A stretch of DNA of 64,000 nucleotides. Source: a virus. Lineage: Duplodnaviria; Caudoviricetes. Below are positions 1-64,000 of this stretch, piece by piece. The notes below the pieces were generated by a model. It was not told the origin of the DNA. It was given only the letters and a program-made list of their open reading frames with translations, and searched no databases. Within the stretch, counting starts at the first letter, position 1. Each line of letters opens with the position of its first letter. The DNA lies in IMG/VR virus record IMGVR_UViG_2974626280_000001, positions 1 to 64,000 of that record. One strand, given 5' to 3'. The translations under genes were made by a program, and so were the position numbers.

Positions 1-180
1 ACTTAAAAAAAATACAGTGAATTTATTTTTAGACTACCTTCTACATAATCGAAATTTGTAGTTATTTAGGTTACTACGGTTATTTAAATACAGAACAGGT
101 ACTTAGAGAATATCCGAAAAATAACCAGCGGCTAAATTCCGGTTATTATCCTTTGCGGCAATCACCTCTAGGTTATTTTC
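1..180. repeat. AT-rich non-coding element with GGTTAT/ATAACC boxes; diverged copy of 17785-17935
   Basis: GGTTA(T/C) or ATAACC boxes at 69, 78, 121, 141 and 171. ACTTAGAGAATATCCGAAAAATAAC (101-125) matches ACTTACAGAATATCCGAAAAAATAAC (17906-17931). Confidence 0.75.
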
Positions 181-286
181 GAAGTACACTAGCGATGCGC
201 ATCCAGTACACGCTTCACCTCGTTCACCACCCATCTACCCGCTCTGAGCAGTGTCCACCAGCTTGCATTTATACACCACAACGGTG

Positions 287-316
287 TTGACGCATCCACC
301 AGCAGCGGCGTATAAT
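287..316 (+). promoter_or_regulatory. Sigma70-like promoter upstream of putative terS
   Basis: TTGACG-N18-TATAAT. Confidence 0.75.
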
Positions 317-356
317 TACACCAGGCATCTTTAACCATTCACACAGGCGATTTCTC

Positions 357-839
357 ATGAGTGCATCAGGAATTCTTTTACCAGAAGATTTTGAAGACTA
401 TAACTTTGCGCTCAATAACAAAGAGCACTTTGACAAATACATTGATATGATCATTAAGGGCTACGACGAGACAACCGCACTACGTGTAGTCTTCGGCGAA
501 GAGGCTTGTTCAGACGGAGGCTTCTGGGCGCGCATTTATGCTATTCGCCGGAATCGGTACTACAATCAGCAGTACCAACTTGCACTACAGAATATCAAAC
601 TGGAAGAGCTTTGGAATCCTCGCTTAGCCATTACGATGCTGCTCTTAATCGCACGCTCCAGTGAGAAACATTCTGCGCGTATTAACGCAATCAAAGAATT
701 GAATATCATGACAGGTATTACAGTGATGGACGAGGCTGGTAACACAAAACAGGGCCGGAGCATGGAAGATTTCTACGCGAAAATCCAGGAATCAGCCGAT
801 TCGCACTACCCACCAGCAAACGGCACTACCAAGCACTAA
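357..839 (+). CDS. terS: Putative terminase small subunit
   Basis: 160 aa. The helical SARINAIKELNIMTG segment resembles TerS oligomerisation motifs, and no other TerS candidate is present in the window. Motif recognition only. Confidence 0.55.
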   Translation: MSASGILLPEDFEDYNFALNNKEHFDKYIDMIIKGYDETTALRVVFGEEACSDGGFWARIYAIRRNRYYNQQYQLALQNIKLEELWNPRLAITMLLLIARSSEKHSARINAIKELNIMTGITVMDEAGNTKQGRSMEDFYAKIQESADSHYPPANGTTKH

Positions 840-856
840 AATTACACAAGCTTTCA

Positions 857-896
857 GGGGTAGGCGCGGCGAATCCATACTAAGCTGCCCTACCCC
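857..896. terminator. Hairpin between convergent genes
   Basis: GGGGTAGG...CCTACCCC inverted repeat just after the terS stop. Confidence 0.45.
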
Positions 897-937
897 ACCA
901 GTTTCGCACTACAACCCACGAGAATGCCACCTATTGG

Positions 938-1225
938 TTATAGTACATAACGACGAATCCACACTATACCTTTCGCACTAAGGTTAAACTCTTCCACACT
1001 AGCGTCATGCCCATTATCGAAGACAACCTGACCAGTGTCCCTGCGTAACCGCCAGCAGAAGTCCATAGTGACCAGATTCGCACTATTAAGCGCAGAGCCT
1101 TTCAGCCAGCCATAGTCGCAACCCGTACTATCCGCATAAAGCTCTAACCGTCCACCAGCGTTATCGGGTTGCACTAGGACTGGCTCATTAGCCACCAGCG
1201 CGGCCACCAGCAATAGACTCTTCAT
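938..1225 (-). CDS. Hypothetical exported protein
   Basis: 95 aa, hydrophobic N-terminus MKSLLLVAALVA, one Cys pair. Confidence 0.65.
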   Translation of the reverse strand: MKSLLLVAALVANEPVLVQPDNAGGRLELYADSTGCDYGWLKGSALNSANLVTMDFCWRLRRDTGQVVFDNGHDASVEEFNLSAKGIVWIRRYVL

Positions 1226-1431
1226 CCGACAATCCGCACTATACCGCCTCGACGGGCAATCCGGTCAAAGAACGAATCGCGGAAGCTGAAGTCATCTTGC
1301 ACTACGACGACAGAGCGCTTAATCTGCTCCGCTACAACGTCCAGCTTTTGCACTACAGGCTTATTCAGGTTCAGGCCACCAGCGGCCTCAACCATCATGC
1401 GCTCATAATCTGCACTATTAAGCTCTTTCAT
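1222..1431 (-). CDS. Hypothetical protein
   Basis: 69 aa; 4-bp ATGA overlap with the downstream gene. Confidence 0.65.
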   Translation of the reverse strand: MKELNSADYERMMVEAAGGLNLNKPVVQKLDVVAEQIKRSVVVVQDDFSFRDSFFDRIARRGGIVRIVG

Positions 1432-1480
1432 AATGTTCTCCAGATGTGAGAAAAGGCCGGATAACCCGGCCCGATTTGCA

Positions 1481-2017
1481 CTACACGATTTCGAAGCGGT
1501 ACGCGACGCCTACCCAATCGAACACCGCCACTTTCGCTTCCTTAAGCTTCATGCGGAACCGGATGTGCTTGCTGTCCGGCAGGTTAAGCGCGGTAAACGC
1601 AGCTCTAACCGATTTAAACTCTTCTTCCTTATCGCCCCATTTAACGATAACGCCGTTGCGGGTCATGCGGGCTTCAAACACCTTCTCATTGCCCCAGCTC
1701 GCCTTAATCCCTTCGGAGTTCGATTTCCGCTCGCTGGTCTTCTCTTCCACCAGCTCGCTTTTAACCTTCGCTTCAAATTCTTCGTCGGTCATCGCGTCGT
1801 AATCCGGCGCTGGCTCTTCGGCCTTAACCGGGCGCGGAGAGTGGACTACTACCGGGCGGACATTATCATCTTCCCAGGCCAGCGCGTTAACCAGCGCCGT
1901 TACGCGTTTTTCGGCGGTAGCGCGGTCAGCGAACTTCTTAACCGGTTTTTCGCTATGGAGGTTGTAAAACTCCACCAGCTCCTTCGTAGAAGCGGTTGCG
2001 ACGTCGATGGTGTTCAT
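1481..2017 (-). CDS. Early hypothetical protein (178 aa)
   Basis: ATG at 2017 follows GAGG and a consensus promoter, so the ORF-track start at 2050 is probably too long. Confidence 0.8.
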   Translation of the reverse strand: MNTIDVATASTKELVEFYNLHSEKPVKKFADRATAEKRVTALVNALAWEDDNVRPVVVHSPRPVKAEEPAPDYDAMTDEEFEAKVKSELVEEKTSERKSNSEGIKASWGNEKVFEARMTRNGVIVKWGDKEEEFKSVRAAFTALNLPDSKHIRFRMKLKEAKVAVFDWVGVAYRFEIV

Positions 2018-2048
2018 AGCTAAATCCTCATTTCGTTTCGATAAATAC

Positions 2049-2077
2049 ATTATAGGTGAACCGTGTATTAAAGTAAA
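2049..2077 (-). promoter_or_regulatory. Early promoter PE1
   Basis: GCTTTACT-N17-TATAATGT. Confidence 0.85.
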
Positions 2078-2151
2078 GCACTTTCTTAAAATATTTTCGA
2101 AAAGATGGAAAGTATTTTAAGAAGCCCGGTTATCGTTACCGGGCGGAACGG

Positions 2152-2352
2152 TTAGCCGAAGAGGATAGCCTCTAAGACTTCGGCGGCGTCTTCCTTCGAT
2201 GCATGTTTAGAATCGAGGTGCCATACATATTCGCCGTAATGGCGGGTATAGATATAGACCTTTCCTTCGTCTTCGGTTTTACGAACCATCTTACCCTGTA
2301 GGCTGGAGATAGGACGCTGGTACACTTCGTTAAGGTTAAGTTTTCGAGCCAT
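2152..2352 (-). CDS. Early hypothetical protein
   Basis: 66 aa with its own promoter, GAGG RBS and a downstream hairpin (2124-2144). Confidence 0.75.
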   Translation of the reverse strand: MARKLNLNEVYQRPISSLQGKMVRKTEDEGKVYIYTRHYGEYVWHLDSKHASKEDAAEVLEAILFG

Positions 2353-2385
2353 CTTTCTATACCTCGTTTTCGTTTCGATAAGTAC

Positions 2386-2413
2386 ATTATAGATGAGCGA
2401 CGAAAAAAGTAAA
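2386..2413 (-). promoter_or_regulatory. Early promoter PE2
   Basis: GCTTTACT-N16-TATAATGT. Confidence 0.8.
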
Positions 2414-2467
2414 GCATTTTTTCGACATTTTTATTTAAATTATTTTCGAAAAAATGAGAGATTTTTC

Positions 2468-2496
2468 TTTACTTCCATCTTAGCCTATCTTATAAT
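2468..2496 (+). promoter_or_regulatory. Early promoter PE3
   Basis: TTTACT-N17-TATAATGT. Confidence 0.85.
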
Positions 2497-2550
2497 GTAT
2501 CTCATAGGGCGACGGAATAGACCGAAGCCGAAACGAACGAGGATTTAAAG

Positions 2551-2835
2551 ATGGCTAAACTAACCGCTACCGAACTCGCTAACGCGTCCGCTTTCTTCGC
2601 TGGCGAGTACGTTCCTTACGCTTCCCTACTCGCCGCTAACGTGGGCGTTAAAATCGGCGAAGAAATCCCCGCCGAAGTAGTAGGAGATTTCGGTTTCGAC
2701 GACGAAGAAGGTGCGTATCTCGATACCGTCGACGGGCGCGAAATCCGGGTTATCGAAACCGAACTTTACGTAGCCGCCGAAGACGTAGCGACCGGAGAAG
2801 TTGCCTTCTTCGCCCTCGAAGAAATCGAAGAATAA
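2551..2835 (+). CDS. Very acidic early protein (candidate DNA mimic or anti-defence protein)
   Basis: 94 aa, 22 D/E versus 4 K/R; GAGG RBS and own promoter. Confidence 0.8.
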   Translation: MAKLTATELANASAFFAGEYVPYASLLAANVGVKIGEEIPAEVVGDFGFDDEEGAYLDTVDGREIRVIETELYVAAEDVATGEVAFFALEEIEE

Positions 2836-2873
2836 AAAGATGTAAATATTTCGGATAAAGTGAGAAATAAAGC

Positions 2874-2902
2874 TTTACTAGTCGGACACTTTATCCTATA
2901 AT
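2874..2902 (+). promoter_or_regulatory. Early promoter PE4
   Basis: GCTTTACT-N17-TATAATGT. Confidence 0.85.
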
Positions 2903-2960
2903 GTTTATATCGGAAGGGGAAATGAACCTCTTCTACCTAACCTAAAACGAGGACTTAAAA

Positions 2961-3227
2961 ATGACTAACATGACTAAAGAAATTATCGCTATCCTGATGG
3001 CTTCTAAAACTAACGAAGGTGTTGCGTTCTCCGAAATTACCGGCCATGTCCGCCTCGTCGTCGATAACACCGAAACGTCCGAAGTTGCGAGCCTCATCGT
3101 TACCGGCTTCGTTCCTAACCTCGACGACGATATGGACGACGAATTAGCTCCGGTATGGTTACATAAATATTCTTTCGGATGGATGCTCGGACTCGATAAC
3201 GGCGACCAGTACGCTATCCTTAACTAA
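2961..3227 (+). CDS. Acidic early hypothetical protein
   Basis: 88 aa with DDDMDDE tract; GAGG RBS. Confidence 0.8.
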   Translation: MTNMTKEIIAILMASKTNEGVAFSEITGHVRLVVDNTETSEVASLIVTGFVPNLDDDMDDELAPVWLHKYSFGWMLGLDNGDQYAILN

Positions 3228-3246
3228 AAATACACAGCCTTACATT

Positions 3247-3270
3247 AGCCTCGCTTATAGCGGGGCTTTC
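3247..3270 (+). terminator. Intrinsic terminator
   Basis: AGCCTCGC-TTATA-GCGGGGCT followed by TT. Confidence 0.6.
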
Positions 3271-3386
3271 GTCGTTCTATCCCCTTCCTCCGCTATACCC
3301 TCTCTTAGAAAGTGTTCCCTTGGTTAATGTTGTTATGTCGAATAATAACGCTCGTTAATTATATCTTCGCCGCGCTGTCGCGTCCG

Positions 3387-3592
3387 GTATAGTTAGGACG
3401 GAGATAGTTTGAGGGTTAATGGTATGGGAGCTAATTGTTACGGTCGGTGATGGTTAGCTGACGAATGATTATGCTGCGTATTGTATGTTGCGTAATTGTT
3501 AGGGCGCGAATGATTACGGTGCGTGATGGTTTGCTGACTAATCATTAGCCTTCTAATTACAAGCGAAATAATGGTTAGTGCGCTAATCATTG
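3387..3592. repeat. Non-coding tandem array, 14 units of 15-16 bp
   Basis: 9-bp cores (consensus TAATNRTTA) start at 3387, 3402, 3417, 3432, 3448, 3463, 3478, 3493, 3508, 3524, 3539, 3554, 3569 and 3584, separated by 6-7 bp mostly GC-rich linkers. Confidence 0.9.
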
Positions 3593-3683
3593 AGTGTGCC
3601 CTTGACCGCGATTTAGTACCTGGTCCAATTTCACAGTACACTAATCAGAATTCCATCACGTAGGCGCGGCCAAGAACAATCAA

Positions 3684-3890
3684 TCAAATACCCAGGAGCT
3701 GGCACACAGAATCAACGACGAAGCTGATGCCAATGAGGAACAAGAAGAAGGCGACGACGAGCGCAACAATCAGGAACAGGACATATATAACCCAGAACAG
3801 GAAATAGAGCACCGGGATAGCGATAATACAGGTGACGATAAGTATCACCACTAACCAAGCAATCTGCCGCAATGTTAAAGAACGTTTCAT
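3684..3890 (-). CDS. Small membrane protein
   Basis: 68 aa, almost entirely hydrophobic (2 TM). Confidence 0.7.
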   Translation of the reverse strand: MKRSLTLRQIAWLVVILIVTCIIAIPVLYFLFWVIYVLFLIVALVVAFFLFLIGISFVVDSVCQLLGI

Positions 3891-3983
3891 TTTATCTCCA
3901 AAGGGCGCTCGACTACCCGCACCCCATCATGGTTAAGTACCTAAGCGAAATTTAGCCCAGGATGAAATTCACGCGTACACTGG

Positions 3984-4238
3984 TCAACTACCAGGGAAGC
4001 CGCTGTCATTGCTGAACTGAGCGTAGTATATAATAAAAGCAACAATAAAAAGTAATCCAACAGAGAATAGGGACAATGCAAAAACGTTTGCCCAAAAGAG
4101 GCCATGGGCGACTTCTATGGAAAAATAGACCACCTTGATGCCAGTCCATATAGCCAAAAGTAGTGCTGCTGCGATTAAGATGATGACTGCCCAAGAGAAA
4201 ACTTTAAGAAGTACTGAGCCAAAAGATTTATTCTTCAT
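3984..4238 (-). CDS. Small membrane protein
   Basis: 84 aa, 2 predicted TM segments. Confidence 0.7.
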   Translation of the reverse strand: MKNKSFGSVLLKVFSWAVIILIAAALLLAIWTGIKVVYFSIEVAHGLFWANVFALSLFSVGLLFIVAFIIYYAQFSNDSGFPGS

Positions 4239-4433
4239 TTAATCCCCCATCGGTACGCATGCGGTGTTGACGATGATATCGTTGCCCCTGGTCGCAGACT
4301 TTTCCATAACTTTCGCGGCGGCTTCGCAGGTCGCTTTATCAACCATCTCAACCTTTTCCACCGCGATATGGGCGACGATAGTGTTGCTGAAACCAGTCGA
4401 CTGGTACAGCCAGAAAATCAAAAGGAATTTCAT
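4239..4433 (-). CDS. Small exported Cys-pair protein
   Basis: Start MKFLLIF after GGAG; CEAAA...C motif. Confidence 0.7.
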   Translation of the reverse strand: MKFLLIFWLYQSTGFSNTIVAHIAVEKVEMVDKATCEAAAKVMEKSATRGNDIIVNTACVPMGD

Positions 4434-4473
4434 TTTAACTCCAAAAAAGGGTGGTCGCCCACCCATACGTTAA

Positions 4474-4635
4474 TTATTTTTCAAAGCAAGAGGCTTTAAC
4501 CAGATAACCTGCCGCGTCCACCAGCGTTTCCTGTACGATAGGAATCGCAGCTTCACACTTCTCCTGAGACGTGAACTCAATCATTGGAGTTTCCATCTGA
4601 GGGTAGCTCATGTACACGAAAAGCATAATCCACAT
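4474..4635 (-). CDS. Small exported Cys-pair protein (53 aa, absent from ORF track), likely paralog of the previous gene
   Basis: Manual translation MWIMLFVYMSYPQMETPMIEFTSQEKCEAAIPIVQETLVDAAGYLVKASCFEK. Confidence 0.7.
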   Translation of the reverse strand: MWIMLFVYMSYPQMETPMIEFTSQEKCEAAIPIVQETLVDAAGYLVKASCFEK

Positions 4636-4644
4636 AATATCGCC

Positions 4645-4842
4645 TTAGCGGTATGAACCGCAGTTGCACTTCTTACGTTTAAGACCGCTGCCGCAAAGGC
4701 AGGGCTTGTTACGGTCGCCGCCACTAAGCGACGGCTTACGCTCTTTCGGCTCCGCGACCGGGACCATTTTACCCCGGCGACGTAGCGCGGCGGTCGCCAG
4801 CGCGATGGTCATCGCCAGCTCTGCTTCAAACTTATTGATCAT
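4645..4842 (-). CDS. SEC-C motif protein
   Basis: RNKPCLCGSGLKRKKCNCG matches the SecA C-terminal Zn-binding motif. Confidence 0.75.
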   Translation of the reverse strand: MINKFEAELAMTIALATAALRRRGKMVPVAEPKERKPSLSGGDRNKPCLCGSGLKRKKCNCGSYR

Positions 4843-5603
4843 GGGTGCACCGTTTTCATGGGGCCGCGCGACAATGCTTCTTCAGCAGCTTCGGCAAACG
4901 TGACCTTGCGACTGCCTGGAGACAAATCATTGATTCCCTGCGTATGACTTCCGGCAGACGGCAGCGTTTCTTCAGGCACGCTAAGCTCGTTTTCGATGTC
5001 GGTGATGATGCTTTCCAGTCGCTCGATATTGCAAGAGATATAGCCTGCGGTCGCGTCCAGGTCGGCAATCAGGCCTGATGCGCAATGCACGGCTGAGCCA
5101 TTCGTACCCATCTCCATGCCTTTTGCTGACGCGCCGCTGAGGAATGAAAGGTTGCTCTCCAGCGCGTTTTCGATTTGGTTTAACTGGGTCAAAACGCGAG
5201 TGTATTGCGACAGCACGCCGTCCAGGTTGAAAGCAACATCGTCGAATGAAAAATCAACGCCTGGACCTTCAAAAGACGGCTTATTTGACTTGGCCAACTC
5301 CGTCGCGCTTGACAGCTTGTTTCGTTGCCCGGTTAACGTCGAAAGCCGCTCGATGGCCTTGTTGATTTCGTCGAGATGCGTGAAGTGCAAGCGCAGGTCG
5401 CTGATGAGGCCCGACATCAGACCGCTGTAAGCGAGTTGCGCACGTTTCGGCGGCTGTTGCTCTTGCGGGCCAGCTTGGCTGAAAGGCTCATCTGCAATCA
5501 CGCCGCCCAGGTGCGCGTTGATCATATCGAGACGGTACAGAACCTGGGAGATTCGACCGACGTTATTTGAAAAACCGTTCTTTGCTAAAATCAGACTTGA
5601 CAT
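4839..5603 (-). CDS. Hypothetical helical/coiled-coil protein with internal duplication
   Basis: 254 aa; two similar halves (SGLISDL vs SGLIADL). Confidence 0.75.
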   Translation of the reverse strand: MSSLILAKNGFSNNVGRISQVLYRLDMINAHLGGVIADEPFSQAGPQEQQPPKRAQLAYSGLMSGLISDLRLHFTHLDEINKAIERLSTLTGQRNKLSSATELAKSNKPSFEGPGVDFSFDDVAFNLDGVLSQYTRVLTQLNQIENALESNLSFLSGASAKGMEMGTNGSAVHCASGLIADLDATAGYISCNIERLESIITDIENELSVPEETLPSAGSHTQGINDLSPGSRKVTFAEAAEEALSRGPMKTVHP

Positions 5604-5640
5604 TTCATCACCTGTTGGTTGGATTACCGTTTAAGATGAT

Positions 5641-5682
5641 ATAAAAATACCCGATTTGGCTTTTTAGTTCAAATCGGGTATT
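5641..5682 (-). terminator. Intrinsic terminator after depolymerase
   Basis: 13-bp perfect inverted repeat AATACCCGATTTG/CAAATCGGGTATT plus U-tract. Confidence 0.7.
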
Positions 5683-5700
5683 CGATGCTAACGATTAAAT

Positions 5701-7515
5701 TTATCGATAGAGCGGTATGTATGCAACCTTACCATTTCTGTCCAGAATTTGCATGTATTCCGCTGGCGCTGCCGTACTGGATGGCGTACCCGGAGGAGAG
5801 GATAGCTGGAGTACCCCGCCTGCGGCCCCTACGCCAGCGCCGTTGGCGTGCTTGGCAAAGCGATACTCTGGCAGCCTGATAGGGTTTTCGCCAGCCGCTG
5901 CCACAGGCTCGTTGGCAGATTTGGTGCCGTCTTTCAGGAACATGGACGGCGTTCCGGCGTCCTGACGGTTTACGCCGTTGCTGTACACGTTGACGTCGAA
6001 CCGTCCACACCACTGCGGCAGCTTGATCCACAATTTGACGTAGGTGTTGTAAGGTGCCTGATAGCGGATGTCGGTGACTCCTGCCATGCCTTCGTGACTG
6101 GCCGTGACGATAGGTTCATTGCCAGAGCCGCGCTGGATTTTGATCGTTGTCTTGCCCGGTTCGCCGTTGCGCTCGATAGTTGGACTTGCGCCAGCGGAGC
6201 TATAGCCGTTTTTGGCGTGGATATCGACTTCCCATTGCTGGCCTACGGACGGTGAGAAGAATTGACCGATGCAGACCCAGGTGGACGCGCTGGTGTTGTT
6301 ATCACCGTGCAGCGTGCCGCCCTGAAACAGTACGCGGATAGGCTGTTCAAAGCTGGTGGCCTGAGCCGATTCGGTGATGTAACCGTCTTCGTAGTTGCTG
6401 AGCCAGCGCTGCTCTGGCGTACCACGAACGACCGCGCCGCCCGTTTGCAGCTCAATGTTGTGCTTGCCGCGCGTACCCTTCAAGTTGAGAGGGAACTTGC
6501 TGGACTCGATGGACAGTTTGTGGATATCCCAGCCGCCGTTGCTCAGGTCGCCAGGTCCGTTGGAGTGCTCAATCCAGAGGTTACGAATCAGCGACTGCGT
6601 GCAGCGCGGCATGTTCAGACCGTTATCCGACAGCATGTACTGCAGGTTGCCGTTGGTGATTTCGACCGCCGTTGAGTGGTCCCACTTGCCTTGCGGGTCA
6701 TTAGACCAGAGGATGCGAATGAAATCGTCGTAAATACGGTTGCAATAAATCTGGTCGAAGTGAGTGTCCAGAGTATCGAGTAAATCGAAAACGATGCCGC
6801 CGGAGTTGATTGCGCGGAAGCAGCTCACGTTGACGAACTGACCAGCCGTTTCGACGTTGGCGAAGAAAGGTTGCTTGTTACTTGGCGTGGTGAAATTCCA
6901 GCGCATACCGCCATCGGTGATGGTGGAAGTCGCCTGACCATCCCACTCGATGCCCTGAATGGCGAAGCGACGCGCGGAGCACTTGATCACTGGGGTATCT
7001 GACTTATCCGACACAATTCGCGTCTCCGGCATCAGGCCGAAGTCGACGCGCGGCCCGGTGAACTGAAGGTAGTCGATTTCGGCGGTGCCGTAGTCGTAAG
7101 GCGACACGAAACTGACGCCTGAAGGGAACTTAACGCCGATACGACGCGCCATGCGGTGGTTGCCGTCGATGTTCCGACCGTAGTTGAACATGCGTAAAAC
7201 GGCTGGCAGGTCGTCGTTGATGCCGTCCATGTACGCGCCGAAGTGGGTGATGTTGATTTCGTCGCTGAAGCTGGAGCAAATGCGCTCCCAGTGGAACTTG
7301 TCGCCAGCAGCGTGCATACCGCCGTCGTCCGCGCCGCTGGTCAGGTGGCCCAGGAAGTAACCGCCGCCAGCCGGGTTGCCTGCCAACAGGTGATAGCTGG
7401 AGAGGTAAAGGATTTGCCCTTCAAACTCTGGCTTTCGGGTGCGGAGAGATTCGAAAGATGAAGCAGTGATTGCCTTTTGCAAATCGGACGTTTCAAGAAT
7501 CGTTTTGAGTTCCAT
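5701..7515 (-). CDS. Tailspike-fold polysaccharide (EPS/capsule) depolymerase
   Basis: ~604 aa from the ATG with GAGGG RBS. Tailspike N-domain motif LRTRKPEFEGQILYL...GGGYF, DGINDDLPA beta-helix start, and WDHSTAVEITNGNLQ/PRCTQSLIRNLWIEH segments recalled from Erwinia-phage/AmsF-WceF-type enzymes. Confidence 0.7.
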   Translation of the reverse strand: MELKTILETSDLQKAITASSFESLRTRKPEFEGQILYLSSYHLLAGNPAGGGYFLGHLTSGADDGGMHAAGDKFHWERICSSFSDEINITHFGAYMDGINDDLPAVLRMFNYGRNIDGNHRMARRIGVKFPSGVSFVSPYDYGTAEIDYLQFTGPRVDFGLMPETRIVSDKSDTPVIKCSARRFAIQGIEWDGQATSTITDGGMRWNFTTPSNKQPFFANVETAGQFVNVSCFRAINSGGIVFDLLDTLDTHFDQIYCNRIYDDFIRILWSNDPQGKWDHSTAVEITNGNLQYMLSDNGLNMPRCTQSLIRNLWIEHSNGPGDLSNGGWDIHKLSIESSKFPLNLKGTRGKHNIELQTGGAVVRGTPEQRWLSNYEDGYITESAQATSFEQPIRVLFQGGTLHGDNNTSASTWVCIGQFFSPSVGQQWEVDIHAKNGYSSAGASPTIERNGEPGKTTIKIQRGSGNEPIVTASHEGMAGVTDIRYQAPYNTYVKLWIKLPQWCGRFDVNVYSNGVNRQDAGTPSMFLKDGTKSANEPVAAAGENPIRLPEYRFAKHANGAGVGAAGGVLQLSSPPGTPSSTAAPAEYMQILDRNGKVAYIPLYR

Positions 7516-7600
7516 AACTACCCTCTGAAGTGACAAGGCCGGACTATTCCGGCCATAGTATTTTACTAAACTTTACGTTCAAAATCAACAATTTCTGCGG

Positions 7601-7714
7601 CTAACTGTGCAGCGCCGCGATAGCCAGCTTATAAACGCCCCACCAGAACGGTATGCAGATGAAAGCGCAAAACAACACGCCAACCATAATCCAGAGGCTC
7701 TTTCTGAAGTTCAT
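7601..7714 (-). CDS. Small membrane protein (37 aa, absent from ORF track)
   Basis: Manual translation MNFRKSLWIMVGVLFCAFICIPFWWGVYKLAIAALHS; overlaps the upstream stop codon. Confidence 0.55.
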   Translation of the reverse strand: MNFRKSLWIMVGVLFCAFICIPFWWGVYKLAIAALHS

Positions 7715-7914
7715 TGCTCGATGCTCCAGGTTATCACCGACCCGTCGAACTGGCGGAACGGCTTGTTAAGGTCGCAGGCATTAATCCAAAAGCCCTGCGG
7801 TGAGTAAAAGTATTGAGTGAAGCCGTGGTCCGTACGAACTGATACAGGCAATGACATGTCCTGTGAGCTTCCATCCTTCTTCACCGTAGTTCTTTTCAGA
7901 ATAATGCCTTTCAT
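7711..7914 (-). CDS. Hypothetical protein (67 aa)
   Basis: Start MKGIILK chosen to avoid a long overlap with the upstream gene. Confidence 0.65.
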   Translation of the reverse strand: MKGIILKRTTVKKDGSSQDMSLPVSVRTDHGFTQYFYSPQGFWINACDLNKPFRQFDGSVITWSIEQ

Positions 7915-7924
7915 ACGTACCGCC

Positions 7925-8446
7925 TTACTTGAGGGTGAGCTTCGACATCGCACGGCTGAAAAGGTCGCTTTCCAGCTGGTTGACGACCTGAGCCAGCTTA
8001 TCTTCAGCAGCCAGCTTGACCAGCGTGCCAACGAATTGCGAGTTGTCTGCTTTCGGCGCAACGGGCGTCGCCTTCAGAACGTTACCGACCACTTCGACTT
8101 CGGTTGGAGTGTGCCAGTGGTGGTGAACGACAGACTCGGATTTGTTTTCCGCCGCGATGATGGCGCAGAGCTGATCAATGGCTTCGCTGTAATCAGTGCA
8201 CTTCGCCACGTCAACGCCTTTATCGGCCAACTTTTTGTACAGCTCTGAAAGAATGGCGTTGCTCTGTTTCAGATTGCCTGCCAGGTGGTCAACGCTGTCC
8301 ATCAGACCGACGACGTGGCGCGAAAGTCCTACAACGATAGCATTGGATGCGTCTTTGACTGAAAGAGGCTGCTCAACAGCAAAAACTTCTTTGACAACGC
8401 CTTCAATAAGCTCAACCGCTTCTTGACCGTTAGTTTTCTGGCTCAT
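7925..8446 (-). CDS. Hypothetical coiled-coil protein
   Basis: 173 aa in an operon-like arrangement. Confidence 0.75.
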   Translation of the reverse strand: MSQKTNGQEAVELIEGVVKEVFAVEQPLSVKDASNAIVVGLSRHVVGLMDSVDHLAGNLKQSNAILSELYKKLADKGVDVAKCTDYSEAIDQLCAIIAAENKSESVVHHHWHTPTEVEVVGNVLKATPVAPKADNSQFVGTLVKLAAEDKLAQVVNQLESDLFSRAMSKLTLK

Positions 8447-8670
8447 TTTGATTTACCTATGGATGATAGTAGTTTAAGTATCCAGACTATTGCTGGAATA
8501 ATAGGGCATGCTATTATGATGAACATCCAGGCGAAAGCAAGGACGATGAACAAACCGCTTCTGCCTGCCAGGGCATCCTGCATGTTATAGATTAGGATGA
8601 ATGTCAATGCTGCTGCGATAAGCAGTTCATTCTCTTCGATTACATTGGCCACCTTCCTTAAAACATTCAT
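8443..8670 (-). CDS. Small membrane protein
   Basis: 75 aa, 2 TM; upstream promoter TTGCCT-N17-AATAAT. Confidence 0.7.
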   Translation of the reverse strand: MNVLRKVANVIEENELLIAAALTFILIYNMQDALAGRSGLFIVLAFAWMFIIIACPIIPAIVWILKLLSSIGKSK

Positions 8671-8774
8671 AATTTAACCTCTCATATTCAGAGATTTGAT
8701 TATTACTCAGTTTGGAAGATAAGGCAAGCAGAAAGTGAAAATAAATTAGGCGGCCATGATAGCCGCCAGAGGTG

Positions 8775-9032
8775 TTAAACGTCGATTGTCATAACAGTCA
8801 GCGTACCGCTACCACGCGCCCACACTTCTGCCTTCTCGGAGAAGGTTGGGAGCTGGTTTTGCGCGGTCAGCGTGATAGCTGGCGTTTCACGGTCTTCGGA
8901 CGGCGCTGACTGGCCTGCGTAGAACGATACGGAGCCGATGGAAGTTTGCAGCTGGGTCGTTACGATGCCTGCCTTGTTGGCAATTTTGACCCACTTTTTA
9001 CGGTCCAATTCAACATTAATTGTGCTTGACAT
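8775..9032 (-). CDS. Small beta-rich protein, possible virion accessory
   Basis: 85 aa, directly downstream of the fibre-like gene. Confidence 0.65.
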   Translation of the reverse strand: MSSTINVELDRKKWVKIANKAGIVTTQLQTSIGSVSFYAGQSAPSEDRETPAITLTAQNQLPTFSEKAEVWARGSGTLTVMTIDV

Positions 9033-9034
9033 GA

Positions 9035-9940
9035 TTACCTCGTGTACTCGATGGTTGTGATGTATTTAACGCCCCAGTCAGCATCAGCCAGAGGCACCGT
9101 GACGGAGTTGGAAGAGCCGAAAGAAGCTGTTTTGCTGCTTCCATCGCTGAAGTTGAATTTAACGCCAGTAGCGTCCGCTACTTTCGTAACGGTTGCTGAA
9201 GAAGCAGCGCGAACCTTAGTCAGTGACGCATCTTCGATGATGAACGGAGATGTTGCGAGCTTGCCCGGTTCGATTTGCAGCATACCCAGCTTCAGGCGGT
9301 TGTTTATCGTCTGATAGAACCAGCTCGACGTCCAATCGCCTGCCGCTAACCAGCCGCTGGGATAGGAGCTGTTTTGCGTCAGGTAGAGGTAGAAATTGGC
9401 TTCGTTAGGGTTGGATAAACGGTGGCGAATACGGCTAAGGTTCTGAGAAGTATATTTAGCAACCTTTCGCTGCCATGCAGGGTTCGCGTCATAAGCGGTG
9501 TAAGGTGCCATGACAATGCCGTTAACGTCCTGAGAGATTAAATAGTTCGCGCCGTCCGTATTTACGGTGCCGATAGCGCCACCGTCTGGCCCACCTGTGG
9601 CGTCTGCGGCGAAGCCTGCACCAGTGCCCACGACGACGTAAGCGCTGGCAACGTTGCCGCGCCCGCTGGGCTGGTAGTTGGTTGACGCTGGCTCAGGCTG
9701 GTGACGACCGACCGCGACGCCGTTGCGATACTCTACGGGCCATTGGTTGGTCGCGCTTGTCTTCAACTTACCATCGCTGCCCCAATACATGTGAGCAGGA
9801 CCGTTATAAGTGACGCGCGAATCAAGTACTGACGCTGTCATATCGATTGGAGGGATTGGTGCAGGACCGGTGCGTATTTTGCCGAACCACAAAGGCTGGT
9901 TGATGCCGAACAAAGGTTTATTTCCCGGATGGATGATCAT
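9035..9940 (-). CDS. Putative head-spike/fibre-like protein
   Basis: 301 aa; HMYWGSDGKLKT...EPASTNY and LGMLQIEPGKLATS segments resemble phage spike/fibre beta-sandwich domains. Confidence 0.55.
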   Translation of the reverse strand: MIIHPGNKPLFGINQPLWFGKIRTGPAPIPPIDMTASVLDSRVTYNGPAHMYWGSDGKLKTSATNQWPVEYRNGVAVGRHQPEPASTNYQPSGRGNVASAYVVVGTGAGFAADATGGPDGGAIGTVNTDGANYLISQDVNGIVMAPYTAYDANPAWQRKVAKYTSQNLSRIRHRLSNPNEANFYLYLTQNSSYPSGWLAAGDWTSSWFYQTINNRLKLGMLQIEPGKLATSPFIIEDASLTKVRAASSATVTKVADATGVKFNFSDGSSKTASFGSSNSVTVPLADADWGVKYITTIEYTR

Positions 9941-9951
9941 ACAGACCTCTC

Positions 9952-9987
9952 AAAAAAATGGTGGAGCAGTCGCTAAACTGTCCACCA
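9952..9987 (-). terminator. Leader terminator immediately upstream of the 9940 RBS
   Basis: Minus strand reads TGGTGGACAGT-TTAGCG-ACTGCTCCACCA-TTTTTTT-GAGAGG. Confidence 0.65.
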
Positions 9988-10033
9988 AACCGCTGGCTGC
10001 CGATAACTGGTTGTGTTTTGAATCTTATCAATA

Positions 10034-10070
10034 ATTTTACTTGAAAAGAGTGATTTAATCAATATATAAT
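10034..10070. promoter_or_regulatory. Overlapping divergent sigma70-like promoters
   Basis: Minus strand: TTGATT-N17-TAAAAT (10062-10034). Plus strand: TTGAAA-N18-TATAAT (10041-10070). Confidence 0.65.
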
Positions 10071-10100
10071 GTGGTAAAATTTCGTAAACGGACCTCATTA

Positions 10101-11501
10101 ATGTATCAACTGAATCCTGCGCTAAGAGATGTTTGGAACACTAAAGCACGCTACAAGGTTGTGTATGGTGGCCGTGCATCTTCCAAGTCGCATGATGCAG
10201 CAGGTTTCGCCGTATTCCTTGCAGCCAACTTCCGGCTGAAGTTCCTTTGCGTACGTCAATTCCAGAATAAAATTTCGGAATCGGTTTACACGCTCCTCAA
10301 AGACAAGATTGAAAACTCTGAGTTCAAGGACGAGTTCAACTTGTTAAAGAACAGTATTGAGCACAAAGTTACCAAATCTGAATTCCTTTTCTACGGTATC
10401 GCACGCAACGTTGACGAAATCAAGTCAACGGAAGGTGTCGACGTTCTCTGGCTCGAAGAAGCGCACGCACTTACTGAAGAGCAGTGGGACATCATTGAAC
10501 CAACAATCCGTAAAGAAGGCAGTGAGATTTGGATAATCTTTAACCCGGATGAAGAAGCTGATTTTGTGTATCAGAATTTCATCGTGCGCCCTAAAAAGAA
10601 TTCTATCGTCAGAAAGATTAATTGGCAAGAGAATCCTTTCTTATCGCAAACGATGATTGACGTTATCAAGGACATGTACGACCGCGACCCGAAAAAGGCA
10701 GAGCACGTGTATGGCGGAGAGCCGAAGACTGGCGGCGACAAGTCTGTTATCAACCGCGCATTCGTCAAGGCCGCGCTCAACTTGCACAAGCACCCAACCA
10801 AAGGTTGGGAAGCAACCGGAATGCGCCGAATCGGCTATGACGTAGCGGACGACGGCGGAGACGTCAACGCAATGGCGAAAGGCGTTGGGAACGTGCTGCA
10901 AGTCATCGAGACTTGGGAAGGGCTTGAGGATGAGATGCTCAAGTCAGCCGCGCGTGTCTACAAGTCAGCAAAAGAGCTGAATGCTACAGTGACATATGAC
11001 TCCGTCGGTATCGGCGCGGCCATCGGCTCGAAGTTTTCTGAGTTCAACGAAGACAACCCAGGCGGGTGGCAGATTGAATACGACGCATTCAACGCTGGTG
11101 GGCGCGTTCACAATCCTGATGACGTTTACCTTGAGCTGCCGCACGTTAAGATTCTTAACAAAGACCACTTTTCTAACGTTAAGGCTCAAAAGTGGGTAGA
11201 GGTTGCAGAGCGCATGCGCGCATCTTTCGAATACCTCAACGACCCTAACGCCAACCCGGATAACACCGACGTGTCTGAGCTTTGCTCAATCGATACTGAA
11301 GGATGGACTGAAGAAGAGATTGAGCAATTTCTCTTTGAGATTTCTGCGCCGAGAAAAGATATCGACCGAACCGGGAAATTCAAGGTGGAATCCAAGCCTG
11401 ATATGTTAAAGCGCGGCATCAAATCCCCAAACAAGGCTGATGCCGCTATCATGTTTTGGATGAAGCCTATGCGCGCAGCAGCAGGATTCTTCGACTTTTA
11501 A
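10101..11501 (+). CDS. terL: Terminase large subunit (PBSX-like)
   Basis: Walker A GGRASSKSH, Walker B LEEAH, nuclease motifs GYDVADDGGD and NKADA. Start taken as MYQLNP. Confidence 0.92.
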   Translation: MYQLNPALRDVWNTKARYKVVYGGRASSKSHDAAGFAVFLAANFRLKFLCVRQFQNKISESVYTLLKDKIENSEFKDEFNLLKNSIEHKVTKSEFLFYGIARNVDEIKSTEGVDVLWLEEAHALTEEQWDIIEPTIRKEGSEIWIIFNPDEEADFVYQNFIVRPKKNSIVRKINWQENPFLSQTMIDVIKDMYDRDPKKAEHVYGGEPKTGGDKSVINRAFVKAALNLHKHPTKGWEATGMRRIGYDVADDGGDVNAMAKGVGNVLQVIETWEGLEDEMLKSAARVYKSAKELNATVTYDSVGIGAAIGSKFSEFNEDNPGGWQIEYDAFNAGGRVHNPDDVYLELPHVKILNKDHFSNVKAQKWVEVAERMRASFEYLNDPNANPDNTDVSELCSIDTEGWTEEEIEQFLFEISAPRKDIDRTGKFKVESKPDMLKRGIKSPNKADAAIMFWMKPMRAAAGFFDF

Positions 11502-12247
11502 TCGTCGGAAATCTTGCGCTGGATTTCAACGTCTTTCGCGCGCCTTTTGCCTTCAGTAAACGCAATTATGCTTTCCGGGTCTTCTGCTGAGAATTTTGGC
11601 TGCTTCGCTTTTGAGTAATTAGCTTCACCAAAATACTCTGCGACCGCCGCGCCTTTCACGACAACCAATGACGTTCCAGTAGAAGTCGTAAGCTTCTGGC
11701 GCTCTACGCGCAAATCGTTGAGCCTTTTACACAGCGTCTCACACGCTCCCAGCTTAAACTTGGAGCCTAACCCTACCGGATAGCGACCCTCGTGCCCTAT
11801 CTCAACGAGCCATTCAGCGCACAGCTTGTTTACCAGGACGAGCAAGCTTTCATACATTTCAACTGCCATGTCAACGTCGTGCTTGAATCCGCGAAAAACG
11901 ATGCGATTACCCCAAACTTTCTTGTAAGCCTTGAAGTGCTTTTCCGCGCCTTCAAGAACCGCTTGGCAGTCATTAAATTCGGCTACCGCGACGGACAAAA
12001 TGTTCATGTGATGCGGTATGTTGGCGAATGTGCGCGTCGCAGGCTGCTTGGAGAATTCACGGTCTTCTCCGTTAACGTTGAGGATGTCAACCTTTGTCAG
12101 TTGATACTCATCCATCAGCTTACGCGCTTTCGCCATCGCGTTGGCGGCTTCGTGCTCATTGGCACTGCCTTCAGCCAGACGGAACAACTTTTCAATTTTC
12201 AACTTGATGCGGTCAACGCCGCTGGATTTAGCGTATTCATTGCTCAT
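11498..12247 (-). CDS. DUF2786-family protein
   Basis: KIEKLFRLAEGSANEHEAANAMAKARKLMDEY N-terminal motif. Confidence 0.75.
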   Translation of the reverse strand: MSNEYAKSSGVDRIKLKIEKLFRLAEGSANEHEAANAMAKARKLMDEYQLTKVDILNVNGEDREFSKQPATRTFANIPHHMNILSVAVAEFNDCQAVLEGAEKHFKAYKKVWGNRIVFRGFKHDVDMAVEMYESLLVLVNKLCAEWLVEIGHEGRYPVGLGSKFKLGACETLCKRLNDLRVERQKLTTSTGTSLVVVKGAAVAEYFGEANYSKAKQPKFSAEDPESIIAFTEGKRRAKDVEIQRKISDD

Positions 12248-12549
12248 TTGCCGAACCCCGATGCGATTGCAGTGCTTAACATGAGACGGATTGTTTCAAC
12301 CAGCTTGTGAGCGGAAACTTCAACCGTGCTGCGCCCTTCAGACTCAGGAGAAACGTTATAGTGGCAGTCTACTGATACACGGTTGCCTTCTGCAGGGTGG
12401 ACGATGATCAGAACGAAGTTTCCAGGCTTCTGATCATGGAAGTAAAAGCGGTTGAAACCGTGCTCACAAAGTACGGATACCATAATAGTATCTGGTACGT
12501 GATCAGCTTCGAAAAAGTAGCATTTCTTGACGGACATATACTGTGACAT
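12244..12549 (-). CDS. Hypothetical protein
   Basis: ATG at 12549 with GAGG RBS and an upstream promoter. Confidence 0.7.
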   Translation of the reverse strand: MSQYMSVKKCYFFEADHVPDTIMVSVLCEHGFNRFYFHDQKPGNFVLIIVHPAEGNRVSVDCHYNVSPESEGRSTVEVSAHKLVETIRLMLSTAIASGFGK

Positions 12550-12580
12550 TTTCAATTCCTCGTTTTGTTTCGATGAAATG

Positions 12581-12609
12581 ATTATCGCTCACTTTTAATC
12601 AAAAAGCAA
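12581..12609 (-). promoter_or_regulatory. Promoter of TGAGC-GATAATCA class
   Basis: TTGCTT-N17-GATAAT; shares TGAGCGATAATCA with the promoters at 53563 and 54013. Confidence 0.7.
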
Positions 12610-12633
12610 GCGATAAAATGATATTTTGCATAA

Positions 12634-12870
12634 TTAAATTGCTGCGTTAGGGACTCTGGTATCGTAACGCTGCGCCTTAACGCGCCACTGACAGGCTTTG
12701 CGGGCTGTCTTTTTGTTCTGTTTCTGTCGACACTGGGCCGTAGAATCCAGGTAATCGATGCCCGCAAGGATTTTTAACTTCAGCGAATCAATGTCGTCTT
12801 TTTCGGTAACTTCAACGTCCAGCACGGCGGCGACGTCTAACAGGGCATTCAGAGCTTTGTTCATGGTCAA
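12634..12870 (-). CDS. Hypothetical protein
   Basis: 78 aa, follows the protease gene in the same orientation. Confidence 0.6.
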   Translation of the reverse strand: MTMNKALNALLDVAAVLDVEVTEKDDIDSLKLKILAGIDYLDSTAQCRQKQNKKTARKACQWRVKAQRYDTRVPNAAI

Positions 12871-12874
12871 ATCC

Positions 12875-13420
12875 TCACATAATCGATTTAAGAACCTGAT
12901 ATGGCACGAAGTAGCTCAAACCCTGCTCCGGGTTCAAGCCGTAAAAGATACCGACTAACTCGCCGCGCTCGTTCATGACGGGTCCACCGCTCATTCCCTG
13001 CACGCTTCCGGCGTCGGTGTATCCAACATAGCACTTTCCAACCTTCCTGAATCCTAAGATGGTGCCCTTAGAAGATACTGGAAGGTTGCTGCGTGAGCTA
13101 AAGCCGTAGATTGAAACCTTGTCGCCAGTCTGGGCATTGGCGAACTCTGGCAGCACGCGACCGTTGTTGCGTTCACGAATCAGCGCGACGTCGCAATGCT
13201 TGTGCTTGGCGATTACCTTTTTGAAAGGCAAGTCAGCGACGTGCGCGGCAGTCAAGCTGGTTGAATTGGTGACTGGCGTAGTCGTGCCAACGATAGACGC
13301 AACGTAAGGCACGCCGACAACGGTCAAACGTGAATGGGTCATCGCGTTACGGTCGAATTCGTAGTGGCCTGTTGAGCAACCAGCAAGAGCAAGTGAGAGT
13401 AACGCGATGGCCTTTTTCAT
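12875..13420 (-). CDS. Trypsin-like serine protease lipoprotein
   Basis: Lipobox MKKAIALLSLALAG-C; catalytic triad TAAHV, CDVAL, GMSGGP. Confidence 0.85.
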   Translation of the reverse strand: MKKAIALLSLALAGCSTGHYEFDRNAMTHSRLTVVGVPYVASIVGTTTPVTNSTSLTAAHVADLPFKKVIAKHKHCDVALIRERNNGRVLPEFANAQTGDKVSIYGFSSRSNLPVSSKGTILGFRKVGKCYVGYTDAGSVQGMSGGPVMNERGELVGIFYGLNPEQGLSYFVPYQVLKSIM

Positions 13421-13848
13421 TTTGCAACTCCTGTGATTTCGTCGTGATACATGGCTACGGTAGCCCATTTGTCAGATACCCAGCCGGTGTCGGTGTGAGT
13501 TAATGAGCCAGCCTCGCAAACGATGCTGTAAATTGGGTTGCCGTTGTTTGGATTAACGTGCTCAACTTCTCCATAGCCACGTGAGAGGCGGTCACTGAAT
13601 GCAAGCATGTCGCCAACCTTGTACGCGTCTTGCTTAACCAGGCGCTTGCCCATCACCGCTTCAACAATGTTTTGCGCAGCGTCGGAGTAGTCCAGGACCC
13701 ACGGCTCAACGGTGCAGGAGACCCAAAGTTCAGCGTTGGCGTTGCGAACCGCATTGGCGGTGTTTTCATCAACGAAGGTGCCTAAAATCTGGAAAACGCT
13801 ATGACCTCTGGCGACAACTACGAATACGATTGAAACTTGCTCTTTCAT
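13417..13848 (-). CDS. Hypothetical protein
   Basis: 143 aa; GAGG RBS and upstream promoter TTGCTT-N17-TATATT. Confidence 0.7.
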   Translation of the reverse strand: MKEQVSIVFVVVARGHSVFQILGTFVDENTANAVRNANAELWVSCTVEPWVLDYSDAAQNIVEAVMGKRLVKQDAYKVGDMLAFSDRLSRGYGEVEHVNPNNGNPIYSIVCEAGSLTHTDTGWVSDKWATVAMYHDEITGVAK

Positions 13849-13946
13849 CTCACTTTCCTCTCTTGTTTGCGTTAAAATAAATATACGTCAGAAATGGAAA
13901 GAAAGCAAATATATTTCACAACTATTTTGCTGATTACACATATTGA

Positions 13947-13976
13947 TTGATTTTAAACACTTTCGGCACTTATAAT
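13947..13976 (+). promoter_or_regulatory. Promoter for portal operon
   Basis: TTGATT-N18-TATAAT. Confidence 0.6.
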
Positions 13977-14001
13977 AGAGGATGACTGTGAATCCACTCG
14001 A

Positions 14002-16410
14002 ATGGCGATAAACATGAAAAGACTCATCGGTTGGCCGTGGAATAAAGCCAAAGCAGAAGCAGCCAAAGATGCTGCGAAACCCATAAAAGACCCGCTTGAA
14101 GCAGACACCAGGCTAGACATCGTCAAGCGCGGCGCTGATCAAGGCTGGGAATACACTGAGAAGCCTGTTCCAATCTTCAAAAGCATTGACGACTTTCCTA
14201 CTCTTAAATCCCTTATCAACACCGAAGACGAATTAACGTTCAAAGGTAAAGCGCTGGACGCCGCGACAATATCGCGTTCGGTAGTCGATAATGGCTTTAA
14301 GTCAATGTCATCTGACGGCGCGTTCAACAACTACACCGTGCCGGACCAGCTCCAGAACTGGTACATGAGCCAATCTTTCATTGGCTATCAGGCCTGCTCA
14401 ATCATCGCGCAGCACTGGCTGGTAATGAAAGCTTGTTCCATGGTCGGAAAAGATGCCGTGCGTAAGGGCTGGGAAGTGAAATCCTCATCAGACGTCGAAC
14501 TAACCGCAGAAGAAGCGGAGCGAATTAAATCACGTGATGAAGAGATGAAGATTCCTGAGAACCTGACAGAAAGCGTCACCTTCAAAAACATCTTCGGTAT
14601 TCGCGTGCTGCTTTTTGTGGTAGAAAGCGCTGACCCTGAGTATTATGAAAAGCCGTTCAACATTGACGGGGTAACTAAAGGCTCTTATAAGGGTATGTCT
14701 CAGATTGACCCTTACTGGTGCATGCCGCTGGCTTCTAATAATATGACGGCCAACCCTGCATCGATGCATTTTTATGAGCCTGAATTCTGGGTGATCAGCG
14801 GCAAGAAATACCACCGCAGCCACCTGATTGTGCTGCGCAACGATTTCACGTCGGATATTCTGAAGCCAACTTACCTCTTCGGCGGCATCCCCTTAACCCA
14901 ACAGATTTATGAGCGCGTGTATGCCGCAGAGCGCACCGCGAACGAAGCGCCGTTGCTGGCTATGTCCAAGCGAACCACTACGCTGCGAACCGACGTGGAA
15001 AAGGCTATTGTGAATGAAGCCAACTTCGCCAAGCGCCTGATGATGTGGATAAAGTACCGCGACAACCACGGCGTGAAAGTGGTCGGCAAGGAAGAGGCTG
15101 TTGAGCAATTCGACACCAACCTGTCAGACTTTGACAGCGTGATCATGAACCAGTATCAGCTGGTTGCCGCAATTGCTAAGGTGCCGTCGACAAAGCTGTT
15201 GGGGACATCGCCTAAAGGCTTCAACGCCACGGGCGAATTCGAGATGGTATCGTATCACGAAGAGCTGGAGACGTGCCAGAAACACGACCTGACACCAATC
15301 CTGCGCCGTCACTACCTGCTGCTGACGAAGTCTGAAGGTATCTCCGTTAAAATCAAGGTCATCTGGGAGCCAGTAGGAAGTCTGACGGCGAAGCAGCAAG
15401 CGGAGATTAACCAGAACAAGGCAAATACTGGTAAGGCTCTTATCGACGGCGGCGTAATCTCTCCTGATGAAGAGCGTCAACGCCTGAAAGACGACCGCAA
15501 CAGCGGGTACAACCGTCTGGGCGAAGAAGAAGCCGAAACGCAACCAGGCCTCAGCCCTGAAAATATCGCTCTCATGGGTAAATCTGCTGGTGAGATGATT
15601 CAAGGTAAGGCGGATATCGAGCAAGCGAAAGCTGACATTCTTAAACAGTCTGGCGCATTCTACAAGAACACTGGTGAACTGCCAGAGGGCGGTGAGCGCG
15701 GCGAACTTGCTGAGAACCAGGCAGGAAACAACGCCATTGAGCCAAACCCTGAATATCTGGGCGACACGCCGCAGGGCGCGACCACGAAGGCAAGCGCGTT
15801 TGAAACGAAGAGTAGCAACAACGAAGTTGAAGAATTAGTGCGTGAGCTTGACCGCTTACACGACTACTATATCCCTGAAGGGAAAGACGTCAAAGAATTT
15901 GACCCTTACCAGAAGAAGCGCGGCACGCAGCCAAGCGTAACCCCTTCAACTAAAGCTTCAACTTTCGGAATGCACCACACCGTTGCGAGGATGGACGCAG
16001 CAGATATGCCGAAGATGAAAATTAACGGTCACATCTGCCTGATTGAAAATCCACGAACCTCTATCAGGAAAGGCAACAGCCTTGACGGAGCGTGGGAGCG
16101 CACAATGCCGCACCATTACGGATTCATTCGCGGCACCAAAGGCGCTGACGGTGACGATGTTGACTGCTTCATCGGTCCGAATCCTAAGTCAGGGAAGGTG
16201 TTTATCATTAACCAGAACGACAACCACTCTGGCGAATTTGATGAACACAAGGTCATGCTCGGATTCGACTCCGCAGAAGAGGCTGAGAAGGGTTATCGCG
16301 CATCCTTTGATGCTAAATGGCAGGGCTTTGACTCAATCCATGAAGTGACACTGGATGAGTTCAACACCTGGGTCAAAGGCGATTGCAACACCCCTTACGG
16401 TAAGGTGTGA
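14002..16410 (+). CDS. Portal protein (DUF1073-type) with C-terminal inorganic-pyrophosphatase-like domain
   Basis: 802 aa. Portal motifs (IDPYW, HRSHLI, AAIAKVPSTKLLGTSPKGFNATGE); C-terminal YGFIRGTKGADGDDVDCFIG...FDEHKVMLGF. Confidence 0.85.
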   Translation: MAINMKRLIGWPWNKAKAEAAKDAAKPIKDPLEADTRLDIVKRGADQGWEYTEKPVPIFKSIDDFPTLKSLINTEDELTFKGKALDAATISRSVVDNGFKSMSSDGAFNNYTVPDQLQNWYMSQSFIGYQACSIIAQHWLVMKACSMVGKDAVRKGWEVKSSSDVELTAEEAERIKSRDEEMKIPENLTESVTFKNIFGIRVLLFVVESADPEYYEKPFNIDGVTKGSYKGMSQIDPYWCMPLASNNMTANPASMHFYEPEFWVISGKKYHRSHLIVLRNDFTSDILKPTYLFGGIPLTQQIYERVYAAERTANEAPLLAMSKRTTTLRTDVEKAIVNEANFAKRLMMWIKYRDNHGVKVVGKEEAVEQFDTNLSDFDSVIMNQYQLVAAIAKVPSTKLLGTSPKGFNATGEFEMVSYHEELETCQKHDLTPILRRHYLLLTKSEGISVKIKVIWEPVGSLTAKQQAEINQNKANTGKALIDGGVISPDEERQRLKDDRNSGYNRLGEEEAETQPGLSPENIALMGKSAGEMIQGKADIEQAKADILKQSGAFYKNTGELPEGGERGELAENQAGNNAIEPNPEYLGDTPQGATTKASAFETKSSNNEVEELVRELDRLHDYYIPEGKDVKEFDPYQKKRGTQPSVTPSTKASTFGMHHTVARMDAADMPKMKINGHICLIENPRTSIRKGNSLDGAWERTMPHHYGFIRGTKGADGDDVDCFIGPNPKSGKVFIINQNDNHSGEFDEHKVMLGFDSAEEAEKGYRASFDAKWQGFDSIHEVTLDEFNTWVKGDCNTPYGKV

Positions 16411-16411
16411 T

Positions 16412-17263
16412 ATGGCGTTTAAGGCATCCAAGAAGAGGGAGCGCAGGGAACCTGAAAAGGTGGGCTTAGGCTCACCTATAACACCATCCTACGCGCTGTC
16501 CCTCTGGTATCGAAAAGAGCTAAATGCTGTCATAGCCGAAATGGTTAATGATTATCAGTTTAACATTGATCAAGCATTCGTTCACCCTGAAGTCAGAAAG
16601 TATTTTGCCATGGACAGCGCGGCATCTTTCCTGACGGGCCTGCTTAATCGACTCAAAAAGAAGTGGGCCAACCAATTCAACCGCGTTGCCGCTGACTTGT
16701 CGAAGCGCTTCGTTGAGCGCATCGATGAGCAAGCGACGATTGCGACCTTCTCAAGCCTTAAGGTTGCCGGAATGGAAGCGCCAAAGGCTAAGTATACTGA
16801 AGCAGTAAAAAACACGATTCAAGGATTCGAAGAGTGGAATAAGACATTGATAACCAACGTGGGCGCGCAGGTACACGAAAAGGTTTTCAACGCAGTGATG
16901 CTGTCTCTTACCTCGGCAGACCCTGAAGAGCAAGGCATGCCGGGAATCCAAAAGGCTCTCAGAGAGGTTGGAATAAAAGAAAAAAGGCGCGTCAAATTCA
17001 TCGCTCAAGACCAGGTTTCAAAAATATACGGTGCTCTTGCTGACCAGCGTATGGAGGACAACGGGGTCGAAGAGTTTGACTGGATTCATTCAGGGGCAGG
17101 AAAACACCCGCGCCAATGCCACGCCCATATGAATGGAATGCGCTTCAAGATTAATGATCCAAGGCTCTGGGAGATTGGAGGCGAATTGGGCCTCACTAAG
17201 CGCGACTTAGGGCCGCCCGGTTGGGCCATAGGTTGCAGGTGCAAGAGACGTCCAGTAATTTAA
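16412..17263 (+). CDS. Head morphogenesis protein (MuF/SPP1 gp7-like)
   Basis: W..SG...PRQCH and PGWAIGCRC motifs; lies directly after the portal gene. Confidence 0.85.
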   Translation: MAFKASKKRERREPEKVGLGSPITPSYALSLWYRKELNAVIAEMVNDYQFNIDQAFVHPEVRKYFAMDSAASFLTGLLNRLKKKWANQFNRVAADLSKRFVERIDEQATIATFSSLKVAGMEAPKAKYTEAVKNTIQGFEEWNKTLITNVGAQVHEKVFNAVMLSLTSADPEEQGMPGIQKALREVGIKEKRRVKFIAQDQVSKIYGALADQRMEDNGVEEFDWIHSGAGKHPRQCHAHMNGMRFKINDPRLWEIGGELGLTKRDLGPPGWAIGCRCKRRPVI

Positions 17264-17272
17264 GGCAGCCTT

Positions 17273-17413
17273 ATGAAAGAATACATCAAATGTGGTCTTC
17301 TGATTACACTCGCCGCCGTAACATTTGCTTCTTACGGTGTTAGCGGGCATAATAAGGATTCCAATGCAACTGACGGAACATTCATAGTTAAGAATATTCC
17401 TAGCAAAGGGTGA
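17273..17413 (+). CDS. Small exported/membrane protein (46 aa, absent from ORF track)
   Basis: Manual translation MKEYIKCGLLITLAAVTFASYGVSGHNKDSNATDGTFIVKNIPSKG. Confidence 0.5.
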   Translation: MKEYIKCGLLITLAAVTFASYGVSGHNKDSNATDGTFIVKNIPSKG

Positions 17414-17417
17414 CATT

Positions 17418-17570
17418 ATGCAGAAATTCACGACCGCAATTAAGCCTTTGAATGAGGGTTGGGTGTCAGAGGAATTTAAGACTAACCCTCTTCTCACTTG
17501 GCGATGGGCAATATTTGACATCACAATGGTTACTCTGATAGTAATCGGCGTGATACTCAAAGCCCTATAA
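17418..17570 (+). CDS. Small C-tail membrane protein (50 aa, absent from ORF track)
   Basis: Manual translation ends WAIFDITMVTLIVIGVILKAL. Confidence 0.5.
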   Translation: MQKFTTAIKPLNEGWVSEEFKTNPLLTWRWAIFDITMVTLIVIGVILKAL

Positions 17571-17670
17571 ATTTGCAAGTCTGGCGGCAATGGACTGCCG
17601 CGAAATGTTAATTAAATGTAGCTATTTGTGTAATTACACGATACAATCACCTAAAATATCCTGCCGCGCG

Positions 17671-17965
17671 ACACAGGTTATTTTTTGGTTATTCGAATAA
17701 TCCTTTCAAATCATAGGAATAACCGGAATAACCAAAATAACCAAGTTTTTCCGAAACTCTTAAGGTAAGCCGAAAAAAATAATAAATTGACTACAAAAAA
17801 ATAGAGTTATTTTATTATTTTTTTAGACTATCCCCGTATATCTCAAATTTTATGGTTACGGAAGTTATTTGGATATTTTACACTAATAGTTGCGGCAACT
17901 CAGCCACTTACAGAATATCCGAAAAAATAACTTAGGATATTTTTTCTAGTACACAGGTTATTCTC
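17671..17965. repeat. AT-rich non-coding locus with iteron-like boxes
   Basis: GGTTATT at 17676 and 17687; AATAACC x3 at 17718, 17727 and 17736 (9-bp period); ACACAGGTTATT direct repeat at 17671 and 17951. Confidence 0.8.
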
Positions 17966-18023
17966 AGAATTAACACCAGCCAATAAATTTTTCGCGGCGG
18001 ATAAATTATCCTTAAACATTTTG

Positions 18024-18052
18024 TTGCTTACTGATTTAGCTGAATATATAAT
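18024..18052 (+). promoter_or_regulatory. Promoter for capsid operon
   Basis: TTGCTT-N17-TATAAT. Confidence 0.75.
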
Positions 18053-18085
18053 ACCACCTAACACGAAAACACACGGTGACTGAAT

Positions 18086-19489
18086 ATGCAGGGCACAAGC
18101 CGCGAAATCGACAAAAACGGTTTCATGACAATCAAGGGTTGTCCGCTCTCATCATTTGGGATTTTTGAATATTCAGCAGGTCAGGTCGGATTACCCGGCG
18201 ACCCACACCGCATCGTTAACGTTTACCGCCCAGAATCAGAAGTGAACAATGTTGATGCTATCAACTCGTTCCGCAACGTTCCTTTCATTGATGACCATGA
18301 GATGCTTTCCGGCTTCGAAGGTGATGAAGAGAACTCAGCGCCAGAAGATTACGGTGTCGATGGCGTACTCACTTCTGAAGTCTATTACGCAAAACCGTGG
18401 ATGCGCGGCGACCTGAAGGTATTTGCCCGCAAGCTGCGTCGCGCGATAGATTCTGGCAAGGTCGATTTGTCTCTGGGTTATGATTGCGAGTTTGTTGTTC
18501 AGTCAGGAACCTTCGACGGCAAGCCGTATGAGGTGATTCAACAGCGACTTCGCGGCAATCACATTGCACTGGTTGACATAGGTCGTGTCCCCGGTGCACG
18601 TGTTCTGGATGGTCGGTGCTTTGACCATCTTAGTCTTTCTGTACTACCATCCAACGAGGATAACCCCATGCCACAAAAAGGTATCACCAAGCCTATTCTG
18701 GGCAAAGGGATGGATAAAGCCGCTAAAGATAATGCGATTGAGCAGCTGAAGGCTCTGATTCCCGCATTAGAGCAGGCGCTTTCAGAAGAAGGTGGTGAAC
18801 CTGCTTCTGAGCAACCGTCTGAGCAGCCATCCGTCTCAGTTGAGCAGACGCCAGAAGGTTCTGGCGAAGGCGAAACTAAGGTTGAAGTTGAGCCGGGTTC
18901 TGAAGTTTCAGAACATAACGACGAGCCGCCAACTAATGAAGGCGAACAGCCTTCAGGTGAAGGCGAACTCTCAGGCCTGATCAGCCGTGTCAAAGCTGTC
19001 CTTGAGAAACTTGAATCAGGAGCCGCGACCGATGAATCAGAAGTTAAACCTGGTGAAGCTGAAGACCGCACTGAAGGTCTGGTGGACATCTCAGCACCAG
19101 CCGGTTCAGACCTCAAGGTTGACGACAAACCGACGGAAGTCGAAAAGGCGTCGCCAGGCCCATCAGCAGGAACTCACAAAATGGCAAACGATTCGGCGGT
19201 TCGCGCTATCCGCGCTGATATTGCTCGTGCGGATAACCTCTACAAGCGCGTGTCTAAAGTTACTGGTGCCTTTGATCATGCAGCTATGTCAGCATCTGAT
19301 GTAGCCCGCTATGGTGTTCAGAAGCTGAAAATTAAGTGCCAAGATGGCGCTGAGTTTGATGCTTTGGATGCATATCTGAACGGTCTGGATGCTGCTGCCC
19401 GTCAGCAGACCGTGACCACGTCTAAACGCGCAGCGGACTCAGCGGCAGAATCAGCTGAATTCGACGCATGGTTGAAGGGTACTAAATAA
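18086..19489 (+). CDS. Prohead protease/scaffold (DUF2213-type)
   Basis: LSLGYDC and RGNHIALVDIGR motifs; acidic low-complexity C-terminal half. Confidence 0.85.
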   Translation: MQGTSREIDKNGFMTIKGCPLSSFGIFEYSAGQVGLPGDPHRIVNVYRPESEVNNVDAINSFRNVPFIDDHEMLSGFEGDEENSAPEDYGVDGVLTSEVYYAKPWMRGDLKVFARKLRRAIDSGKVDLSLGYDCEFVVQSGTFDGKPYEVIQQRLRGNHIALVDIGRVPGARVLDGRCFDHLSLSVLPSNEDNPMPQKGITKPILGKGMDKAAKDNAIEQLKALIPALEQALSEEGGEPASEQPSEQPSVSVEQTPEGSGEGETKVEVEPGSEVSEHNDEPPTNEGEQPSGEGELSGLISRVKAVLEKLESGAATDESEVKPGEAEDRTEGLVDISAPAGSDLKVDDKPTEVEKASPGPSAGTHKMANDSAVRAIRADIARADNLYKRVSKVTGAFDHAAMSASDVARYGVQKLKIKCQDGAEFDALDAYLNGLDAAARQQTVTTSKRAADSAAESAEFDAWLKGTK

Positions 19490-20112
19490 TGTTCCAGCAA
19501 AAGGTCAATCGCAATTACCCTACTGGCTTCCCCGGTGACATCGTCCGCGATGGCCCGAAGCGTGCGAAGCCAGGTCGAATCGGCAGCGCCAATGACGTTG
19601 CGAACGGTAACACTAACCGCATCAGCCGTGTGTTCGGTTATGCGTCTGATCAGTCTTACTCCGGCCAGAACGGTCAGGTTAAAACCCTGGGCGCGTTCAA
19701 CACCGAAGTGACGCTGGGTGGCGCTAACTTCTACGGCGTGCTGGGTCATCCTAAGCACTATGTACTGTACGGTGGTCAGGACGGCGCTCTGTCCGCGACC
19801 TACGACCTGCCGCAGTACTTTGAAGGCGAATTCTTCGACATGGTTACTGGCCTTGTTGCAGAAATCTTCAACTTTGGCACAACTGCTCAGTCAATCCAAT
19901 ACGGTGCGCAGCTGTACTACGTACCAGTTGGTCTGGCGGCAAACCCTAACAAAATTCCGTTAGGTGCGCTGGTTGCAGTCAATCCGGGCGATACTGCGCC
20001 GGAAGGTCTGTTGCCAATTCCGAACTCCATGGTGACCAACCCTGTTGACCTCGCTGCTTCAAGCGCGACCGCAGCGGTGAACACCTGGACCATCATTCAG
20101 CTGACTCAGTAA
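19489..20112 (+). CDS. Capsid decoration/cement protein
   Basis: 207 aa; YPTGFPGDI N-terminus; lies between protease and MCP. Confidence 0.7.
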   Translation: MFQQKVNRNYPTGFPGDIVRDGPKRAKPGRIGSANDVANGNTNRISRVFGYASDQSYSGQNGQVKTLGAFNTEVTLGGANFYGVLGHPKHYVLYGGQDGALSATYDLPQYFEGEFFDMVTGLVAEIFNFGTTAQSIQYGAQLYYVPVGLAANPNKIPLGALVAVNPGDTAPEGLLPIPNSMVTNPVDLAASSATAAVNTWTIIQLTQ

Positions 20113-20122
20113 GAGGTGAGCA

Positions 20123-21280
20123 ATGGTAATGCAATCTAAGGTACATTCTCACCTCTCTGGTAAGAACGTGCGCCCGTTCGAAATGACCGCCGTCACCGAC
20201 GCTGCTGTAAGCCGCCTGCGTGACATTGGTCTGGTATTCGACCGCGCGACGGTTCAGCACCAGATTGGCGAGTTGAACCGTGCTGGCGCATTCGACAGCA
20301 TCAGCGGTCGTGGTATGGACGCGTCTTTCACCGCGCCTGTTACCAACCCGTCGCTGCCGACGCCAATTCAGTTCCTGCAACAGTGGCTTCCGGGCTTCGT
20401 TAAGGTCATGACTGCCGCGCGCAAGATTGACGAGCTGGTCGGTATCACCACCGTGGGCAGCTGGGAAGACCAGGAAATCGTTCAGGGTATGGTTGAGCCT
20501 GCTGGCACTGCAGCGGAGTACGGTGATTTCACCAATATCCCTCTGACCAGCTGGAACACCAACTTTGACCGCCGTACCATCGTGCGCGGCGAGCTGGGTA
20601 TTCTGGTCGGTATGCTGGAAGAAGCTCGCAGCTCTGCGATGCGTCTGAACAGCGCCGAAACTAAACGCCAGCAGTCTGCTGTCGGTCTGGAAGTGATGCG
20701 TAACGCCATTGGCTTCTTCGGCTGGTACAACGGCAAAAACCGCACCTTTGGTTTCCTGAATGACCCGAACCTGCCTGCGGCGTTGACTTCAACGACCACC
20801 AACGGCTGGCGCAACGGTACATTCCAGCAGATCATCAATGATGTCCGTATCATGGTGCAGGAGCTGCGCGTCAATTCGCAGGACCAAATCAACCCGCAAG
20901 ACCTCGACCTGGTGCTGGCTCTGCCGACCAACGTTGTGGACTTCCTTTCCATTACCACTGACTTTGGTATCAGCGTCCGTGGCTGGATTGAGCAGACTTA
21001 CCCGAACCTGCGTATCGTTTCAGCTCCAGAGCTGATGGGCGCAATCGAAGGTGAAGACGGCGAGTATGAAAACGTTGCTTACCTGTACGCAGAAAGCATT
21101 GATAACTCCATCGACGGTTCTTCTGACGGTGGCGAAGTCTTCATGCAGATGGTGCAGACTAAGTTCATGACGCTGGGCGTTGAAAAACGCGCCAAATCCT
21201 ACGTCGAAGACTACGCAAACGCCACAGCAGGTGTCCTGCTTAAGCGTCCGTGGGCCGTCGTTCGTATGATTGGTATCTAA
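20123..21280 (+). CDS. Major capsid protein (DUF2184-type)
   Basis: 385 aa; GFLNDPNL and [10 protein letters not shown] motifs; followed by a terminator. Confidence 0.88.
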
Positions 21281-21298
21281 CAGCCAATTGAACACAAG

Positions 21299-21325
21299 GA
21301 ATGGGCCATAAGGCCCATTCTTATT
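21299..21325 (+). terminator. Intrinsic terminator after MCP
   Basis: GAATGGGCC-ATAA-GGCCCATTC-TTATT. Confidence 0.75.
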
Positions 21326-21387
21326 ACCAACCGATGGTATTGGGCTTCAGGGGCTGAAATACCACGTAAATTACTAGGACTGAACAT

Positions 21388-21885
21388 ATGTCAAGCGTAT
21401 ACGTATTATCCAAAATGTCAATGCCCGTTGCTTATTGCGTTTATGAGCAGCGCGACCGTAATTCTGGCGCGGTGCCGACAGCCCGTAATCCGGTTGTAGG
21501 TGACGTGCCTCTCCTGCGCAGAAAAATCTTTATCCACGGCGGCGCTGGTATCCCATCAACCCGCTCTGGATTTGGTGAGCGCATTCATGATCAGAACGGC
21601 CAGCCTCTTTGGGTTGCAGACGGCGTTGTGACTGCCATCTCAGAATCCGATTGGGAAATTTTGAAAGAGCACGAACTCTTCAAAAAGCACATGGAGCGCG
21701 GCCAGGTTAAAGTGATCAATCAGGACATTCGCGACAACCATCGCAAGGTGGCTAAAGAGGCCGCAGGCCTGACCAATGACCCGTTTGCTATGATGACGCC
21801 GGAACGTATGACGAAGCGTTACGCGCAGACCAAAAACATCACCGCATCAACTGGGTCAGTTGAAGAAAGCGAAAAACGAAACTAA
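21388..21885 (+). CDS. Virion/assembly hypothetical protein
   Basis: 165 aa in the structural operon. Confidence 0.7.
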   Translation: MSSVYVLSKMSMPVAYCVYEQRDRNSGAVPTARNPVVGDVPLLRRKIFIHGGAGIPSTRSGFGERIHDQNGQPLWVADGVVTAISESDWEILKEHELFKKHMERGQVKVINQDIRDNHRKVAKEAAGLTNDPFAMMTPERMTKRYAQTKNITASTGSVEESEKRN

Positions 21886-21896
21886 TGGAGTGAGCC

Positions 21897-22373
21897 ATGT
21901 CCCAGAACTATCCAGAATTCGACATACCGCAGTTTCGTTTGAGATTCCCGGAATTCTCTGATACTACGGTATACAGCGACATAAAGCTGGAAGCCTTCTG
22001 GGACATGTCCAGCGTATTTATCAGCTTGGATGGTAGTCCATGTAGGGTTTTGACTGGTAAACAGTTAGCGCTGGCATTACAATTGATGACAGCGCATCTT
22101 TTATCTCTGGCTGTTCAGGCTGCATCCGACTCCGCTACTGGTTCAGCGGGCACCGGAGAGTCTGGCGGCTTTGTTGTATCGGCCTCAGTAGGCGACATTA
22201 GCGTTACAAAGTTAGCGCCGCCTGCGACCGATGGGTGGCAGTTCTGGCTCAACGGCTCACCGTATGGCACGGAGCTGTGGGCATTACTGGGCCTGTTAGC
22301 GGTAGGCGGCTTGTCTTACGGCGGCCTGCCTGAGCGTGAGGGCTTCCGTAAAATTGGCGGGGTGTTCTGGTGA
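21897..22373 (+). CDS. Head-tail adaptor (DUF4054-type)
   Basis: FRLRFPEFSD...LQLMTAHLL...SASVGDIS...SPYG motifs. Confidence 0.8.
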   Translation: MSQNYPEFDIPQFRLRFPEFSDTTVYSDIKLEAFWDMSSVFISLDGSPCRVLTGKQLALALQLMTAHLLSLAVQAASDSATGSAGTGESGGFVVSASVGDISVTKLAPPATDGWQFWLNGSPYGTELWALLGLLAVGGLSYGGLPEREGFRKIGGVFW

Positions 22374-22783
22374 TTGTTCCCGGTGCTAATCTTTTCCGTC
22401 TTGCTACCCGGCTGATTAAACCTCAGCCGATTGAGTATTATCGTTTTGCTGGACGTGATACCGACCGCCAGCGAAATCTCGTTGATACTTATTTTCCTGT
22501 CCAAACCATCATGGCGTCAGTTCAGGCCGTTCCTCGTGATTCGTATGCTGAACTTGGTCTGGACTTCCAGAAGAATTACCTCAAGATATATGTCGCCATG
22601 GATGTTATGGACTTGGAGCGTGATGCCTCAGGTGATATGTTTGCTTTTGGAGCACGTAAGCGCTTCTATAAGCTTACCAGTGAAACGCCATGGTTTGATA
22701 TGGATGGTTGGTGCTCCGCTATCGCTGTTCAGGTGCTCCAGTCGTTTCCAATCACCTTTGTTTCAGAGGTTAATGGCTCATGA
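22370..22783 (+). CDS. Head closure/neck protein
   Basis: 137 aa; position plus VQAVP and DMDGW motifs. Confidence 0.65.
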   Translation: MIVPGANLFRLATRLIKPQPIEYYRFAGRDTDRQRNLVDTYFPVQTIMASVQAVPRDSYAELGLDFQKNYLKIYVAMDVMDLERDASGDMFAFGARKRFYKLTSETPWFDMDGWCSAIAVQVLQSFPITFVSEVNGS

Positions 22784-23325
22784 AAGACGTTGACCTGATT
22801 GATGCGATAGCAACCCGCTGCGAGGAAGGTCTTGCGGCTTTAGGCTATAACACCAGAAACTTTCCCCTTTTACAGTCTTATCAGCCGCGCCAGCAAGGTG
22901 TTCCGACTGGTAATTCAGTATATGTTGAAAAGTTGTATTCTCATGTTTACGGCTCACCTTCTCTTGGACTAAAATATGATTCCAATAAAGACGTCTTCAT
23001 TGAGAAAGAAGGTCAGATATATAATACGACTTTTCAAATCAGCGTTTTATTGCCTCAAATACCCGGCAATACTGATATTCCAACTGCTGCCGACGTTGCT
23101 GAACATTTACAGCGCTGGATATCATCACGTGCATCATTAAGAATCTTCCGGTCAAAGGGTCTGTCTATATACAGAATCCTGGACGTAAAAAACCGAAAGT
23201 TTCAGGATGATCAGGAACAGCACGAAGCCTTTCCAAGTTTCGACGTCACCTTCAACCACATCAATAGCCTTGAGAGTGAGATTGGAGCAGTTAAGCGCGT
23301 TGTCGGTCGCATAATCGGGGTGTGA
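22780..23325 (+). CDS. Neck/tail terminator protein
   Basis: 181 aa; position in the neck module. Confidence 0.6.
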   Translation: MKDVDLIDAIATRCEEGLAALGYNTRNFPLLQSYQPRQQGVPTGNSVYVEKLYSHVYGSPSLGLKYDSNKDVFIEKEGQIYNTTFQISVLLPQIPGNTDIPTAADVAEHLQRWISSRASLRIFRSKGLSIYRILDVKNRKFQDDQEQHEAFPSFDVTFNHINSLESEIGAVKRVVGRIIGV

Positions 23326-23326
23326 T

Positions 23327-23809
23327 ATGGCCCGCTCTAAAGAAATCCAAAAGCAAATTGACATGCTCAAGAACCTTCAAAATGCAAAGGTTCAAGCGGG
23401 CTGGTTCGAAACTGATAGATACTCAGATGAAGAGGGCGGCGAATTAGTCGCCGAACGCGCCCGCAAGTTAGAGTATGGATTCACTAGCAAATTCACACTT
23501 CCAAACGGCCAAGAGGTTGACGCTTATACGCCTCCTCGACCATTCATGCGATTCGCTGGCTTACTATTTTCGGCTGACCGCAGGCGGATTGAGAATAACA
23601 TTGCTAAAAAGTTGTTTTCAGGTAAAATAGACGCTGACCAAGCGCTTGCCCAAATCGGGTTAGCGATGGAAGCCAAGATTGTAGATTCAATCAAAGAAGG
23701 TGAATGGATTGGCAACTCATATTTCACCATAAAACAAAAAGGATTTGACAAACCTTTGATTGAAACGGGTCATATGTGGCAGACCGTCAGCAGCAAGGTT
23801 GTTAAATAG
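23327..23809 (+). CDS. Neck/tail completion protein
   Basis: EYG...PPRPFMR and KPLIETGHM motifs. Confidence 0.7.
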   Translation: MARSKEIQKQIDMLKNLQNAKVQAGWFETDRYSDEEGGELVAERARKLEYGFTSKFTLPNGQEVDAYTPPRPFMRFAGLLFSADRRRIENNIAKKLFSGKIDADQALAQIGLAMEAKIVDSIKEGEWIGNSYFTIKQKGFDKPLIETGHMWQTVSSKVVK

Positions 23810-23819
23810 GAGAGAACCA

Positions 23820-25343
23820 GTGATCAGTCAATCTCGTTATATTCGCATTATCTCCGGCGTTGGTGCTGGCGCAGGCGTCGCAGAGCGTGAATTAATGCTC
23901 CGTGTACTCACTGCCAATAGCCTTATTCCGGCAGGCGTTGTCATGGAGTTTGATACTCCTGATGCAGTCCAAAGCTTCTTTGGCGCGGCGTCAGAAGAGT
24001 ATAAACGTGCTCAGCGCTATTTTGCTTTCATTAGCAAGAACACCTTTTCACCGCAAACGATCAGTTTCAGCCGTTGGGTGAATTCGGTCATTTCCGCTCA
24101 GATTGTCGGCGATAGCGAAGACAAATCTCTGGGCACCCTCAAGTCATTCTCTGGCGCGACACTCTCGCTGGCGTTCAATGATGAGCAGTTCGATGTACCA
24201 CCAATCGACCTGACCACTGCGACCACGCTGACGGACGTTGCTCAGAAGATTCAGGACGCTCTCGCGGCGGCTGAAGGTGCACCGGAAGCTATTTCTGGCG
24301 CGACCGTGACTTACAACACAAACACCCAGCAGTTTGTTATGACCGCCGCTTCTGCTGCGTCTGGTAGCGGTACGCTGACTACTGTTCCGACCAGCCTGAA
24401 CACCGATATTTCCGGCTATCTGGGTTGGGGTGTGACCGGGACCGTTTACGTCGCCGGACAGGGTCAGGACACCCCTGTAGAAGCTATCACCAAGTCCAGC
24501 GCCCTTTCCAACAACTTCTTTAGCTGGGTTGTTGCTGGCGCTGATTTGACGCTGGAGCAGATTGTTGAGAATGCTGCATGGAACGATTCGCGTAACAACG
24601 AATTCATGTATTGCTTCTCGACTACCCTGCGAAACGCTTCGGCGTATTATGCAGCGCTGAAAGGCTTCTCCGGCGTAGCAATGAGCCTGCGTTCACCTAT
24701 TCTGGCCAATGATTTCATTGATCAGTTCCCTGGTGAAATCGCTGCGGCGACAAACTATCGTCGTCCGAATGCGTCACAAAACTTTATGTACTACCAGAGC
24801 GCAGCCCGCAATGTGGTAGTGACCGAAGACCGTGATGCAGACCTCGCTGACGCCGCGCGCGCCAACTATATCGGCGTAACCCAGCAGGCAGGCCAGCCGC
24901 TGTCGTTCTATCAGCGCGGCGTGCTGATGGGCGGCTCTCAGGCTGCTGTCGACATGAACACCTACACCAACGAAGCGTGGATGAAGGGTTCAATCACCAG
25001 CCAGCTGTTTGCGCTCTTCCTGAACGTGGGTCGCGTGCCTGCTAACGAAGCGGGCAAAAGCTCCATTATTGGCGTGATTCAGACTGTAATCGATAACGCG
25101 ACCGTCAACGGCACCATCTCCGTTGGTAAAGCGCTTACCGAAATCCAGAAGCAGTATATCAACCAGCAGACTGGCGACGATACCGCATGGCGCCAGGTTC
25201 AGACTATCGGCTACTGGCTCGACGTCGATTTTGAGACTGAGACCACGCCTGATGGCCGAATCGAGTATTATGCGACGTATCAGCTGGTCTATTCGAAAGA
25301 CGACATGGTTCGCCGTGTCGTTGGCCGCGACCAAATGATCTAA
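23820..25343 (+). CDS. Tail sheath protein (DUF3383-type)
   Basis: GTG start after GGAG RBS; ~507 aa; ANYIGVTQ and YSKDDMVRRV motifs. Confidence 0.85.
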   Translation: MISQSRYIRIISGVGAGAGVAERELMLRVLTANSLIPAGVVMEFDTPDAVQSFFGAASEEYKRAQRYFAFISKNTFSPQTISFSRWVNSVISAQIVGDSEDKSLGTLKSFSGATLSLAFNDEQFDVPPIDLTTATTLTDVAQKIQDALAAAEGAPEAISGATVTYNTNTQQFVMTAASAASGSGTLTTVPTSLNTDISGYLGWGVTGTVYVAGQGQDTPVEAITKSSALSNNFFSWVVAGADLTLEQIVENAAWNDSRNNEFMYCFSTTLRNASAYYAALKGFSGVAMSLRSPILANDFIDQFPGEIAAATNYRRPNASQNFMYYQSAARNVVVTEDRDADLADAARANYIGVTQQAGQPLSFYQRGVLMGGSQAAVDMNTYTNEAWMKGSITSQLFALFLNVGRVPANEAGKSSIIGVIQTVIDNATVNGTISVGKALTEIQKQYINQQTGDDTAWRQVQTIGYWLDVDFETETTPDGRIEYYATYQLVYSKDDMVRRVVGRDQMI

Positions 25344-25390
25344 TCCGATAGCCGTCAGATGCCGGCGGCTAATCTTAACAGGAGAGTAAA

Positions 25391-25858
25391 ATGATTAATG
25401 TTTCCGGTTACGGGTTGGTTGGTCGTTTGATTGCCAACCGTACCTACCCACAAGGCGTTAATATTGCCGATTTTGCTGACGATGCGGACCCGGCTGACGC
25501 GCCGGACGTTACCATCAGCGACACTGGCGTTGGCCTTAACGGCGACCTGGTCGTTTGGAACCGTGCATCAGCCCTTGAGGTTGGTGTAAACGTAATTCCG
25601 ACCAGCCAGTCTGACGTTGACCTGCATGTTCTGGCGCAAGCCAACCGTGTGGGCAAGCGTAAGACCTCTGCGAAAGATGTGATCACGCTGGTACTCAATT
25701 ATCCATCTGGTATGGTTGTAACCCTTACTAAGGGCACAATCATTTCTGGCTCGATGATTCCAGCGGTAGCGCAGCAGGGTCGTATCAAAACGCGCCAGTA
25801 CCGTTTCCGCTTCGAGAATGTTGTTGTAACAGGCATCTCTAATCAGGAAATTCTGTAA
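25391..25858 (+). CDS. Tail tube protein
   Basis: 155 aa directly after the sheath; FADDADP motif. Confidence 0.8.
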   Translation: MINVSGYGLVGRLIANRTYPQGVNIADFADDADPADAPDVTISDTGVGLNGDLVVWNRASALEVGVNVIPTSQSDVDLHVLAQANRVGKRKTSAKDVITLVLNYPSGMVVTLTKGTIISGSMIPAVAQQGRIKTRQYRFRFENVVVTGISNQEIL

Positions 25859-26193
25859 TGTATAGAATCCCACTGAGCAAGACCCCGAATCAGATTGTCA
25901 GCTTTAACCTTGATGGTGCGTATTGGACGCTGTATGTCTACTCAGCGATAACCCATATGTGCTGCGATATCGAGCGTAATGGTGAGACACTTATTCGCGG
26001 CGTCCGCTGCTTCGGTGGGATTCCCCTTATTCCATATAAGCACTTAGTTGGCGATTTTGGAAACTTCTATTTTAATGATGAAGCCGATTGGGAATTATTC
26101 GACGGCTCTGTTCAGCTTAATTATTTAAATAAAAGTGAAGTTTCCCAATACAACTCATTAATCGAATCCGGGCTATATACATGGCAAGTGTAA
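25858..26193 (+). CDS. Baseplate/tail assembly protein
   Basis: 111 aa; YRIPLSKTPNQ motif. Confidence 0.6.
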   Translation: MYRIPLSKTPNQIVSFNLDGAYWTLYVYSAITHMCCDIERNGETLIRGVRCFGGIPLIPYKHLVGDFGNFYFNDEADWELFDGSVQLNYLNKSEVSQYNSLIESGLYTWQV

Positions 26194-26534
26194 CGATTTT
26201 AACGAATGAGAATAATGACATTTTCTTGCCTGATGGCAGGAATTTGTCTATTATTAAAGGGCTTCCTGCGCTGACTCAAAATATACGTCATGCGCACCTT
26301 ATGCGTAAGGGTGAAGACCTTTATGATCAGGAAAATGGGGTTGACTACTTAGGTACAGTATTCAGCTCACCCAGAGACGAGGATGGCGCAAGGCAGTCAA
26401 TTGCCAACGCAATCCTGAAGAAGGAAGATGTGAAATCTATCGAGACTTTGCAGATTTCCTTCAACGGTGATGTGATGGATTTCGCGGCTGAAATCGTCAC
26501 TGTTTACGGCGACACAATTAAATTGGGAAGTTAA
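26181..26534 (+). CDS. Baseplate wedge/sheath initiator (gp25-like)
   Basis: 117 aa; GEDLYDQENGVDY motif. Confidence 0.6.
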   Translation: MASVTILTNENNDIFLPDGRNLSIIKGLPALTQNIRHAHLMRKGEDLYDQENGVDYLGTVFSSPRDEDGARQSIANAILKKEDVKSIETLQISFNGDVMDFAAEIVTVYGDTIKLGS

Positions 26535-26536
26535 TC

Positions 26537-26950
26537 ATGACAAAGCAAATCGTTACCAGCTTTGCGCACGGCGTGATGAAAGTCACCAGCGGCGATAATG
26601 CACGTTTCGAAGACCTGACTGACGCCAAAAAGCGTGAGCTTGGTCTGATCAAAGACCCTACCGTAACCGATAGCAACGCCGCGCCTGTTGATCAGCGCAC
26701 TGGCGCTCCTGTCGATGGCGCTGATGCTGAAGCGAAAGCCAAGCAGGCAGAGAAGATTGCCGCATCTGAAGAAGCTGATAAAAAGGCTGAAGGCGACGAT
26801 GCGAGCGAAAAAGCTAAGCGTGAAGCAGAGCAGAAAGCAGAGGCTGAGAAGAAAGCCGAAGCTGACCGCCTCGCTGCTGAGCAGAAAGCCAAAGACGATG
26901 CTGCTGCAGCTCAGGCTAAAGCAGACGCTAAAACCACAACCAAGAAGTAA
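26537..26950 (+). CDS. Ala/Lys/Glu-rich virion-associated protein
   Basis: 137 aa with a low-complexity charged C-terminus. Confidence 0.7.
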   Translation: MTKQIVTSFAHGVMKVTSGDNARFEDLTDAKKRELGLIKDPTVTDSNAAPVDQRTGAPVDGADAEAKAKQAEKIAASEEADKKAEGDDASEKAKREAEQKAEAEKKAEADRLAAEQKAKDDAAAAQAKADAKTTTKK

Positions 26951-26960
26951 GGTGTAATAA

Positions 26961-27458
26961 ATGGTCAACATCAGCGGATATGGGATGAGCGTTAACATCG
27001 TGGCACTTCAAACGTTCCCGATGGGCTTTTCACTTGAGTCTTTTTCTGACGACGCTGACCCGCTGGCCATTGACGACACTGAGGTTGCTGGATATGAGAT
27101 GACGTTTGACGGTGGCCTTGTTGCCTTTGATAAAGCAGCAGCGCACATCGTCAACGTCTCTGTTATTCCTAACTCAGAAGATGACATCAATTTAAAGCTG
27201 CTTTTACAGGCGCGTAAAAGCTCTGTTAAATGGTTGCCAATTCAAGACGTCACCACGATGGTGATAAACTATCCAGAGCGCGGCAGGGTTGTATTCTCAA
27301 ACGGAACCATCCTTAAAGGCCCGTTCGCTGATTCGATTCTTTCGACGGGTCGACGCCGGTCTAATACGTACACATTCGCCTTTGGAGCATTCGCAGGCGC
27401 TCAAACCACCAAGCAGGCGGTCATAGGTACAATTCAGAGTCTCATCGGGTTGATATAA
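26961..27458 (+). CDS. Second tail-tube-like protein
   Basis: Paralog of 25391 (MVNISGYG/MINVSGYG; FSDDADP/FADDADP; VIPNS/VIPTS). Confidence 0.75.
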   Translation: MVNISGYGMSVNIVALQTFPMGFSLESFSDDADPLAIDDTEVAGYEMTFDGGLVAFDKAAAHIVNVSVIPNSEDDINLKLLLQARKSSVKWLPIQDVTTMVINYPERGRVVFSNGTILKGPFADSILSTGRRRSNTYTFAFGAFAGAQTTKQAVIGTIQSLIGLI

Positions 27459-28003
27459 TGGCGAATGATTTAATAAGCTATATCTTTGGCCCCGGCCAAT
27501 TTAAATTAACCGATTTCAAAGCAGGGCCAGTTTCTTTAGCTGGCCTTAGCATTATCGATGTCACGATAATAATGAATGGCAAGTTATTTAAAAATCCAAA
27601 AGAGGATGGCGGCTTCATCGTCGATGGAAAGATAAGGACTCCTGTTGAAGTCAATGTGACGGTCATCGTTCAAACGGTCGACGGTGCTGAGAGAATAAAC
27701 TCAATTTTAAAGAACCGTGACACTATTTATTCATTGACGTCACGCGGCGTTATAATTGACAACCTGCTTTGTACTAACCAGCAGATAACAATGTCTTCAG
27801 ATGTCCTGTCTGCCGCGCCTTATAGGCTCACGTTCCGTGAATTGCCTTTACAAAGGACCGTCCAACCGACAACGCTCCAGCCTGCTGACTCAAGCATTAT
27901 TGACAAGGGTATTGCATACGTCAAAGAGACTACGGACAGCGTAACCTCTATGGCTAATTCTGCAATTAATAAGGTTAAAACTTCAATAACAGGATTATTC
28001 TGA
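27458..28003 (+). CDS. Baseplate/tube-initiator (Dit-like) protein
   Basis: 181 aa; PKEDGGFIVDGKIRTP motif. Confidence 0.55.
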   Translation: MANDLISYIFGPGQFKLTDFKAGPVSLAGLSIIDVTIIMNGKLFKNPKEDGGFIVDGKIRTPVEVNVTVIVQTVDGAERINSILKNRDTIYSLTSRGVIIDNLLCTNQQITMSSDVLSAAPYRLTFRELPLQRTVQPTTLQPADSSIIDKGIAYVKETTDSVTSMANSAINKVKTSITGLF

Positions 28004-28569
28004 TGAACCTTATTAAGTTAATATTCGGCTCTTCAGAGGTGTCTATAAAAGACGAGCAAACAGGGCTTGCTAAGTTCACCCGGTTGACCGTCCTTTCAGC
28101 TGACATATTGACCAATGCCACAACGACCGACAACCCGATGAATGCGACGCCTACAGAGGCTTTGGAGTCGGTCGAAAATTCGCTGTTGACCAATATCAAG
28201 TCCGTCAAGGTTCTGATGCCGTCTTCATTGACCCTTAATTGCCTTGTCACGGACCAATCCACTTCTGATAGTATTATGCACGCTTGGTCTGACCAAGAAG
28301 CGACTTTCACCATTACGTCACGCGCGATAATATCGCAGGCAATGGCTTTGGTAAACGTCGAATTTAAACAGACGAACCAGAATACTTCGGCTATAATAGC
28401 GACACTTACATTTGAGCAAACGGCGGAAGCCCAGCTATCGAACTTCGACCCTAAACAGGCGGCTGACAGGGACACTCTTGGGATCACTACTAAAGTGCCA
28501 ACCTCCTTGACTAGCACTGTGGGTAACTTTTATAATAACGTGAAATCTAAAATTGGAGCGTTATTATGA
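28003..28569 (+). CDS. Baseplate/tube-initiator paralog
   Basis: 188 aa with architecture similar to the preceding gene. Confidence 0.5.
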   Translation: MNLIKLIFGSSEVSIKDEQTGLAKFTRLTVLSADILTNATTTDNPMNATPTEALESVENSLLTNIKSVKVLMPSSLTLNCLVTDQSTSDSIMHAWSDQEATFTITSRAIISQAMALVNVEFKQTNQNTSAIIATLTFEQTAEAQLSNFDPKQAADRDTLGITTKVPTSLTSTVGNFYNNVKSKIGALL

Positions 28570-28997
28570 ACATTATCGAAGTTGATGTGCACGGCCCAGA
28601 CGGAACCGAAAAGCGCCGGATTAAAATCCATCGCATGGGCGCTCAAGAGGGTTGGGAAGCACAGCGCAGATTCATCGAATTTGCTATGTCGAAAGACCCT
28701 GCATTTAGAAAAGAATACACGTTTGAGATTCTGGCTTTTGCATCAGTGGTCCGTGACGGAAGCGATGATTTGCCGCTGAATACGCCAACGCTGATTGAAA
28801 ACCATTTGCAAAACTGGCGCAACCTTGAGAAGGTTTTCAACGCCATTCTTATGGACAACGGCATCGACCCGTCAACGCACGCTGAGAAAGACCATTATTG
28901 GATGAACGCTGGCGGCGAAATTGCAGCAGCATTTATTCAGCAGACCATCGACATGCTTGGCCCGCTCCTCAAAGACGCTGGCAAAGTGACAAAATAA
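28566..28997 (+). CDS. Putative tail assembly chaperone
   Basis: 143 aa immediately before the tape measure gene. Confidence 0.55.
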   Translation: MNIIEVDVHGPDGTEKRRIKIHRMGAQEGWEAQRRFIEFAMSKDPAFRKEYTFEILAFASVVRDGSDDLPLNTPTLIENHLQNWRNLEKVFNAILMDNGIDPSTHAEKDHYWMNAGGEIAAAFIQQTIDMLGPLLKDAGKVTK

Positions 28998-29006
28998 GGG
29001 TGCGCC

Positions 29007-31280
29007 ATGAGCGATTCATTAGAGAGATTTGTAATTGAATATTCTGTTGACCTAAAGGAATCGCTCAAGCGCCTTGAAGAACTACAAAACCGCATAGATT
29101 CTACCAACAAGAAAGCTAAAAGCTCAACTGACGTAAGCAATGCATTTAAGGACATGGCCGCAGAGATTAAACCTCTCTTCGGCGAGATGTCGCTTTTAGA
29201 CACCGTAATAACCCGCGTCGGATATCGCCTGATGTGGATGGCTCCTATTATCGCCACACTTGGTGTCGCCGTCAAATCGGTGATGGATACGCGAAAAGAG
29301 TATGAAGCCCAGCGTAAGCTCGCATTTGAGTCAGGCATGGGGCCGATGGCTATTGAGCAATTCCAGCGCCAAGCTAACACGGCGTCCGGCGGCATTATCG
29401 GCGCTGAAGGTGCGCGAGGTATTATCCAGAAAACATCAAACCTGTCCATGCAGGCGTTCACCAACCCGGACGTGATGAGCCGTGAATCTCTCATCCTCAA
29501 TCGTCTGGGCACGTCAGCATTTGACAAGGGCGGTAACATAAAATCTACCAGTAAAATCCTTGACGAAATCGGCCAGAAGCTTGCCAGCGTAACCCAATCT
29601 CAGGCTGTAGCACTTGGCGCTCTGGCTAATTTTAGCGCGGACGAGGTTAAAGCTCTACGCAACCGTGGCGCGGCAGTCAGGGAAGCGTCCAAAATGTCTG
29701 AGCAGGAGTCTCAAAAGCTGCTTCAACAGCAAGCCGATATGGAAAAGGTTCGTAACAGCTTAGGCCGGACTGCTGAGCAATGGCGCAGAATCGAGCTGGT
29801 AATCTCTTCCAATGTTATGCCGCTTGTTGAAGACCTGATCACCAACACCGCTAATGAAATCGAGATGGTGCAGCAAATATTCCAGACCATGAGTGATGGC
29901 TGGGAGACGTTCGTTGAGGATTTCAAGTGGGGGCTTCAACACCCATTCGCTACCTACGCAGAAACGCAGGAAGCGAAGTTGAGCCGATTCTTTGATAAGG
30001 TTCAAAAGGACCAAGAGAATCAGTCTCAGCGAGAATTACGTGAGCAGGACAAGAACTTCAATGAGTCACGGCAGGCGCAGGCGTTATTCAGCCGTGACAT
30101 CAACCTGTTTTCTTCCGCCGTCTCGACCTTTGCAGGCGTTATCGATGAGCGCCAGGCGTGGGCTGCATGGGCCGGAGAGGTAGGAAGGGCTGCAGGGATT
30201 GGTCCTGTACAGGGTCAAGCCGCGCTGCCAACCGGGGCCACCTCCTCCACAGCTGTACCCGGTAAACCCGTAACCAATCAGGCGTATGACGAGATATTCC
30301 AGCGTGAAGCGGATAAGTACAAGCATTTGGGTATGACTCCTGACTTGCTTAAGGCGATTACGCGCGTAGAATCCAACTTCAACCCGAATGCTATAAGTGG
30401 CTCGGACGCTCATGGGCTGATGCAGATTATCGGCAAGAACTTTAAAGGGACCGGAATCACCAACCCTTACGACCCGAACCAGAATATCGCAGCAGGCGCG
30501 CAACTCATGGCCGAATACCTGAAAGCGTCTGGCGGCGATTTACGTACCGCTCTAACAATGTATCATGGTGGCTATAAGCGTGAGAATTGGGGTCCGCTGA
30601 CTCGTGCTTATCCAGACAAGGTCCTTGGTGCGCTTGACAATATCCAACGGGTTAAAGCGCAAGGCGGAGCCGCAGACCTTCAAAACCCTGACGGTGGTCG
30701 TCGCGTTGGTATGTACGAAAATATCAATGATAGCCGTCCAGCTGGCGCAGCTCCTTACCCGGTTGGGACTCCAGGCGTTGATATGTCAACCAACAAGATG
30801 CCTAAAGGTCATACAGCGCCTGTTGCGGGTCAAGGTCGTGAAAATATTCAGTTGCGCGGTATTCAGGAAGCAATCGCGGGTTACTTAGGTGTGCCAGTTG
30901 AGCAAGTGATGCAGGGCTTCGTCAATAAAGGCGACGTTAAATTTGCACGCGAATACTTACAGATGGGTACAGAACGTGAATACATCAAAAATGTCCAAAT
31001 GTCAAAAATGCCCGGAATCAGGCCGAACATTGCAGCCGAAGCCGCCAAAAATGCACGCGCGGCTGCATTCCAGCTCAATGCTTTCAACAAGTACGGTCAA
31101 GATGTGGAAAATAGAGCAAGACCGGGTGAGCGCGATATTACGATTGGACAGAAACAGATTGATATCCATATTGATGGCGCTCGTGATCCACGCGGTACTG
31201 CTGAAGAAGTTCGCAGAAACCTGCTTCAGGACGACGTGAACGACATCAACAACCTTCTCTCAACTCCAGTACAGTGGTGA
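29007..31280 (+). CDS. Tape measure protein with lytic transglycosylase (SLT) domain
   Basis: 757 aa, helical; AITRVESNFNPNAISGSDAHGLMQI...YHGG SLT motifs. Confidence 0.85.
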   Translation: MSDSLERFVIEYSVDLKESLKRLEELQNRIDSTNKKAKSSTDVSNAFKDMAAEIKPLFGEMSLLDTVITRVGYRLMWMAPIIATLGVAVKSVMDTRKEYEAQRKLAFESGMGPMAIEQFQRQANTASGGIIGAEGARGIIQKTSNLSMQAFTNPDVMSRESLILNRLGTSAFDKGGNIKSTSKILDEIGQKLASVTQSQAVALGALANFSADEVKALRNRGAAVREASKMSEQESQKLLQQQADMEKVRNSLGRTAEQWRRIELVISSNVMPLVEDLITNTANEIEMVQQIFQTMSDGWETFVEDFKWGLQHPFATYAETQEAKLSRFFDKVQKDQENQSQRELREQDKNFNESRQAQALFSRDINLFSSAVSTFAGVIDERQAWAAWAGEVGRAAGIGPVQGQAALPTGATSSTAVPGKPVTNQAYDEIFQREADKYKHLGMTPDLLKAITRVESNFNPNAISGSDAHGLMQIIGKNFKGTGITNPYDPNQNIAAGAQLMAEYLKASGGDLRTALTMYHGGYKRENWGPLTRAYPDKVLGALDNIQRVKAQGGAADLQNPDGGRRVGMYENINDSRPAGAAPYPVGTPGVDMSTNKMPKGHTAPVAGQGRENIQLRGIQEAIAGYLGVPVEQVMQGFVNKGDVKFAREYLQMGTEREYIKNVQMSKMPGIRPNIAAEAAKNARAAAFQLNAFNKYGQDVENRARPGERDITIGQKQIDIHIDGARDPRGTAEEVRRNLLQDDVNDINNLLSTPVQW

Positions 31281-31284
31281 TTAG

Positions 31285-32169
31285 ATGAAAAAGAGACTTC
31301 TTAAAGTCACCTTCACGATGCCAGACGGAAAAGAGCAGGTGCTGGACCAGGAGATTATGTTGCGCTGCCGGATTAAAAAGGCCGCGCTTTCAATCCAAAA
31401 TAAAGCTACAATAGAAGCAGGCTCCTTGACCGGGAACCTGCGAGAATTCTTACTTAGTAACTTTACTGCTTTTAACAAGCGCCTGCGTGAACAAGGAGCA
31501 ATTGATGCATTCTACGTCGATGTTAAGATTGAAGCCGGATATCGTGAAAATGGCAGTGATAATCTTTATCTTGTTTTTAAAGGCCAGACTGTGTTGGCCG
31601 AAATATCATCACCGCCGCCCAATCTGGCTGTGCGAATTACTTGCTACACGCAGCAAATTGATAGAACGAAATTCCGTACCCGTCCGGCCCCAAGCCCCAG
31701 TACATTTGAAGCGTTTTGTCGTTATGCGTCAGAGCAGATGGGTTTAAGCGCTCCGCCTATTATCGACACGTCAATCAACCAAATGGAAGTGATAAATCCT
31801 GGCCGTACCGCCTTTGTAGTCGCGGCCTTGCTGCCTGAAATACAGAACTATGCGCGCAACACTATTGCTGCGTATATTGATGACGACCAGTTGATTGTCA
31901 GAGATAAAAACCGTATACTTGACCCTCAAAATGTGAAGCTTTTGACGGAGTTTGTAGAGCCGCCGATGTGGACCGAGTGGGGTGCAGATTTCTCGACTAT
32001 GTACACGCCAGAGGTTCGGTTGGCTCAGGGCGTGAAATTCCGTTCCGTTCTTAACCCAAGCCTGAACGATACGACCTTTGTTGTGCTCCAGATTGAGTAT
32101 GACTTGGAATCGCGCGGCGATAACTTCCGTATGACTGGTGCCGTATCGCCAGCAGCGGTATCGAGCTGA
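31285..32169 (+). CDS. Baseplate hub protein
   Basis: 294 aa after TMP; VKIEAGY motif. Confidence 0.7.
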   Translation: MKKRLLKVTFTMPDGKEQVLDQEIMLRCRIKKAALSIQNKATIEAGSLTGNLREFLLSNFTAFNKRLREQGAIDAFYVDVKIEAGYRENGSDNLYLVFKGQTVLAEISSPPPNLAVRITCYTQQIDRTKFRTRPAPSPSTFEAFCRYASEQMGLSAPPIIDTSINQMEVINPGRTAFVVAALLPEIQNYARNTIAAYIDDDQLIVRDKNRILDPQNVKLLTEFVEPPMWTEWGADFSTMYTPEVRLAQGVKFRSVLNPSLNDTTFVVLQIEYDLESRGDNFRMTGAVSPAAVSS

Positions 32170-32170
32170 A

Positions 32171-32686
32171 ATGAGAAAGGTTAAGCAATTCGAAGTGTTT
32201 GGCGTGGTGTATGAGAATCTCCAGATGCCTGCCGTAGAGGCATTTGGCTTGATTGATTACATAACGCTTGCAGAGCCTGAAGAGATGTTGCGCTACTGCT
32301 CCGTTGTCAAATATGACGGTTCTAAGGTCGCGCTAAACAAGAAGACGATTGATAAAGAGGTGAAGGATGTTCTTGGCTATGTCCCGGCCAAAGCGGTCCT
32401 GTCAGCGATAATGCAAGTCGTCATTGATCACAACTTTGGATTTCTTCAGGAGTGGAAAGGGGCTAAAATCCCATCCAGATTTGTATCGTCCGGCCACACT
32501 GAAAAGTCCACTTACATGGAACCTATTATTGCGCAAATAGTAACTGCCAATTTGGTTCAGTACAAAGACCTTGAGACGTATTACTCATTATTCGATGCAT
32601 TCTCTATGTTCGATGCACTATTAATCAAATCCCTCAACGAAGCTTACGCAAGCGAAGCTGCGGCAAAAGAAGCCAAGAACAGATAA
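32171..32686 (+). CDS. Tail-chaperone-like protein
   Basis: 171 aa from the ATG at 32171; YSLFDAFSMFDAL C-terminal motif. Confidence 0.5.
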   Translation: MRKVKQFEVFGVVYENLQMPAVEAFGLIDYITLAEPEEMLRYCSVVKYDGSKVALNKKTIDKEVKDVLGYVPAKAVLSAIMQVVIDHNFGFLQEWKGAKIPSRFVSSGHTEKSTYMEPIIAQIVTANLVQYKDLETYYSLFDAFSMFDALLIKSLNEAYASEAAAKEAKNR

Positions 32687-32695
32687 CCCTGCTTA

Positions 32696-32745
32696 TTTAC
32701 TATCCAGACCTCTTACAGTATAATCGCTTGATTACTGTAAGAGGT
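32696..32745 (+). promoter_or_regulatory. Internal promoter overlapped by an RBS-sequestering hairpin
   Basis: TTTACT-N17-TATAAT (32696-32724); inverted repeat ACCTCTTACAGTATAATC-GCTT-GATTACTGTAAGAGGT (32708-32745). Confidence 0.75.
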
Positions 32746-32749
32746 TGAC

Positions 32750-33478
32750 ATGGCCGAAAAAATCACACAGTTAACCAACAACAACTCCACGGATAAAGCC
32801 AGCCTATTCGCCGCGCTTAGCTTCATGACAAATCAGATGAAGCTGAATACTGACGGCATGATTCCTGCTAAGGTCGTATCATACGACAGAGACGCGAATG
32901 TGGCGACCGTGAAACCCGTTATTCACTTTCTTGCTCTGGATGGGAAAGAAATCCATCGAGACGAACTCACCCAAATAAATGTCTTATCAATCGGTGGCGG
33001 CGGATTTCACATATCATTCCCTCTAAAGGCTGGTGACTTAGGCTGGATATTCGCATCAGACAGGGACTTGACGAAGTTTAAAAAGGATTTGGCTGAGGGC
33101 GCTCCGAGCAACGGCCAGGCCAAAACGTTTGCCAGCGGCCTGTTCATCCCTGATGTGTTCCGCCAGTATACCATAAACGGAGAAGACTCCGGTGCCATGG
33201 TAATTCAGGCCACAGACGGAGCCACCCGCGTGGCCATAGATGGCAACGAGATTCGGATGACGGCTAAAACGCTTGTGAAGATTGACGCTCCTACGACGCA
33301 AGTGATGAAAGAGTTAATCGTTGAGGGTCTTGCGACAATGAATGGCGGCGTCACGGCTAAAGACGGAACCGCTGTCACATTACCTTCCACAACTACTGTT
33401 GCTGGTAAAAACGTAAACGACCACGGCCATGAGCAAAATGGCGATTCGGGCCGCACATCTGGAGGCATGCTGCCATGA
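32750..33478 (+). CDS. Baseplate central spike (Gp138/gpV-like)
   Basis: PAKVVSYD...FPLKAGDLG OB-fold; C-terminal HGHE metal site. Confidence 0.8.
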   Translation: MAEKITQLTNNNSTDKASLFAALSFMTNQMKLNTDGMIPAKVVSYDRDANVATVKPVIHFLALDGKEIHRDELTQINVLSIGGGGFHISFPLKAGDLGWIFASDRDLTKFKKDLAEGAPSNGQAKTFASGLFIPDVFRQYTINGEDSGAMVIQATDGATRVAIDGNEIRMTAKTLVKIDAPTTQVMKELIVEGLATMNGGVTAKDGTAVTLPSTTTVAGKNVNDHGHEQNGDSGRTSGGMLP

Positions 33479-34740
33479 CAGCAGAATACGTATTCACTAA
33501 CGAAACTGGAATCATATCGGTTGACACATCAACCCTTCTCGACGATGTCAAGAAAGAGTATACTGACGCGCTTGGCGACGGTCTTGACACTGATGCATCA
33601 ACTCCTCAAGGAACTATGATTCAGGGCGAAACTCTGGCGCGAACCTCTGTTATGAAGAATAACGCAGAGCTTGCCAATGTTATTAATCCTTCATATTCTT
33701 ATGGAACGTTCCTTGATGCCATCGCTTCGCTGACTGGTGTGGAGCGCGGCCTGAAACAACCAACCCTCGTCCGTGAACTTGCCTTTGAAGGGAACACTGG
33801 CGTGGTCGTCGATGCAGGGTCACGTATTCGGAGCGCCAACGGCGACGTCTTTACAGTGTTGAGTCCTGTAACCCTTGAGTCCAACACAATTGTTCGCGGC
33901 CTTGCCACCTCTGTAGCTATGGGGAACATCCCTCTTTCCGCAGGCGAGTTGACCATTGTTGATGGAAAAATTGGTTGGGGCGCAGTGCGCGCTGATGATT
34001 TGACAACCGTAGTTCCCGGACAGCTTGAGCTCAGCGACTCTGCACTTAAGGTTGCGCGTAAACGCCGCCTGTATCAGCAAGGCTCTGCAAGCCTGCAAGC
34101 TATTGCTGCTCGTGTGATGGCGATTGACGGTACTCGTTCAGTAAAAGCGATTGAGAACGACTCTGGCGCGATTGGACAGGTCCACGGAATAGACTTCCAG
34201 ACCCCTAATGGCGTTTGGGTTTGCGTTGATAGTACGGCATCTGATCAAGTTATCGCAGAAGCGCTATTCAGAGCCAAGCAGGGCGGCCAGCCTTTTGACT
34301 TTGCAAGCAAAGGCGGAATAACCCAAGGCAGACCGGTTATGGGGCCGAACGGCGTGCCAGTTGTAGACCCTGTAAGTAAGGTAACTTATTACGTAAAATT
34401 CATGCGCCCTGTTATGATGGATTTATATGTTCAAATTACTGTTGCGCGCGGTACTTCTATTGCCAATGCCGACGACATAAAACGCGCCTTGATTTATTAC
34501 TCAGAAGGACTTATTCAGGGCGAAGAAGGTTTTGTGGTAGGGGCTTCCGCTTCGGCATTCGAGCTTTCTGGTGCAGTCTCTAACCAGTACCCCGGCCTTT
34601 ATGTCAAAGACGTTAAGGTAGCGGCGGTAGCAGCAGGCTCAGCCGCGCCAACCGCTGGCTTCAGTACCGAAGTTGTTGCGCTTGCTTGGCAGAGATTCCA
34701 AATAAATGTAGGCTTTGTTCAGGTTACGGTGGTGCCATAA
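33475..34740 (+). CDS. Baseplate J-like wedge protein
   Basis: 421 aa; GTFLDAIASLTGVER and ELSDSALKVAR motifs. Confidence 0.82.
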   Translation: MTAEYVFTNETGIISVDTSTLLDDVKKEYTDALGDGLDTDASTPQGTMIQGETLARTSVMKNNAELANVINPSYSYGTFLDAIASLTGVERGLKQPTLVRELAFEGNTGVVVDAGSRIRSANGDVFTVLSPVTLESNTIVRGLATSVAMGNIPLSAGELTIVDGKIGWGAVRADDLTTVVPGQLELSDSALKVARKRRLYQQGSASLQAIAARVMAIDGTRSVKAIENDSGAIGQVHGIDFQTPNGVWVCVDSTASDQVIAEALFRAKQGGQPFDFASKGGITQGRPVMGPNGVPVVDPVSKVTYYVKFMRPVMMDLYVQITVARGTSIANADDIKRALIYYSEGLIQGEEGFVVGASASAFELSGAVSNQYPGLYVKDVKVAAVAAGSAAPTAGFSTEVVALAWQRFQINVGFVQVTVVP

Positions 34741-36464
34741 TGGAAAAGTTTAATACTGATTTAACTCAGGTAATTAAATGGCTGCAGAATAAGGCTCCTA
34801 GCATTCAATCAATCATTAACTCAAAAAGTGAGTGGTATGAAAGGTATAACACTGTTTTTTGGGAGCAATGGGAGAAGGATGTTTTCAATCTGGACACCGC
34901 TAATGAATTCGGAATTTATGTTTGGTGCGAAATATTAGGCGTTCCGAAAGACAATTTTGTTTTTGATCCAATGGATAATGCTTGGGCTTTCGGTAAAGAG
35001 CGGAAAAACTTTGTTTACTCCGGCATGAACACCACGATACCTGCCGCGAACCGTGAACTTGTCGGCGGCAACTTTTTTGGCGCAGGCAACCAGGTTGTAA
35101 GAAGTTTGGAAGAGGCAAGAATTATTCTCAAGCTGCGCTACGTCACATTAATATCCGATGGAAAGATTGCTAGCATAAACCAGGCAATTCAATTTGCAAT
35201 CAACAAAGGTCAACCATGGGATTTTCAAAATTTAAAATTCCTTTATGCTGTTGACTCAGCAAGCACGCCTTTGAATAATACAGGATTCAAGTTCCCTGAT
35301 ATATACGTGCAGGATGTTCTTGGAGTAGATAAACTTGAGCTTGGTACACGCAGAAACTGGATTGGATATTCTTCTGACCTTAGAATGATTCAAGAATTAG
35401 CTGGCGCACGCTGGAATTCTTCTTTGCCTTATAAGACTTCTCAGAGTATTGAAAGCCCTCATATTAAAGTGATCCAGAATTACAGTGCTATTAAGATAAC
35501 TGCGCTTGACTTCGACAATACCGGGTTTGACTTTGGGCCAAGGGTGTCAACTGATGTGCAAACTAGCTATCTTGGCAGCTCACCTTCTGATGTGATAATA
35601 TTATCAACCTACGTCAAGTTGAATGGCTCTGGTGACATGGATATGGTCACTCTTTCAGGAATGGATTATAAAGCGCCAAATATGAATGACGATACGGTCA
35701 GAAACTGGTTTGTTAATCAGACTGCCACTTTCGACTTCAGCTCAAGGGGTAATCCGAAGATTACTGTCAGCGGCGTTACTTTAGCCGATGGCCGATGCCC
35801 TTCTGACATAAAGTGCGCAGGGTTCCAAATGCTTTCAAACGGATGGTGCCGCATCTGGAATACTTGCATACGCAGCAGCGCGGCACAAGTGGTCGGCACT
35901 GTCCCAAGAGTAGGAAAAGCAAGATTCACATTCTATTCTAAAAACGGCGACAACAAAGGCAAGACAGTAAGCATTTTTGGCCCTATGGCAGAGAAACTCA
36001 CCTATTCTGCTACTGTTCGAAAATACCCAGGAAGGGTTATATATGGAAACAATAATTTCAGCTCATCATCTTCAACGAGTTTCGGAGATTATGCGCAGTT
36101 TTACAATGCTGATTCGACTGTAAGAGTAACATTTGGCAATTACGTTTTCAGCGTAAACGGAACGACTTACAACGTTTCTTCTTTGGTAAACAACGCCAAA
36201 GCGTTTTACGGCGGCGAATGGAACAATTACGCCCTAACTGGTTTAACTCAATTCGCAACTGGCGACGGCTATGCTAACGTGTTTAATATTACACAGCCGC
36301 CAGGATATCCTGGTCCATATGGCGCTTACCAATCAATGGGTATGGCTTACCGACTGGGCAGCGGCTTAGGCTTTAGTCAGCAGATGATTAATATTTTAAG
36401 TAACAGAGAATTGGGCATACTCCCAGCAAATGCTGGCGTGCCTTATACTTTAATAGTTATGTAA
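34740..36464 (+). CDS. Baseplate wedge protein (DUF2612-type) with a large inserted beta domain
   Basis: FNLDTANEFGIYVWCEILG N-terminal and ILPANAGV C-terminal motifs flank an insert of roughly 300 aa. Confidence 0.75.
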   Translation: MEKFNTDLTQVIKWLQNKAPSIQSIINSKSEWYERYNTVFWEQWEKDVFNLDTANEFGIYVWCEILGVPKDNFVFDPMDNAWAFGKERKNFVYSGMNTTIPAANRELVGGNFFGAGNQVVRSLEEARIILKLRYVTLISDGKIASINQAIQFAINKGQPWDFQNLKFLYAVDSASTPLNNTGFKFPDIYVQDVLGVDKLELGTRRNWIGYSSDLRMIQELAGARWNSSLPYKTSQSIESPHIKVIQNYSAIKITALDFDNTGFDFGPRVSTDVQTSYLGSSPSDVIILSTYVKLNGSGDMDMVTLSGMDYKAPNMNDDTVRNWFVNQTATFDFSSRGNPKITVSGVTLADGRCPSDIKCAGFQMLSNGWCRIWNTCIRSSAAQVVGTVPRVGKARFTFYSKNGDNKGKTVSIFGPMAEKLTYSATVRKYPGRVIYGNNNFSSSSSTSFGDYAQFYNADSTVRVTFGNYVFSVNGTTYNVSSLVNNAKAFYGGEWNNYALTGLTQFATGDGYANVFNITQPPGYPGPYGAYQSMGMAYRLGSGLGFSQQMINILSNRELGILPANAGVPYTLIVM

Positions 36465-36480
36465 AACTCAGAGGTGTGTA

Positions 36481-38367
36481 ATGCCTAAATTATTCACAAG
36501 ACCTTTCGCTGAAACAGGTGACAAGTCTCTACCGCCTGATAACGATAATAGCGGATTCGTCAGCTTTACGCAAGGTTATACGCCGGATTATGAGCGAAGC
36601 CTTGCAAAGGGCGACCCGCTTGCAAAGGCCGTAGAGCGACCAATTCAGAACGGTCTTTTCAACCAAATCACTGATCACCTGCTTTGGTATCAAACTCACG
36701 GTTTTATGCAGTGGGATGCGACACGCGCGGCGAACGCGGGTTATTCGTTTAATGACATTGTTGTAGACACCGTTCAAACGGTTGAGCCGTTTACTTGGCG
36801 AGTATTCCGCGCGGCCAAGGACAATGTAATGTCTAAACCGACATCGGCGTCAGCTTCGTCTGCAAGTCCTGATTGGGAAGAGATTCCGCTTCCAAGCGTG
36901 GTGCGCTCTCTGATACCTTTCCAGTCTGGCAAGGACTTTGCGAACCTGCGCAATGCCGCCACTTCGTTCATCACTGGTGGAACGATTGAGAGCCTGTCTA
37001 AAGGCTTTTATATCTGCCCTAACGTGACATCCGTAACCACGATAACCGACCTTCCGCCGAAGATTGGTGAATCCACCATTATCAAGCCTTTCACCGTTGA
37101 AGTTGCTGAGTGGGAAACGACGGAAGGCACCACGCCAACGGTGTATCGCATTGAGCGCATGGTCACGGTTGACGGCTTCGTATTCGTTCGCAGCAAAGTC
37201 AATGGTAATAAAGGTAACTGGGTTCCACAGGTTACGCCGCAGATGCAAGCGCGTGGGTATCTGAATATGGCCGATGCTACCGTATCGGGCAACGGCGCTG
37301 CTCTGGTTCCTAAAGTTCCATTTGTTGCGACTGTCGGCAGTCACCTTAATTTTGTGGCTCCGGGCGCATCCAGCGGCGCTGCTGATTACCAGGTCAATAT
37401 AGGCGGCAACAACTACAACGTCGTTGGCCGGAACATGGCTCGTTTGGCTAATAACGCCATCCAGGCTGATACCTGGGTTGAGATGGTATTGATCAATCCA
37501 ACAACGTTCATGCTGTTGAGCGCAAACAGCGGTCAATTTCAGGTTCCGACTGCCGTTGCAGACGACGCCGCGCCAACCTGGAAGCAGGTGAAAGACCTTT
37601 TTGCCACCGCTCTTAACTTTGACAAGATTTTCCCTGTTGGATTCGCTTTCGGATTCATGAACGGAACCGACCCGAATACTGCCTATCCGGGAACGAAGTG
37701 GAGAAAGCTGCCGCAAGGCACAAGCTGGCGTAACGCAGCAGCGGGTCAAAATCCAGGCGACTTGATTGGTAGCGATACATTCAAGCTTGCTCTGGCTAAC
37801 ATTCCAGCTCATGATCACAAGTTCTCGACAACGACCGGGCAGTCTGGTGCGGCAACGCTGACGACTTCTCCTTACGATTACGGCTCGAAGCCTACCAACT
37901 CGACTGGCAATCATTCTCACCGTTTCAGCGGTTCAACGAGTTCAAACGGCCAGCACAGCCACGGCGCTTCAACCAATACGACTGGCTCACACGCCCATGC
38001 TTATGCAGGCGATGATGAGTTGCCGCCAGTATGGGGGTATCAGGCCAGAGAGACTGACCGATACGATGCTGACTCTGACAAGAACCGCTGGAGTAACCGT
38101 TATTGGACCTCAACGTCTGGCGCTCACTCGCACACCGTTACCATCGTCGCTAACGGCGCTCACCAGCACACTTTCAGTGGAACAACCAGCTCAGACGGTG
38201 AACACGCTCACAGTGTGGAAATAGGCTCTCACGGTCACAGCGTTCAAACGCCTAACCACACTCACTCAGTTAACGGCACTACTGATAAAACTGGTAATGC
38301 CGATGCAACTCCGATTGATACGGTTCCTAAAAGTATCATTCTGATTGGCTGGTATCGTTACGAATAA
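36481..38367 (+). CDS. Tail fibre with His-x-His needle
   Basis: 628 aa; PFAETGD baseplate-attachment N-terminus, FPVG...P...YPGTKW collar, nine HxH repeats. Confidence 0.88.
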   Translation: MPKLFTRPFAETGDKSLPPDNDNSGFVSFTQGYTPDYERSLAKGDPLAKAVERPIQNGLFNQITDHLLWYQTHGFMQWDATRAANAGYSFNDIVVDTVQTVEPFTWRVFRAAKDNVMSKPTSASASSASPDWEEIPLPSVVRSLIPFQSGKDFANLRNAATSFITGGTIESLSKGFYICPNVTSVTTITDLPPKIGESTIIKPFTVEVAEWETTEGTTPTVYRIERMVTVDGFVFVRSKVNGNKGNWVPQVTPQMQARGYLNMADATVSGNGAALVPKVPFVATVGSHLNFVAPGASSGAADYQVNIGGNNYNVVGRNMARLANNAIQADTWVEMVLINPTTFMLLSANSGQFQVPTAVADDAAPTWKQVKDLFATALNFDKIFPVGFAFGFMNGTDPNTAYPGTKWRKLPQGTSWRNAAAGQNPGDLIGSDTFKLALANIPAHDHKFSTTTGQSGAATLTTSPYDYGSKPTNSTGNHSHRFSGSTSSNGQHSHGASTNTTGSHAHAYAGDDELPPVWGYQARETDRYDADSDKNRWSNRYWTSTSGAHSHTVTIVANGAHQHTFSGTTSSDGEHAHSVEIGSHGHSVQTPNHTHSVNGTTDKTGNADATPIDTVPKSIILIGWYRYE

Positions 38368-38373
38368 GGGTAT

Positions 38374-39030
38374 ATGATGATTACTGAAAAAGCAATAGCA
38401 ATTGGGACTGGTTGTTCAGCAGAAGACGCTAAAAAGTGGCTTAATCCCGTCATCGCAGCATGTGCGCATTACGGTATTACCAGCAACCGCGCCATTGCTG
38501 CTTTCCTCGCCAACATCGGCGTTGAAACTGGCGGCCTGACTAAGCTGGTCGAGAACCTGAATTATTCGGCCCAGGGGCTGGCTAATACATGGCCTAACCG
38601 CTACCGGGAAACCCTCAAGGACGGAACCAAGCGCCCTAACGCGTTGGCTGAGAAGCTGGCTCGCAACCCAGAAGCGATTGCCAATAACGTTTACGCCAAC
38701 CGTATGGGCAACGGCGACGAAGCGAGCGGTGACGGCTGGAAATATCGCGGCCATGGGCCAATGCAGCTAACCGGAAAAGACAATTATCTGGCTTATGAAA
38801 AGGCGTCAGGCTATATGGTGATGAACCAGCCTGAGATTCTGGCCATTGATCCTCTTCTGGCTATCGATAGCGCTGCTTGGTTTTTCGCAGAGCGCGGCAA
38901 GTGTATTCCGGCCGCAAATGCTGGCAACTTCGATGAGGTTGTGCGCCGTATAAACGGAAGCCTGCCGAACGATGCCAATAAGGGTCCGTTGCGCCGCAAG
39001 CGTTACCAGGATTGTTTAGCGCAGTTGTAA
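38374..39030 (+). CDS. Endolysin, glycoside hydrolase family 19
   Basis: AAFLANIGVETGG, ENLNYS and GDGWKYRGHGPMQLTGKDNY motifs. Confidence 0.9.
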   Translation: MMITEKAIAIGTGCSAEDAKKWLNPVIAACAHYGITSNRAIAAFLANIGVETGGLTKLVENLNYSAQGLANTWPNRYRETLKDGTKRPNALAEKLARNPEAIANNVYANRMGNGDEASGDGWKYRGHGPMQLTGKDNYLAYEKASGYMVMNQPEILAIDPLLAIDSAAWFFAERGKCIPAANAGNFDEVVRRINGSLPNDANKGPLRRKRYQDCLAQL

Positions 39031-39064
39031 AAGAAAAGGCCCGGATATCCGGGCCTGTTTTTAT
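39031..39064. terminator. Bidirectional terminator
   Basis: Perfect palindrome AGGCCCGGATATCCGGGCCT flanked by A and T runs. Confidence 0.85.
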
Positions 39065-39291
39065 TTGATGACTTGCTGTTGAGGTGGAGTCATTAACTGG
39101 TCTGTATCAACAGGGGCAACGTCGAAGTAATATCCGAACGCTCCAACAGCACCAATAAGTAACGTCCTGAGTAACCTGTCCTTGATAGTCTCTCCAAGAA
39201 GTCTCACCAGAAGAGCCAAGATTGCGCCATAAAGTTCCTTTTTAAGCCTTGCATCTTCCGGGTGTTCACGTTTCCTGCGTCGCACCGCCAT
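39061..39291 (-). CDS. Small membrane protein
   Basis: 76 aa; basic N-terminus and two hydrophobic segments. Confidence 0.65.
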   Translation of the reverse strand: MAVRRRKREHPEDARLKKELYGAILALLVRLLGETIKDRLLRTLLIGAVGAFGYYFDVAPVDTDQLMTPPQQQVIK

Positions 39292-39306
39292 GCTAACCGC
39301 CTAATA

Positions 39307-39858
39307 TCATTTCGCCTCCACCAGCGGCATTTTGCCATCCTTCATTCGACTTGGCATGGGATAATACATCATTTCGTATTGACCAGAATCATCGGTTTTA
39401 TAGAACATGATTACGTCTTTACTGGCTAACAGCAAGTGGACGATATCTTGTCTGTCTTCAGGGTTTACGATAAACACGGACTTGTCCCCGTTATCCCCTG
39501 GCGCGGCACTATATGTGCGGTCGATGATTCCCTGATCAAATGTATTATACCGTATCAGTACAGTTAAGTCTTTAGAATCTTTAATCTGTTTGTCGGTATC
39601 GAAATAAACGAAGTCTTTTCCACCGTTTTTCCTGATGCAAAATAGTTCGTCCTTGAACCGTTTGGCGGTAACGTTATACGCCTGAAAGCAATACATGAAG
39701 CTATTGCCTGAGTCGAAATATTTATAAAGTACAGCAGTTTCATCGTTTGGTGGATTGAACATAGCAGGCTGGTCATCCTGCGCGACGGCGACCGTGGCGG
39801 CGGTCGTAACTAACAGAGCGGTCAATGCCGCTGCTTTCATAATATCAATCGGACGCAT
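39307..39858 (-). CDS. Hypothetical exported protein
   Basis: 183 aa; signal peptide MKAAALTALLVTTAATVAVA. Confidence 0.75.
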   Translation of the reverse strand: MRPIDIMKAAALTALLVTTAATVAVAQDDQPAMFNPPNDETAVLYKYFDSGNSFMYCFQAYNVTAKRFKDELFCIRKNGGKDFVYFDTDKQIKDSKDLTVLIRYNTFDQGIIDRTYSAAPGDNGDKSVFIVNPEDRQDIVHLLLASKDVIMFYKTDDSGQYEMMYYPMPSRMKDGKMPLVEAK

Positions 39859-40022
39859 GGAAATTCACCTTTTTGCTAGTCAATAATATTATTATACGCT
39901 ATTTTGAGTGGGTGAAAAGTAAAGAAACGAAAACCCGGATTAGTCCTAGATAGCGTACACATATATTTGGATAATAGAAAAGGCGTGAAGGAGATTACCC
40001 GCACGCCTTGCCGAATTAGTGT

Positions 40023-40973
40023 TTAGTAATCGGTGGTGTCTTCCGGGAACCGGAGCGACTTATAAAGGGCGCTGCGCGGCACGTCGACGACGCCAAAATC
40101 AAAGAACTTGTACGTGACGAGCTTGCCGGGATAAGTGTCTTTCAACTCCCAAACGTGTTTACGCTCTGCCATCGTCATAGTTCCCAGGCTCACCCGGAAA
40201 GGAATTTGCTTTCCGTCTTCATCGACATACTTAGGGTTGGTCACGACGAACGCGCCAGCGTAACCCTTGCCAACTAACCCTTCAGAAGAGGTTGAGCGCT
40301 TGGTGTTTCCAAACTCATCTTCAAACGCTTCGTTGGTGTTTTCCATCATTTCGATTACTTCATGGATAACACCTTCTTCATCGGTCCAAGGCTTATCCTT
40401 CCAGCAACTTTTATCTTTTGGGGTGCCGCGACCGTGCTTATACGGCTTAAGCCAGTCTTTTCCGTATAAGCCTTCATATCCGAGCGCGGCGGCTTCCTGC
40501 TGCATCGCTTCATAATCTGCCATTGAGTTGATTTCTCGGTACTCTACGGCACGCAGGAATGGACGATAACCGGCCTTTTCCAGCGCTTCATTGATCACGG
40601 CGACACGACTTTGATACTGTGCATAGCGCTCACTGAAAGGGCGGCCTCCAATGGAGAAATCATCGAAAACCCAAAAAGTGAAATCTGTTACTGCATCGGT
40701 ATTCATCGCCGCCGTAGTCGCGGCCTGCATCACGTTTTTATCGTTCGGGTTGCCGTCGATGATTTCGCCGTCCAGCCCGGTCATCAGGTGAGCCACATGT
40801 CCATAGGCAACTTGAATCTGTTTGTTGCGCAGCGCCTTGCCGCTGGTACTGTTGAATCGGTCATCGTAGCAGAGACCACGGATGCCGTCGATTTTGAATG
40901 ACAGGGCGCAAGGAAGTGGAACGCTGTCCATCTCTTCGCGTTTACAGCCTTTGAATGGTTTGATAGCGGTCAT
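40023..40973 (-). CDS. ATP-dependent DNA ligase
   Basis: KIDG, DGEI, FWVFD and EGLYGK motifs. Start MTAIKP at 40973; the ORF-track extension overlaps the upstream gene. Confidence 0.88.
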   Translation of the reverse strand: MTAIKPFKGCKREEMDSVPLPCALSFKIDGIRGLCYDDRFNSTSGKALRNKQIQVAYGHVAHLMTGLDGEIIDGNPNDKNVMQAATTAAMNTDAVTDFTFWVFDDFSIGGRPFSERYAQYQSRVAVINEALEKAGYRPFLRAVEYREINSMADYEAMQQEAAALGYEGLYGKDWLKPYKHGRGTPKDKSCWKDKPWTDEEGVIHEVIEMMENTNEAFEDEFGNTKRSTSSEGLVGKGYAGAFVVTNPKYVDEDGKQIPFRVSLGTMTMAERKHVWELKDTYPGKLVTYKFFDFGVVDVPRSALYKSLRFPEDTTDY

Positions 40974-41028
40974 AATATGTTTCTCTGAGGTTATTAGAAT
41001 AAACCCGGCCTTTCGACCGGGTAATTGA

Positions 41029-41652
41029 TCAGGCGTGGTCGTGCAGACCGTGCGCGGCGGTTGAGCTATTAAGGCCCAGCTCTTCAACAATCCGCTCATA
41101 GTTCGCGTCATCGGACTTGACAAAGATGCCGTTATACATGACGCCTTTGCGGTCTTTGATTTCCAAATAAGCATGCTCGACGCAATCTTCAACGCGCAGG
41201 CCGTACTCATTACAAATCAGCTGTAGACCGTAAATCATAAGCCCGATAGCAGCGTAAGCATCATCAGGGTTATTCTTCTTAATCGCGTCAGCCAACCGAC
41301 CCTGGCCCATGCCCGCAATCAATAACCCGTGGTGCGGCACCTGAGTGAAAACCGCGAAGCTTTGCGAGCCGTAGATGGTCTTAATATCCAGCCCCATTTG
41401 CGCTGAAACATTGACCAGGACCACAAAGGAGTCGCCGATGGCGTCTTTAAGAGACGTCACAATCAGCTTTTTACGCTGATGAGTGTCGCTGCCGTGATAC
41501 GTCCAGATTTCGTAAATGGCGGTTGAAATCTCGTTAGAGAACTCACTCACCAGCTTGACGAATTGGTCTGCGGCCTTGCCGCCGCCGATAATGTTGCGGG
41601 CTTTAGACCATTCCAGAATCAGATTGAACAGCACGAAAATTTGTGGAGTCAT
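41029..41652 (-). CDS. MazG-like NTP pyrophosphohydrolase
   Basis: WSKARNI...QFVKLVSE...KDAIGD...AYLEIKDRKG pattern. Confidence 0.75.
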   Translation of the reverse strand: MTPQIFVLFNLILEWSKARNIIGGGKAADQFVKLVSEFSNEISTAIYEIWTYHGSDTHQRKKLIVTSLKDAIGDSFVVLVNVSAQMGLDIKTIYGSQSFAVFTQVPHHGLLIAGMGQGRLADAIKKNNPDDAYAAIGLMIYGLQLICNEYGLRVEDCVEHAYLEIKDRKGVMYNGIFVKSDDANYERIVEELGLNSSTAAHGLHDHA

Positions 41653-42254
41653 TTATTGTTACCTTTATCGGTTTTTTCGATTACCATGTCAGGCGACGTG
41701 GCGAATTTAGTGATAGCTTCAGCAGTACGGTTAGAGTCCTTAGTGGCACCAAACCAGAACGCTAACACCTGTTTCACTTCACCAAACCACAGGCCAATCA
41801 GAGTACCTACCGTGATTGACGCAGTTGGGTCCGTTAACAGGTCTTTAGCATAACCGCTAAAAACTAATAAGACAATACCTATTCCACCTAAAAGCATTAA
41901 AACGGTCACTGCTGGACGAATAAAATCACGCTGCTGTTGCGCGGCCAATAAACGAGCACTTGCACGGTCGCTTGCTTCGGCCTTGTACGTCTCCAGGTCG
42001 GATTGGAGGCGGTTTTGTTCAGCCTGCACGGCAAGCTTTTGCAGCTCCACTTTGGAATTCTCTTGCAACTCCTTTAGGCGCAGGAGAGCTTCAGGATTGT
42101 TACGTAGGGCCGAATCTACACTGTCAGGCGTGTTCTCAACGCCTAACGTTGCAGAGACTACCGAACCTATGGCAGCGCCCGCTGGCCCACCTAAAAGGCC
42201 ACCGAGGATTGGAGCCGCGCCACCTATTGCCTTGCCTATGTCCGACCAATTCAT
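41649..42254 (-). CDS. Putative holin
   Basis: Gly-rich N-terminal TM, coiled coil, two C-terminal TMs, FWFG motif. Confidence 0.55.
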   Translation of the reverse strand: MNWSDIGKAIGGAAPILGGLLGGPAGAAIGSVVSATLGVENTPDSVDSALRNNPEALLRLKELQENSKVELQKLAVQAEQNRLQSDLETYKAEASDRASARLLAAQQQRDFIRPAVTVLMLLGGIGIVLLVFSGYAKDLLTDPTASITVGTLIGLWFGEVKQVLAFWFGATKDSNRTAEAITKFATSPDMVIEKTDKGNNK

Positions 42255-42275
42255 AATGTAATCTCCAGAACGATA

Positions 42276-42301
42276 AAAAGGCCGCCAGATTGGCAGCCTT
42301 T
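42276..42301 (-). terminator. Intrinsic terminator
   Basis: AAAAAGGCCGCCA-GAT-TGGCAGCCTTT hairpin. Confidence 0.6.
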
Positions 42302-42318
42302 GAGGGGTGATGCTTTAA

Positions 42319-43176
42319 TTAGAAGCCTTCAGCGTCCTGCGGCGTGTCTTCTACAGGTTGATCAGAAGCGGACCCGGCTTCTTTGCTGCGGTCGACGACT
42401 ACAGTACCGCCAGCGACGGCGTCGTGCAGCTCTTTCGCAGCACTGTAGATGTCAGCGTTATCCACCAGACCTTCCAGCTTGAACGACGGCACCGACCAGT
42501 TACCCTTGTCGTTTGACTGACCCTGAGTAGTCAGACGGACCATGTTCAGGAACGTTGGCGGAGTACGCAGGCCTTTGCTGGTTTGAACCTTTTTCTGCGA
42601 CAGAGCTGTCATCAGAGCGCGTGACGCTTTGGTAGCGGTCGCGGCCAGAGAAAGCAGCGCCTGACCGAATTCGCCCGTTTCAGGGTCAATGGCGATAACA
42701 AAGTGAGAACGGGTGTCGGCGTAGTAATCGGCTTTTTTCGGGTCAACTTTACCGTTTTCATCAACAGCGTAATGCTTGCCATCGATTTCGAGCACAGCGC
42801 CGGAATCAACCAGAGCTTTGAACTCTTCAACAGTAACTTCACCTTTGAAGCCGCCGTCAGCGTCGCGTGAACCCCAGCGAACGAAGCTGCGTTTGTACGC
42901 CGCAGGAACGATAACGATACCAGCTTTGCCGTCATACAGCTGCTGAGTAACGGTGTTGATCAGCATGCCTGACTTAGCGCCAGCAACGTATTTCGGGCTG
43001 TCTTCGTCAACCATCGGAGACATTTTCTGCAGCACAGCGATAAAGGGAAGGGCATATGATTCTTGATCAGCACCTTCAAAACCCTGACCAAAATCGTCCA
43101 TATTGACGAATGAGCCCAGAGCGATTTCATTTTTTGCTACTTCTGCAACTTCGGTGTTTTCTTTCTTAGCGGTCAT
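42319..43176 (-). CDS. Putative single-stranded DNA-binding protein
   Basis: 285 aa; LPFIAVLQKMSP...NDKGNW motifs; acidic tail ending in Phe; replication-module context. Confidence 0.55.
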   Translation of the reverse strand: MTAKKENTEVAEVAKNEIALGSFVNMDDFGQGFEGADQESYALPFIAVLQKMSPMVDEDSPKYVAGAKSGMLINTVTQQLYDGKAGIVIVPAAYKRSFVRWGSRDADGGFKGEVTVEEFKALVDSGAVLEIDGKHYAVDENGKVDPKKADYYADTRSHFVIAIDPETGEFGQALLSLAATATKASRALMTALSQKKVQTSKGLRTPPTFLNMVRLTTQGQSNDKGNWSVPSFKLEGLVDNADIYSAAKELHDAVAGGTVVVDRSKEAGSASDQPVEDTPQDAEGF

Positions 43177-43241
43177 GTTATAGTACCCTTTAACATAGGA
43201 TTATAGGCCAATTCAACTTACTGTTGAGATTAGATAGTAAC

Positions 43242-43805
43242 TTACTTTTTGCGCTTAGGCAATACTATTTTTGCTTCACGGAACTCAAAAACGGTCACTG
43301 AATCTGGCAGTGTTTCGCCTGCTTCAAGACGCTCTTTCACAAACGCCTTCAATGTTGCCGGATGAACACCCTGTTTCAGCGCGGCGGTGATGTCTTCATT
43401 ACGCAGCTGACCAACAACGGCATTCGCCTTGTCGATTTCGTCGCGCTCGAATTCAGCCGTCACTGTCGACTTGATCAGGCCGCCGAAACTGTTGGCTTGG
43501 AGCCAATCGAAAAAGCGGTGCTCTTCAGACTTTTTGACACTTGCCTGAACAGCCTTGCCGATGGTGATTTTGGTCTTGTCTTCCAGCTTAATTTCAGACA
43601 AGCCCATTTCGTCAAGAAGCTCAGGCAGCAGCATGCGGTTGATTGTAGTCAAACGCTCTTTTTTCAGCTCCAGCTCGTCTTCATGGGTTCTGATGGCTTC
43701 GTTGCACTCTTCAACTTCAGCCAGCAAAGCCAAAAGACGCTCTTTTGCTGTCCCAACGGGCTTGGCATTATCCAAGTCGCTTTCCCAGTCAATCGTTTGA
43801 CTCAT
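43242..43805 (-). CDS. Conserved phage replication-module hypothetical protein
   Basis: Start MSQTID after GGAG; LPELLDEMG and VHPATLKAFVKE motifs. Confidence 0.7.
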   Translation of the reverse strand: MSQTIDWESDLDNAKPVGTAKERLLALLAEVEECNEAIRTHEDELELKKERLTTINRMLLPELLDEMGLSEIKLEDKTKITIGKAVQASVKKSEEHRFFDWLQANSFGGLIKSTVTAEFERDEIDKANAVVGQLRNEDITAALKQGVHPATLKAFVKERLEAGETLPDSVTVFEFREAKIVLPKRKK

Positions 43806-43941
43806 CACAGTCTCCTTCGCAGTAAACAGGGTTGGCGTCAGGCTCGTTACAATCCCAGCTTGACTCTTTAGCGTTAGGGCAATGGAGAGGGAATGAATAT
43901 CCATCACCTTCCATCGTCTCACCACATTTCTTGCAGATCAT
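43789..43941 (-). CDS. Small Cys-rich protein (50 aa, absent from ORF track)
   Basis: Manual translation MICKKCGETMEGDGYSFPLHCPNAKESSWDCNEPDANPVYCEGDCDESND; GGAG RBS; promoter TTGCCT-N17-CATACT. Confidence 0.7.
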   Translation of the reverse strand: MICKKCGETMEGDGYSFPLHCPNAKESSWDCNEPDANPVYCEGDCDESND

Positions 43942-44008
43942 GTTGATCTCCTTAGTTGGTAAAGTAAGTATGCCTCACAATCCTTCGTAAGGCAAGCTAT
44001 TTAGTGAA

Positions 44009-45535
44009 TTAAAGTTTCTTACCGTCAAGCAAGTGCGCGGCAACCTGAGACTTCATCGAAAGGTTACGGTGAATCTCTTCGTCAATCGAGTCTTCCGCAA
44101 CAAAGTCGACGTAGAGGACACTGTTCTTTGTGCCGATTCGGTGGTTGCGGTCTTCTGATTGCATGCGCAACTCGTTATCGTAGCCGATACTGAAGAAAAT
44201 GGCCAAATCAGCGGCTGTAAGCGTAAGGCCGATACCCATTGCCGCAGGTTGTCCGACGATACATTGGATGCCACCTTTTTCAACGGTGTTTCCCTGGAAG
44301 TCATCAATGATGAAATCGCGCTGCGTCTGCTTGGTGTCGCCGTTATAGACGGCAGTTGGTACGCCTTCAGATTCCAGCCATTCTTGCAGCTGGCGCATCT
44401 CTTCCTTGTACATAGCCCAAACGATGAACTTGCGCTCAGGCTCTTCTTCCAGCATGCCGCGCACGTAATCTTTAAATGCTTTCATTCGCGGGTTATCTTC
44501 CGGCGCTAATAGCTGGACTTCGCCATCAACGATAATATATCCAGAAGTAATCTGTTTCATTTTAGTACGCGCGGCAATAAGCTCAAACTGAACGTTTTCT
44601 TTCTCACCCTGATATTCCAACAGGTAAGTTAATTCCCGGTCAAGTTCGTCATAAATATCGCGCTGCTTCGGCGTCATTTCAAAGTTAATAAACTTGTAAA
44701 CCTTATCCGGCAAATTAGGAAGATATTCCGCCTTTGTCGCACGGAATGAATGAGGCTCAAGCATGCGTTTAAGTTTGTCCAAGTTCTTATACATTGGACG
44801 TCCGTGCTCATCCTTTTTAGGCACCTGTGGAATGCCATAAGTTTTCCCACCAAGCTTATGGAGAATAGCCTGCATTTCAGGGTCGCCAGCTTCCAGCAAT
44901 ACGGTATATTCAGCATTAAAAGCGCGGAATGACTTGGTGCCCAGAATACCTTCTTTCAGGAAGTGGAATTGCATGTACAGGTCGGATGGAGAGCGCGGCA
45001 GAGGCGTACCCGAAAGGATTCGCCGCGCCTTTGCTTTCCGCCCCAGCTCAACGACCTTTATAGAGCGTTTCGCTGTGTTATTCTTGATGCGGGTCGACTC
45101 GTCGATGGCCATCAGGCAGTCGTACGTCGTTAGCACCTTTTCGATATGGGCATAGCCAGCGGGCGTGTTTACCGTATCGATGTTGAAGGTGAAGATTCGC
45201 AATGGCACCTGGCCTTCAGGGTAATGGTCGGCAAACATCTTTTCCCACTCAGCCTTTCCCTTTTTGGTCTTGATGCGGTCGTTTCCTTTCCAATAATAGC
45301 CGATATAAGGCACTTCCAGGTGCGCAGGGCATTCGCGGCGAATCCAGTTACTATGGACGCCGTTCGGAGCTATTACCACGATGCACTCAATCAACTTGCC
45401 CTGATATAAGCGCTCACCATCGGCTAATAATTCCCATGTCTTTCCAAGACCCTGCTCAAATAAAAAAGCGAAGTTTCTTTTTCCATAACTTTTTTCAAGA
45501 GCCAGCGATTGGTGCAGCATCGGTTTTGTTTTCAT
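44009..45535 (-). CDS. SNF2-family (SF2) helicase
   Basis: FEQGLGKT, DEST, LSGTP and QSEDRNHRIG motifs; start MKTKP. Confidence 0.9.
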   Translation of the reverse strand: MKTKPMLHQSLALEKSYGKRNFAFLFEQGLGKTWELLADGERLYQGKLIECIVVIAPNGVHSNWIRRECPAHLEVPYIGYYWKGNDRIKTKKGKAEWEKMFADHYPEGQVPLRIFTFNIDTVNTPAGYAHIEKVLTTYDCLMAIDESTRIKNNTAKRSIKVVELGRKAKARRILSGTPLPRSPSDLYMQFHFLKEGILGTKSFRAFNAEYTVLLEAGDPEMQAILHKLGGKTYGIPQVPKKDEHGRPMYKNLDKLKRMLEPHSFRATKAEYLPNLPDKVYKFINFEMTPKQRDIYDELDRELTYLLEYQGEKENVQFELIAARTKMKQITSGYIIVDGEVQLLAPEDNPRMKAFKDYVRGMLEEEPERKFIVWAMYKEEMRQLQEWLESEGVPTAVYNGDTKQTQRDFIIDDFQGNTVEKGGIQCIVGQPAAMGIGLTLTAADLAIFFSIGYDNELRMQSEDRNHRIGTKNSVLYVDFVAEDSIDEEIHRNLSMKSQVAAHLLDGKKL

Positions 45536-45939
45536 AACTTCTCCAAATAGCTTACTATCGGCTCTTTGCCGATAATTAATGTGGCCATAGACAATAACTC
45601 GTCTTTGGTCATTGAGTCCAGAGGGTGCGACGGATTTAATAATATAAAGTCGTTTGCGACCCGAATCAATACGAATGCGTGACCTTTCCAGTCGCGGCAT
45701 TGTCTGGCGAATCCGAGTTGGCCGCGCTCGAATTTACCGCGCAAAGGAAGAGTAGAGGCCCGTTTGGGCCAATCCTCCAGGTACTTGTTTTCGAGCCAGA
45801 ACATAGTGCCGTTGCGGTTTTGCCCGATGGTGTCGGGCATCGCTTCAGCTATGCTGTTCTCAATCCTCTTCAGGATCAGTTTCCGGCCCGCTGCTTTCTT
45901 CATCGGTTCGTACGTCTTCTTTTGTTCTGTCGTCGGCAT
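45532..45939 (-). CDS. PD-(D/E)xK nuclease (RecU/VRR-NUC-like)
   Basis: RIEN...MPD...FWLENK motif. Confidence 0.7.
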   Translation of the reverse strand: MPTTEQKKTYEPMKKAAGRKLILKRIENSIAEAMPDTIGQNRNGTMFWLENKYLEDWPKRASTLPLRGKFERGQLGFARQCRDWKGHAFVLIRVANDFILLNPSHPLDSMTKDELLSMATLIIGKEPIVSYLEKL

Positions 45940-48871
45940 GGCTTAGCACCCTTATGTTGTTGATAAAGAACATATCCAGACCGGAGAGTTTGAGCGCATT
46001 CATCATCACCCAAGAGCCTTTTGGCACGTTCTCTGCAATGTTACGACCCAGCCTTTCATAGTCCTGCTCTTTGATACGGAAGCGCATCGGCGAATCGCTC
46101 GAATCGTCAACGCACATAATATCGATGAACGCGGTTGGCCCTTCAATCCGTCCATCAGGTAAGTGATTCTTTTTAAGCACTTCTATGCCGCGCCTGTTAT
46201 CCCAGCGGGTGATACCCTTTTCCAGACGCTTTTTGATGCGAATCGGTTCGTTTTGGTCTGCAACGATTTTCTTAGTTATCTTGCCGATTACCAAGCCAAC
46301 TTCGCCGTCTTTAACGTCGCGCATATTCTCAGGCAGCACTTCTTTGGTACGCATCAGCGGCTTGCCATAATCCCACATCGGCTTACCATTACTGTCTTTA
46401 CGCTGCACCTTGATTAAAGTAGGCTTCTCATAGAGATGGCCGAACCGGGTGTGGGCCTCGTTAAGGTCGTTATACAGAACCTCTGCTTTCATCAGGCGGT
46501 CTTTATCGGCCTGAGTCAATACGCCGCGATTACGCTTATCGACGTACATGGCAGCCTTAGCAGGGCCATAACCTTTGGCGTTCATGATACCGCCTACCAG
46601 ACGACCGTCAGACGAAATGGTCCAGTTCATTTCGCTGTGATCAGGGTCAAGCGCGGTATAGTTAATTCCCTCTTTAGCCAGTTCACGAAGAATCGCAATG
46701 GTTTGCGTCTCATCTTTCGCTGCACGTAAACAGGCTGCGGCAAACTGTAGAGGGAAATAGCGCTTCAGGTAACAGGTCCAGTAGGTGATGATAGCGTATG
46801 ATACGGAGTGAGACTTGTTAAAGCCCCATGAACCGAATGTAACCATCTCACGCCAAATCTTTTCAGCCTGGTCCTTTGGTACGCCAGACTCAACCGCGCC
46901 GCGCACGAAGTCTTCACCCTGTTGGTTGAAGTATTCCTCACCTTTACGACCAGACATCGCCTTACGAACCGCAGAAGTCTTAACCCAGTCAAAGAGGCCA
47001 ATCTCTTTAACCACGGCCATGATCTGTTCCTGGTACAGGAATACACCGAATGTTTCGTCAAGATACGCCTTCAGCTGCGGCACGTCATAGACAACCTCTT
47101 CATCGCCTTTAGAGCGTGCGATATACTTCTGAGCCATACCGGATGCGAGCGGGCCGGGCCGCGCAAGTGCTGTCAGGTTATCGATTTTACTGAAGCGGTC
47201 GATATTAACGAAGCGGGCAACAGAGCGGACGGCGTCGCCCTCAAACTGGAAAATCCCTGACATCTTGTCCTCGTTCAGGACATCTAAAACGCTTTGATCA
47301 TCAAGGGTTAGCGAGTAGAGTTGTTCGATAGTTACCGCTCCAGTGTCGCCAATTATTCCAAGCGTACGCAGCCCAAGGGCATCGATTTTCAACAGGTCGA
47401 GATACTCGGAATCAGGCTTATCTATCTGAGCAATACCTTCCGCCGTAACGGTGCAATAATCTGATATCGGGTCATTACAGACGAGAATACCAGCAGCGTG
47501 AACGCCAGTGTGAGAAGGGTGAATCTCAAGGTCGCCCATGCAACGCGCGGCTTCAGGATATTGCTCAGAGAAGAGCTTGCCCGGTGTGGTCGTCGTCATT
47601 GTATCGTGCAGTCCTTTACCGTAACGCGCATCACCGGATGAATATTCAATCAGGGCGTTTTTGACGCTGTCTACAGCACCATAAGGAAGGCGAAAGCGCT
47701 TACTGACTACCGCCATCACGGAGTTAGCCTTGAGCGTGTTGATGTTACCCAGCTTTACGACGTTCTCTTTACCATACTTTTCTTGCAGGTAGTCGAACAC
47801 CATATAGCGTTTGGTATCCTCAAAGTCAATATCGATATCGGGTAAATCGGCGCGGCTGATATCGATAAAGCGCTGGAAAAGCAGCTTATGGGGCAGCGGG
47901 TCTACTTCGGTAATCTCCATGCAGTAGCACACCAGAGAGCCAGCAGACGAGCCGCGAGCGGGTCCAACGAGCATATGCTTTTTAGCGAACTTAACAAGGT
48001 CGGCAACCACCAGGAAGTAAGAATCAAATTTCTTGTTTTGAATCTGCTTGATTTCTTCCTGGAAACGGGCTTCATACTCCGGCGTCCACTCTTTGATGTG
48101 ACCCGCCTTTAAGCGGTACTCCATCCCCTCACGCGCCAGCGCTACCATATCACCATCGAGGTGAATAATTGGAGCCTTATTAAGAGCGCGGCCAGCAAGT
48201 GTTTCTGCCAGTCGAGTGGTTACGCCAATGGCGTCACAAAGCTCTTCATCGGTTGCAATACCTACCAAAGCAGATGTGTAGTCCTGCGCATCTTCAATAG
48301 TGCGCATACCTACAGATTCACGCGTTTCGAAAGCATAAGCAAAGTCTTTCTGCTCTTCTTTTGGAAGGTCGTTATATCCGGTGATGACCATTGGTTGCCC
48401 GGTTTCCCGGTGGGCCAATACGCCACGACGAGCGTGGAGCAACGACGACGGGTTGACGTCGATATAGTCGTACTGGTCAGGAGCCAGGAGAGCCAGCGCC
48501 CCGCCAGAGAATCGCACAACCCCTTCCAGCGCTCCGAACTCTTCAGGAGTCAGGCCGCCGTTCTGCACCGCTTTGGTGGTCGCGTTATAGAACTTGCGCA
48601 GGTCGTCTGCGAGAATCCAGGCCTTTGGACGGAAGCCAAGTCCCTGTAGACGCTCGTCGTCTACCTTGATTTGAATTTCCATCCCGAAGATGGGTTTTAT
48701 ATCGGCAGCCTTGCAGGCCTTTTCCCAGCGAACGTGACCCCAAGTATTGTTATCGACCATCGCGGCAATGGGGCAATTCAACTCTTTCAGCCGCGCAATG
48801 ATTTCGCCAGTACGGCCATAAACCTCTTTAAAGGTGTACGCGCTTCTTACGCGCAACTGAGGAAATGTCAT
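45860..48871 (-). CDS. dnaE: DNA polymerase III alpha-like (family C)
   Basis: GPARGSSAGSLVCY, LPDIDIDF, LLKIDALGL, VFLYQEQ and GFNKSH motifs. Confidence 0.95.
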   Translation of the reverse strand: MTFPQLRVRSAYTFKEVYGRTGEIIARLKELNCPIAAMVDNNTWGHVRWEKACKAADIKPIFGMEIQIKVDDERLQGLGFRPKAWILADDLRKFYNATTKAVQNGGLTPEEFGALEGVVRFSGGALALLAPDQYDYIDVNPSSLLHARRGVLAHRETGQPMVITGYNDLPKEEQKDFAYAFETRESVGMRTIEDAQDYTSALVGIATDEELCDAIGVTTRLAETLAGRALNKAPIIHLDGDMVALAREGMEYRLKAGHIKEWTPEYEARFQEEIKQIQNKKFDSYFLVVADLVKFAKKHMLVGPARGSSAGSLVCYCMEITEVDPLPHKLLFQRFIDISRADLPDIDIDFEDTKRYMVFDYLQEKYGKENVVKLGNINTLKANSVMAVVSKRFRLPYGAVDSVKNALIEYSSGDARYGKGLHDTMTTTTPGKLFSEQYPEAARCMGDLEIHPSHTGVHAAGILVCNDPISDYCTVTAEGIAQIDKPDSEYLDLLKIDALGLRTLGIIGDTGAVTIEQLYSLTLDDQSVLDVLNEDKMSGIFQFEGDAVRSVARFVNIDRFSKIDNLTALARPGPLASGMAQKYIARSKGDEEVVYDVPQLKAYLDETFGVFLYQEQIMAVVKEIGLFDWVKTSAVRKAMSGRKGEEYFNQQGEDFVRGAVESGVPKDQAEKIWREMVTFGSWGFNKSHSVSYAIITYWTCYLKRYFPLQFAAACLRAAKDETQTIAILRELAKEGINYTALDPDHSEMNWTISSDGRLVGGIMNAKGYGPAKAAMYVDKRNRGVLTQADKDRLMKAEVLYNDLNEAHTRFGHLYEKPTLIKVQRKDSNGKPMWDYGKPLMRTKEVLPENMRDVKDGEVGLVIGKITKKIVADQNEPIRIKKRLEKGITRWDNRRGIEVLKKNHLPDGRIEGPTAFIDIMCVDDSSDSPMRFRIKEQDYERLGRNIAENVPKGSWVMMNALKLSGLDMFFINNIRVLSHADDRTKEDVRTDEESSGPETDPEED

Positions 48872-48872
48872 G

Positions 48873-49415
48873 TTAATCTCCGAATATGTCGTAAACGCCT
48901 TGTGTCTGGCAAATTTTATGAAGCATCATGATATCGTCCAATGCCCTGTGCTTCTGAGTATACTTGCCTATAAACAATTCGTAAAGCTCTTGCAGCTTCA
49001 TCCTTCGACCGAATTGGGGATAGAATTGCTCAACGGTACATATTTGGATTTTAGGGAACTTCATGTCATCCAGCGTCAGGCCGATTCGACGCGCGGCATA
49101 GTCGATAATGTTTTTATCGAACGACATGTTGTGAGCAATAATGGCTTGGCCGCGACTGATGAAATCGGCTATCTGCTCATGCTGCTCTGCAAAGGTCTTG
49201 TTGACCTCAAGGTCTTCATTCGTCAACCCGGTGAGCTTTGTGATGATTTCTTCGATGATGATTTCAGGGTTGATAATCAATTCGAGGGTGTCGATGATTT
49301 CCTTTCCATCGGTAATGATTCCCGCGAATTCAATAGGGCGCGGCTGCAGGCCAAGCGGTGCCTGATGGTGAACGGTCAGGCCAGTGGTTTCGGTATCGAA
49401 TACGGTAAACAGCAT
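48873..49415 (-). CDS. dnaQ: DEDDh 3'-5' exonuclease (epsilon-like)
   Basis: DTETTG, AHNMSFD and HRALDD motifs. Confidence 0.88.
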   Translation of the reverse strand: MLFTVFDTETTGLTVHHQAPLGLQPRPIEFAGIITDGKEIIDTLELIINPEIIIEEIITKLTGLTNEDLEVNKTFAEQHEQIADFISRGQAIIAHNMSFDKNIIDYAARRIGLTLDDMKFPKIQICTVEQFYPQFGRRMKLQELYELFIGKYTQKHRALDDIMMLHKICQTQGVYDIFGD

Positions 49416-49429
49416 AATCTGCTCCTATG

Positions 49430-49453
49430 AAAAAGCGCCCAATCAAGGGCGCT
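49430..49453 (-). terminator. Intrinsic terminator after the VOC gene
   Basis: AGCGCCC-N6-GGGCGCT plus U-tract on the minus strand. Confidence 0.65.
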
Positions 49454-49470
49454 CTGTTAGCATCAACCAA

Positions 49471-50016
49471 TCAACCCTTTGCTGCTGTCACGGTTGGCTC
49501 AACATACGGCGTGTAATTGGTATTCAGGCGGACGATGAACTTGAGGTCAACGCCAAGCAGGTCGTAAGTGTCAAAGATTACGTAGTTGTAACGGCGCTCG
49601 TCTTTGATGGCTTCGTTGGTGTGGGTCTGCGTCATAACTTCTTGCGCAATCGCCACGCCTTTAGACGCGAAGTAAGCCCGGTAAGACAGCAACTCGTCAT
49701 TGGTGACGTGCATACCAAGGTGGCTTACACAATGCGGACGGTTCTCCAGCCAGTTGTTGCCTTTGGTGTAGTTAAGCACCTCCAGCTCCAGCGGCTTACC
49801 AGCTTCGACATCAGAGCCGCTGCCAGCCTGATAGTTGAAGTTCAGCTCTGCAATGTTAGTGCCGTTGGAGCCGTTAATCGCGCCAGTGGCGGTGACGACG
49901 TCCGTCACCCAACTGGTCAGGCCCAGGTCGCGTAGGATTTCAATGGCGACGTCGCTGTCAGGAGCGTTGAGAGCAATCTGCTGGATTTCGAATTTTTTCA
50001 CTTTAATCTTTTCCAT
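49471..50016 (-). CDS. VOC/glyoxalase-fold protein
   Basis: IQQIALNA, LELEVLNY, VSHLGMHV and DLKFI strands; start MEKIK after AAGGTG. Confidence 0.65.
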   Translation of the reverse strand: MEKIKVKKFEIQQIALNAPDSDVAIEILRDLGLTSWVTDVVTATGAINGSNGTNIAELNFNYQAGSGSDVEAGKPLELEVLNYTKGNNWLENRPHCVSHLGMHVTNDELLSYRAYFASKGVAIAQEVMTQTHTNEAIKDERRYNYVIFDTYDLLGVDLKFIVRLNTNYTPYVEPTVTAAKG

Positions 50017-50026
50017 TTTATTCACC

Positions 50027-50152
50027 TTAAATCTTGCAAGCGTCGCCGCAATCGTTATCGTCAGCGGACTCTTCAAATTCAACTTCTTTACGATTGTTGA
50101 CGCGCTCTACAGCTTCGTCAACGCCAGGGATTTCAAAATCGTCTTCGCCCAT
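50027..50152 (-). CDS. 41-aa acidic dithiol peptide resembling the ribonucleotide reductase R1 C-terminal tail (absent from ORF track)
   Basis: Manual translation MGEDDFEIPGVDEAVERVNNRKEVEFEESADDNDCGDACKI; AAGGT RBS; fills the SDR-VOC gap. Confidence 0.8.
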   Translation of the reverse strand: MGEDDFEIPGVDEAVERVNNRKEVEFEESADDNDCGDACKI

Positions 50153-50160
50153 AGTTTACC

Positions 50161-50838
50161 TTATTTACCGAAGGGGATGTCAGTACCAGACATGTACTTA
50201 TAGCTGCCTGATTCGATGAGGTGGCCGATGAATTCCGCGATGGACTCCGGCGGCGTTTCCAGACCGTGCATCAGAGCCTTGCGTTGGTACTCCGCAGCAA
50301 ACTCTGGCGTCCAGCCGCGAACCTTGCAGACGTTCTCTTCAATCTGCTTGGACATGCCAGTACCAGCCAGCTTGTTAGGGCTGATAGAGAACACCGTGAT
50401 GCCGTGCTTAGGCGTCAGTTCATGCGCCATCTGCTTAGTGATCATCAGACCCGCTGCTTTAGACGCGTTGTAAGCCAGGCTGGACGTCATAGGGATGTGC
50501 GCAGCGTTTGAAACGATGTTGATAACGAAGCCTTTCGACGCAATGAGTTGCGGCAGAACCGCCTGAGTCATAGCGACGAAAGAAAATGCGTTAACGTGCA
50601 TCACATGGTCGAACTGCTCAACACTTACTTCTTCAAACCACTCGTTGCGGTTGATACCGGCACAGTTGATCAGACCGTCGACTTTGTCGAGTTCACTTAC
50701 CCACTTTGGCGGGTCTTGAACAGTCTGGTTAGGAGCAACGTTGCGGTCAAATTCGATAACCTGAATTCCGTTGAACTCCAGGACAGAAGCGATTTCACGA
50801 CCTAAACCAGAAGAAGAGCCTGTTACGATAACTTTCAT
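50161..50838 (-). CDS. Classical short-chain dehydrogenase/reductase
   Basis: TGSSSGLG, NCAG and YNASK motifs. Confidence 0.9.
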   Translation of the reverse strand: MKVIVTGSSSGLGREIASVLEFNGIQVIEFDRNVAPNQTVQDPPKWVSELDKVDGLINCAGINRNEWFEEVSVEQFDHVMHVNAFSFVAMTQAVLPQLIASKGFVINIVSNAAHIPMTSSLAYNASKAAGLMITKQMAHELTPKHGITVFSISPNKLAGTGMSKQIEENVCKVRGWTPEFAAEYQRKALMHGLETPPESIAEFIGHLIESGSYKYMSGTDIPFGK

Positions 50839-50900
50839 TATTATTTCCCGTTCGTTTAAGATGAGATAAGAATACGCCCCTTTGGAAGAGGCGTCAACCT

Positions 50901-52001
50901 TTATTTGATTTTGATAGTGTGCGTATTAATCAGCGGCTCCAGCATCGCTGCATACACGGTTAAATCCAGAATCGAGTCCTGATGAGTCAGACCGCTGTTG
51001 GTGAAGCGCGTCAACTTAACAATAAGCAGCTCGAAGAGGTGCCACATGTTATAGTCTTCCTGCGTCTTCAACTCAACGCCATTCGGAAACAGCGCGGCCA
51101 TCACCTTACCGACGACCAGCGCGTTGTCTTTATAGACGGCGTTACGCTCACGGAACGTTGCGGCGGCTTCTTCCAGCACGTCAGCCGCGATACGGCCTGA
51201 CTTGTATTGGGCGCGAAGAGCATCGAGCGTGTCAACAGGTTGAGTTCGCTCCAGCTTCTCCGGGACTTCCACCGGGCGCACCGCCGCGCGGGTGTAGTAG
51301 TCGCCCAACTCGACGGCGCTGCAAGGGTATGCCAGAGTTGAGTCATCTGTTTCCTTCAACAGCGCCGCAATTAGAGGGTTAGTGGCGCAGCGCATTGTGG
51401 TGTGCGGCTTGAAGACGAAGTCGTGGCGTCCTTTGAATCTGACAGGGAACGCACTATCAACCTCTTGAGATTCGCCTTTGCGAATTTTCGCAATAATGTG
51501 CTCGTTGCCGCCAGCAATGACCATCTTTTTGGTCACCAGCCAAGGCTCAATAATAGCAGCATCAAATTCACGGTACATCTTAATAACGTCAGGGTGATCA
51601 TCGAATGCGATGATGTGCTCATACTCATGGCCAGGCATCAAAAGGAACTTTTCCAGCATCTGGCGCTTCAGCGTCGCACTTGGCACGCCGTCTTCGTGAT
51701 CAGCTCGCATAGCCAGAACTTTGTACTGGTCATCGGAAATACCGATAACATGATTCAACTGGTATTTGGTCACGCCAAAAATCCTCTGCGGCCTTGCGGT
51801 AAAAAAGGCGATATCCATGCCAGCCGCTAAGGCGTAGGCGACGAGGTGAGAGCCGATTGGCAGCGCCGTATCTTTAGCCATCTGCTCTTCAGAATGATAC
51901 GCGTCAAAGTTCCGATTAGCCCAGTCGATGAGCGGTACACGGTGGGAATCGTCGATAGTGCAGCCGTCAAGGTCAAAGATAGCCAGTGTTCTGTTAGTCA
52001 T
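50901..52001 (-). CDS. HAD phosphatase fused to a DUF6378-like all-alpha domain
   Basis: FDLDGCT, FTAR and FDDHPD motifs; C-terminal LEEAAATFRERNAVY...KLTRF...DSILDLTVYAAML. Confidence 0.75.
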   Translation of the reverse strand: MTNRTLAIFDLDGCTIDDSHRVPLIDWANRNFDAYHSEEQMAKDTALPIGSHLVAYALAAGMDIAFFTARPQRIFGVTKYQLNHVIGISDDQYKVLAMRADHEDGVPSATLKRQMLEKFLLMPGHEYEHIIAFDDHPDVIKMYREFDAAIIEPWLVTKKMVIAGGNEHIIAKIRKGESQEVDSAFPVRFKGRHDFVFKPHTTMRCATNPLIAALLKETDDSTLAYPCSAVELGDYYTRAAVRPVEVPEKLERTQPVDTLDALRAQYKSGRIAADVLEEAAATFRERNAVYKDNALVVGKVMAALFPNGVELKTQEDYNMWHLFELLIVKLTRFTNSGLTHQDSILDLTVYAAMLEPLINTHTIKIK

Positions 52002-52288
52002 TCTACACGCCCTATTGATTTAGAATATTGATAGTAAAAGTCAATCTTATTTAACTTTGCCATAATCTTATCTTCATTAGGCTCAAAGTTAAAGCCGAAT
52101 TTATCAGTCAGCAACGAAAGTACAGCAAACAAGTCTTGCACTTCATTTTGCAGACGTTCACGATTCGGCGGCGTGCTGTCGTTCATACGCTCATCAAGGC
52201 CGAAGCGGTCGCACTTGGAGCATTCCTGGGCTATCTCAGCACACTCTTCAGCAAGTAGCCCAAGAAGGAATTGATCACGTGTTTTCAT
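51998..52288 (-). CDS. MazG-like nucleotide pyrophosphohydrolase
   Basis: LAEECAEIAQ...NEVQDL (EExxE...ExxD). Confidence 0.75.
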   Translation of the reverse strand: MKTRDQFLLGLLAEECAEIAQECSKCDRFGLDERMNDSTPPNRERLQNEVQDLFAVLSLLTDKFGFNFEPNEDKIMAKLNKIDFYYQYSKSIGRVE

Positions 52289-53121
52289 CAGCCGCTCGAC
52301 TTGCCATTGTTGGCTACCGGGTTATTGGTCTGAACTTCAATATTCCAGAAGTCCTGTTTAAGTTTTGCTTTCTCCGCTTCCAGGTCCATCCACGGACGCC
52401 AGAAGGGGCAATGAGCCTTACCGTGGCGAGGGAAAGCGCACTGGCCAGTGGCTACGCAAGCGACTTGAAGCAGCGGCTCAGCCCACCAATGGACTTCGAG
52501 AATCAAGCGGCGCATCTCACGGAAAACCTCTTGGTACTCTCCTTGTGTACGCGTACAGAGGCGAGTCTTGGCGGTCTCAGAGAGCGTGCGCAGGTTGAAC
52601 TTCGCCTGAATACGTGTCGACATGTTAGACGGCATGATACCACGAGCGTCTTGCAGTTCGGCCCCTGCCGCGATAAGCTCGGCATACAGCGCGTCAATGG
52701 TCGCCATGCCATCGTCCCATAGTTCGGCACGATTTTGCTTGGCGCGAAGATTGTTGATTCGCTCCTCATCATTGGAGCTAAAAACATCCACTGTTTGATC
52801 AGGATTAAGGTGCTCAAACGCTTTCGGACGAACCGCATCAAACGCTGAAATTTCAAGTGCGCGGCTGGTTTCCTGCTGATAAGCTCCGGTGCGCGTTCTC
52901 ACCAATTGGTGAGTAAAGTTCTTGCTCACTCCAGAGATATCAAAAACGTAATCGACGAATTCAAACGGCGACTTGATGGTGTCCAGCATATACTTAAAGT
53001 GGTCTGCCTTCTCCTGCTCAGTCATAGTCTTTGGGTCAGCGCCGCGCATACGTGCGGACTTAGTACCCAGCAAAAGCTCCAGCGCGTTAGGAGTAACGCT
53101 AATAAGTTCAACTTTCATCAT
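52288..53121 (-). CDS. thyX: Divergent flavin-dependent thymidylate synthase (ThyX) homolog
   Basis: SPFEF, GVSKNFTHQLVRTR, QDARGIMP, NLRTL and RLCTRTQGE motifs, with non-canonical active-site residues. Confidence 0.8.
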   Translation of the reverse strand: MMKVELISVTPNALELLLGTKSARMRGADPKTMTEQEKADHFKYMLDTIKSPFEFVDYVFDISGVSKNFTHQLVRTRTGAYQQETSRALEISAFDAVRPKAFEHLNPDQTVDVFSSNDEERINNLRAKQNRAELWDDGMATIDALYAELIAAGAELQDARGIMPSNMSTRIQAKFNLRTLSETAKTRLCTRTQGEYQEVFREMRRLILEVHWWAEPLLQVACVATGQCAFPRHGKAHCPFWRPWMDLEAEKAKLKQDFWNIEVQTNNPVANNGKSSG

Positions 53122-53534
53122 TTGAAGTCCACAATGTCGTATTCAGAAGTCAGGCCGCAAGTATAGATTTTCGACCCATATTTAGTCACTACCTGGGAAC
53201 CGTCGCCAAGAACGATTACCAATAATTCTGCGCTCTTGCGCGTCTCAGGATGGAAGAAGGCATCACGATTCCCTTCCAACTTAATTGGCGCGGCGTCTTC
53301 GATTACAATTTGCTGGCCGGACGGTAAGATGACCCGGAAATCAGCGCCACCGTAGCCAGCAGGCGTGGCCGCAAGCGTCATCTGGTGGTTAAGGTCGGCA
53401 CTGGCACAGGCGTAGTCCCAGCTCTTGTTTACGGCGCGTACCTGGGCGTCAGCGCCCGGTGCGAAGAAGCCGAAGAGGAAAGCGGCCAGAAGCAGCAGTC
53501 CATACCAACGTTCGCCTTTAAGTAAGTTTTTCAT
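53118..53534 (-). CDS. Hypothetical exported protein
   Basis: 138 aa; signal peptide and Cys pair; own promoter. Confidence 0.75.
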   Translation of the reverse strand: MKNLLKGERWYGLLLLAAFLFGFFAPGADAQVRAVNKSWDYACASADLNHQMTLAATPAGYGGADFRVILPSGQQIVIEDAAPIKLEGNRDAFFHPETRKSAELLVIVLGDGSQVVTKYGSKIYTCGLTSEYDIVDFK

Positions 53535-53562
53535 CTTACACCTCCGATTAGTTGTTAAAGTG

Positions 53563-53591
53563 ATTATCGCTCATCCTTGAGCAGAAAGCAA
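53563..53591 (-). promoter_or_regulatory. Promoter with palindromic spacer
   Basis: TTGCTT-N17-GATAAT; GCTCA-AGGA-TGAGC inverted repeat in the spacer. Confidence 0.75.
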
Positions 53592-53598
53592 GTTTATT

Positions 53599-53976
53599 TT
53601 ACCACTCTTCACGACCGGTGACGATGCACGGAATAAGCTTGCTACCATCGACGACGATAGACGCAGTATTGTTGCGCATATCCTTCTTGGTGATTCCGAT
53701 GCTTACTACATGGTTGCCGTTGAAAGCGCTCTGCATGACGTAAACTTCACCGTCAGCATTAATGCCACGGCGCGTTCCGCCATTGGTTGGGTAGTTAACG
53801 CCGTTGTAATCGATAGCGTTTAAGATACCCTGCGGAGTGCGCGATTGCGAGTACAGGAGAGGTTTGCCGCCGCAAATCATACGGAAGTAAACAGCGCTTG
53901 ACTCAGCATGAACGGCTACGGGGCAAAGGGTTGAGGCGGCGACGATAGCGGCTGCTGCAATAATAAAACGTTTCAT
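53599..53976 (-). CDS. Hypothetical exported protein
   Basis: Start MKRFIIAAAA; signal peptide; Cys pair. Confidence 0.75.
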   Translation of the reverse strand: MKRFIIAAAAIVAASTLCPVAVHAESSAVYFRMICGGKPLLYSQSRTPQGILNAIDYNGVNYPTNGGTRRGINADGEVYVMQSAFNGNHVVSIGITKKDMRNNTASIVVDGSKLIPCIVTGREEW

Positions 53977-54012
53977 TTTTAATTCCTTCAATTGTTTTGT
54001 TTCGATAGAATG

Positions 54013-54041
54013 ATTATCGCTCATCCTTGAGCGTACGTCAA
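54013..54041 (-). promoter_or_regulatory. Promoter with palindromic spacer
   Basis: TTGACG-N17-GATAAT; 22 bp identical to 53561-53582. Confidence 0.8.
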
Positions 54042-54047
54042 GCACTT

Positions 54048-55010
54048 TTATTTAAAATTTTTGAGACGTTGATAATTAGTCGCGTGGATAAGGTTATCGA
54101 CCTTTAAAACGTCGTCGGCTACGTCGTCCAGTAACAGGTTTCGCCATGTAGCGAAGCGACCGATAGAGAAGACGCGGAATTGAGACGTCAACTCATAGAG
54201 TACCGCCTGTCGCAAGTCCTGCGGCATGTCGACAATCTTACCATAGCGCTGATCAACGACTTCGGCAGACGCGATGTCGACCTGAGTTGGGTGCAGACCG
54301 AACTTGCCAGCTATGTACGCCAGCTCGATATCCGTATCCATATAACTGCCGCCGTTCTCTATCATTTCGACAATCATAGTGTCGCCAGTGATAGAGGCGC
54401 GATAGGTCTTAAGGTCTTCGGCAGGGAAATAGATTGTTTGGTAAATGTCGCATGGAACATTCACCTTGAAGCGGTGAACGCTGATGCTCTGACGGGCGAA
54501 CGCGAAAGGGATTTGCTCATCGTGTTCGAGGTTGGTAATCTTCATCATCACCTGCATAGGGATAGTGCTGATGATTGAAGGGCGGTTATCGAGGTTGAAA
54601 TTGAAAGCCTCATCAATCGGAGTCTCAAATAAGATTCGGTCCTCACCAACCTCTTCAATGAGTCGGTCATAGAAGTCGTCAGGCGCAATGTAGCGCGTCG
54701 CCGTCTCCAGCTTCATGATGCTGCGGCCAGAGAGCTGCCCTGTTACCTTCAGCGAGTACATGTTGGCAAGGTTGAGCGGGCAAGTGCCCTGATGCATCTG
54801 GTTGCCGTAAACAACGGCCTTATCCACGCGTACGGCGCGGAAAGGAATTCCGGTCAGCTTTGATACCTCTTCGCCGCGAAAACGCAGGAGAGCGCGGTGC
54901 TGTGGCATTCTTGGGCCTGCTTCATACACGGGCGCTTTCTTGAAGTGGCAAGCGGTGATAAGGCCAGCAAGTCCTGCCCCGGCGATTACGATTGATTTGG
55001 TCAGGTTCAT
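54048..55010 (-). CDS. FAD-dependent oxidoreductase, UDP-galactopyranose-mutase/amine-oxidase-like
   Basis: N-terminal GAGLAG...VYE dinucleotide fold; C-terminal SIGRFATWR motif. Confidence 0.7.
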   Translation of the reverse strand: MNLTKSIVIAGAGLAGLITACHFKKAPVYEAGPRMPQHRALLRFRGEEVSKLTGIPFRAVRVDKAVVYGNQMHQGTCPLNLANMYSLKVTGQLSGRSIMKLETATRYIAPDDFYDRLIEEVGEDRILFETPIDEAFNFNLDNRPSIISTIPMQVMMKITNLEHDEQIPFAFARQSISVHRFKVNVPCDIYQTIYFPAEDLKTYRASITGDTMIVEMIENGGSYMDTDIELAYIAGKFGLHPTQVDIASAEVVDQRYGKIVDMPQDLRQAVLYELTSQFRVFSIGRFATWRNLLLDDVADDVLKVDNLIHATNYQRLKNFK

Positions 55011-55098
55011 TAGTATTTCCTAAATAATGAGGGTAGTCACAGCCATTATAATCCATTGCCGCAACTTTGGGAATAGGATGGTGAACTTTATGTGGACG

Positions 55099-55123
55099 AA
55101 AAAAGGCCCGGATTTACCGGGCC
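55099..55123 (-). terminator. Intrinsic terminator
   Basis: GGCCCGG-N5-CCGGGCC plus U6. Confidence 0.75.
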
Positions 55124-55152
55124 AATACTTACCTCAGTGAAACTTTGACTGA

Positions 55153-56040
55153 TCAGTCGTTATCGAAGCGCTGAACGGATTCGTCATCTTCAAAAGTGTC
55201 GGCGTCACCGTCTTCAACTTCTGGCTGCCCGGTCTGATCAACGGTGTGGAACACCAGGTGACCCATCTCTTCCAGCTTGCTCAGGTAAGAGCGGACGCTT
55301 GCGCCGTACAGCAGGCCTTTCACTTCTTCGCCGAACTCGTCGATGTTGATCAGTGTGCCATCGCTGTATTTTTCACGAATCACCGCCAGCACTTTGCCGC
55401 GCGTTGAGTGCTCCTGCGGGTTCGACAGACCTTCGCCGGTATACTGGAAGTGGGTCGATTTGGTACGGCGGCCACCTTCAGCTTTCTTAGCAGCTTTACG
55501 CTCTTCCAGGATGGCACGGCGCTCTTCGGCTTCCTGCTTACGCGCAGCCTTATCGGCTTCGGCCTGCTGACGTTTCGCTTCACGCTCAGCATCACGCTCA
55601 GCTTTGCGGTCCGCTTTAGCCTGATCACGTTCAGCCTTTTTAGCAGCTTTCGCTTCTTCACGCGCCTTAGCACGCTCTTCAGCCTGCTCAGCTTTAGCAG
55701 CTTCGCGCTCAGCTTTCTTGGCTTCTTTCTCTTCTTCACGCTGCTTAGCGCGTTCAGCTTTAGCGGCTTCACGCTCTTCAGCTTTAGCAGCTGCTTTAGC
55801 TTCGCGCTCTTTGGCTTTCTCTTCAGCCTGAGCTGCGCGCTTCTCTTCCTTCTCCTGCGCCTTAGCAGCGCGGGCATCGGCCTGTTCCTGACGCTTGGCT
55901 TCGCGCTTGGCTTCAGCTTCTTTACGCGCTGCTTCACGCGCTTCAGCCTTTTCCTGGCGCTCTGCTTCACGCTTAGCGCGGCGCTCCGCTGCTTCAGCGG
56001 CTTTCTGTTCTTTCGATTTAACCTGGATTGGTTCGCTCAT
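55153..56040 (-). CDS. Charged single-alpha-helix protein with a C-terminal winged-helix-like domain
   Basis: About 175 aa of A/E/K/R repeats, then STRGKVLAVIREK...SVRSYLSKLEEMGHL. Confidence 0.75.
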   Translation of the reverse strand: MSEPIQVKSKEQKAAEAAERRAKREAERQEKAEAREAARKEAEAKREAKRQEQADARAAKAQEKEEKRAAQAEEKAKEREAKAAAKAEEREAAKAERAKQREEEKEAKKAEREAAKAEQAEERAKAREEAKAAKKAERDQAKADRKAERDAEREAKRQQAEADKAARKQEAEERRAILEERKAAKKAEGGRRTKSTHFQYTGEGLSNPQEHSTRGKVLAVIREKYSDGTLINIDEFGEEVKGLLYGASVRSYLSKLEEMGHLVFHTVDQTGQPEVEDGDADTFEDDESVQRFDND

Positions 56041-56198
56041 GGTAGTGTCCTTAGTAGGTAGATTATATTTTAATTTACTGCTTTCGTTTAAAGTAAATTG
56101 ATTATCTATTGCCTGCGTGATTAAAGCAACGGAATAATCCTATTAATACTGCACTTTAATTCGCCACAATTTTAAAGTGAATTATTCCGTAAATTATT

Positions 56199-57347
56199 CT
56201 ATGAGCGGAACACCCAAAGACGCTTAGCGGCACGTGTAACTGCCGTGTACATCATCTTAGCGTATGGGACGCCGCGCAACATCTCCTCAATGACGATTAC
56301 ATTATCCCACTCAGAGCCTTGTGACTTGTGTATGGTAATGCAATAGCCGTAATCAAATCCACCGACATTACGTTGGGCCGCGCGTTGATCCAGCTCGTCT
56401 TCGTATATAAAGCAGTCAGGATTGAGCTTGCACTTAATCTCTTTGCCCGTCGTCAACGATGTTCCGATTACGTACAGCATCCCTGGCATTTCGTACTCGT
56501 CCAGCTCCATGTCAGGCACGTCTTCATACGACTTGACGATAAGCTGTTCACCGTTCATGAAGCCCGCGCCGTGCTGGTTAAAGGTGCAGACTATCTTTTC
56601 ACCTGGAGAGGGGATAGGGTTGCAATGGCCAGCAACGTCGCGCATCAGCTTGTTATAGAATACGCGCGTCGTATTAAAGGAGCAGATAACCTGAGAGTCA
56701 GGACCCATGTGCGCCTTTAGGAAAGTAGAGCGCGGCTTGGCGTCGCTTACCACGACGTCGTCGTATTCACGGACGGGCAGCCGATTACCCTGACGGACAA
56801 AGAAACTGGCGCGAATAATGTTAGATTCTTTACTTTGTCGCATTATCTGCTGAAGCTCTGTATCAGGGTGAATGAAGTAAGGCGCGGCCTTGACTGGAGG
56901 AATCTGCCCGGTGTCGAGGAGAACCAGCACAGGGATGCGGTGAGAAAGAAGCCTTTCTGCGTCCCACTCTCCGACCATCGACCCCTCATCCAGAACGACC
57001 ATCTGCGGCTTTTCTAGCAGAGTGTCCTTTCGGAAAAACATCGGGTTTCCTTCTTCATCTTCGCCGCGCACGTTGTAGATGAATTGGTGCAGGGTCTTCG
57101 CGCCGGGGAATCCTTTTTGCTTAAGACGCGCGGCTGCTTTCCCGGTTGGCGCGATTGCCAGCGCTCCGTACTCGCCAACGCATTGGGTGGCTATCTCCTT
57201 AGCGACCGACGTCTTGCCAGTTCCCGCGAAGCCTGCCAGCGCGAAATAGGGCTTGCGGGTCTTACCATCCTGATAGCGCCGATACCAGTCTACGGCCATA
57301 CGGATGGCTTCTTTTTGTTCCGGGTTAAACTCGAAGTTGTTCGACAT
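56199..57347 (-). CDS. RecD/Dda-like SF1B helicase
   Basis: GFAGTGKT, DEGSMV, TIHKSQGSEW and YTAVTRA motifs. Confidence 0.9.
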   Translation of the reverse strand: MSNNFEFNPEQKEAIRMAVDWYRRYQDGKTRKPYFALAGFAGTGKTSVAKEIATQCVGEYGALAIAPTGKAAARLKQKGFPGAKTLHQFIYNVRGEDEEGNPMFFRKDTLLEKPQMVVLDEGSMVGEWDAERLLSHRIPVLVLLDTGQIPPVKAAPYFIHPDTELQQIMRQSKESNIIRASFFVRQGNRLPVREYDDVVVSDAKPRSTFLKAHMGPDSQVICSFNTTRVFYNKLMRDVAGHCNPIPSPGEKIVCTFNQHGAGFMNGEQLIVKSYEDVPDMELDEYEMPGMLYVIGTSLTTGKEIKCKLNPDCFIYEDELDQRAAQRNVGGFDYGYCITIHKSQGSEWDNVIVIEEMLRGVPYAKMMYTAVTRAAKRLWVFRS

Positions 57348-57676
57348 TATAATTCAGCGACCTCGTTAAGTTGTAAGAAGGCATAGTGCATTAGGCCGCA
57401 ACCACAGTTATCAACAAACTGTTCTCCTGTTAGTTTATCGAACTTTATTGACGTACCTGGTATGTGCCAATAGTTCTCAGACTCCACCAGCCAAGTCTGA
57501 TGAGCGCTGACCTGGTTACTTGGATTAAGCGGAGAAGTGAAGATAAACAGCAAGCGACCTGTCACCCTCATTTGGACGGGCTTTCGTACAAGTTCCGTAT
57601 GGTTATAGTTGTGCACAATTCCGATGTGCGTTGCTTCGTTCATAGACATCTTCTTTATATCATGTTCTTTATTCAT
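57347..57676 (-). CDS. Hypothetical protein
   Basis: 109 aa; stop codon overlaps the helicase start. Confidence 0.6.
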   Translation of the reverse strand: MNKEHDIKKMSMNEATHIGIVHNYNHTELVRKPVQMRVTGRLLFIFTSPLNPSNQVSAHQTWLVESENYWHIPGTSIKFDKLTGEQFVDNCGCGLMHYAFLQLNEVAEL

Positions 57677-57757
57677 TTTCAGGCGACCATAGTTAGTGCG
57701 GAAAAGGTAGCGATAGTATATATTCGAATCTCACAATAAAGCAAAGGAAGTTTAATC

Positions 57758-57964
57758 ATGGGCAAGAAGAAAGTTAAAGTTATGTTTGATGGTAAGCTGT
57801 TAAAGGGTCACGCAGGCCACGATCAAGTTGAGAAGGCAAAGAACATGCGCACCTCAACGCTCGCTCAATATATCCGCTTCGGCATCGTGCAGTCAGCCGA
57901 TAACGCGCTAGTGCAGCGTAAAATCGAAGAATTCAAAATCCGTCAAAATAATTCTAAAAAGTGA
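57758..57964 (+). CDS. Hypothetical basic protein
   Basis: 68 aa; AAGGA RBS. Confidence 0.7.
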   Translation: MGKKKVKVMFDGKLLKGHAGHDQVEKAKNMRTSTLAQYIRFGIVQSADNALVQRKIEEFKIRQNNSKK

Positions 57965-58029
57965 CTTTACTTTGACGCATGGACGCGTTATAGTGAATCT
58001 ATCAACTACTGACTCACAAGGAGAGTCAA

Positions 58030-58353
58030 ATGAGCGATCAATCAAGAGCAGGACTAGTTCGTCATGAGGGCGGCTGGAATGGTGGACGCTTCGTGCCGGA
58101 GCTAAAAGATGGCGACCAGGTTTTCATCTACGTCTTCGGAGAGCACTGTGACACCGAGATTAAAGCGAAGTTGCGCAGGGTAGAGATACACGGCAAAGAC
58201 TTTGATCATGGTCACGAATACGCCTGGACCAACGAAGATTTCATGGTCGAGGTTGAAGGCGACTTATTCAACCGCCAAACCTCACTCATTGGCCTATTGC
58301 GTAATCCAGTACAATCCAACGTCAAATTTGTTATTCTGGACAATAATCCATGA
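58030..58353 (+). CDS. Hypothetical protein
   Basis: 107 aa; AGGAG RBS; promoter TTTACT-N17-TATAGT. Confidence 0.75.
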   Translation: MSDQSRAGLVRHEGGWNGGRFVPELKDGDQVFIYVFGEHCDTEIKAKLRRVEIHGKDFDHGHEYAWTNEDFMVEVEGDLFNRQTSLIGLLRNPVQSNVKFVILDNNP

Positions 58354-59426
58354 GCCTACGCGAAGAAGCCGAAAAGGCAGAGAAATTCCTAAGCGAACTC
58401 ACCAAGTTCATCCCTGAAGACCAGCGCGCCATGGTCGTGTACGCTGATGAAGCGACCGTGCAGTTTGACGCGAACGGTAAGAAGATTAACAGCGTCTTCT
58501 GGCCTAAGCCGTGGAAGTTGGGCAAGCCGATTATGCAACAGCAAAACTGCTACGTCTGTATCTCTTCCATGGAGAAGACGCCTAACCCAAAAACGGGTGA
58601 GATGCGTTTCTGGCGTACTGAGTCAGCATTCGGTTGCGGCATGGCAATGATGGTCGATGACATCGGAACGGGTAAAGGCTCCAAAGGTGAACTACCGCTG
58701 GAATCCTTTTACAACCGACTGCCGCCGACTGTCACCGTTGAAACGTCGCCGGACAACTACCAATTATGGTATTTCTTTACTGAGCCTTGCTACAACCTGC
58801 TTGAATTCAAAGCGTACCTGGCATCATTCGTTGCGCAGATACTCCAGAAGGGCGGCGATAACACCATCAAGGACGTCACGCGCGTTGGCCGTATGCCATG
58901 CGGAGTCAACAACAAGCGTAACTCCGATAATACCTACAAGTACGTGGGCGACGATGGCAAGCTGTGGCGCGTACGCATCCACGATGCGGATTATAGCCGT
59001 CGCTACTCTATGGAGGAGATTCGGCAGGCGTTCGGCTTTACCATGGTGCTGCCGCAAAAGCGCGAAATCGAGATTGACGAGGAGCAATATAAGCTTGATG
59101 CGGTATGGCTTAAGATTGCTCAGCGCGTAATGACGCAGGCTAAGATGGGAGAGGGCGCTGGCGGTGAAGCGGTCGAGAATATGTCTGGTAAGATTCGTTG
59201 TAAGTGCCCATGGGGTCATGAGCATTCGAACGGCGACCCTTACGGCGCATACTTCCGTGGGCCTATCGCAGGCGCTGAACATGAATTCGTTTTCGGTTGC
59301 GCGCACGACTGCCACCGTAAAGGCGAAGGCAAGAAGGGCTGGACGGCATTTGTTGAAGAAGTCGTGATGCCGTATATCGAAAATAATCTGGATGCGATTA
59401 ATCGCAAAGCGAGCGGATTCAAATGA
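58350..59426 (+). CDS. RepB-like (AEP superfamily) DNA primase
   Basis: VDDIG and VETSPDNYQLWY motifs, RVGRMPCGVN, C-terminal CPW.HEH...CAHDCH. Confidence 0.8.
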   Translation: MSLREEAEKAEKFLSELTKFIPEDQRAMVVYADEATVQFDANGKKINSVFWPKPWKLGKPIMQQQNCYVCISSMEKTPNPKTGEMRFWRTESAFGCGMAMMVDDIGTGKGSKGELPLESFYNRLPPTVTVETSPDNYQLWYFFTEPCYNLLEFKAYLASFVAQILQKGGDNTIKDVTRVGRMPCGVNNKRNSDNTYKYVGDDGKLWRVRIHDADYSRRYSMEEIRQAFGFTMVLPQKREIEIDEEQYKLDAVWLKIAQRVMTQAKMGEGAGGEAVENMSGKIRCKCPWGHEHSNGDPYGAYFRGPIAGAEHEFVFGCAHDCHRKGEGKKGWTAFVEEVVMPYIENNLDAINRKASGFK

Positions 59427-59956
59427 GCAAAGATATCAGCGTTTTCAGAGACAGAATCGTATCAGCGCTTTTCGACTGGCGCAAGGGCTACGACAAGGCA
59501 ACTGAAGAGCACATCCTTCAGGCCAGCAACCAGTTTGGCCACTTCATGATTCTTTGGCGCGATGGCCTCGAAGAATACACCGTCGTCTTTAATAACGACA
59601 TCACTGGCGGCGACACTCTCGACTCTCTGGAAGAGGCAAAAGAATTCGCGCTGGCGACCGTGCGCGGAGTCCTTGTGCGTGACCTTATGATGCTTTCCAT
59701 CCTGGGCGTTCATGAGGGTGAAGAGGCCGCGAAAGGTAAGTGGAATACAAAGCAGCTTAAATCATTCGTCGCTGACCAGCACCTGAATGCGTACAACCCT
59801 TTCAAGGAAGAGCAGCTGGAAGACTTCGTATCATATATTGAAGACGGCGAGTCATACAACGGTCACTGCGACTGCGAAAGCTGCCAGGATTTATTCAGCA
59901 GCGGCGAAGAAGAAAGCGCCGTTGAAGAAGACACTGCACCTCGCGTGCTCCACTAA
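59423..59956 (+). CDS. Hypothetical protein with HCDCESC motif
   Basis: 177 aa; 4-bp overlap with the primase. Confidence 0.7.
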   Translation: MSKDISVFRDRIVSALFDWRKGYDKATEEHILQASNQFGHFMILWRDGLEEYTVVFNNDITGGDTLDSLEEAKEFALATVRGVLVRDLMMLSILGVHEGEEAAKGKWNTKQLKSFVADQHLNAYNPFKEEQLEDFVSYIEDGESYNGHCDCESCQDLFSSGEEESAVEEDTAPRVLH

Positions 59957-59967
59957 TAGGTATCGCC

Positions 59968-60384
59968 ATGAAACAAAATAAAGTTTTAATCAGTGTTACG
60001 TTATACGAAACGCCTGAGCGCCACACGCACGACTCCGGTGCCGTCACCGTCCAACAGGATTTCGAGTTGCCTGTTGCCGCGCCCGGTGATGCAGGCTTCG
60101 GTCAGATTTCGACTGCCCTGCGTGGCTTTGAGCGCCACCTCTTTAAGCAGCTGGAGCAGCTTGGGGTCATCGCTGTTGAGTCCGATAAGGTCGCGCAGGA
60201 AGTGACTAAGGAAGTCGCCAGCGCTATCGACCCTGACCCACAGAGTGTGATCACTTGCCCTAAGTGCCGTGGACAGGGATGGGTTCATTCCGAACCGCCT
60301 TTGTCGACCGATTCATTCGGCAACATTGAATGGAGCAAGGTTGAGTGCGACAATTGCGGCGGCTTCGGCAAGGTCGGCGTATGA
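59968..60384 (+). CDS. Hypothetical protein with DnaJ-type zinc finger
   Basis: CPKCRGQG...CDNCGGFG. Confidence 0.7.
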   Translation: MKQNKVLISVTLYETPERHTHDSGAVTVQQDFELPVAAPGDAGFGQISTALRGFERHLFKQLEQLGVIAVESDKVAQEVTKEVASAIDPDPQSVITCPKCRGQGWVHSEPPLSTDSFGNIEWSKVECDNCGGFGKVGV

Positions 60385-60605
60385 AAAAGAAAAAGACGTA
60401 CATGAGCGCTGACGAGCTTGTCCGTGATTTAGGCGACGGCAAGCGCTTTGAACTCGCAAGCGTGCTGCACGAATTTCGATCAGAATCGTACAGCGCATTT
60501 GAATTAAAAGAGTCGATTTCACGTGCGATTGGCGTTAAACTAACTACCAGTTGCGCAAACGACTTGCGCCACAAATACAACAAGATTTATAAGGGGAAGC
60601 AATGA
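60381..60605 (+). CDS. Hypothetical basic protein
   Basis: Start MKKKKT; ATGA overlap. Confidence 0.65.
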   Translation: MKKKKTYMSADELVRDLGDGKRFELASVLHEFRSESYSAFELKESISRAIGVKLTTSCANDLRHKYNKIYKGKQ

Positions 60606-60904
60606 AGAATTTAGAGCGTCAAATGCTGGAGCATAACCCGGCGCTGCAAGACCAGCTGGTAAACGAGCTTATGGAAACTATCATGCGCCATAAGTACAAC
60701 ATCAACGTGGCTGACGTCCACACGGCCCTGCTCCGCGTACAGACTACGGTCTGCGCTCAGAGCGGTACGAACCAGCACAGCGCTGAGTTCGGCTTTGGGA
60801 TGGTCGGTCAAGAGCCTATTCCAACCATCGCGGAGTTCATCTGCTATGATAAAACGCAGGACGTACAAAAACCTGGGGAAGTGCCCAGCGTGTCAGACGA
60901 ATAG
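60602..60904 (+). CDS. Hypothetical protein
   Basis: 100 aa; ATGA overlap. Confidence 0.65.
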   Translation: MKNLERQMLEHNPALQDQLVNELMETIMRHKYNINVADVHTALLRVQTTVCAQSGTNQHSAEFGFGMVGQEPIPTIAEFICYDKTQDVQKPGEVPSVSDE

Positions 60905-61049
60905 CGTATATGTCTATTCAAACGGGCCAACAGGTTACTTCAGCGAAGGTGACGAGTGCATCTGCGAGTACTGCGGGCATGACGGCGAAATGGTCGAAAA
61001 GTACGACCAGAAAGAGCCTTGCTGTGAAATTAAGTGGGAGCCTGTTTAA
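60846..61049 (+). CDS. Small zinc-ribbon protein
   Basis: CPAC...CEYC; start uncertain. Confidence 0.55.
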   Translation: MIKRRTYKNLGKCPACQTNSVYVYSNGPTGYFSEGDECICEYCGHDGEMVEKYDQKEPCCEIKWEPV

Positions 61050-61303
61050 TGGCTAAATTACGCTTTAAGTTGAGAAAAGCCGCGCTGGTAGAGGTTGGCG
61101 ACTTCATCCTGATCAAAGGTGATGATAACAAAGTTCGTCCGGTTAGCGTTTCGAGAAAGTACGCCCGAATCGACACTCTTCGCGGTGAATACCACGTTGT
61201 CGTTGTTCTGGGTTGTAGCGACCAAAGATTGTATGAATCTCTGCACGACTGCACTGTCTGGTCAAGCCAGCCAATATTGCGCGGCAGAGGCTTAGGCTCC
61301 TGA
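61049..61303 (+). CDS. Hypothetical protein
   Basis: Start MAKLRF; TAATG overlap. Confidence 0.65.
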   Translation: MAKLRFKLRKAALVEVGDFILIKGDDNKVRPVSVSRKYARIDTLRGEYHVVVVLGCSDQRLYESLHDCTVWSSQPILRGRGLGS

Positions 61304-61503
61304 TCAACAGTAAAGTTATACCAGGAGAAGGTAAAGAATTATTTATTGTTCGTTGCCTTCTCCTCACTTCAGGCGTTATCATATTCACTACAGACAGCGG
61401 CTTTTGATGTGGAGTACATCTAGCCCGGTTCTGGGTTTTGTTTAACGTCGTTAATCGGAATAATCCGACAAAGTGGCGGTATAACCAAAGTACAGAGGTG
61501 ATT

Positions 61504-61803
61504 ATGAATATTGGCATCTTATATGGTAGAGATATCAATGAAGAATCTGAAGACGCAGAAGTGGCGGCAAGTGTCTATGATGCTGATCAAGTGCTCTTTG
61601 TGGACGAGATTACGCTTGAGACTCTTGCGGGCGTCAAGTCCGAAACAGGTTGCAAGACAGAGACTGTTCTTGTGGTTACTAATGATGATCTGTCTGATAT
61701 GGGTCTGCTCCGCCGCCTGTATGCAGGATGTCTTCAACTTGCATTCGTTCAGTCTGTGAGCAATCTTCGCGCTAACTACCGCGATATGTATCAGATTAAT
61801 TAA
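61504..61803 (+). CDS. Hypothetical acidic protein
   Basis: 99 aa; GAGG RBS. Confidence 0.65.
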   Translation: MNIGILYGRDINEESEDAEVAASVYDADQVLFVDEITLETLAGVKSETGCKTETVLVVTNDDLSDMGLLRRLYAGCLQLAFVQSVSNLRANYRDMYQIN

Positions 61804-61975
61804 CACGCTTCGTATAAAAATTGATTTACTTTTTGTGGTGAATTAATTAATAATACTCAAATGCCAGTAATAACGCTGGCATTTTATTACCTCAGTGTAC
61901 AGGAATAAAAAATGGCTTCATCATTATTCCAAAAAGAATGGGGCGTGTCCAATGTCGATTGAGGAAGGCCACCCA

Positions 61976-63676
61976 ATGTCAGATAAAGACCCAAACAAAA
62001 ATCACTATCCTGACGATGATGATCAGGATATGTTTTCACCCGGAAACGTCCAAGACGCAGGTGAGAGCGAAGAAGCAAAGGAAGCTGAGTCACAAGCTAA
62101 GCAGACAACGTTAAACCTTCAACATCGTCGCGCCGATATCGATGCAGTACGCATGGAGTGCTACGGTGAACAAGACCTCGTTAAGAGAGCGCAAAAGCTC
62201 CAGTCTGTTGGCGGCATCAAATACGTTCACTTTAAGCCAGCACCAGGCGACTTAGGCAAGATGGGTATGACCGTGGCTAAAGCCGAATCGGAGTTGAACC
62301 GCCTCGCGGCGTTTGATGCCTTGTTCGATTTCGGGTCCGGTATCGTGCCATATCCTCACAGGGACACATTTAGAGGGCGTCTTGTCGACCACCATGGAGA
62401 AGTCCTTACCCAGAAGACGTCACAGCAGGTAGACGTTATTCAGGCCATCAACGCCGCAGGGTTAGAGAATCCGACAGCGCGTGGAGTAGGCGAGTCAATG
62501 ATGATTTGGGCTGGTCAACATAAGCGCGACGGGTTGTTGTTTAACTTTGAGCGTAACATGAAGGAATGGGACGGCGTCGAAAGGCTGGAAAATACTCTGA
62601 TAGAGTTATTCAAGCCGAAGCCAAGCGCCCTGACGCAGCTCGTTGGTAAATACTTCTGGTTGAGCCTCTACAACCGTATCACCAACCCAGGCTGTCCGGC
62701 TCCAACCTCTATTGCGTTAATCGGTACGCAGGGCGCGGGTAAGACACAATTCTCTCGCATCCTCTGTGAAACATTGATGGATGATTCTAACGTCGCGCCT
62801 ATCCCTCTGGATTGGTCGATGAAAGACTTCAACAAGTTCCTGCGAGCGATTACGGGCCAGTCAATCATCGCCAACGTCGCGGAAATGGGCGGCTTGAAGA
62901 AGGTTGACATCGAGCGTATGAAAGACTTCGCAACGCGCGACAAAGATGAACTGGACTTCAAGTTTGAAGACACGCTTATCAAGAAGCGCCAATGGATTAT
63001 CATTACAGATGGTAACTCATACGAAGGTCTTCAGCGTGATGAGACGGGCAACCGCCGTTTCTATCCGATATTTGTCGGTCAGAAAGATGATGAAAACGGA
63101 CAGCCCGCGTGGGAAGAAAACTTTGAAGTCGATTACACCGGGTTCCGCGAAAAGGTCTGGCAGATTATGGCTGAGTGCCGCGCGTGGATGGCGGAGCACG
63201 GCCAGAACGGCTATATCAAGTTAGTGGTTGACGTTCAGCGCGGCGTTCAGAACTTCTCACGCAGCGAGATGGAGAACGACCGTGGTACGATTAAGGACAT
63301 GGAGTTTGACGCTATCATGCGTGAGATTCTGTCGACCGCTCCTTATGAAAGGTCCGCGAAAAACGGTTGGATGGTATCTATCAAACATATCAACGGTCAA
63401 CTGAACAGCTACAAGCTGCCTAAGTATAACAGCGTGATCAAGTCATTCATGGCCCGCTTCAAGTACGAACCTGGGCAGATGGCGATTGGTAAAGGTTACT
63501 TCATGAAGCAGGAGCTTATGGATGGAACGCCTGAGACAGAGCTGTTACCGTTACTGGTAGACAGGTTCTGGTACAAAGGTGATGAACTTACCATTGAAGA
63601 GCGCTGCGAAGCTTTAAAAGAGCAACGTAGAAAAGTCGAACTTGAGAGAAGCCAATACGGCGGAGAAGCATTCTAA
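61976..63676 (+). CDS. VapE/virulence-associated-E-like P-loop ATPase (putative replicative helicase)
   Basis: GTQGAGKT Walker A; DETGNRRFYPI motif; start MSDKD after GAGGAAGG. Confidence 0.82.
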   Translation: MSDKDPNKNHYPDDDDQDMFSPGNVQDAGESEEAKEAESQAKQTTLNLQHRRADIDAVRMECYGEQDLVKRAQKLQSVGGIKYVHFKPAPGDLGKMGMTVAKAESELNRLAAFDALFDFGSGIVPYPHRDTFRGRLVDHHGEVLTQKTSQQVDVIQAINAAGLENPTARGVGESMMIWAGQHKRDGLLFNFERNMKEWDGVERLENTLIELFKPKPSALTQLVGKYFWLSLYNRITNPGCPAPTSIALIGTQGAGKTQFSRILCETLMDDSNVAPIPLDWSMKDFNKFLRAITGQSIIANVAEMGGLKKVDIERMKDFATRDKDELDFKFEDTLIKKRQWIIITDGNSYEGLQRDETGNRRFYPIFVGQKDDENGQPAWEENFEVDYTGFREKVWQIMAECRAWMAEHGQNGYIKLVVDVQRGVQNFSRSEMENDRGTIKDMEFDAIMREILSTAPYERSAKNGWMVSIKHINGQLNSYKLPKYNSVIKSFMARFKYEPGQMAIGKGYFMKQELMDGTPETELLPLLVDRFWYKGDELTIEERCEALKEQRRKVELERSQYGGEAF

Positions 63677-64000
63677 TGAACGAACAACGTAAAGAGTTTT
63701 TATCTGAGCTGGCCGCGCGTCTCTCTGACATCTATGCGGCGTCAAGCCCTAAGCCGTCAATGCAGACCGCTGCTAAGCTGGTGCGCTCCACCCTCGCTAA
63801 GTTCGACATCGTCGACGAAGTGAGTATCATCACGCGCAAGCTGAAAGACGGCGGCAACATCTCTATTGTCAAGGTCGGTAATCATATCATCGACATCACA
63901 TCAGAGCAGTCCTTCAGCGAAACGGAGCTTGATCACCCGCTCTTCAATTCATTCCGTGGGCGCGGTCGTGACCCTATCGACCGTGATAAGGAAGAGGGCG
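63676..64000 (+). CDS. Hypothetical protein, truncated by the window end
   Basis: ATG overlaps the previous TAA; open to the end of the window (MNEQRKEFLSELAARL...). Confidence 0.6.
   Translation, partial: MNEQRKEFLSELAARLSDIYAASSPKPSMQTAAKLVRSTLAKFDIVDEVSIITRKLKDGGNISIVKVGNHIIDITSEQSFSETELDHPLFNSFRGRGRDPIDRDKEEG

What the first reader, a model, noticed from the sequence alone, without database searches (positions are those of the whole stretch)
50027..50152. Unannotated 41-aa peptide resembling the redox tail of ribonucleotide reductase
Seen: MGEDDFEIPGVDEAVERVNNRKEVEFEESADDNDCGDACKI, with its own RBS, exactly filling the SDR-VOC gap. Established: E. coli NrdA ends DDGCESGACKI, and that flexible acidic dithiol tail shuttles electrons from thioredoxin/glutaredoxin to the active site. 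No nrd genes are in the window. Inference: a free-standing electron shuttle that feeds a reductive step of this pathway or acts in trans on host RNR; alternatively a decoy for Trx/Grx.
Basis: partly seen in the sequence, partly recalled or inferred. Interest (0 to 1): 0.8.

Follow-up and report, generated by a model that had tools for sequence, protein, structure and literature searches.

The report
Free-standing ribonucleotide reductase tail microprotein
This phage, which has no ribonucleotide reductase of its own, carries a real 41-residue gene from a widespread, unnamed family of tiny acidic proteins (in phages and in many enterobacterial chromosomes) that end in a copy of the two-cysteine "recharging" tail of the bacterial DNA-precursor enzyme; it probably plugs into the host's supply of DNA building blocks, but nobody has tested that.

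Summary
The ORF is exactly as described: window 50027-50152, minus strand, 41 aa, own Shine-Dalgarno, wedged between the SDR and VOC genes. It is a real gene.

- **Relatives:** close relatives keep both ends. E. coli Wifcevirus TH32 has a 39-aa homologue at the same position.
- **Family:** it belongs to a family of 35-72-aa acidic proteins. They carry an N-terminal "DF.IPG[LV]DEA.ER"-type motif and a C-terminal tail, C-x3/4-C-[KTA]-[IL]-COOH.
- **Tail:** the tail is letter-for-letter the redox tail of class Ia NrdA (DDCGDACKI in Xenorhabdus NrdA, DDGCESGACKI in E. coli-type NrdA).
- **Distribution:** marine phages, jumbo Erwinia/Dickeya/Klebsiella phages, and a monocistronic chromosomal gene in many Enterobacteriaceae and Advenella. 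All copies are annotated "hypothetical".
- **Selection:** dN/dS is 0.05-0.15.
- **RNR:** all 50 peptide-bearing viral records tested lack an RNR large subunit.

That slot is empty or holds unrelated small genes in relatives.

The best reading is a trans-acting mimic of the NrdA tail that engages the host thioredoxin/glutaredoxin-NrdA thiol relay. Whether it boosts or blocks the relay is unknown. I found no published description. This scan had already noted the same family on other DNA.

The parts
50027..50152 (-). 41-aa acidic microprotein gene (stop included). N-terminal motif EDDFEIPGVDEAVER, acidic linker, C-terminal tail DDNDCGDACKI-COOH. pI about 4.05; 15 Asp/Glu against 4 Lys/Arg.
   Evidence: establish the ORF and its composition. 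establish the homologues and the family.
50158..50163 (-). Shine-Dalgarno TAAGGT for the microprotein. It overlaps the TAA stop of the SDR gene and lies six bases before the ATG.
   Evidence: Read directly.
50023..50028 (-). Shine-Dalgarno AAGGTG of the downstream VOC gene. It overlaps the microprotein's stop codon, so the genes are tightly packed and possibly translationally coupled.
   Evidence: Read directly.
50161..50838 (-). Upstream neighbour: a short-chain dehydrogenase/reductase. It is not part of the microprotein system and is given for context.
   Evidence: PF00106, E = 2.9e-37.
49471..50016 (-). Downstream neighbour: a VOC/glyoxalase-like protein of 181 aa starting at ATG 50016. The listed TTG start at 50082 would overlap the microprotein. 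Given for context.
   Evidence: Relatives are annotated as glyoxalase family proteins.

Best explanation
The ORF encodes a translated, intrinsically disordered accessory microprotein. It acts on host proteins by imitating the flexible C-terminal redox tail of class Ia ribonucleotide reductase alpha (NrdA).

**Proposed mechanism (inferred, not shown).**
1. The acidic N-terminal motif (DF.IPG[LV]DEA.ER) docks the peptide on a host partner.
2. The terminal C-x3-C-K-I dithiol is reduced by host thioredoxin or glutaredoxin, exactly as the NrdA tail is.
3. It then enters the NrdA active site and reduces the Cys225-Cys462-type disulfide.
4. The peptide therefore serves as an extra, diffusible shuttle. 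It keeps host RNR turning over while the enzyme's own tail is away being re-reduced.

For a phage with no RNR of its own, this would raise dNTP supply from the host enzyme.

**What is shown.** The gene is real and conserved, its tail is identical to NrdA tails, the phage lacks RNR, Trx and Grx, and the family is widespread.

**What is inferred.** The partners, and above all the direction of the effect (boost rather than block).
For: 1. **Tail identity.** DDCGDACKI-COOH ends true 762-aa and 826-aa NrdA proteins (L134 Xenorhabdus; L165/L182). DDGCESGACKI ends enterobacterial NrdA.
2. **Same tail variants as NrdA.** The microprotein family carries both tail types, plus CAGGACKI, CSSGACAI, CDGGACTI and others. 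It always has two Cys spaced 3 or 4 apart, an acidic run before them, and a [KTA][IL]-COOH end.
3. **Purifying selection on the protein.** dN/dS is 0.05-0.15 in four groups, also with the tail codons left out.
4. **RNR-less carriers.** None of the 50 peptide-bearing viral records has PF02867: own record, 5 marine records, 42 records including more than 15 jumbo phages, and TH32 and SPLA10. 33 of these are at least 90% complete by CheckV. The own genome also lacks NrdB, NrdD, Grx and Trx.
5. **A separate lineage from NrdA.** A profile of the family retrieves only small proteins and no NrdA. The second conserved motif is therefore specific to the free form, as expected for an anchor that replaces covalent tethering.
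[quoted passage not shown] A second reductant acting on the active site meanwhile raises RNR activity (Domkin and Chabes 2014, PMC4078304).
Against: - No experiment exists, and no complex model could be run with these tools.
- The absence of RNR is weak statistically. Relatives without the peptide (Bas98, MyoSmar, XcP1) lack RNR too. The measured baseline is only a lower bound of 10% of phage records with an RNR alpha. The 50 records represent perhaps a dozen independent lineages.
- The tail does not always match the host's. TH32 infects E. coli, whose NrdA has C-x4-C (CESGACKI), yet TH32 carries C-x3-C.
- Bacteria that encode the microprotein have an NrdA with an intact tail of its own, so no obvious need for a spare is visible.
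- No NrdR box precedes the bacterial copies.
- The same tail is fused to unrelated phage domains. This fits an 'address tag' as well as it fits a shuttle.
Confidence: 0.45

Rival explanations
1. Competitive decoy or inhibitor. The peptide competes with the NrdA tail for thioredoxin/glutaredoxin or for the NrdA active site, or its acidic-hydrophobic N-terminus competes with the NrdB tail for its cleft on NrdA. It would lower host RNR activity or drain the Trx/Grx pool. This would resemble the small disordered yeast inhibitor Sml1, which interferes with regeneration by the R1 C-terminus.
For: - It shares the tail identity and acidic character of the best explanation.
- Bacteria with an intact NrdA tail still keep a separate, monocistronic copy with its own promoter and terminator. 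That suits a regulator better than a spare part.
- The N-terminal ..IDLDNLVF.. of the enterobacterial copies loosely resembles the NrdB end ..DDLSNFQL.
- Sml1 is cited as a precedent in PMC4078304, reference 16.
Against: - A phage without RNR gains nothing obvious by blocking the host enzyme.
- All carriers tested lack their own RNR, whereas an inhibitor of the host enzyme would sit well with a phage-encoded replacement.
- The resemblance to the NrdB tail is weak and absent from many members.
Confidence: 0.25
2. Recruitment handle. The tail is a portable address that binds host thioredoxin or glutaredoxin (or NrdA), bringing it to whatever is attached or holding it away from something else, such as a Trx-dependent host or defence function. 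The short free forms would be minimal versions.
For: The identical tail ends unrelated phage proteins:
- 263-360-aa proteins with no Pfam match, including the SPLA10 protein, which carries the whole microprotein module at its end
- an N4 gp49/Sf6 gp66-family domain
- a zinc ribbon
- 61-aa beta/helix proteins

Against: - In the 35-41-aa members nothing but the acidic motif is attached.
- The fused N-terminal domains gave no functional clue. The AF2 model had pLDDT 61 and Foldseek found no match.
Confidence: 0.15
3. The peptide is the dedicated dithiol electron carrier of the neighbouring SDR/VOC (thyX-MazG-HAD-SDR-VOC) nucleotide-modification pathway.
For: It lies inside that gene row, with overlapping translation signals. 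TH32 has it at the same place.
Against: - The pathway genes are conserved without the peptide in XcP1, Gekk3-15, Pluto, PA1, MTx, MyoSmar, TropicalSun and Bas98. In those phages the slot is empty or holds unrelated genes.
- The family occurs in many genomes without these neighbours.
Confidence: 0.04
4. The two cysteines are not a redox relay. The acidic peptide would instead bind a metal, or serve as a substrate for some modification.
For: A Cys pair in an acidic peptide could bind soft metal ions. There is no direct evidence.
Against: - No maturase or metal-handling gene is a conserved neighbour.
- Exact identity with NrdA tails, down to the terminal K-I, is not explained.
Confidence: 0.06

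Closest known systems
C-terminal redox tail of class Ia ribonucleotide reductase alpha (E. coli NrdA Cys754/Cys759, ..DDGCESGACKI)
   Same: The last 9-11 residues are the same: an acidic run, two Cys spaced 3 or 4 apart, and a terminal K-I. The match is exact to Xenorhabdus-type NrdA (DDCGDACKI). The tail is disordered and acidic, and the microprotein family shows the same range of tail variants as NrdA.
   Different: It is not attached to any RNR: it is 41 aa with no catalytic barrel. It carries an extra conserved N-terminal motif that NrdA lacks, and a profile of the family finds no NrdA. It is encoded by genomes without RNR (phages), or alongside an NrdA that keeps its own tail (bacteria).
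Small disordered RNR regulators of yeasts (Sml1, Spd1, Hug1, Dif1); named from my own knowledge and from reference 16 of PMC4078304
   Same: These are small, disordered proteins acting on the RNR large subunit. Sml1 is reported to interfere with regeneration by the R1 C-terminal cysteine pair.
   Different: No sequence relationship was tested or is expected. They are eukaryotic and are inhibitors. They do not themselves carry a copy of the R1 tail.
Dedicated RNR electron donors (thioredoxin, glutaredoxin, NrdH; Grx::NrdB fusions)
   Same: They would take part in the same thiol-disulfide relay to the RNR active site.
   Different: Those are folded thioredoxin-fold proteins with a CxxC motif. 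This peptide has no such fold or motif, and no Pfam or NCBIfam match. It imitates the acceptor, not the donor.
PHROG 14561 (51-position phage family, function unknown)
   Same: The tail region of a fused family member matched its C-terminal positions. It probably holds some members of this family.
   Different: The window's peptide itself did not match any PHROG at E <= 0.01. The PHROG has no annotation.

Membership tests
Class Ia RNR alpha subunit (NrdA) | Catalytic ten-stranded barrel domain (Pfam Ribonuc_red_lgC, PF02867) | tested here: not met
   The protein has 41 aa and no Pfam family at E <= 0.01. PF02867 is absent from the whole phage record.
Class Ia RNR alpha subunit (NrdA) | C-terminal redox-active cysteine pair on an acidic flexible tail ending K-I | tested here: met
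   DDNDCGDACKI-COOH compares with DDCGDACKI in the Xenorhabdus NrdA (L134) and DDGCESGACKI in enterobacterial NrdA. Only the sequence was tested, not the redox activity.
Free-standing RNR-tail microproteins (undescribed family, defined here and in earlier notes of this scan) | Stand-alone ORF of about 35-72 aa whose match runs to the C-terminus | tested here: met
   The 88%-identical P0004 scores E = 4.2e-7 against the family profile. The window's own sequence was in the seed alignment.
Free-standing RNR-tail microproteins (undescribed family, defined here and in earlier notes of this scan) | Acidic N-terminal motif with spaced hydrophobic residues, often ..DF.IPG[LV]D[DE]A.[DE]R.. | tested here: met
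   The window's EDDFEIPGVDEAVER aligns with IPGVDDAEDR (Erwinia jumbo phages), FNGLDEAEER (Enterobacteriaceae) and DIPDLDEAEQR.
Free-standing RNR-tail microproteins (undescribed family, defined here and in earlier notes of this scan) | In phages: the carrier genome lacks an RNR large subunit | tested here: met
   0 of 50 peptide-bearing viral records have PF02867.
Thioredoxin/glutaredoxin superfamily | Thioredoxin fold with a CxxC active site | tested here: not met
   There is no Pfam or NCBIfam match. The cysteine spacing is C-x3-C at the extreme C-terminus of a 41-aa acidic peptide.
Split RNR (tail encoded as a separate gene next to a tail-less nrdA) | A partner NrdA that lacks its own cysteine pair, in the same genome | tested here: not met
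   The phage has no nrdA. Bacteria with the chromosomal microprotein have an NrdA with a complete tail.
Sml1-like RNR inhibitors | Binding to the RNR large subunit and inhibition of its regeneration | not testable with these tools
   This needs biochemistry or multimer modelling. No sequence comparison was made.

The most novel reading that the evidence does not exclude
A diffusible copy of the RNR recharging tail is a so far unrecognised layer of control over deoxynucleotide supply. RNR-less phages from several unrelated lineages, and many Enterobacteriaceae themselves, would make a microprotein that docks on class Ia RNR and delivers (or withholds) electrons in trans. Phages would then be able to tune the host enzyme without encoding an RNR.
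Probability: 0.35. Interest if true: 0.85.

Novelty: new variant of a known kind. Interest (0 to 1): 0.7.

Why it matters
RNR sets the rate of DNA-precursor supply. Its C-terminal cysteine tail is textbook biochemistry as a covalently attached part of the enzyme. A conserved, separately encoded tail would be a new way of regulating or hijacking RNR. It is present in unrelated RNR-less phages (marine phages, jumbo Erwinia/Dickeya/Klebsiella phages, Wifcevirus-like phages) and as a stand-alone gene in many Enterobacteriaceae.

It would also give a simple, synthesisable peptide tool for probing or modulating the thioredoxin/glutaredoxin-RNR relay. The claim can be tested directly with existing E. 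coli NrdAB assays and with cultured phages that carry the gene (TH32, Erwinia phage Alexandra or Y3, Klebsiella phage Miami).

Tried and rejected
**Searches that found nothing or little**
- Word-based homologue searches found only one close relative, and no longer forms. The family was reached through DNA patterns instead.
- The PDB sequence search found nothing.
- Pfam, NCBIfam and PHROGs gave no match for the peptide.
- The ESM Atlas returned only unnamed small clusters scoring below 0.9.
- Full-text searches for CGDACKI gave 0 papers. GACKI gave only unrelated words. General RNR-tail and phage terms found no description of free-standing tails.

**Hypotheses tested and rejected**
- *Split RNR tail:* rejected. 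There is no nrdA near any free peptide, and the bacterial carriers have an intact NrdA tail.
- *NrdR regulation of the bacterial copies:* no NrdR-box-like site within 4 mismatches in the 300 bp upstream of 104 copies.
- *Conserved operon partner:* none. Neighbours differ between genera and between phage groups.

**Other dead ends**
- Function from fused forms: the N-terminal domains have no informative family. The AF2 model of the SPLA10 fusion was mediocre (pLDDT 61, 4-sequence alignment), and Foldseek against the PDB gave nothing at E <= 0.001.
The DNA of the closest relatives (P0004 group) could therefore not be fetched, and no dN/dS could be computed for the window's own clade.
- The E. 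coli complete genomes have no chromosomal copy at blastn sensitivity.

Full report
**1.

The minus-strand ORF 50152..50027 encodes MGEDDFEIPGVDEAVERVNNRKEVEFEESADDNDCGDACKI. It is 41 aa, with pI about 4.05 and 15 acidic against 4 basic residues.

Translation signals, read:
- The stop of the upstream SDR gene (50163-50161) lies inside a TAAGGT Shine-Dalgarno, six bases before the ATG.
- The peptide's own stop (50029-50027) lies inside the AAGGTG Shine-Dalgarno of the VOC gene, whose ATG is at 50016.

Neighbours on the same strand:

| Gene | Coordinates |
|---|---|
| ThyX-like | 52288-53121 |
| MazG-like | 51998-52288 |
| HAD/PNKP-like | 50901-52001 |
| SDR | 50161-50838 |
| Microprotein | 50027-50152 |
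| VOC-like protein | 49471-50016 |
| DnaQ-like exonuclease | 48873-49415 |
| DnaE-like polymerase (by synteny with annotated relatives) | 45860-48871 |

The window is part of a 73,168-bp viral record with direct terminal repeats, rated 100% complete. Its nearest cultured relatives are:
- Serratia Myosmarvirus phages, about 79% nucleotide identity over the SDR gene
- by the VOC protein, Wifcevirus (E. coli), Carpasinavirus (Xanthomonas) and others

**2. It is a real gene**

- Three 41-aa proteins from other contigs are 88-90% identical. All their changes lie in the linker, apart from one A->S inside the tail (CGDSCKI).
- Escherichia virus TH32 (Wifcevirus) has a 39-aa homologue, MEEEFNIPGLDEEKDYAAEVVSKEETHEADNVCGDACKI, directly upstream of its VOC gene.
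- I could not fetch DNA of the closest relatives, so selection was measured on other branches of the family.
- dN/dS is 0.05 (Enterobacteriaceae, 63 distinct alleles), 0.05 (Advenella), 0.15 (marine phages) and 0.13 (jumbo phages). These values exclude the tail codons that my search pattern fixed.

**3. It belongs to a large family**

*Viral contigs, CGDACKI-stop.* The degenerate DNA pattern hits 68 viral contigs. My estimate from its roughly 36 bits of information is 1-2 chance hits.
- 67 of the hits end small ORFs, mostly 35-aa proteins of marine phages of the type MEEDFVLPDNMFTDNPVFVDTSQEFDDDCGDACKI.
- One ends a 762-aa NrdA.

They include:
- a 46-aa protein, MEIDLDNLVFNGLDEAEERNAERLDDADKKAQAIVADDDCGDACKI, in Enterobacter, Citrobacter, Klebsiella, Raoultella, Kluyvera, Leclercia, Lelliottia, Cedecea, Yokenella, Trabulsiella and others
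- 47-49-aa versions in Advenella and relatives
- single cases in other phyla
- true NrdA proteins of Xenorhabdus (762 aa) and of a second lineage (826 aa) ending in DDCGDACKI

*Viral contigs, NrdA-type C-x4-C pattern (CE.GACKI-stop).* This gives 64 viral contigs. They split into:
- true NrdA, about 760 aa, ending ..YYxNTRDG...DDGCESGACKI
- many 40-62-aa free-standing proteins, for example MSNPDNPLADYFNADAVIPGVDDAEDRVEAMRDGGGEVVDEKDADGCESGACKI in 260-kb phages

tblastn places these 54-aa proteins in Erwinia phages (Alexandra, Y3, the pEa_SNUABM series), Dickeya AD1, Klebsiella Miami and Stenotrophomonas BUCTxx100. All are annotated 'hypothetical protein'.

*One architecture.* An alignment of 25 diverse members (A1) shows:
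- an acidic N-terminal motif with spaced hydrophobic residues, often DF.IPG[LV]D[DE]A.[DE]R
- a variable acidic linker
- the tail

*Profile search.* A profile of A1 finds 55 clusters at E <= 0.001 among 1.84 billion representatives.
- Nearly all are 41-72 aa, with the match running to the last residue.
- None is an NrdA.
- Freed from my search pattern, the tail varies as CGD[ASG]CKI, CE[SG]GACKI, CAGGACKI, CSSGACAI, CDGGACTI and ..CKL.
- The constant features are two Cys spaced 3 or 4 apart, a preceding acidic run, and a [KTA][IL] end.

*Annotation.* No Pfam, NCBIfam or PHROG family names the window's peptide. Every database name is 'hypothetical protein'.

**4. What it is not**

*Not part of the SDR/VOC pathway.* The pathway genes are conserved, but the SDR-VOC slot varies:

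| Content of the slot | Phages |
|---|---|
| Empty | XcP1, Gekk3-15, Pluto, PA1 |
| Unrelated 55-64-aa protein | MTx, MyoSmar, TropicalSun, Bas98 |
| 71-aa protein with a hydrophobic N-terminus | Bas98, TH32 |
| Tail microprotein | TH32 and the window's clade only |

So the microprotein is an accessory gene dropped into a variable slot.

*Not a split RNR tail.*
- No nrdA lies near the free peptides.
- The phage has no class I/II alpha, beta or class III RNR.
- Enterobacter, Citrobacter, Klebsiella, Advenella and Pelistega genomes that carry the chromosomal C-x3-C microprotein also have an NrdA with a complete DD(G)CESGACKI tail.

*Not an operon member in bacteria.*
- Neighbours differ between genera.
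- In Enterobacteriaceae the gene has its own TATACT/TATAAT -10 box, its own Shine-Dalgarno, and a rho-independent terminator.
- No NrdR-box-like site precedes it.
- E. coli complete genomes lack it.

**5. What points to RNR**

- *Tail sequence.* The tail is the NrdA tail, including both of its natural spacings.
- *RNR absent from carriers.* Every peptide-bearing viral record I tested lacks PF02867:
  - own genome
  - 5 marine records
  - 42 further records, including more than fifteen 210-320-kb phages
  - TH32 and SPLA10

  That is 50 in all, 33 of them at least 90% complete by CheckV.
- *Caveats on that result.*
  - At least 5,000 of 50,697 cultured phage records encode an RNR alpha, which is only a lower bound.
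  - Relatives without the peptide are RNR-less as well.
  - The 50 records are perhaps a dozen independent lineages.
  - The association is therefore suggestive, not proven.
- *Host partners.* The own genome also lacks thioredoxin and glutaredoxin, so any redox partner is the host's.

**6. Mechanism**

[quoted passage not shown] That pair is in turn reduced by thioredoxin or glutaredoxin. The oxidised tail has to leave the active site to be re-reduced, and a second reductant acting on the active site in the meantime increases activity (PMC4078304).

*Most likely reading (0.45).* The microprotein is a trans-acting tail.
- It is reduced by host Trx or Grx.
- Its N-terminal motif anchors it in place of the covalent tether.
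- It adds reducing capacity at the host NrdA active site, which helps an RNR-less phage.
- As context only: some Wifcevirus phages are reported to replicate extremely fast (PMC11990801).

*Main rival (0.25).* The same contacts give a decoy or inhibitor in the manner of yeast Sml1.
- The stand-alone, separately transcribed bacterial copies beside an intact NrdA tail fit a regulator well.
- The enterobacterial N-terminus ..IDLDNLVF.. faintly recalls the NrdB end ..DDLSNFQL.

*Third reading (0.15).* The tail is an address for Trx, Grx or NrdA. This rests on natural fusions of the tail, or of the whole module, to unrelated phage proteins:
- the SPLA10 282-aa protein and its homologues
- 263-360-aa proteins
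- an N4 gp49/Sf6 gp66-family domain
- a zinc ribbon

Modelling the SPLA10 protein gave a moderately confident helical/beta N-terminal domain. The C-terminal 80 residues were disordered apart from a short helix over ..DDALERVDAKR... No structural match was found.

**7. Novelty**

- I found no paper describing a free-standing RNR tail protein. These searches cover open-access full text only.
- Earlier notes of this scan had flagged the same family on other DNA: jumbo Erwinia phages, a phiEcoM-GJ1-like coliphage and others. My results agree with them.
- This report adds:
  - the chromosomal enterobacterial and Advenella genes with their own promoter and terminator
  - the marine phage branch
  - the C-x3-C tail type and its exact match to Xenorhabdus-type NrdA
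  - the selection measurements
  - the demonstration that, in this lineage, the gene sits in a variable slot and is not part of the neighbouring pathway

I rate it a new variant of a known kind (the RNR redox tail as a detached, mobile module), of high interest but with its function untested.

Noticed in passing
window 48873-55010 (minus strand): The gene row of a 320-aa protein (no Pfam), ThyX-like, MazG-like, HAD/PNKP-like, SDR and VOC-like genes lies directly upstream of dnaQ-dnaE. From ThyX onward it is conserved in Wifcevirus, Myosmarvirus and Carpasinavirus phages, Aeromonas Gekk3-15 and Luteibacter Pluto; in Pantoea PA1 only the HAD/PNKP-like, SDR and VOC genes were seen. It is a candidate nucleotide-modification or salvage pathway whose chemistry I did not pursue.
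   Followed up: partly
window 49471-50082: The mechanical ORF list gives the VOC gene a TTG start at 50082, which would overlap the microprotein in another frame. The ATG at 50016, with an AAGGTG Shine-Dalgarno, matches relatives (MEKIKVKK..) and is the likely start.
   Followed up: yes
L093:3869-4009 and about 100 other bacterial loci (L083-L201): Many Enterobacteriaceae (not E. coli) carry a monocistronic 46-aa gene, MEIDLDNLVF.GL[DE]EA.ERNAERL..DDDCGDACKI, with its own -10 box and terminator. In Enterobacter and Citrobacter it lies about 500 bp upstream of a cystine/amino-acid-type ABC transporter operon. Its regulator is unknown.
   Followed up: partly
L134:2157-4445 (Xenorhabdus szentirmaii) and L045: The Xenorhabdus NrdA ends in C-x3-C (DDCGDACKI) instead of the usual enterobacterial C-x4-C. 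The last 55 residues of the NrdA on the IMG/VR contig behind L045 are identical to it, so that contig is probably a bacterial or prophage region.
   Followed up: no
L031:2469-4292 and 20 or more similar marine viral loci: In marine phages the 35-aa microprotein overlaps, by an ATGA junction, the start of a roughly 600-aa protein with no Pfam or PHROG match. The pair lies between tail-fibre genes and DUF5675/exonuclease genes.
   Followed up: partly
L261:1193-1582; L212:1249-1437; L203:3234-3416: The RNR-like tail is fused to an N4 gp49/Sf6 gp66-family domain, to a small zinc ribbon, and to a 50-aa beta/helix module. It behaves as a mobile C-terminal module.
   Followed up: partly
L002:3778-3993 (TH32) and L008:2268-2483 (Bas98): A conserved 71-aa protein with a hydrophobic N-terminal segment (MNKAW.AVIGLVLLVVLGYTI..) occupies the same SDR-VOC slot in Wifcevirus phages.
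   Followed up: no

Follow-up and report, generated by a model that had tools for sequence, protein, structure and literature searches.

An intact open reading frame for a ThyX-like protein of 277 amino acids is found among minus-strand genes in the window, by which we mean the whole 64,000-nucleotide stretch of phage DNA analysed here. The elements of this gene and of its surroundings are as follows.

52288..53121, (-) strand: ThyX-like flavoprotein, 277 aa, an intact ORF with Pfam and structure matches
52957..52980, (-) strand: motif TIKSPFEF, residues 48-55, read by translation, with Ile49 at the His53 site
52858..52911, (-) strand: altered ThyX signature HQLVRTRTGAYQQETSRA, residues 71-88, read by translation, with R75, R77 and R87 retained
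52555-52557, (-) strand: Cys189, fourth cysteine of a putative metal site, placed by alignment at D176 of Thermotoga maritima ThyX
52291..52464, (-) strand: C-terminal extension with Cys222, Cys228 and Cys238, without counterpart in solved ThyX structures
54048..55010, (-) strand: UGM-like FAD protein, 320 aa, phrog_4828 (PHROG 2.5e-107, function unknown)
51998..52288, (-) strand: small MazG-like protein, 96 aa, phrog_4856 (NTP pyrophosphohydrolase, 1.3e-22)
50901..52001, (-) strand: HAD_PNKP-type phosphatase fused to a DUF6378-like domain, phrog_4889 (2.3e-56)
50161..50838, (-) strand: short-chain dehydrogenase/reductase (SDR), 225 aa (Pfam adh_short 2.9e-37)
49471..50082, (-) strand: VOC/glyoxalase-like protein, likely true start near residue 23
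48873-49415, (-) strand: DnaQ-like exonuclease (PHROG match)
45860-48871, (-) strand: DnaE-like polymerase (PHROG match)

The ThyX-like gene, intact and strongly conserved, is related to flavin-dependent thymidylate synthase. Its product scores 95.5 bits against the Pfam Thy1 family (PF02511, cut-off 24.8), which places it in the superfamily, and 73.4 bits against the NCBI thyX equivalog model TIGR02170, under the cut-off of 87.9. The top structural matches of its AF2 model (pLDDT 78) are all ThyX (Foldseek, VIA). The VIA match to 1o27 has Z 13.9 with an rmsd of 7.4 A over 189 aligned residues, and the first unrelated chain after the ThyX matches has Z 4.7. Residues 1-226 form a core with the Thy1 fold, and the extension (residues 220-277) does not have this fold. 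In longer homologues the extra parts are inteins or N-terminal regions, and no Pfam match was detected in the latter. Every public record of the gene is annotated as thymidylate synthase; the literature searched contained no assay of any member of this ThyX-like branch.

Residue equivalences were taken from a HMMER alignment to T. maritima ThyX chains, with the chain numbering reduced by the 12-residue tag; the register is identical in a profile alignment against Thermus ThyX (6j61). The changed positions, with the T. maritima residue in parentheses, are I49 (H53), F55 (H59), H71 (R74), T76 (H79), A80 (S83), Q82 (N85), Q83 (E86), T85 (S88), S86 (G89), A88 (Y91), C189 (D176) and R191 (H178). 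Retained are Q72 (Q75), R75 (R78), R77 (R80), Y81 (Y84), R87 (R90), R160 (R147), N176 (N163), R178 (R165) and R187 (R174). The site of the histidine that stacks on the folate pterin and on reduced flavin, His53, is thus occupied by Ile49, and the signature RHRxxSxxxxSxR(Y) reads RTRTGAYQQETSRA, with His replaced by Thr, the first Ser by Ala, the second Ser by Thr, and Tyr by Ala. The sequence-only reading had noted TIKSPFEF with His53 replaced by Ile, and a signature with His to Thr, Ser88 to Thr and Tyr91 to Ala. Translation and both alignments agree with the former, and translation and the HMMER alignment with the latter. The change at Ser88 is a conservative one, and most relatives keep Ser at that site.

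Ser88, Tyr91 and His53 are described as "strictly conserved", or as conserved and mechanistically important (PMC8316439, PMC11940539). A hydrogen-bonded gate of His53, Tyr91 and Asn85, together with Ser88/Tyr91, is reported as strictly conserved, with 100- to 1000-fold effects on rate (PMC8316439; PMC11940539). All members of this gate, and Ser88 as well, are replaced in the ThyX-like protein.

The residues that bind and activate dUMP, namely R87, R160, R187 and Q72, are invariant; R187 corresponds to the uracil-binding Arg174, and R87 and R160 to the phosphate- and base-binding Arg90 and Arg147. The fourth phosphate contact of ThyX, Arg74, is His71. The FAD-binding residues R75, R77, N176 and R178 are conserved. 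So is the N-terminal loop gating the folate site, in which T20, K21, R24 and G27 are invariant among 20 homologues. The earlier proposal that the dUMP- and FAD-binding arginines are kept therefore holds, on the HMMER alignment and on their invariance in the 20 homologues. Nucleotide- and flavin-binding residues accordingly persist within what structure comparison of the model indicates is a ThyX fold, and nucleotide and flavin binding is predicted to persist, as had been suggested.

Conservation was assessed in a near set of 20 homologues with 55-81% identity to the ThyX-like protein, and in a broad set of 151 aligned sequences, comprising the query and 150 diverse representatives clustered at 50% identity. 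All of the query substitutions are invariant in the near set. In the broad set the His53 column is I, L or V in 142 of the 151 sequences, the Arg74 column is His in 129, and the Tyr91 column holds V, F, T, A or I. Judged from these alignments, the substitutions are fixed rather than random, and the pattern in the His53 column argues that the gene is not decaying. ThyX-like proteins that lack His53 and Tyr91 also occur in Gordonia, Microbacterium and Mycobacterium phages that have no UGM-like partner. The residue losses therefore predate the gene cassette described below and are not tied to it.

The C-terminal extension ends in a conserved tail, NPVAxxGKS, and also carries basic residues. No PDB match found by structure comparison reaches past residue ~226 of the model. 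Three cysteines of the extension and Cys189 in the core are invariant in the 20 homologues. Among the 151 aligned sequences, 82 have all four, approximately 50 full-length sequences have none, and partial patterns are few. This all-or-none distribution suggests that the four cysteines constitute a metal site.

At E <= 0.01 the UGM-like protein has no match in Pfam or NCBIfam, and a PDB profile search with it picks up nothing beyond the dinucleotide motif at the N terminus of amine oxidases. Its AF2 model (pLDDT 82) has the fold of UDP-galactopyranose mutase (UGM), with an FAD Rossmann domain: the match to 4dsg has Z 20.4 and an rmsd of 3.7 A, with 307 of the 320 residues aligned, and 17 UGM entries head the list of structural matches. 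Protoporphyrinogen oxidases (Z 18) and then monoamine oxidases (Z 16) are the runners-up.

On the other side of the ThyX-like gene, its stop codon overlaps the start of the MazG-like gene (TGATG), as read from the sequence, and the MazG-like stop overlaps the start of the HAD-DUF6378 gene (ATGA). A 138-amino-acid gene is included in this arrangement, so that four genes are translationally coupled through overlapping stop and start codons. The Pfam MazG match of the MazG-like protein is weak and under cut-off. In the HAD-DUF6378 protein, the HAD_PNKP domain is N-terminal (approximately residues 7-147; Pfam match 9e-6, just under cut-off), and the all-alpha DUF6378-like domain spans approximately residues 265-362. 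We treat the DUF6378 assignment as a lead, which comes from an Atlas feature score of 0.94 and a structure TM of 0.78 to DUF6378-bearing clusters. No relationship is detectable between the MazG-like protein and the DUF6378-like domain. Both halves of the fusion recur beside ThyX-like genes elsewhere.

The SDR is 65% identical to the gene at the corresponding position in phage SP13, and is found in the enterobacterial clade (Wifcevirus and the Serratia MTx group). It is missing at that position in Pbunavirus, and is not in the cassettes of SN, F8 or 14-1. The VOC-like protein, which is 51% identical to its SP13 neighbour, shares this clade distribution. It has no Pfam match, and its assignment is likewise a lead (Atlas score 0.92-0.96, TM 0.72-0.80 to VOC/Glyoxalase_4 clusters). 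The present phage is thus a relative of enterobacterial type, whose cassette additionally has the MazG-like, SDR and VOC-like genes. The DnaQ-like and DnaE-like genes lie directly downstream, an order common to SN, F8, 14-1, SP13 and contig L018, and the cassette belongs to the replication module.

A cassette of UGM-like, ThyX-like, HAD_PNKP and DUF6378 components was seen again in nine of the 11 phage contexts that were sampled, and some of these phages are unrelated. The ThyX-like and UGM-like genes are adjacent in nine of the 11, among them a Rhizobium phage of 207 kb and phages from metagenomes whose terminase and portal differ, and HAD_PNKP and DUF6378-like genes lie near the pair in most. 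In a phage collection, ThyX-like and UGM-like matches number 292 and 292 for Pseudomonas, 9 and 9 for Serratia, 6 and 6 for Xanthomonas, 29 and 27 for Escherichia, and 10 and 8 for Rhizobium. The complete 73-kb record of the present phage has no ThyA-family gene (no PF00303 match), and we found no phage dNMP kinase, which would leave the phosphorylation of a modified dNMP to kinases of the host.

Pbunavirus relatives are known to have unusual DNA. That of phages F8 and 14-1 contains thymidine derivatives of 362 and 390 Da, respectively, at about a quarter of T (PMC12191111). A 2025 preprint describes these as sugar-alcohol and cyclised-pentose derivatives and assigns no genes to them (PMC12191111). 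The modification is confined to TG dinucleotides (PMC12191111), so an enzyme acting on mononucleotides would not be sufficient alone, and a sequence-reading step at the DNA level is required. No protein for such a step was identified in the cassette, and our literature searches found no paper that ties these genes to the modification. The masses fit adducts of dU with a sugar, as dU (228) plus pentose (150) plus 2H minus water gives 362, and dU (228) plus hexose (180) minus water gives 390. They also fit O-linked adducts of 5-hydroxymethyl-dU, with tetritol (258+122-18 = 362) or pentose (258+150-18 = 390). Between F8 and 14-1, the ThyX-like proteins are 93.8% identical, the UGM-like proteins 97.3% and the HAD-DUF6378 proteins 80.8%, with the differences in the last mostly in its linker and with identical gene order in the cassette. 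Nothing in this comparison accounts for the 28-Da difference between the adducts. A striking depletion of TG/CA at positions 1601-3600 was considered as a footprint of modification and dropped as evidence, because the modified phage F8 has no such region (minimum observed/expected 0.74).

We propose, as a reading we hold at slightly under even chances, that the ThyX-like protein and its cassette provide the nucleotide-level entry to a thymidine hypermodification like that of Pbunavirus, with a C5 product that is not, or not only, methyl. The proposal is based on the ThyX fold with its retained arginines, the replaced gate and the score under the TIGR02170 cut-off, the co-inheritance of the UGM-like gene, the translational coupling, the modified thymidine of relatives, the ability of ThyX chemistry to use a free aldehyde (PMC8316439) and the mass sums for dU with a sugar. 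The protein would be a functional flavoenzyme of a distinct viral ThyX branch, in which binding of FAD and of a mononucleotide of uracil or thymine is preserved. The part of its active site that serves folate/NADPH stacking and completes reductive methylation would have been remodelled. It would act with its UGM-like neighbour, the phosphatase of HAD_PNKP type and the DUF6378 domain, joined in this clade by the MazG-like, SDR and VOC-like proteins. What is placed at uracil C5 would not be a plain methyl, or not a plain methyl alone. The cassette is the best candidate, although unproven, for the source of the sugar-type thymidine of Pbunavirus. That it makes this modification, that its donor is not CH2-THF, and that the DNA of the present phage is modified are all points that we infer.

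A more far-reaching form of this proposal, which we consider unlikely, is that the reduced flavin N5 of the ThyX-like protein takes up, in place of the methylene of folate, an activated sugar or an aldehyde derived from sugar, and passes it to C5 of dUMP. Ribose-5-phosphate and hexose phosphates are conceivable donors, which the UGM-like partner may prepare, and transfer could occur with or without a final reduction by flavin. The products would be deoxyuridylates with a C-C-linked polyol or a C-glycosyl group, and trimming by the HAD phosphatase would follow. A folate-free route is known for ThyX, in which formaldehyde and flavin N5 form a carbinolamine that alkylates dUMP (PMC8316439). An aldehyde or sugar donor had been raised from the sequence, and the idea is consistent with the sugar-type thymidine of relatives (PMC12191111) and with the co-inherited UGM-like gene. 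The related claim that methylene-THF is not the donor is in part sustained, in that the key residues are replaced clade-wide and relatives have sugar-type T. Loss of folate binding does not follow from loss of His53, because the T. maritima H53A mutant was crystallised with folate bound (PDB 4GTF).

The same mutant favours a simpler explanation, which we regard as somewhat doubtful, that the protein is a plain thymidylate synthase (dUMP + CH2-THF -> dTMP) with a divergent active site. The UGM-like protein would then be a dedicated reductase or an unrelated neighbour, and the four-cysteine site would be structural, or a point of electron entry in place of the NADPH site. The ThyX-like gene is the sole thymidylate-synthase-like gene in the four cassette-bearing genomes checked (the present phage, SN, SP13 and RHph_TM40), so plain dTMP synthesis is still a live reading. 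In the 207-kb RHph_TM40 it lies ~3 kb from dUTPase and RNR genes, a setting typical of a true dTMP synthase. All dUMP-activating arginines are retained, a product acceptable to host Tmk would fit with our finding no phage dNMP kinase, and public annotations uniformly agree. However, canonical enzymes mutated at Ser88, Tyr91 or His53 are badly impaired, and here the whole triad is replaced. The score under the TIGR02170 cut-off also speaks against a plain synthase, as does the characterised phage ThyX (L5/D29 gp48), which is canonical in its motifs, unlike this branch. Moreover, dTMP synthesis needs no co-inheritance of UGM-like, phosphatase and DUF6378 genes. The hypermodification proposal is in turn weakened by the sole synthase-like gene and its setting in RHph_TM40, folate binding by H53A and the conserved folate-gating loop, the UGM-free relatives, the TG specificity, the lack of a dNMP kinase, the near-identical F8 and 14-1 proteins, and the O-linked masses that also fit.

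The lost Tyr91, Ser88 and His53 serve carbinolamine consumption and flavin positioning rather than dUMP binding, which would suit an enzyme that takes the CH2-THF carbon and leaves it unreduced. The exocyclic methylene would react either with water, to form 5-hydroxymethyl-dUMP, or with the hydroxyl of a sugar or polyol, to form O-linked 5-(alkoxymethyl)-dU precursors, by analogy with trapping by glycine in MnmEG. Such trapping of an exocyclic methylene has been discussed by Weigele and co-workers (PMC8989533), both O-linked mass sums are consistent with it, and the genome is without a ThyA-type dUMP hydroxymethylase. We nonetheless judge this quite improbable: PHROG and Pfam scans recognised no 5-HMUDK-type kinase or glycosyltransferase in the cassette, the TG specificity is not accounted for, and with ~75% of T canonical the phage would need another source of T. 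The TG specificity would instead suit a protein whose substrate is DNA, with T or U in TG context as the target of an oxidative or other reaction, or one that serves as a non-catalytic nucleotide-binding subunit of a DNA-modifying complex. The conserved extra C-terminal domain with its four-cysteine site and basic residues, and the widespread change of the 5'-phosphate contact Arg74 to His, could fit this as well. We give this explanation very little credence, because the ThyX nucleotide pocket is buried at the tetramer interface, we know of no ThyX-fold enzyme that acts on polynucleotides, and Pfam and NCBIfam scans detected no DNA-binding domain. The invariant catalytic arginines argue against a non-catalytic role.

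The label "thymidylate synthase" stands in several hundred phage genomes, including those of the Pbunavirus phages that are most widely applied in Pseudomonas therapy, yet this ThyX-like gene lacks residues that define that enzyme. If the cassette does start the modification, genes will have been found for a modification on which the susceptibility of the DNA to restriction enzymes and END nucleases depends. It would also be the first ThyX-fold chemistry with a donor beyond a one-carbon unit, and the four-part cassette would be a genomic marker predicting modified DNA in many uncultured phages. If the sugar-donor mechanism is correct, it would add a new enzymatic route by which pyrimidines are alkylated at C5, and would supply the origin still missing for Pbunavirus-type hypermodified thymidine. 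If the protein instead proves to make dTMP in the ordinary way, the catalytic residues called "strictly conserved" in ThyX need re-evaluation, which is relevant to the design of ThyX-targeted antibiotics.

Canonical ThyX enzymes (FDTS, EC 2.1.1.148; T. maritima TM0449, M. tuberculosis, PBCV-1 and L5/D29 gp48) share with the query protein the fold, a similar core size, the dUMP-activating and phosphate-binding arginines, and the flavin contacts R78, R80, N163 and R165. The query differs in replacing His53, His79, Ser83, Asn85, Glu86, Ser88, Gly89, Tyr91, Arg74 and His178, and in adding a cysteine-bearing C-terminal extension of about 55 residues and the usual UGM-like linkage. Mycobacteriophage L5 gp48 has the motifs GHESVFEH and RHRHLSFSVVSQRY, unlike the query. 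It was therefore rejected as a member of the query branch, and offers no functional precedent for it.

The 5-hmdU pathways of SP10, PhiW-14, ViI and M6 (PMC8989533) also yield bulky, partly substituted C5 thymidines that block nucleases, as in Pbunavirus relatives. These pathways begin with a ThyA-type dUMP hydroxymethylase, followed by a 5-hmdU DNA kinase, neither of which is evident in the query phage. PHROG and Pfam scans recognised no 5-hmdU DNA kinase, downstream transferase or glycosyltransferase among the cassette genes, and the END-nuclease authors describe Pbunavirus as without marker genes of 5-hmdU-type pathways. Phages have also repurposed the ThyA family, as dUMP and dCMP hydroxymethylases and as the flavin-using 5-hydroxy-dCMP synthase of RB69/DLP3 (PMC13326640). 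In these cases a thymidylate-synthase homologue has changed its cofactor or donor and provides the starting nucleotide for a pathway to glycosylated pyrimidines, and we propose a like logic here. Their fold is unrelated (ThyA, not Thy1), and their products are demonstrated, whereas that of the query is proposed.

PolB (PDB 4p5a/4p5b), the UMP/dUMP C5-methylase of polyoxin biosynthesis, is a structural match to the query with Z 10.8-11.2, and exemplifies a ThyX fold that has been taken into a secondary pathway and has changed its range of substrates. Its sequence profile match to the query is weak (E 0.006), and it has no UGM-like partner. PolB retains folate-dependent methylation. UGM (Glf) and the partner protein have the GxGxxG FAD motif in common, although their identity is 12-17%, the partner has 320 amino acids compared with 365-510 in UGM, and oxidases are only 2-4 Z behind in structural matches. 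UGM forms a flavin-N5-sugar adduct, which parallels the flavin-N5 carbinolamine of ThyX.

The ThyX-like gene is an intact ORF of 277 amino acids (window 52288-53121, minus strand) and forms part of the replication module in a phage record that is complete at 73,168 bp. Its product, which matches Pfam Thy1 at 95.5 bits, belongs to the Thy1 superfamily. ThyX-family chains are the sole matches to its AlphaFold model (pLDDT 78), with T. maritima ThyX the best (Z 13.9, rmsd 7.4 Å, 189 aligned, covering residues 1-226); PolB scores Z 11, and the first unrelated chain follows at Z 4.7. It fails three of the tests that define a ThyX equivalog, namely the cut-off of the NCBI thyX equivalog model (73.4 bits, below 87.9), the signature motif and His53.

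The sequence-only reading held that ThyX folate-binding and signature residues are missing, and both motifs it quoted are found in place. Aligned with the ThyX of T. maritima and that of Thermus, the protein yields the equivalences (this protein = T. maritima) I49=H53, F55=H59, H71=R74, T76=H79, A80=S83, Q82=N85, Q83=E86, T85=S88, S86=G89 and A88=Y91 for changed residues, and Q72=Q75, R75=R78, R77=R80, Y81=Y84, R87=R90, R160=R147, N176=N163, R178=R165 and R187=R174 for those kept. Ser88 and Tyr91 of ThyX are termed "strictly conserved" and critical, and the conserved His53 stacks on the folate pterin; in reduced ThyX, His53 is stacked on the flavin and hydrogen-bonded to Tyr91 and Asn85 (PMC8316439; PMC11940539). 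All three members of this network are replaced here. The replacements are invariant across 20 homologues (55-81% identity). Among 151 aligned sequences (the query and 150 representatives at 50% identity clustering, from 1,562 matches), 142 have I/L/V at the His53 position, 129 have His at the Arg74 position, and V/F/T/A/I occupy the Tyr91 position. These fixed replacements and the equivalog score below cut-off confirm the observation. They mark out a deep, selected branch of the ThyX family, and a decayed gene is rejected. In three homologues of this branch (P0160, P0168 and P0223) the RxR...S.R motif is followed by an inserted intein; functionally critical sites are the usual location of inteins.

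Solved ThyX structures have nothing equivalent to residues 220-277, which form an extension. The extension contributes Cys222, Cys228 and Cys238, and the core Cys189, two residues past the uracil-binding Arg; these four are invariant among close homologues. Among the 151 aligned sequences, all four are present in 82 and all are missing in roughly 50 full-length sequences, with partial patterns almost nil. This all-or-none pattern suggests a four-ligand metal site, either Zn or an Fe-S cluster; no mention of such a site in ThyX was found in the literature searched.

Gene order around the ThyX-like gene (minus strand, window coordinates)
1. Dda-like helicase
2. 55153-56040 (-), Lys/Glu/Ala-rich protein, 295 aa, phrog_4765
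3. 54048-55010 (-), FAD protein (UGM-like), 320 aa, phrog_4828
4. 53118-53534 and 53599-54045 (-), two small proteins, 138 and 148 aa
5. 52288-53121 (-), ThyX-like protein
6. MazG-like protein, 96 aa
7. HAD_PNKP phosphatase fused to a DUF6378-like domain
8, 9. 49471-50838 (-), SDR, then VOC-like protein
10, 11. DnaQ, then DnaE

From the 138-aa gene to HAD-DUF6378, neighbouring genes are linked by stop-to-start overlaps. Both Pbunavirus and Wifcevirus conserve the 295-aa protein upstream of their UGM-like gene; it has ~190 low-complexity residues rich in Lys/Glu/Ala/Arg followed by a conserved C-terminal domain. The 138- and 148-aa proteins have N termini that by eye are hydrophobic and signal-peptide-like, and no family match in Pfam, PHROG or NCBIfam searches; Pbunavirus has five tiny unrelated ORFs at this position. 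The 96-aa MazG-like gene has no match in 13 other loci compared, including those of Wifcevirus SP13 and Pbunavirus SN. It is one of two MazG-like genes in this phage, the other being a larger pyrophosphatase (207 aa, phrog_1992, window 41029-41652, minus strand) that adjoins DNA ligase. Only members of the enterobacterial clade (Wifcevirus and this phage) have SDR and VOC-like genes separating the cassette from dnaQ; SDR is further present in Serratia MTx, and both are missing from Pbunavirus. If there is a DNA modification, these two genes hint that its adduct differs chemically in this clade. This phage is an enterobacterial-type member with three extra enzymes (MazG-like, SDR and VOC-like).

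Pfam and NCBIfam searches of the 320-aa FAD protein gave no match. The best structural alignments of its model (pLDDT 82) are to UDP-galactopyranose mutases (UGM; Z 20.4, rmsd 3.7 Å, 307 residues), ahead of those to protoporphyrinogen oxidases at Z 18 and to amine oxidases at Z 16. "UGM-like" is therefore a statement of predicted fold, not an assignment to the family. UGM makes a flavin-N5-sugar adduct. In the phage collection, the ThyX-like gene occurs in 523 records and the UGM-like gene in 360, and their counts agree across Gram-negative phage groups.

Records with each gene, by phage group
Pseudomonas phages: ThyX-like 292, UGM-like 292
Serratia phages: ThyX-like 9, UGM-like 9
Xanthomonas phages: ThyX-like 6, UGM-like 6
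Escherichia phages: ThyX-like 29, UGM-like 27
Rhizobium phages: ThyX-like 10, UGM-like 8

In this collection, no UGM-like gene accompanies the ThyX-like genes of archaeal viruses or of Gordonia, Microbacterium, Mycobacterium and Clostridium phages, which are more distant. The pair is adjacent in nine of 11 contexts sampled; those listed are this window, SP13, the Pbunavirus phages SN, F8 and 14-1, the 207-kb Rhizobium phage RHph_TM40 (TM40), and five metagenomic contig families, one of them from a phage whose terminase and portal differ. The two exceptions are a contig encoding a ThyX-like protein that retains His and Tyr, and a Gordonia phage in which Leu takes the place of His53. HAD_PNKP and DUF6378-like genes lie beside the pair in most contexts, and the UGM-like partner accompanies both four-Cys and Cys-less ThyX-like forms. 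The cassette is spread over unrelated phage backbones.

This phage belongs to the PB1-like assemblage, its closest records being Pantoea phage PA1 (78% protein identity), Wifcevirus, Serratia Myosmarvirus, Burkholderia WTB, Xanthomonas XcP1 and ~290 Pseudomonas Pbunavirus genomes. An exact direct terminal repeat of 3,603 bp (window 1-3603 = genome 69566-73168) gives a unique genome length of 69,565 bp. TG/CA dinucleotides are strongly scarce across ~2 kb (window 1601-3600; identical copy at genome 71166-73165), with observed/expected ratios of 0.18-0.57 per 400 bp versus a genome median of 1.07 (z = -5.6), and CG reaches 1.7-1.9. Among dinucleotide pairs in the genome, TG/CA alone shows an outlier of that size. 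The end of this region coincides with the repeat's inner edge; a comparable region was sought in F8, whose T modification is TG-specific, and was not found.

According to a 2025 preprint, virion DNA of F8 and 14-1 resists enzymes with TG in their sites and carries new nucleosides of 362 and 390 Da in place of about a quarter of thymidines; its authors describe Pbunavirus as having no known modification genes (PMC12191111). No gene assignment for this modification was found in the literature searched. By our own arithmetic, the masses equal dU plus pentose by reductive alkylation (362) and dU plus hexose by non-reductive coupling (390), or hmdU plus tetritol (362) and hmdU plus pentose (390), each minus H2O. 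Both schemes fit, so the masses do not separate C-linked from O-linked routes. The most divergent protein in the 16-kb region compared is F8 ORF070 (398 aa, F8 contig L015 13894-15090) versus 14-1 ORF70 (434 aa, 14-1 contig L016 13997-15301), at 57% identity with neighbours at 91-99%; this divergence could relate to differing END-nuclease sensitivity or differing adducts.

We regard the cassette as the best available candidate for the Pbunavirus-type thymidine modification, with support for a non-folate donor, a reading that we find plausible if somewhat short of probable. The sequence-only reading's proposal of a donor other than methylene-THF draws real support from the partner cassette, the modified thymidine in relatives, and the ability of ThyX to use free formaldehyde without folate, through a flavin-N5 carbinolamine (PMC8316439). 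Against it, H53A T. maritima ThyX still binds folate (PDB 4GTF), and no cassette genome checked has a TS-like gene besides the ThyX-like one. These two points restrain our confidence, as do the position of the TM40 ThyX-like gene near dUTPase and RNR genes and the loss of His53 and Tyr91 also in relatives that have no UGM-like partner. The main rival, in which the protein makes dTMP as an ordinary synthase served by a partner reductase, we judge less likely than the cassette reading.

Our confidence is limited further because TG specificity demands a DNA-level step, which no cassette protein is known to supply, and because no dNMP kinase, dUTPase or dCMP deaminase was found in this phage. Likewise, the cassette genes of F8 and 14-1 differ little although their adducts differ, and the modification is reported in those two phages. 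Ranked below the dTMP-synthase rival is an enzyme that still depends on folate but whose exocyclic-methylene intermediate would be trapped instead of reduced; it seems improbable. The ThyA homologue of RB69/DLP3, which has flavin in place of folate and makes 5-hydroxy-dCMP for arabinosylation (PMC13326640), offers the nearest conceptual precedent for the preferred reading, a non-folate donor serving thymidine modification.
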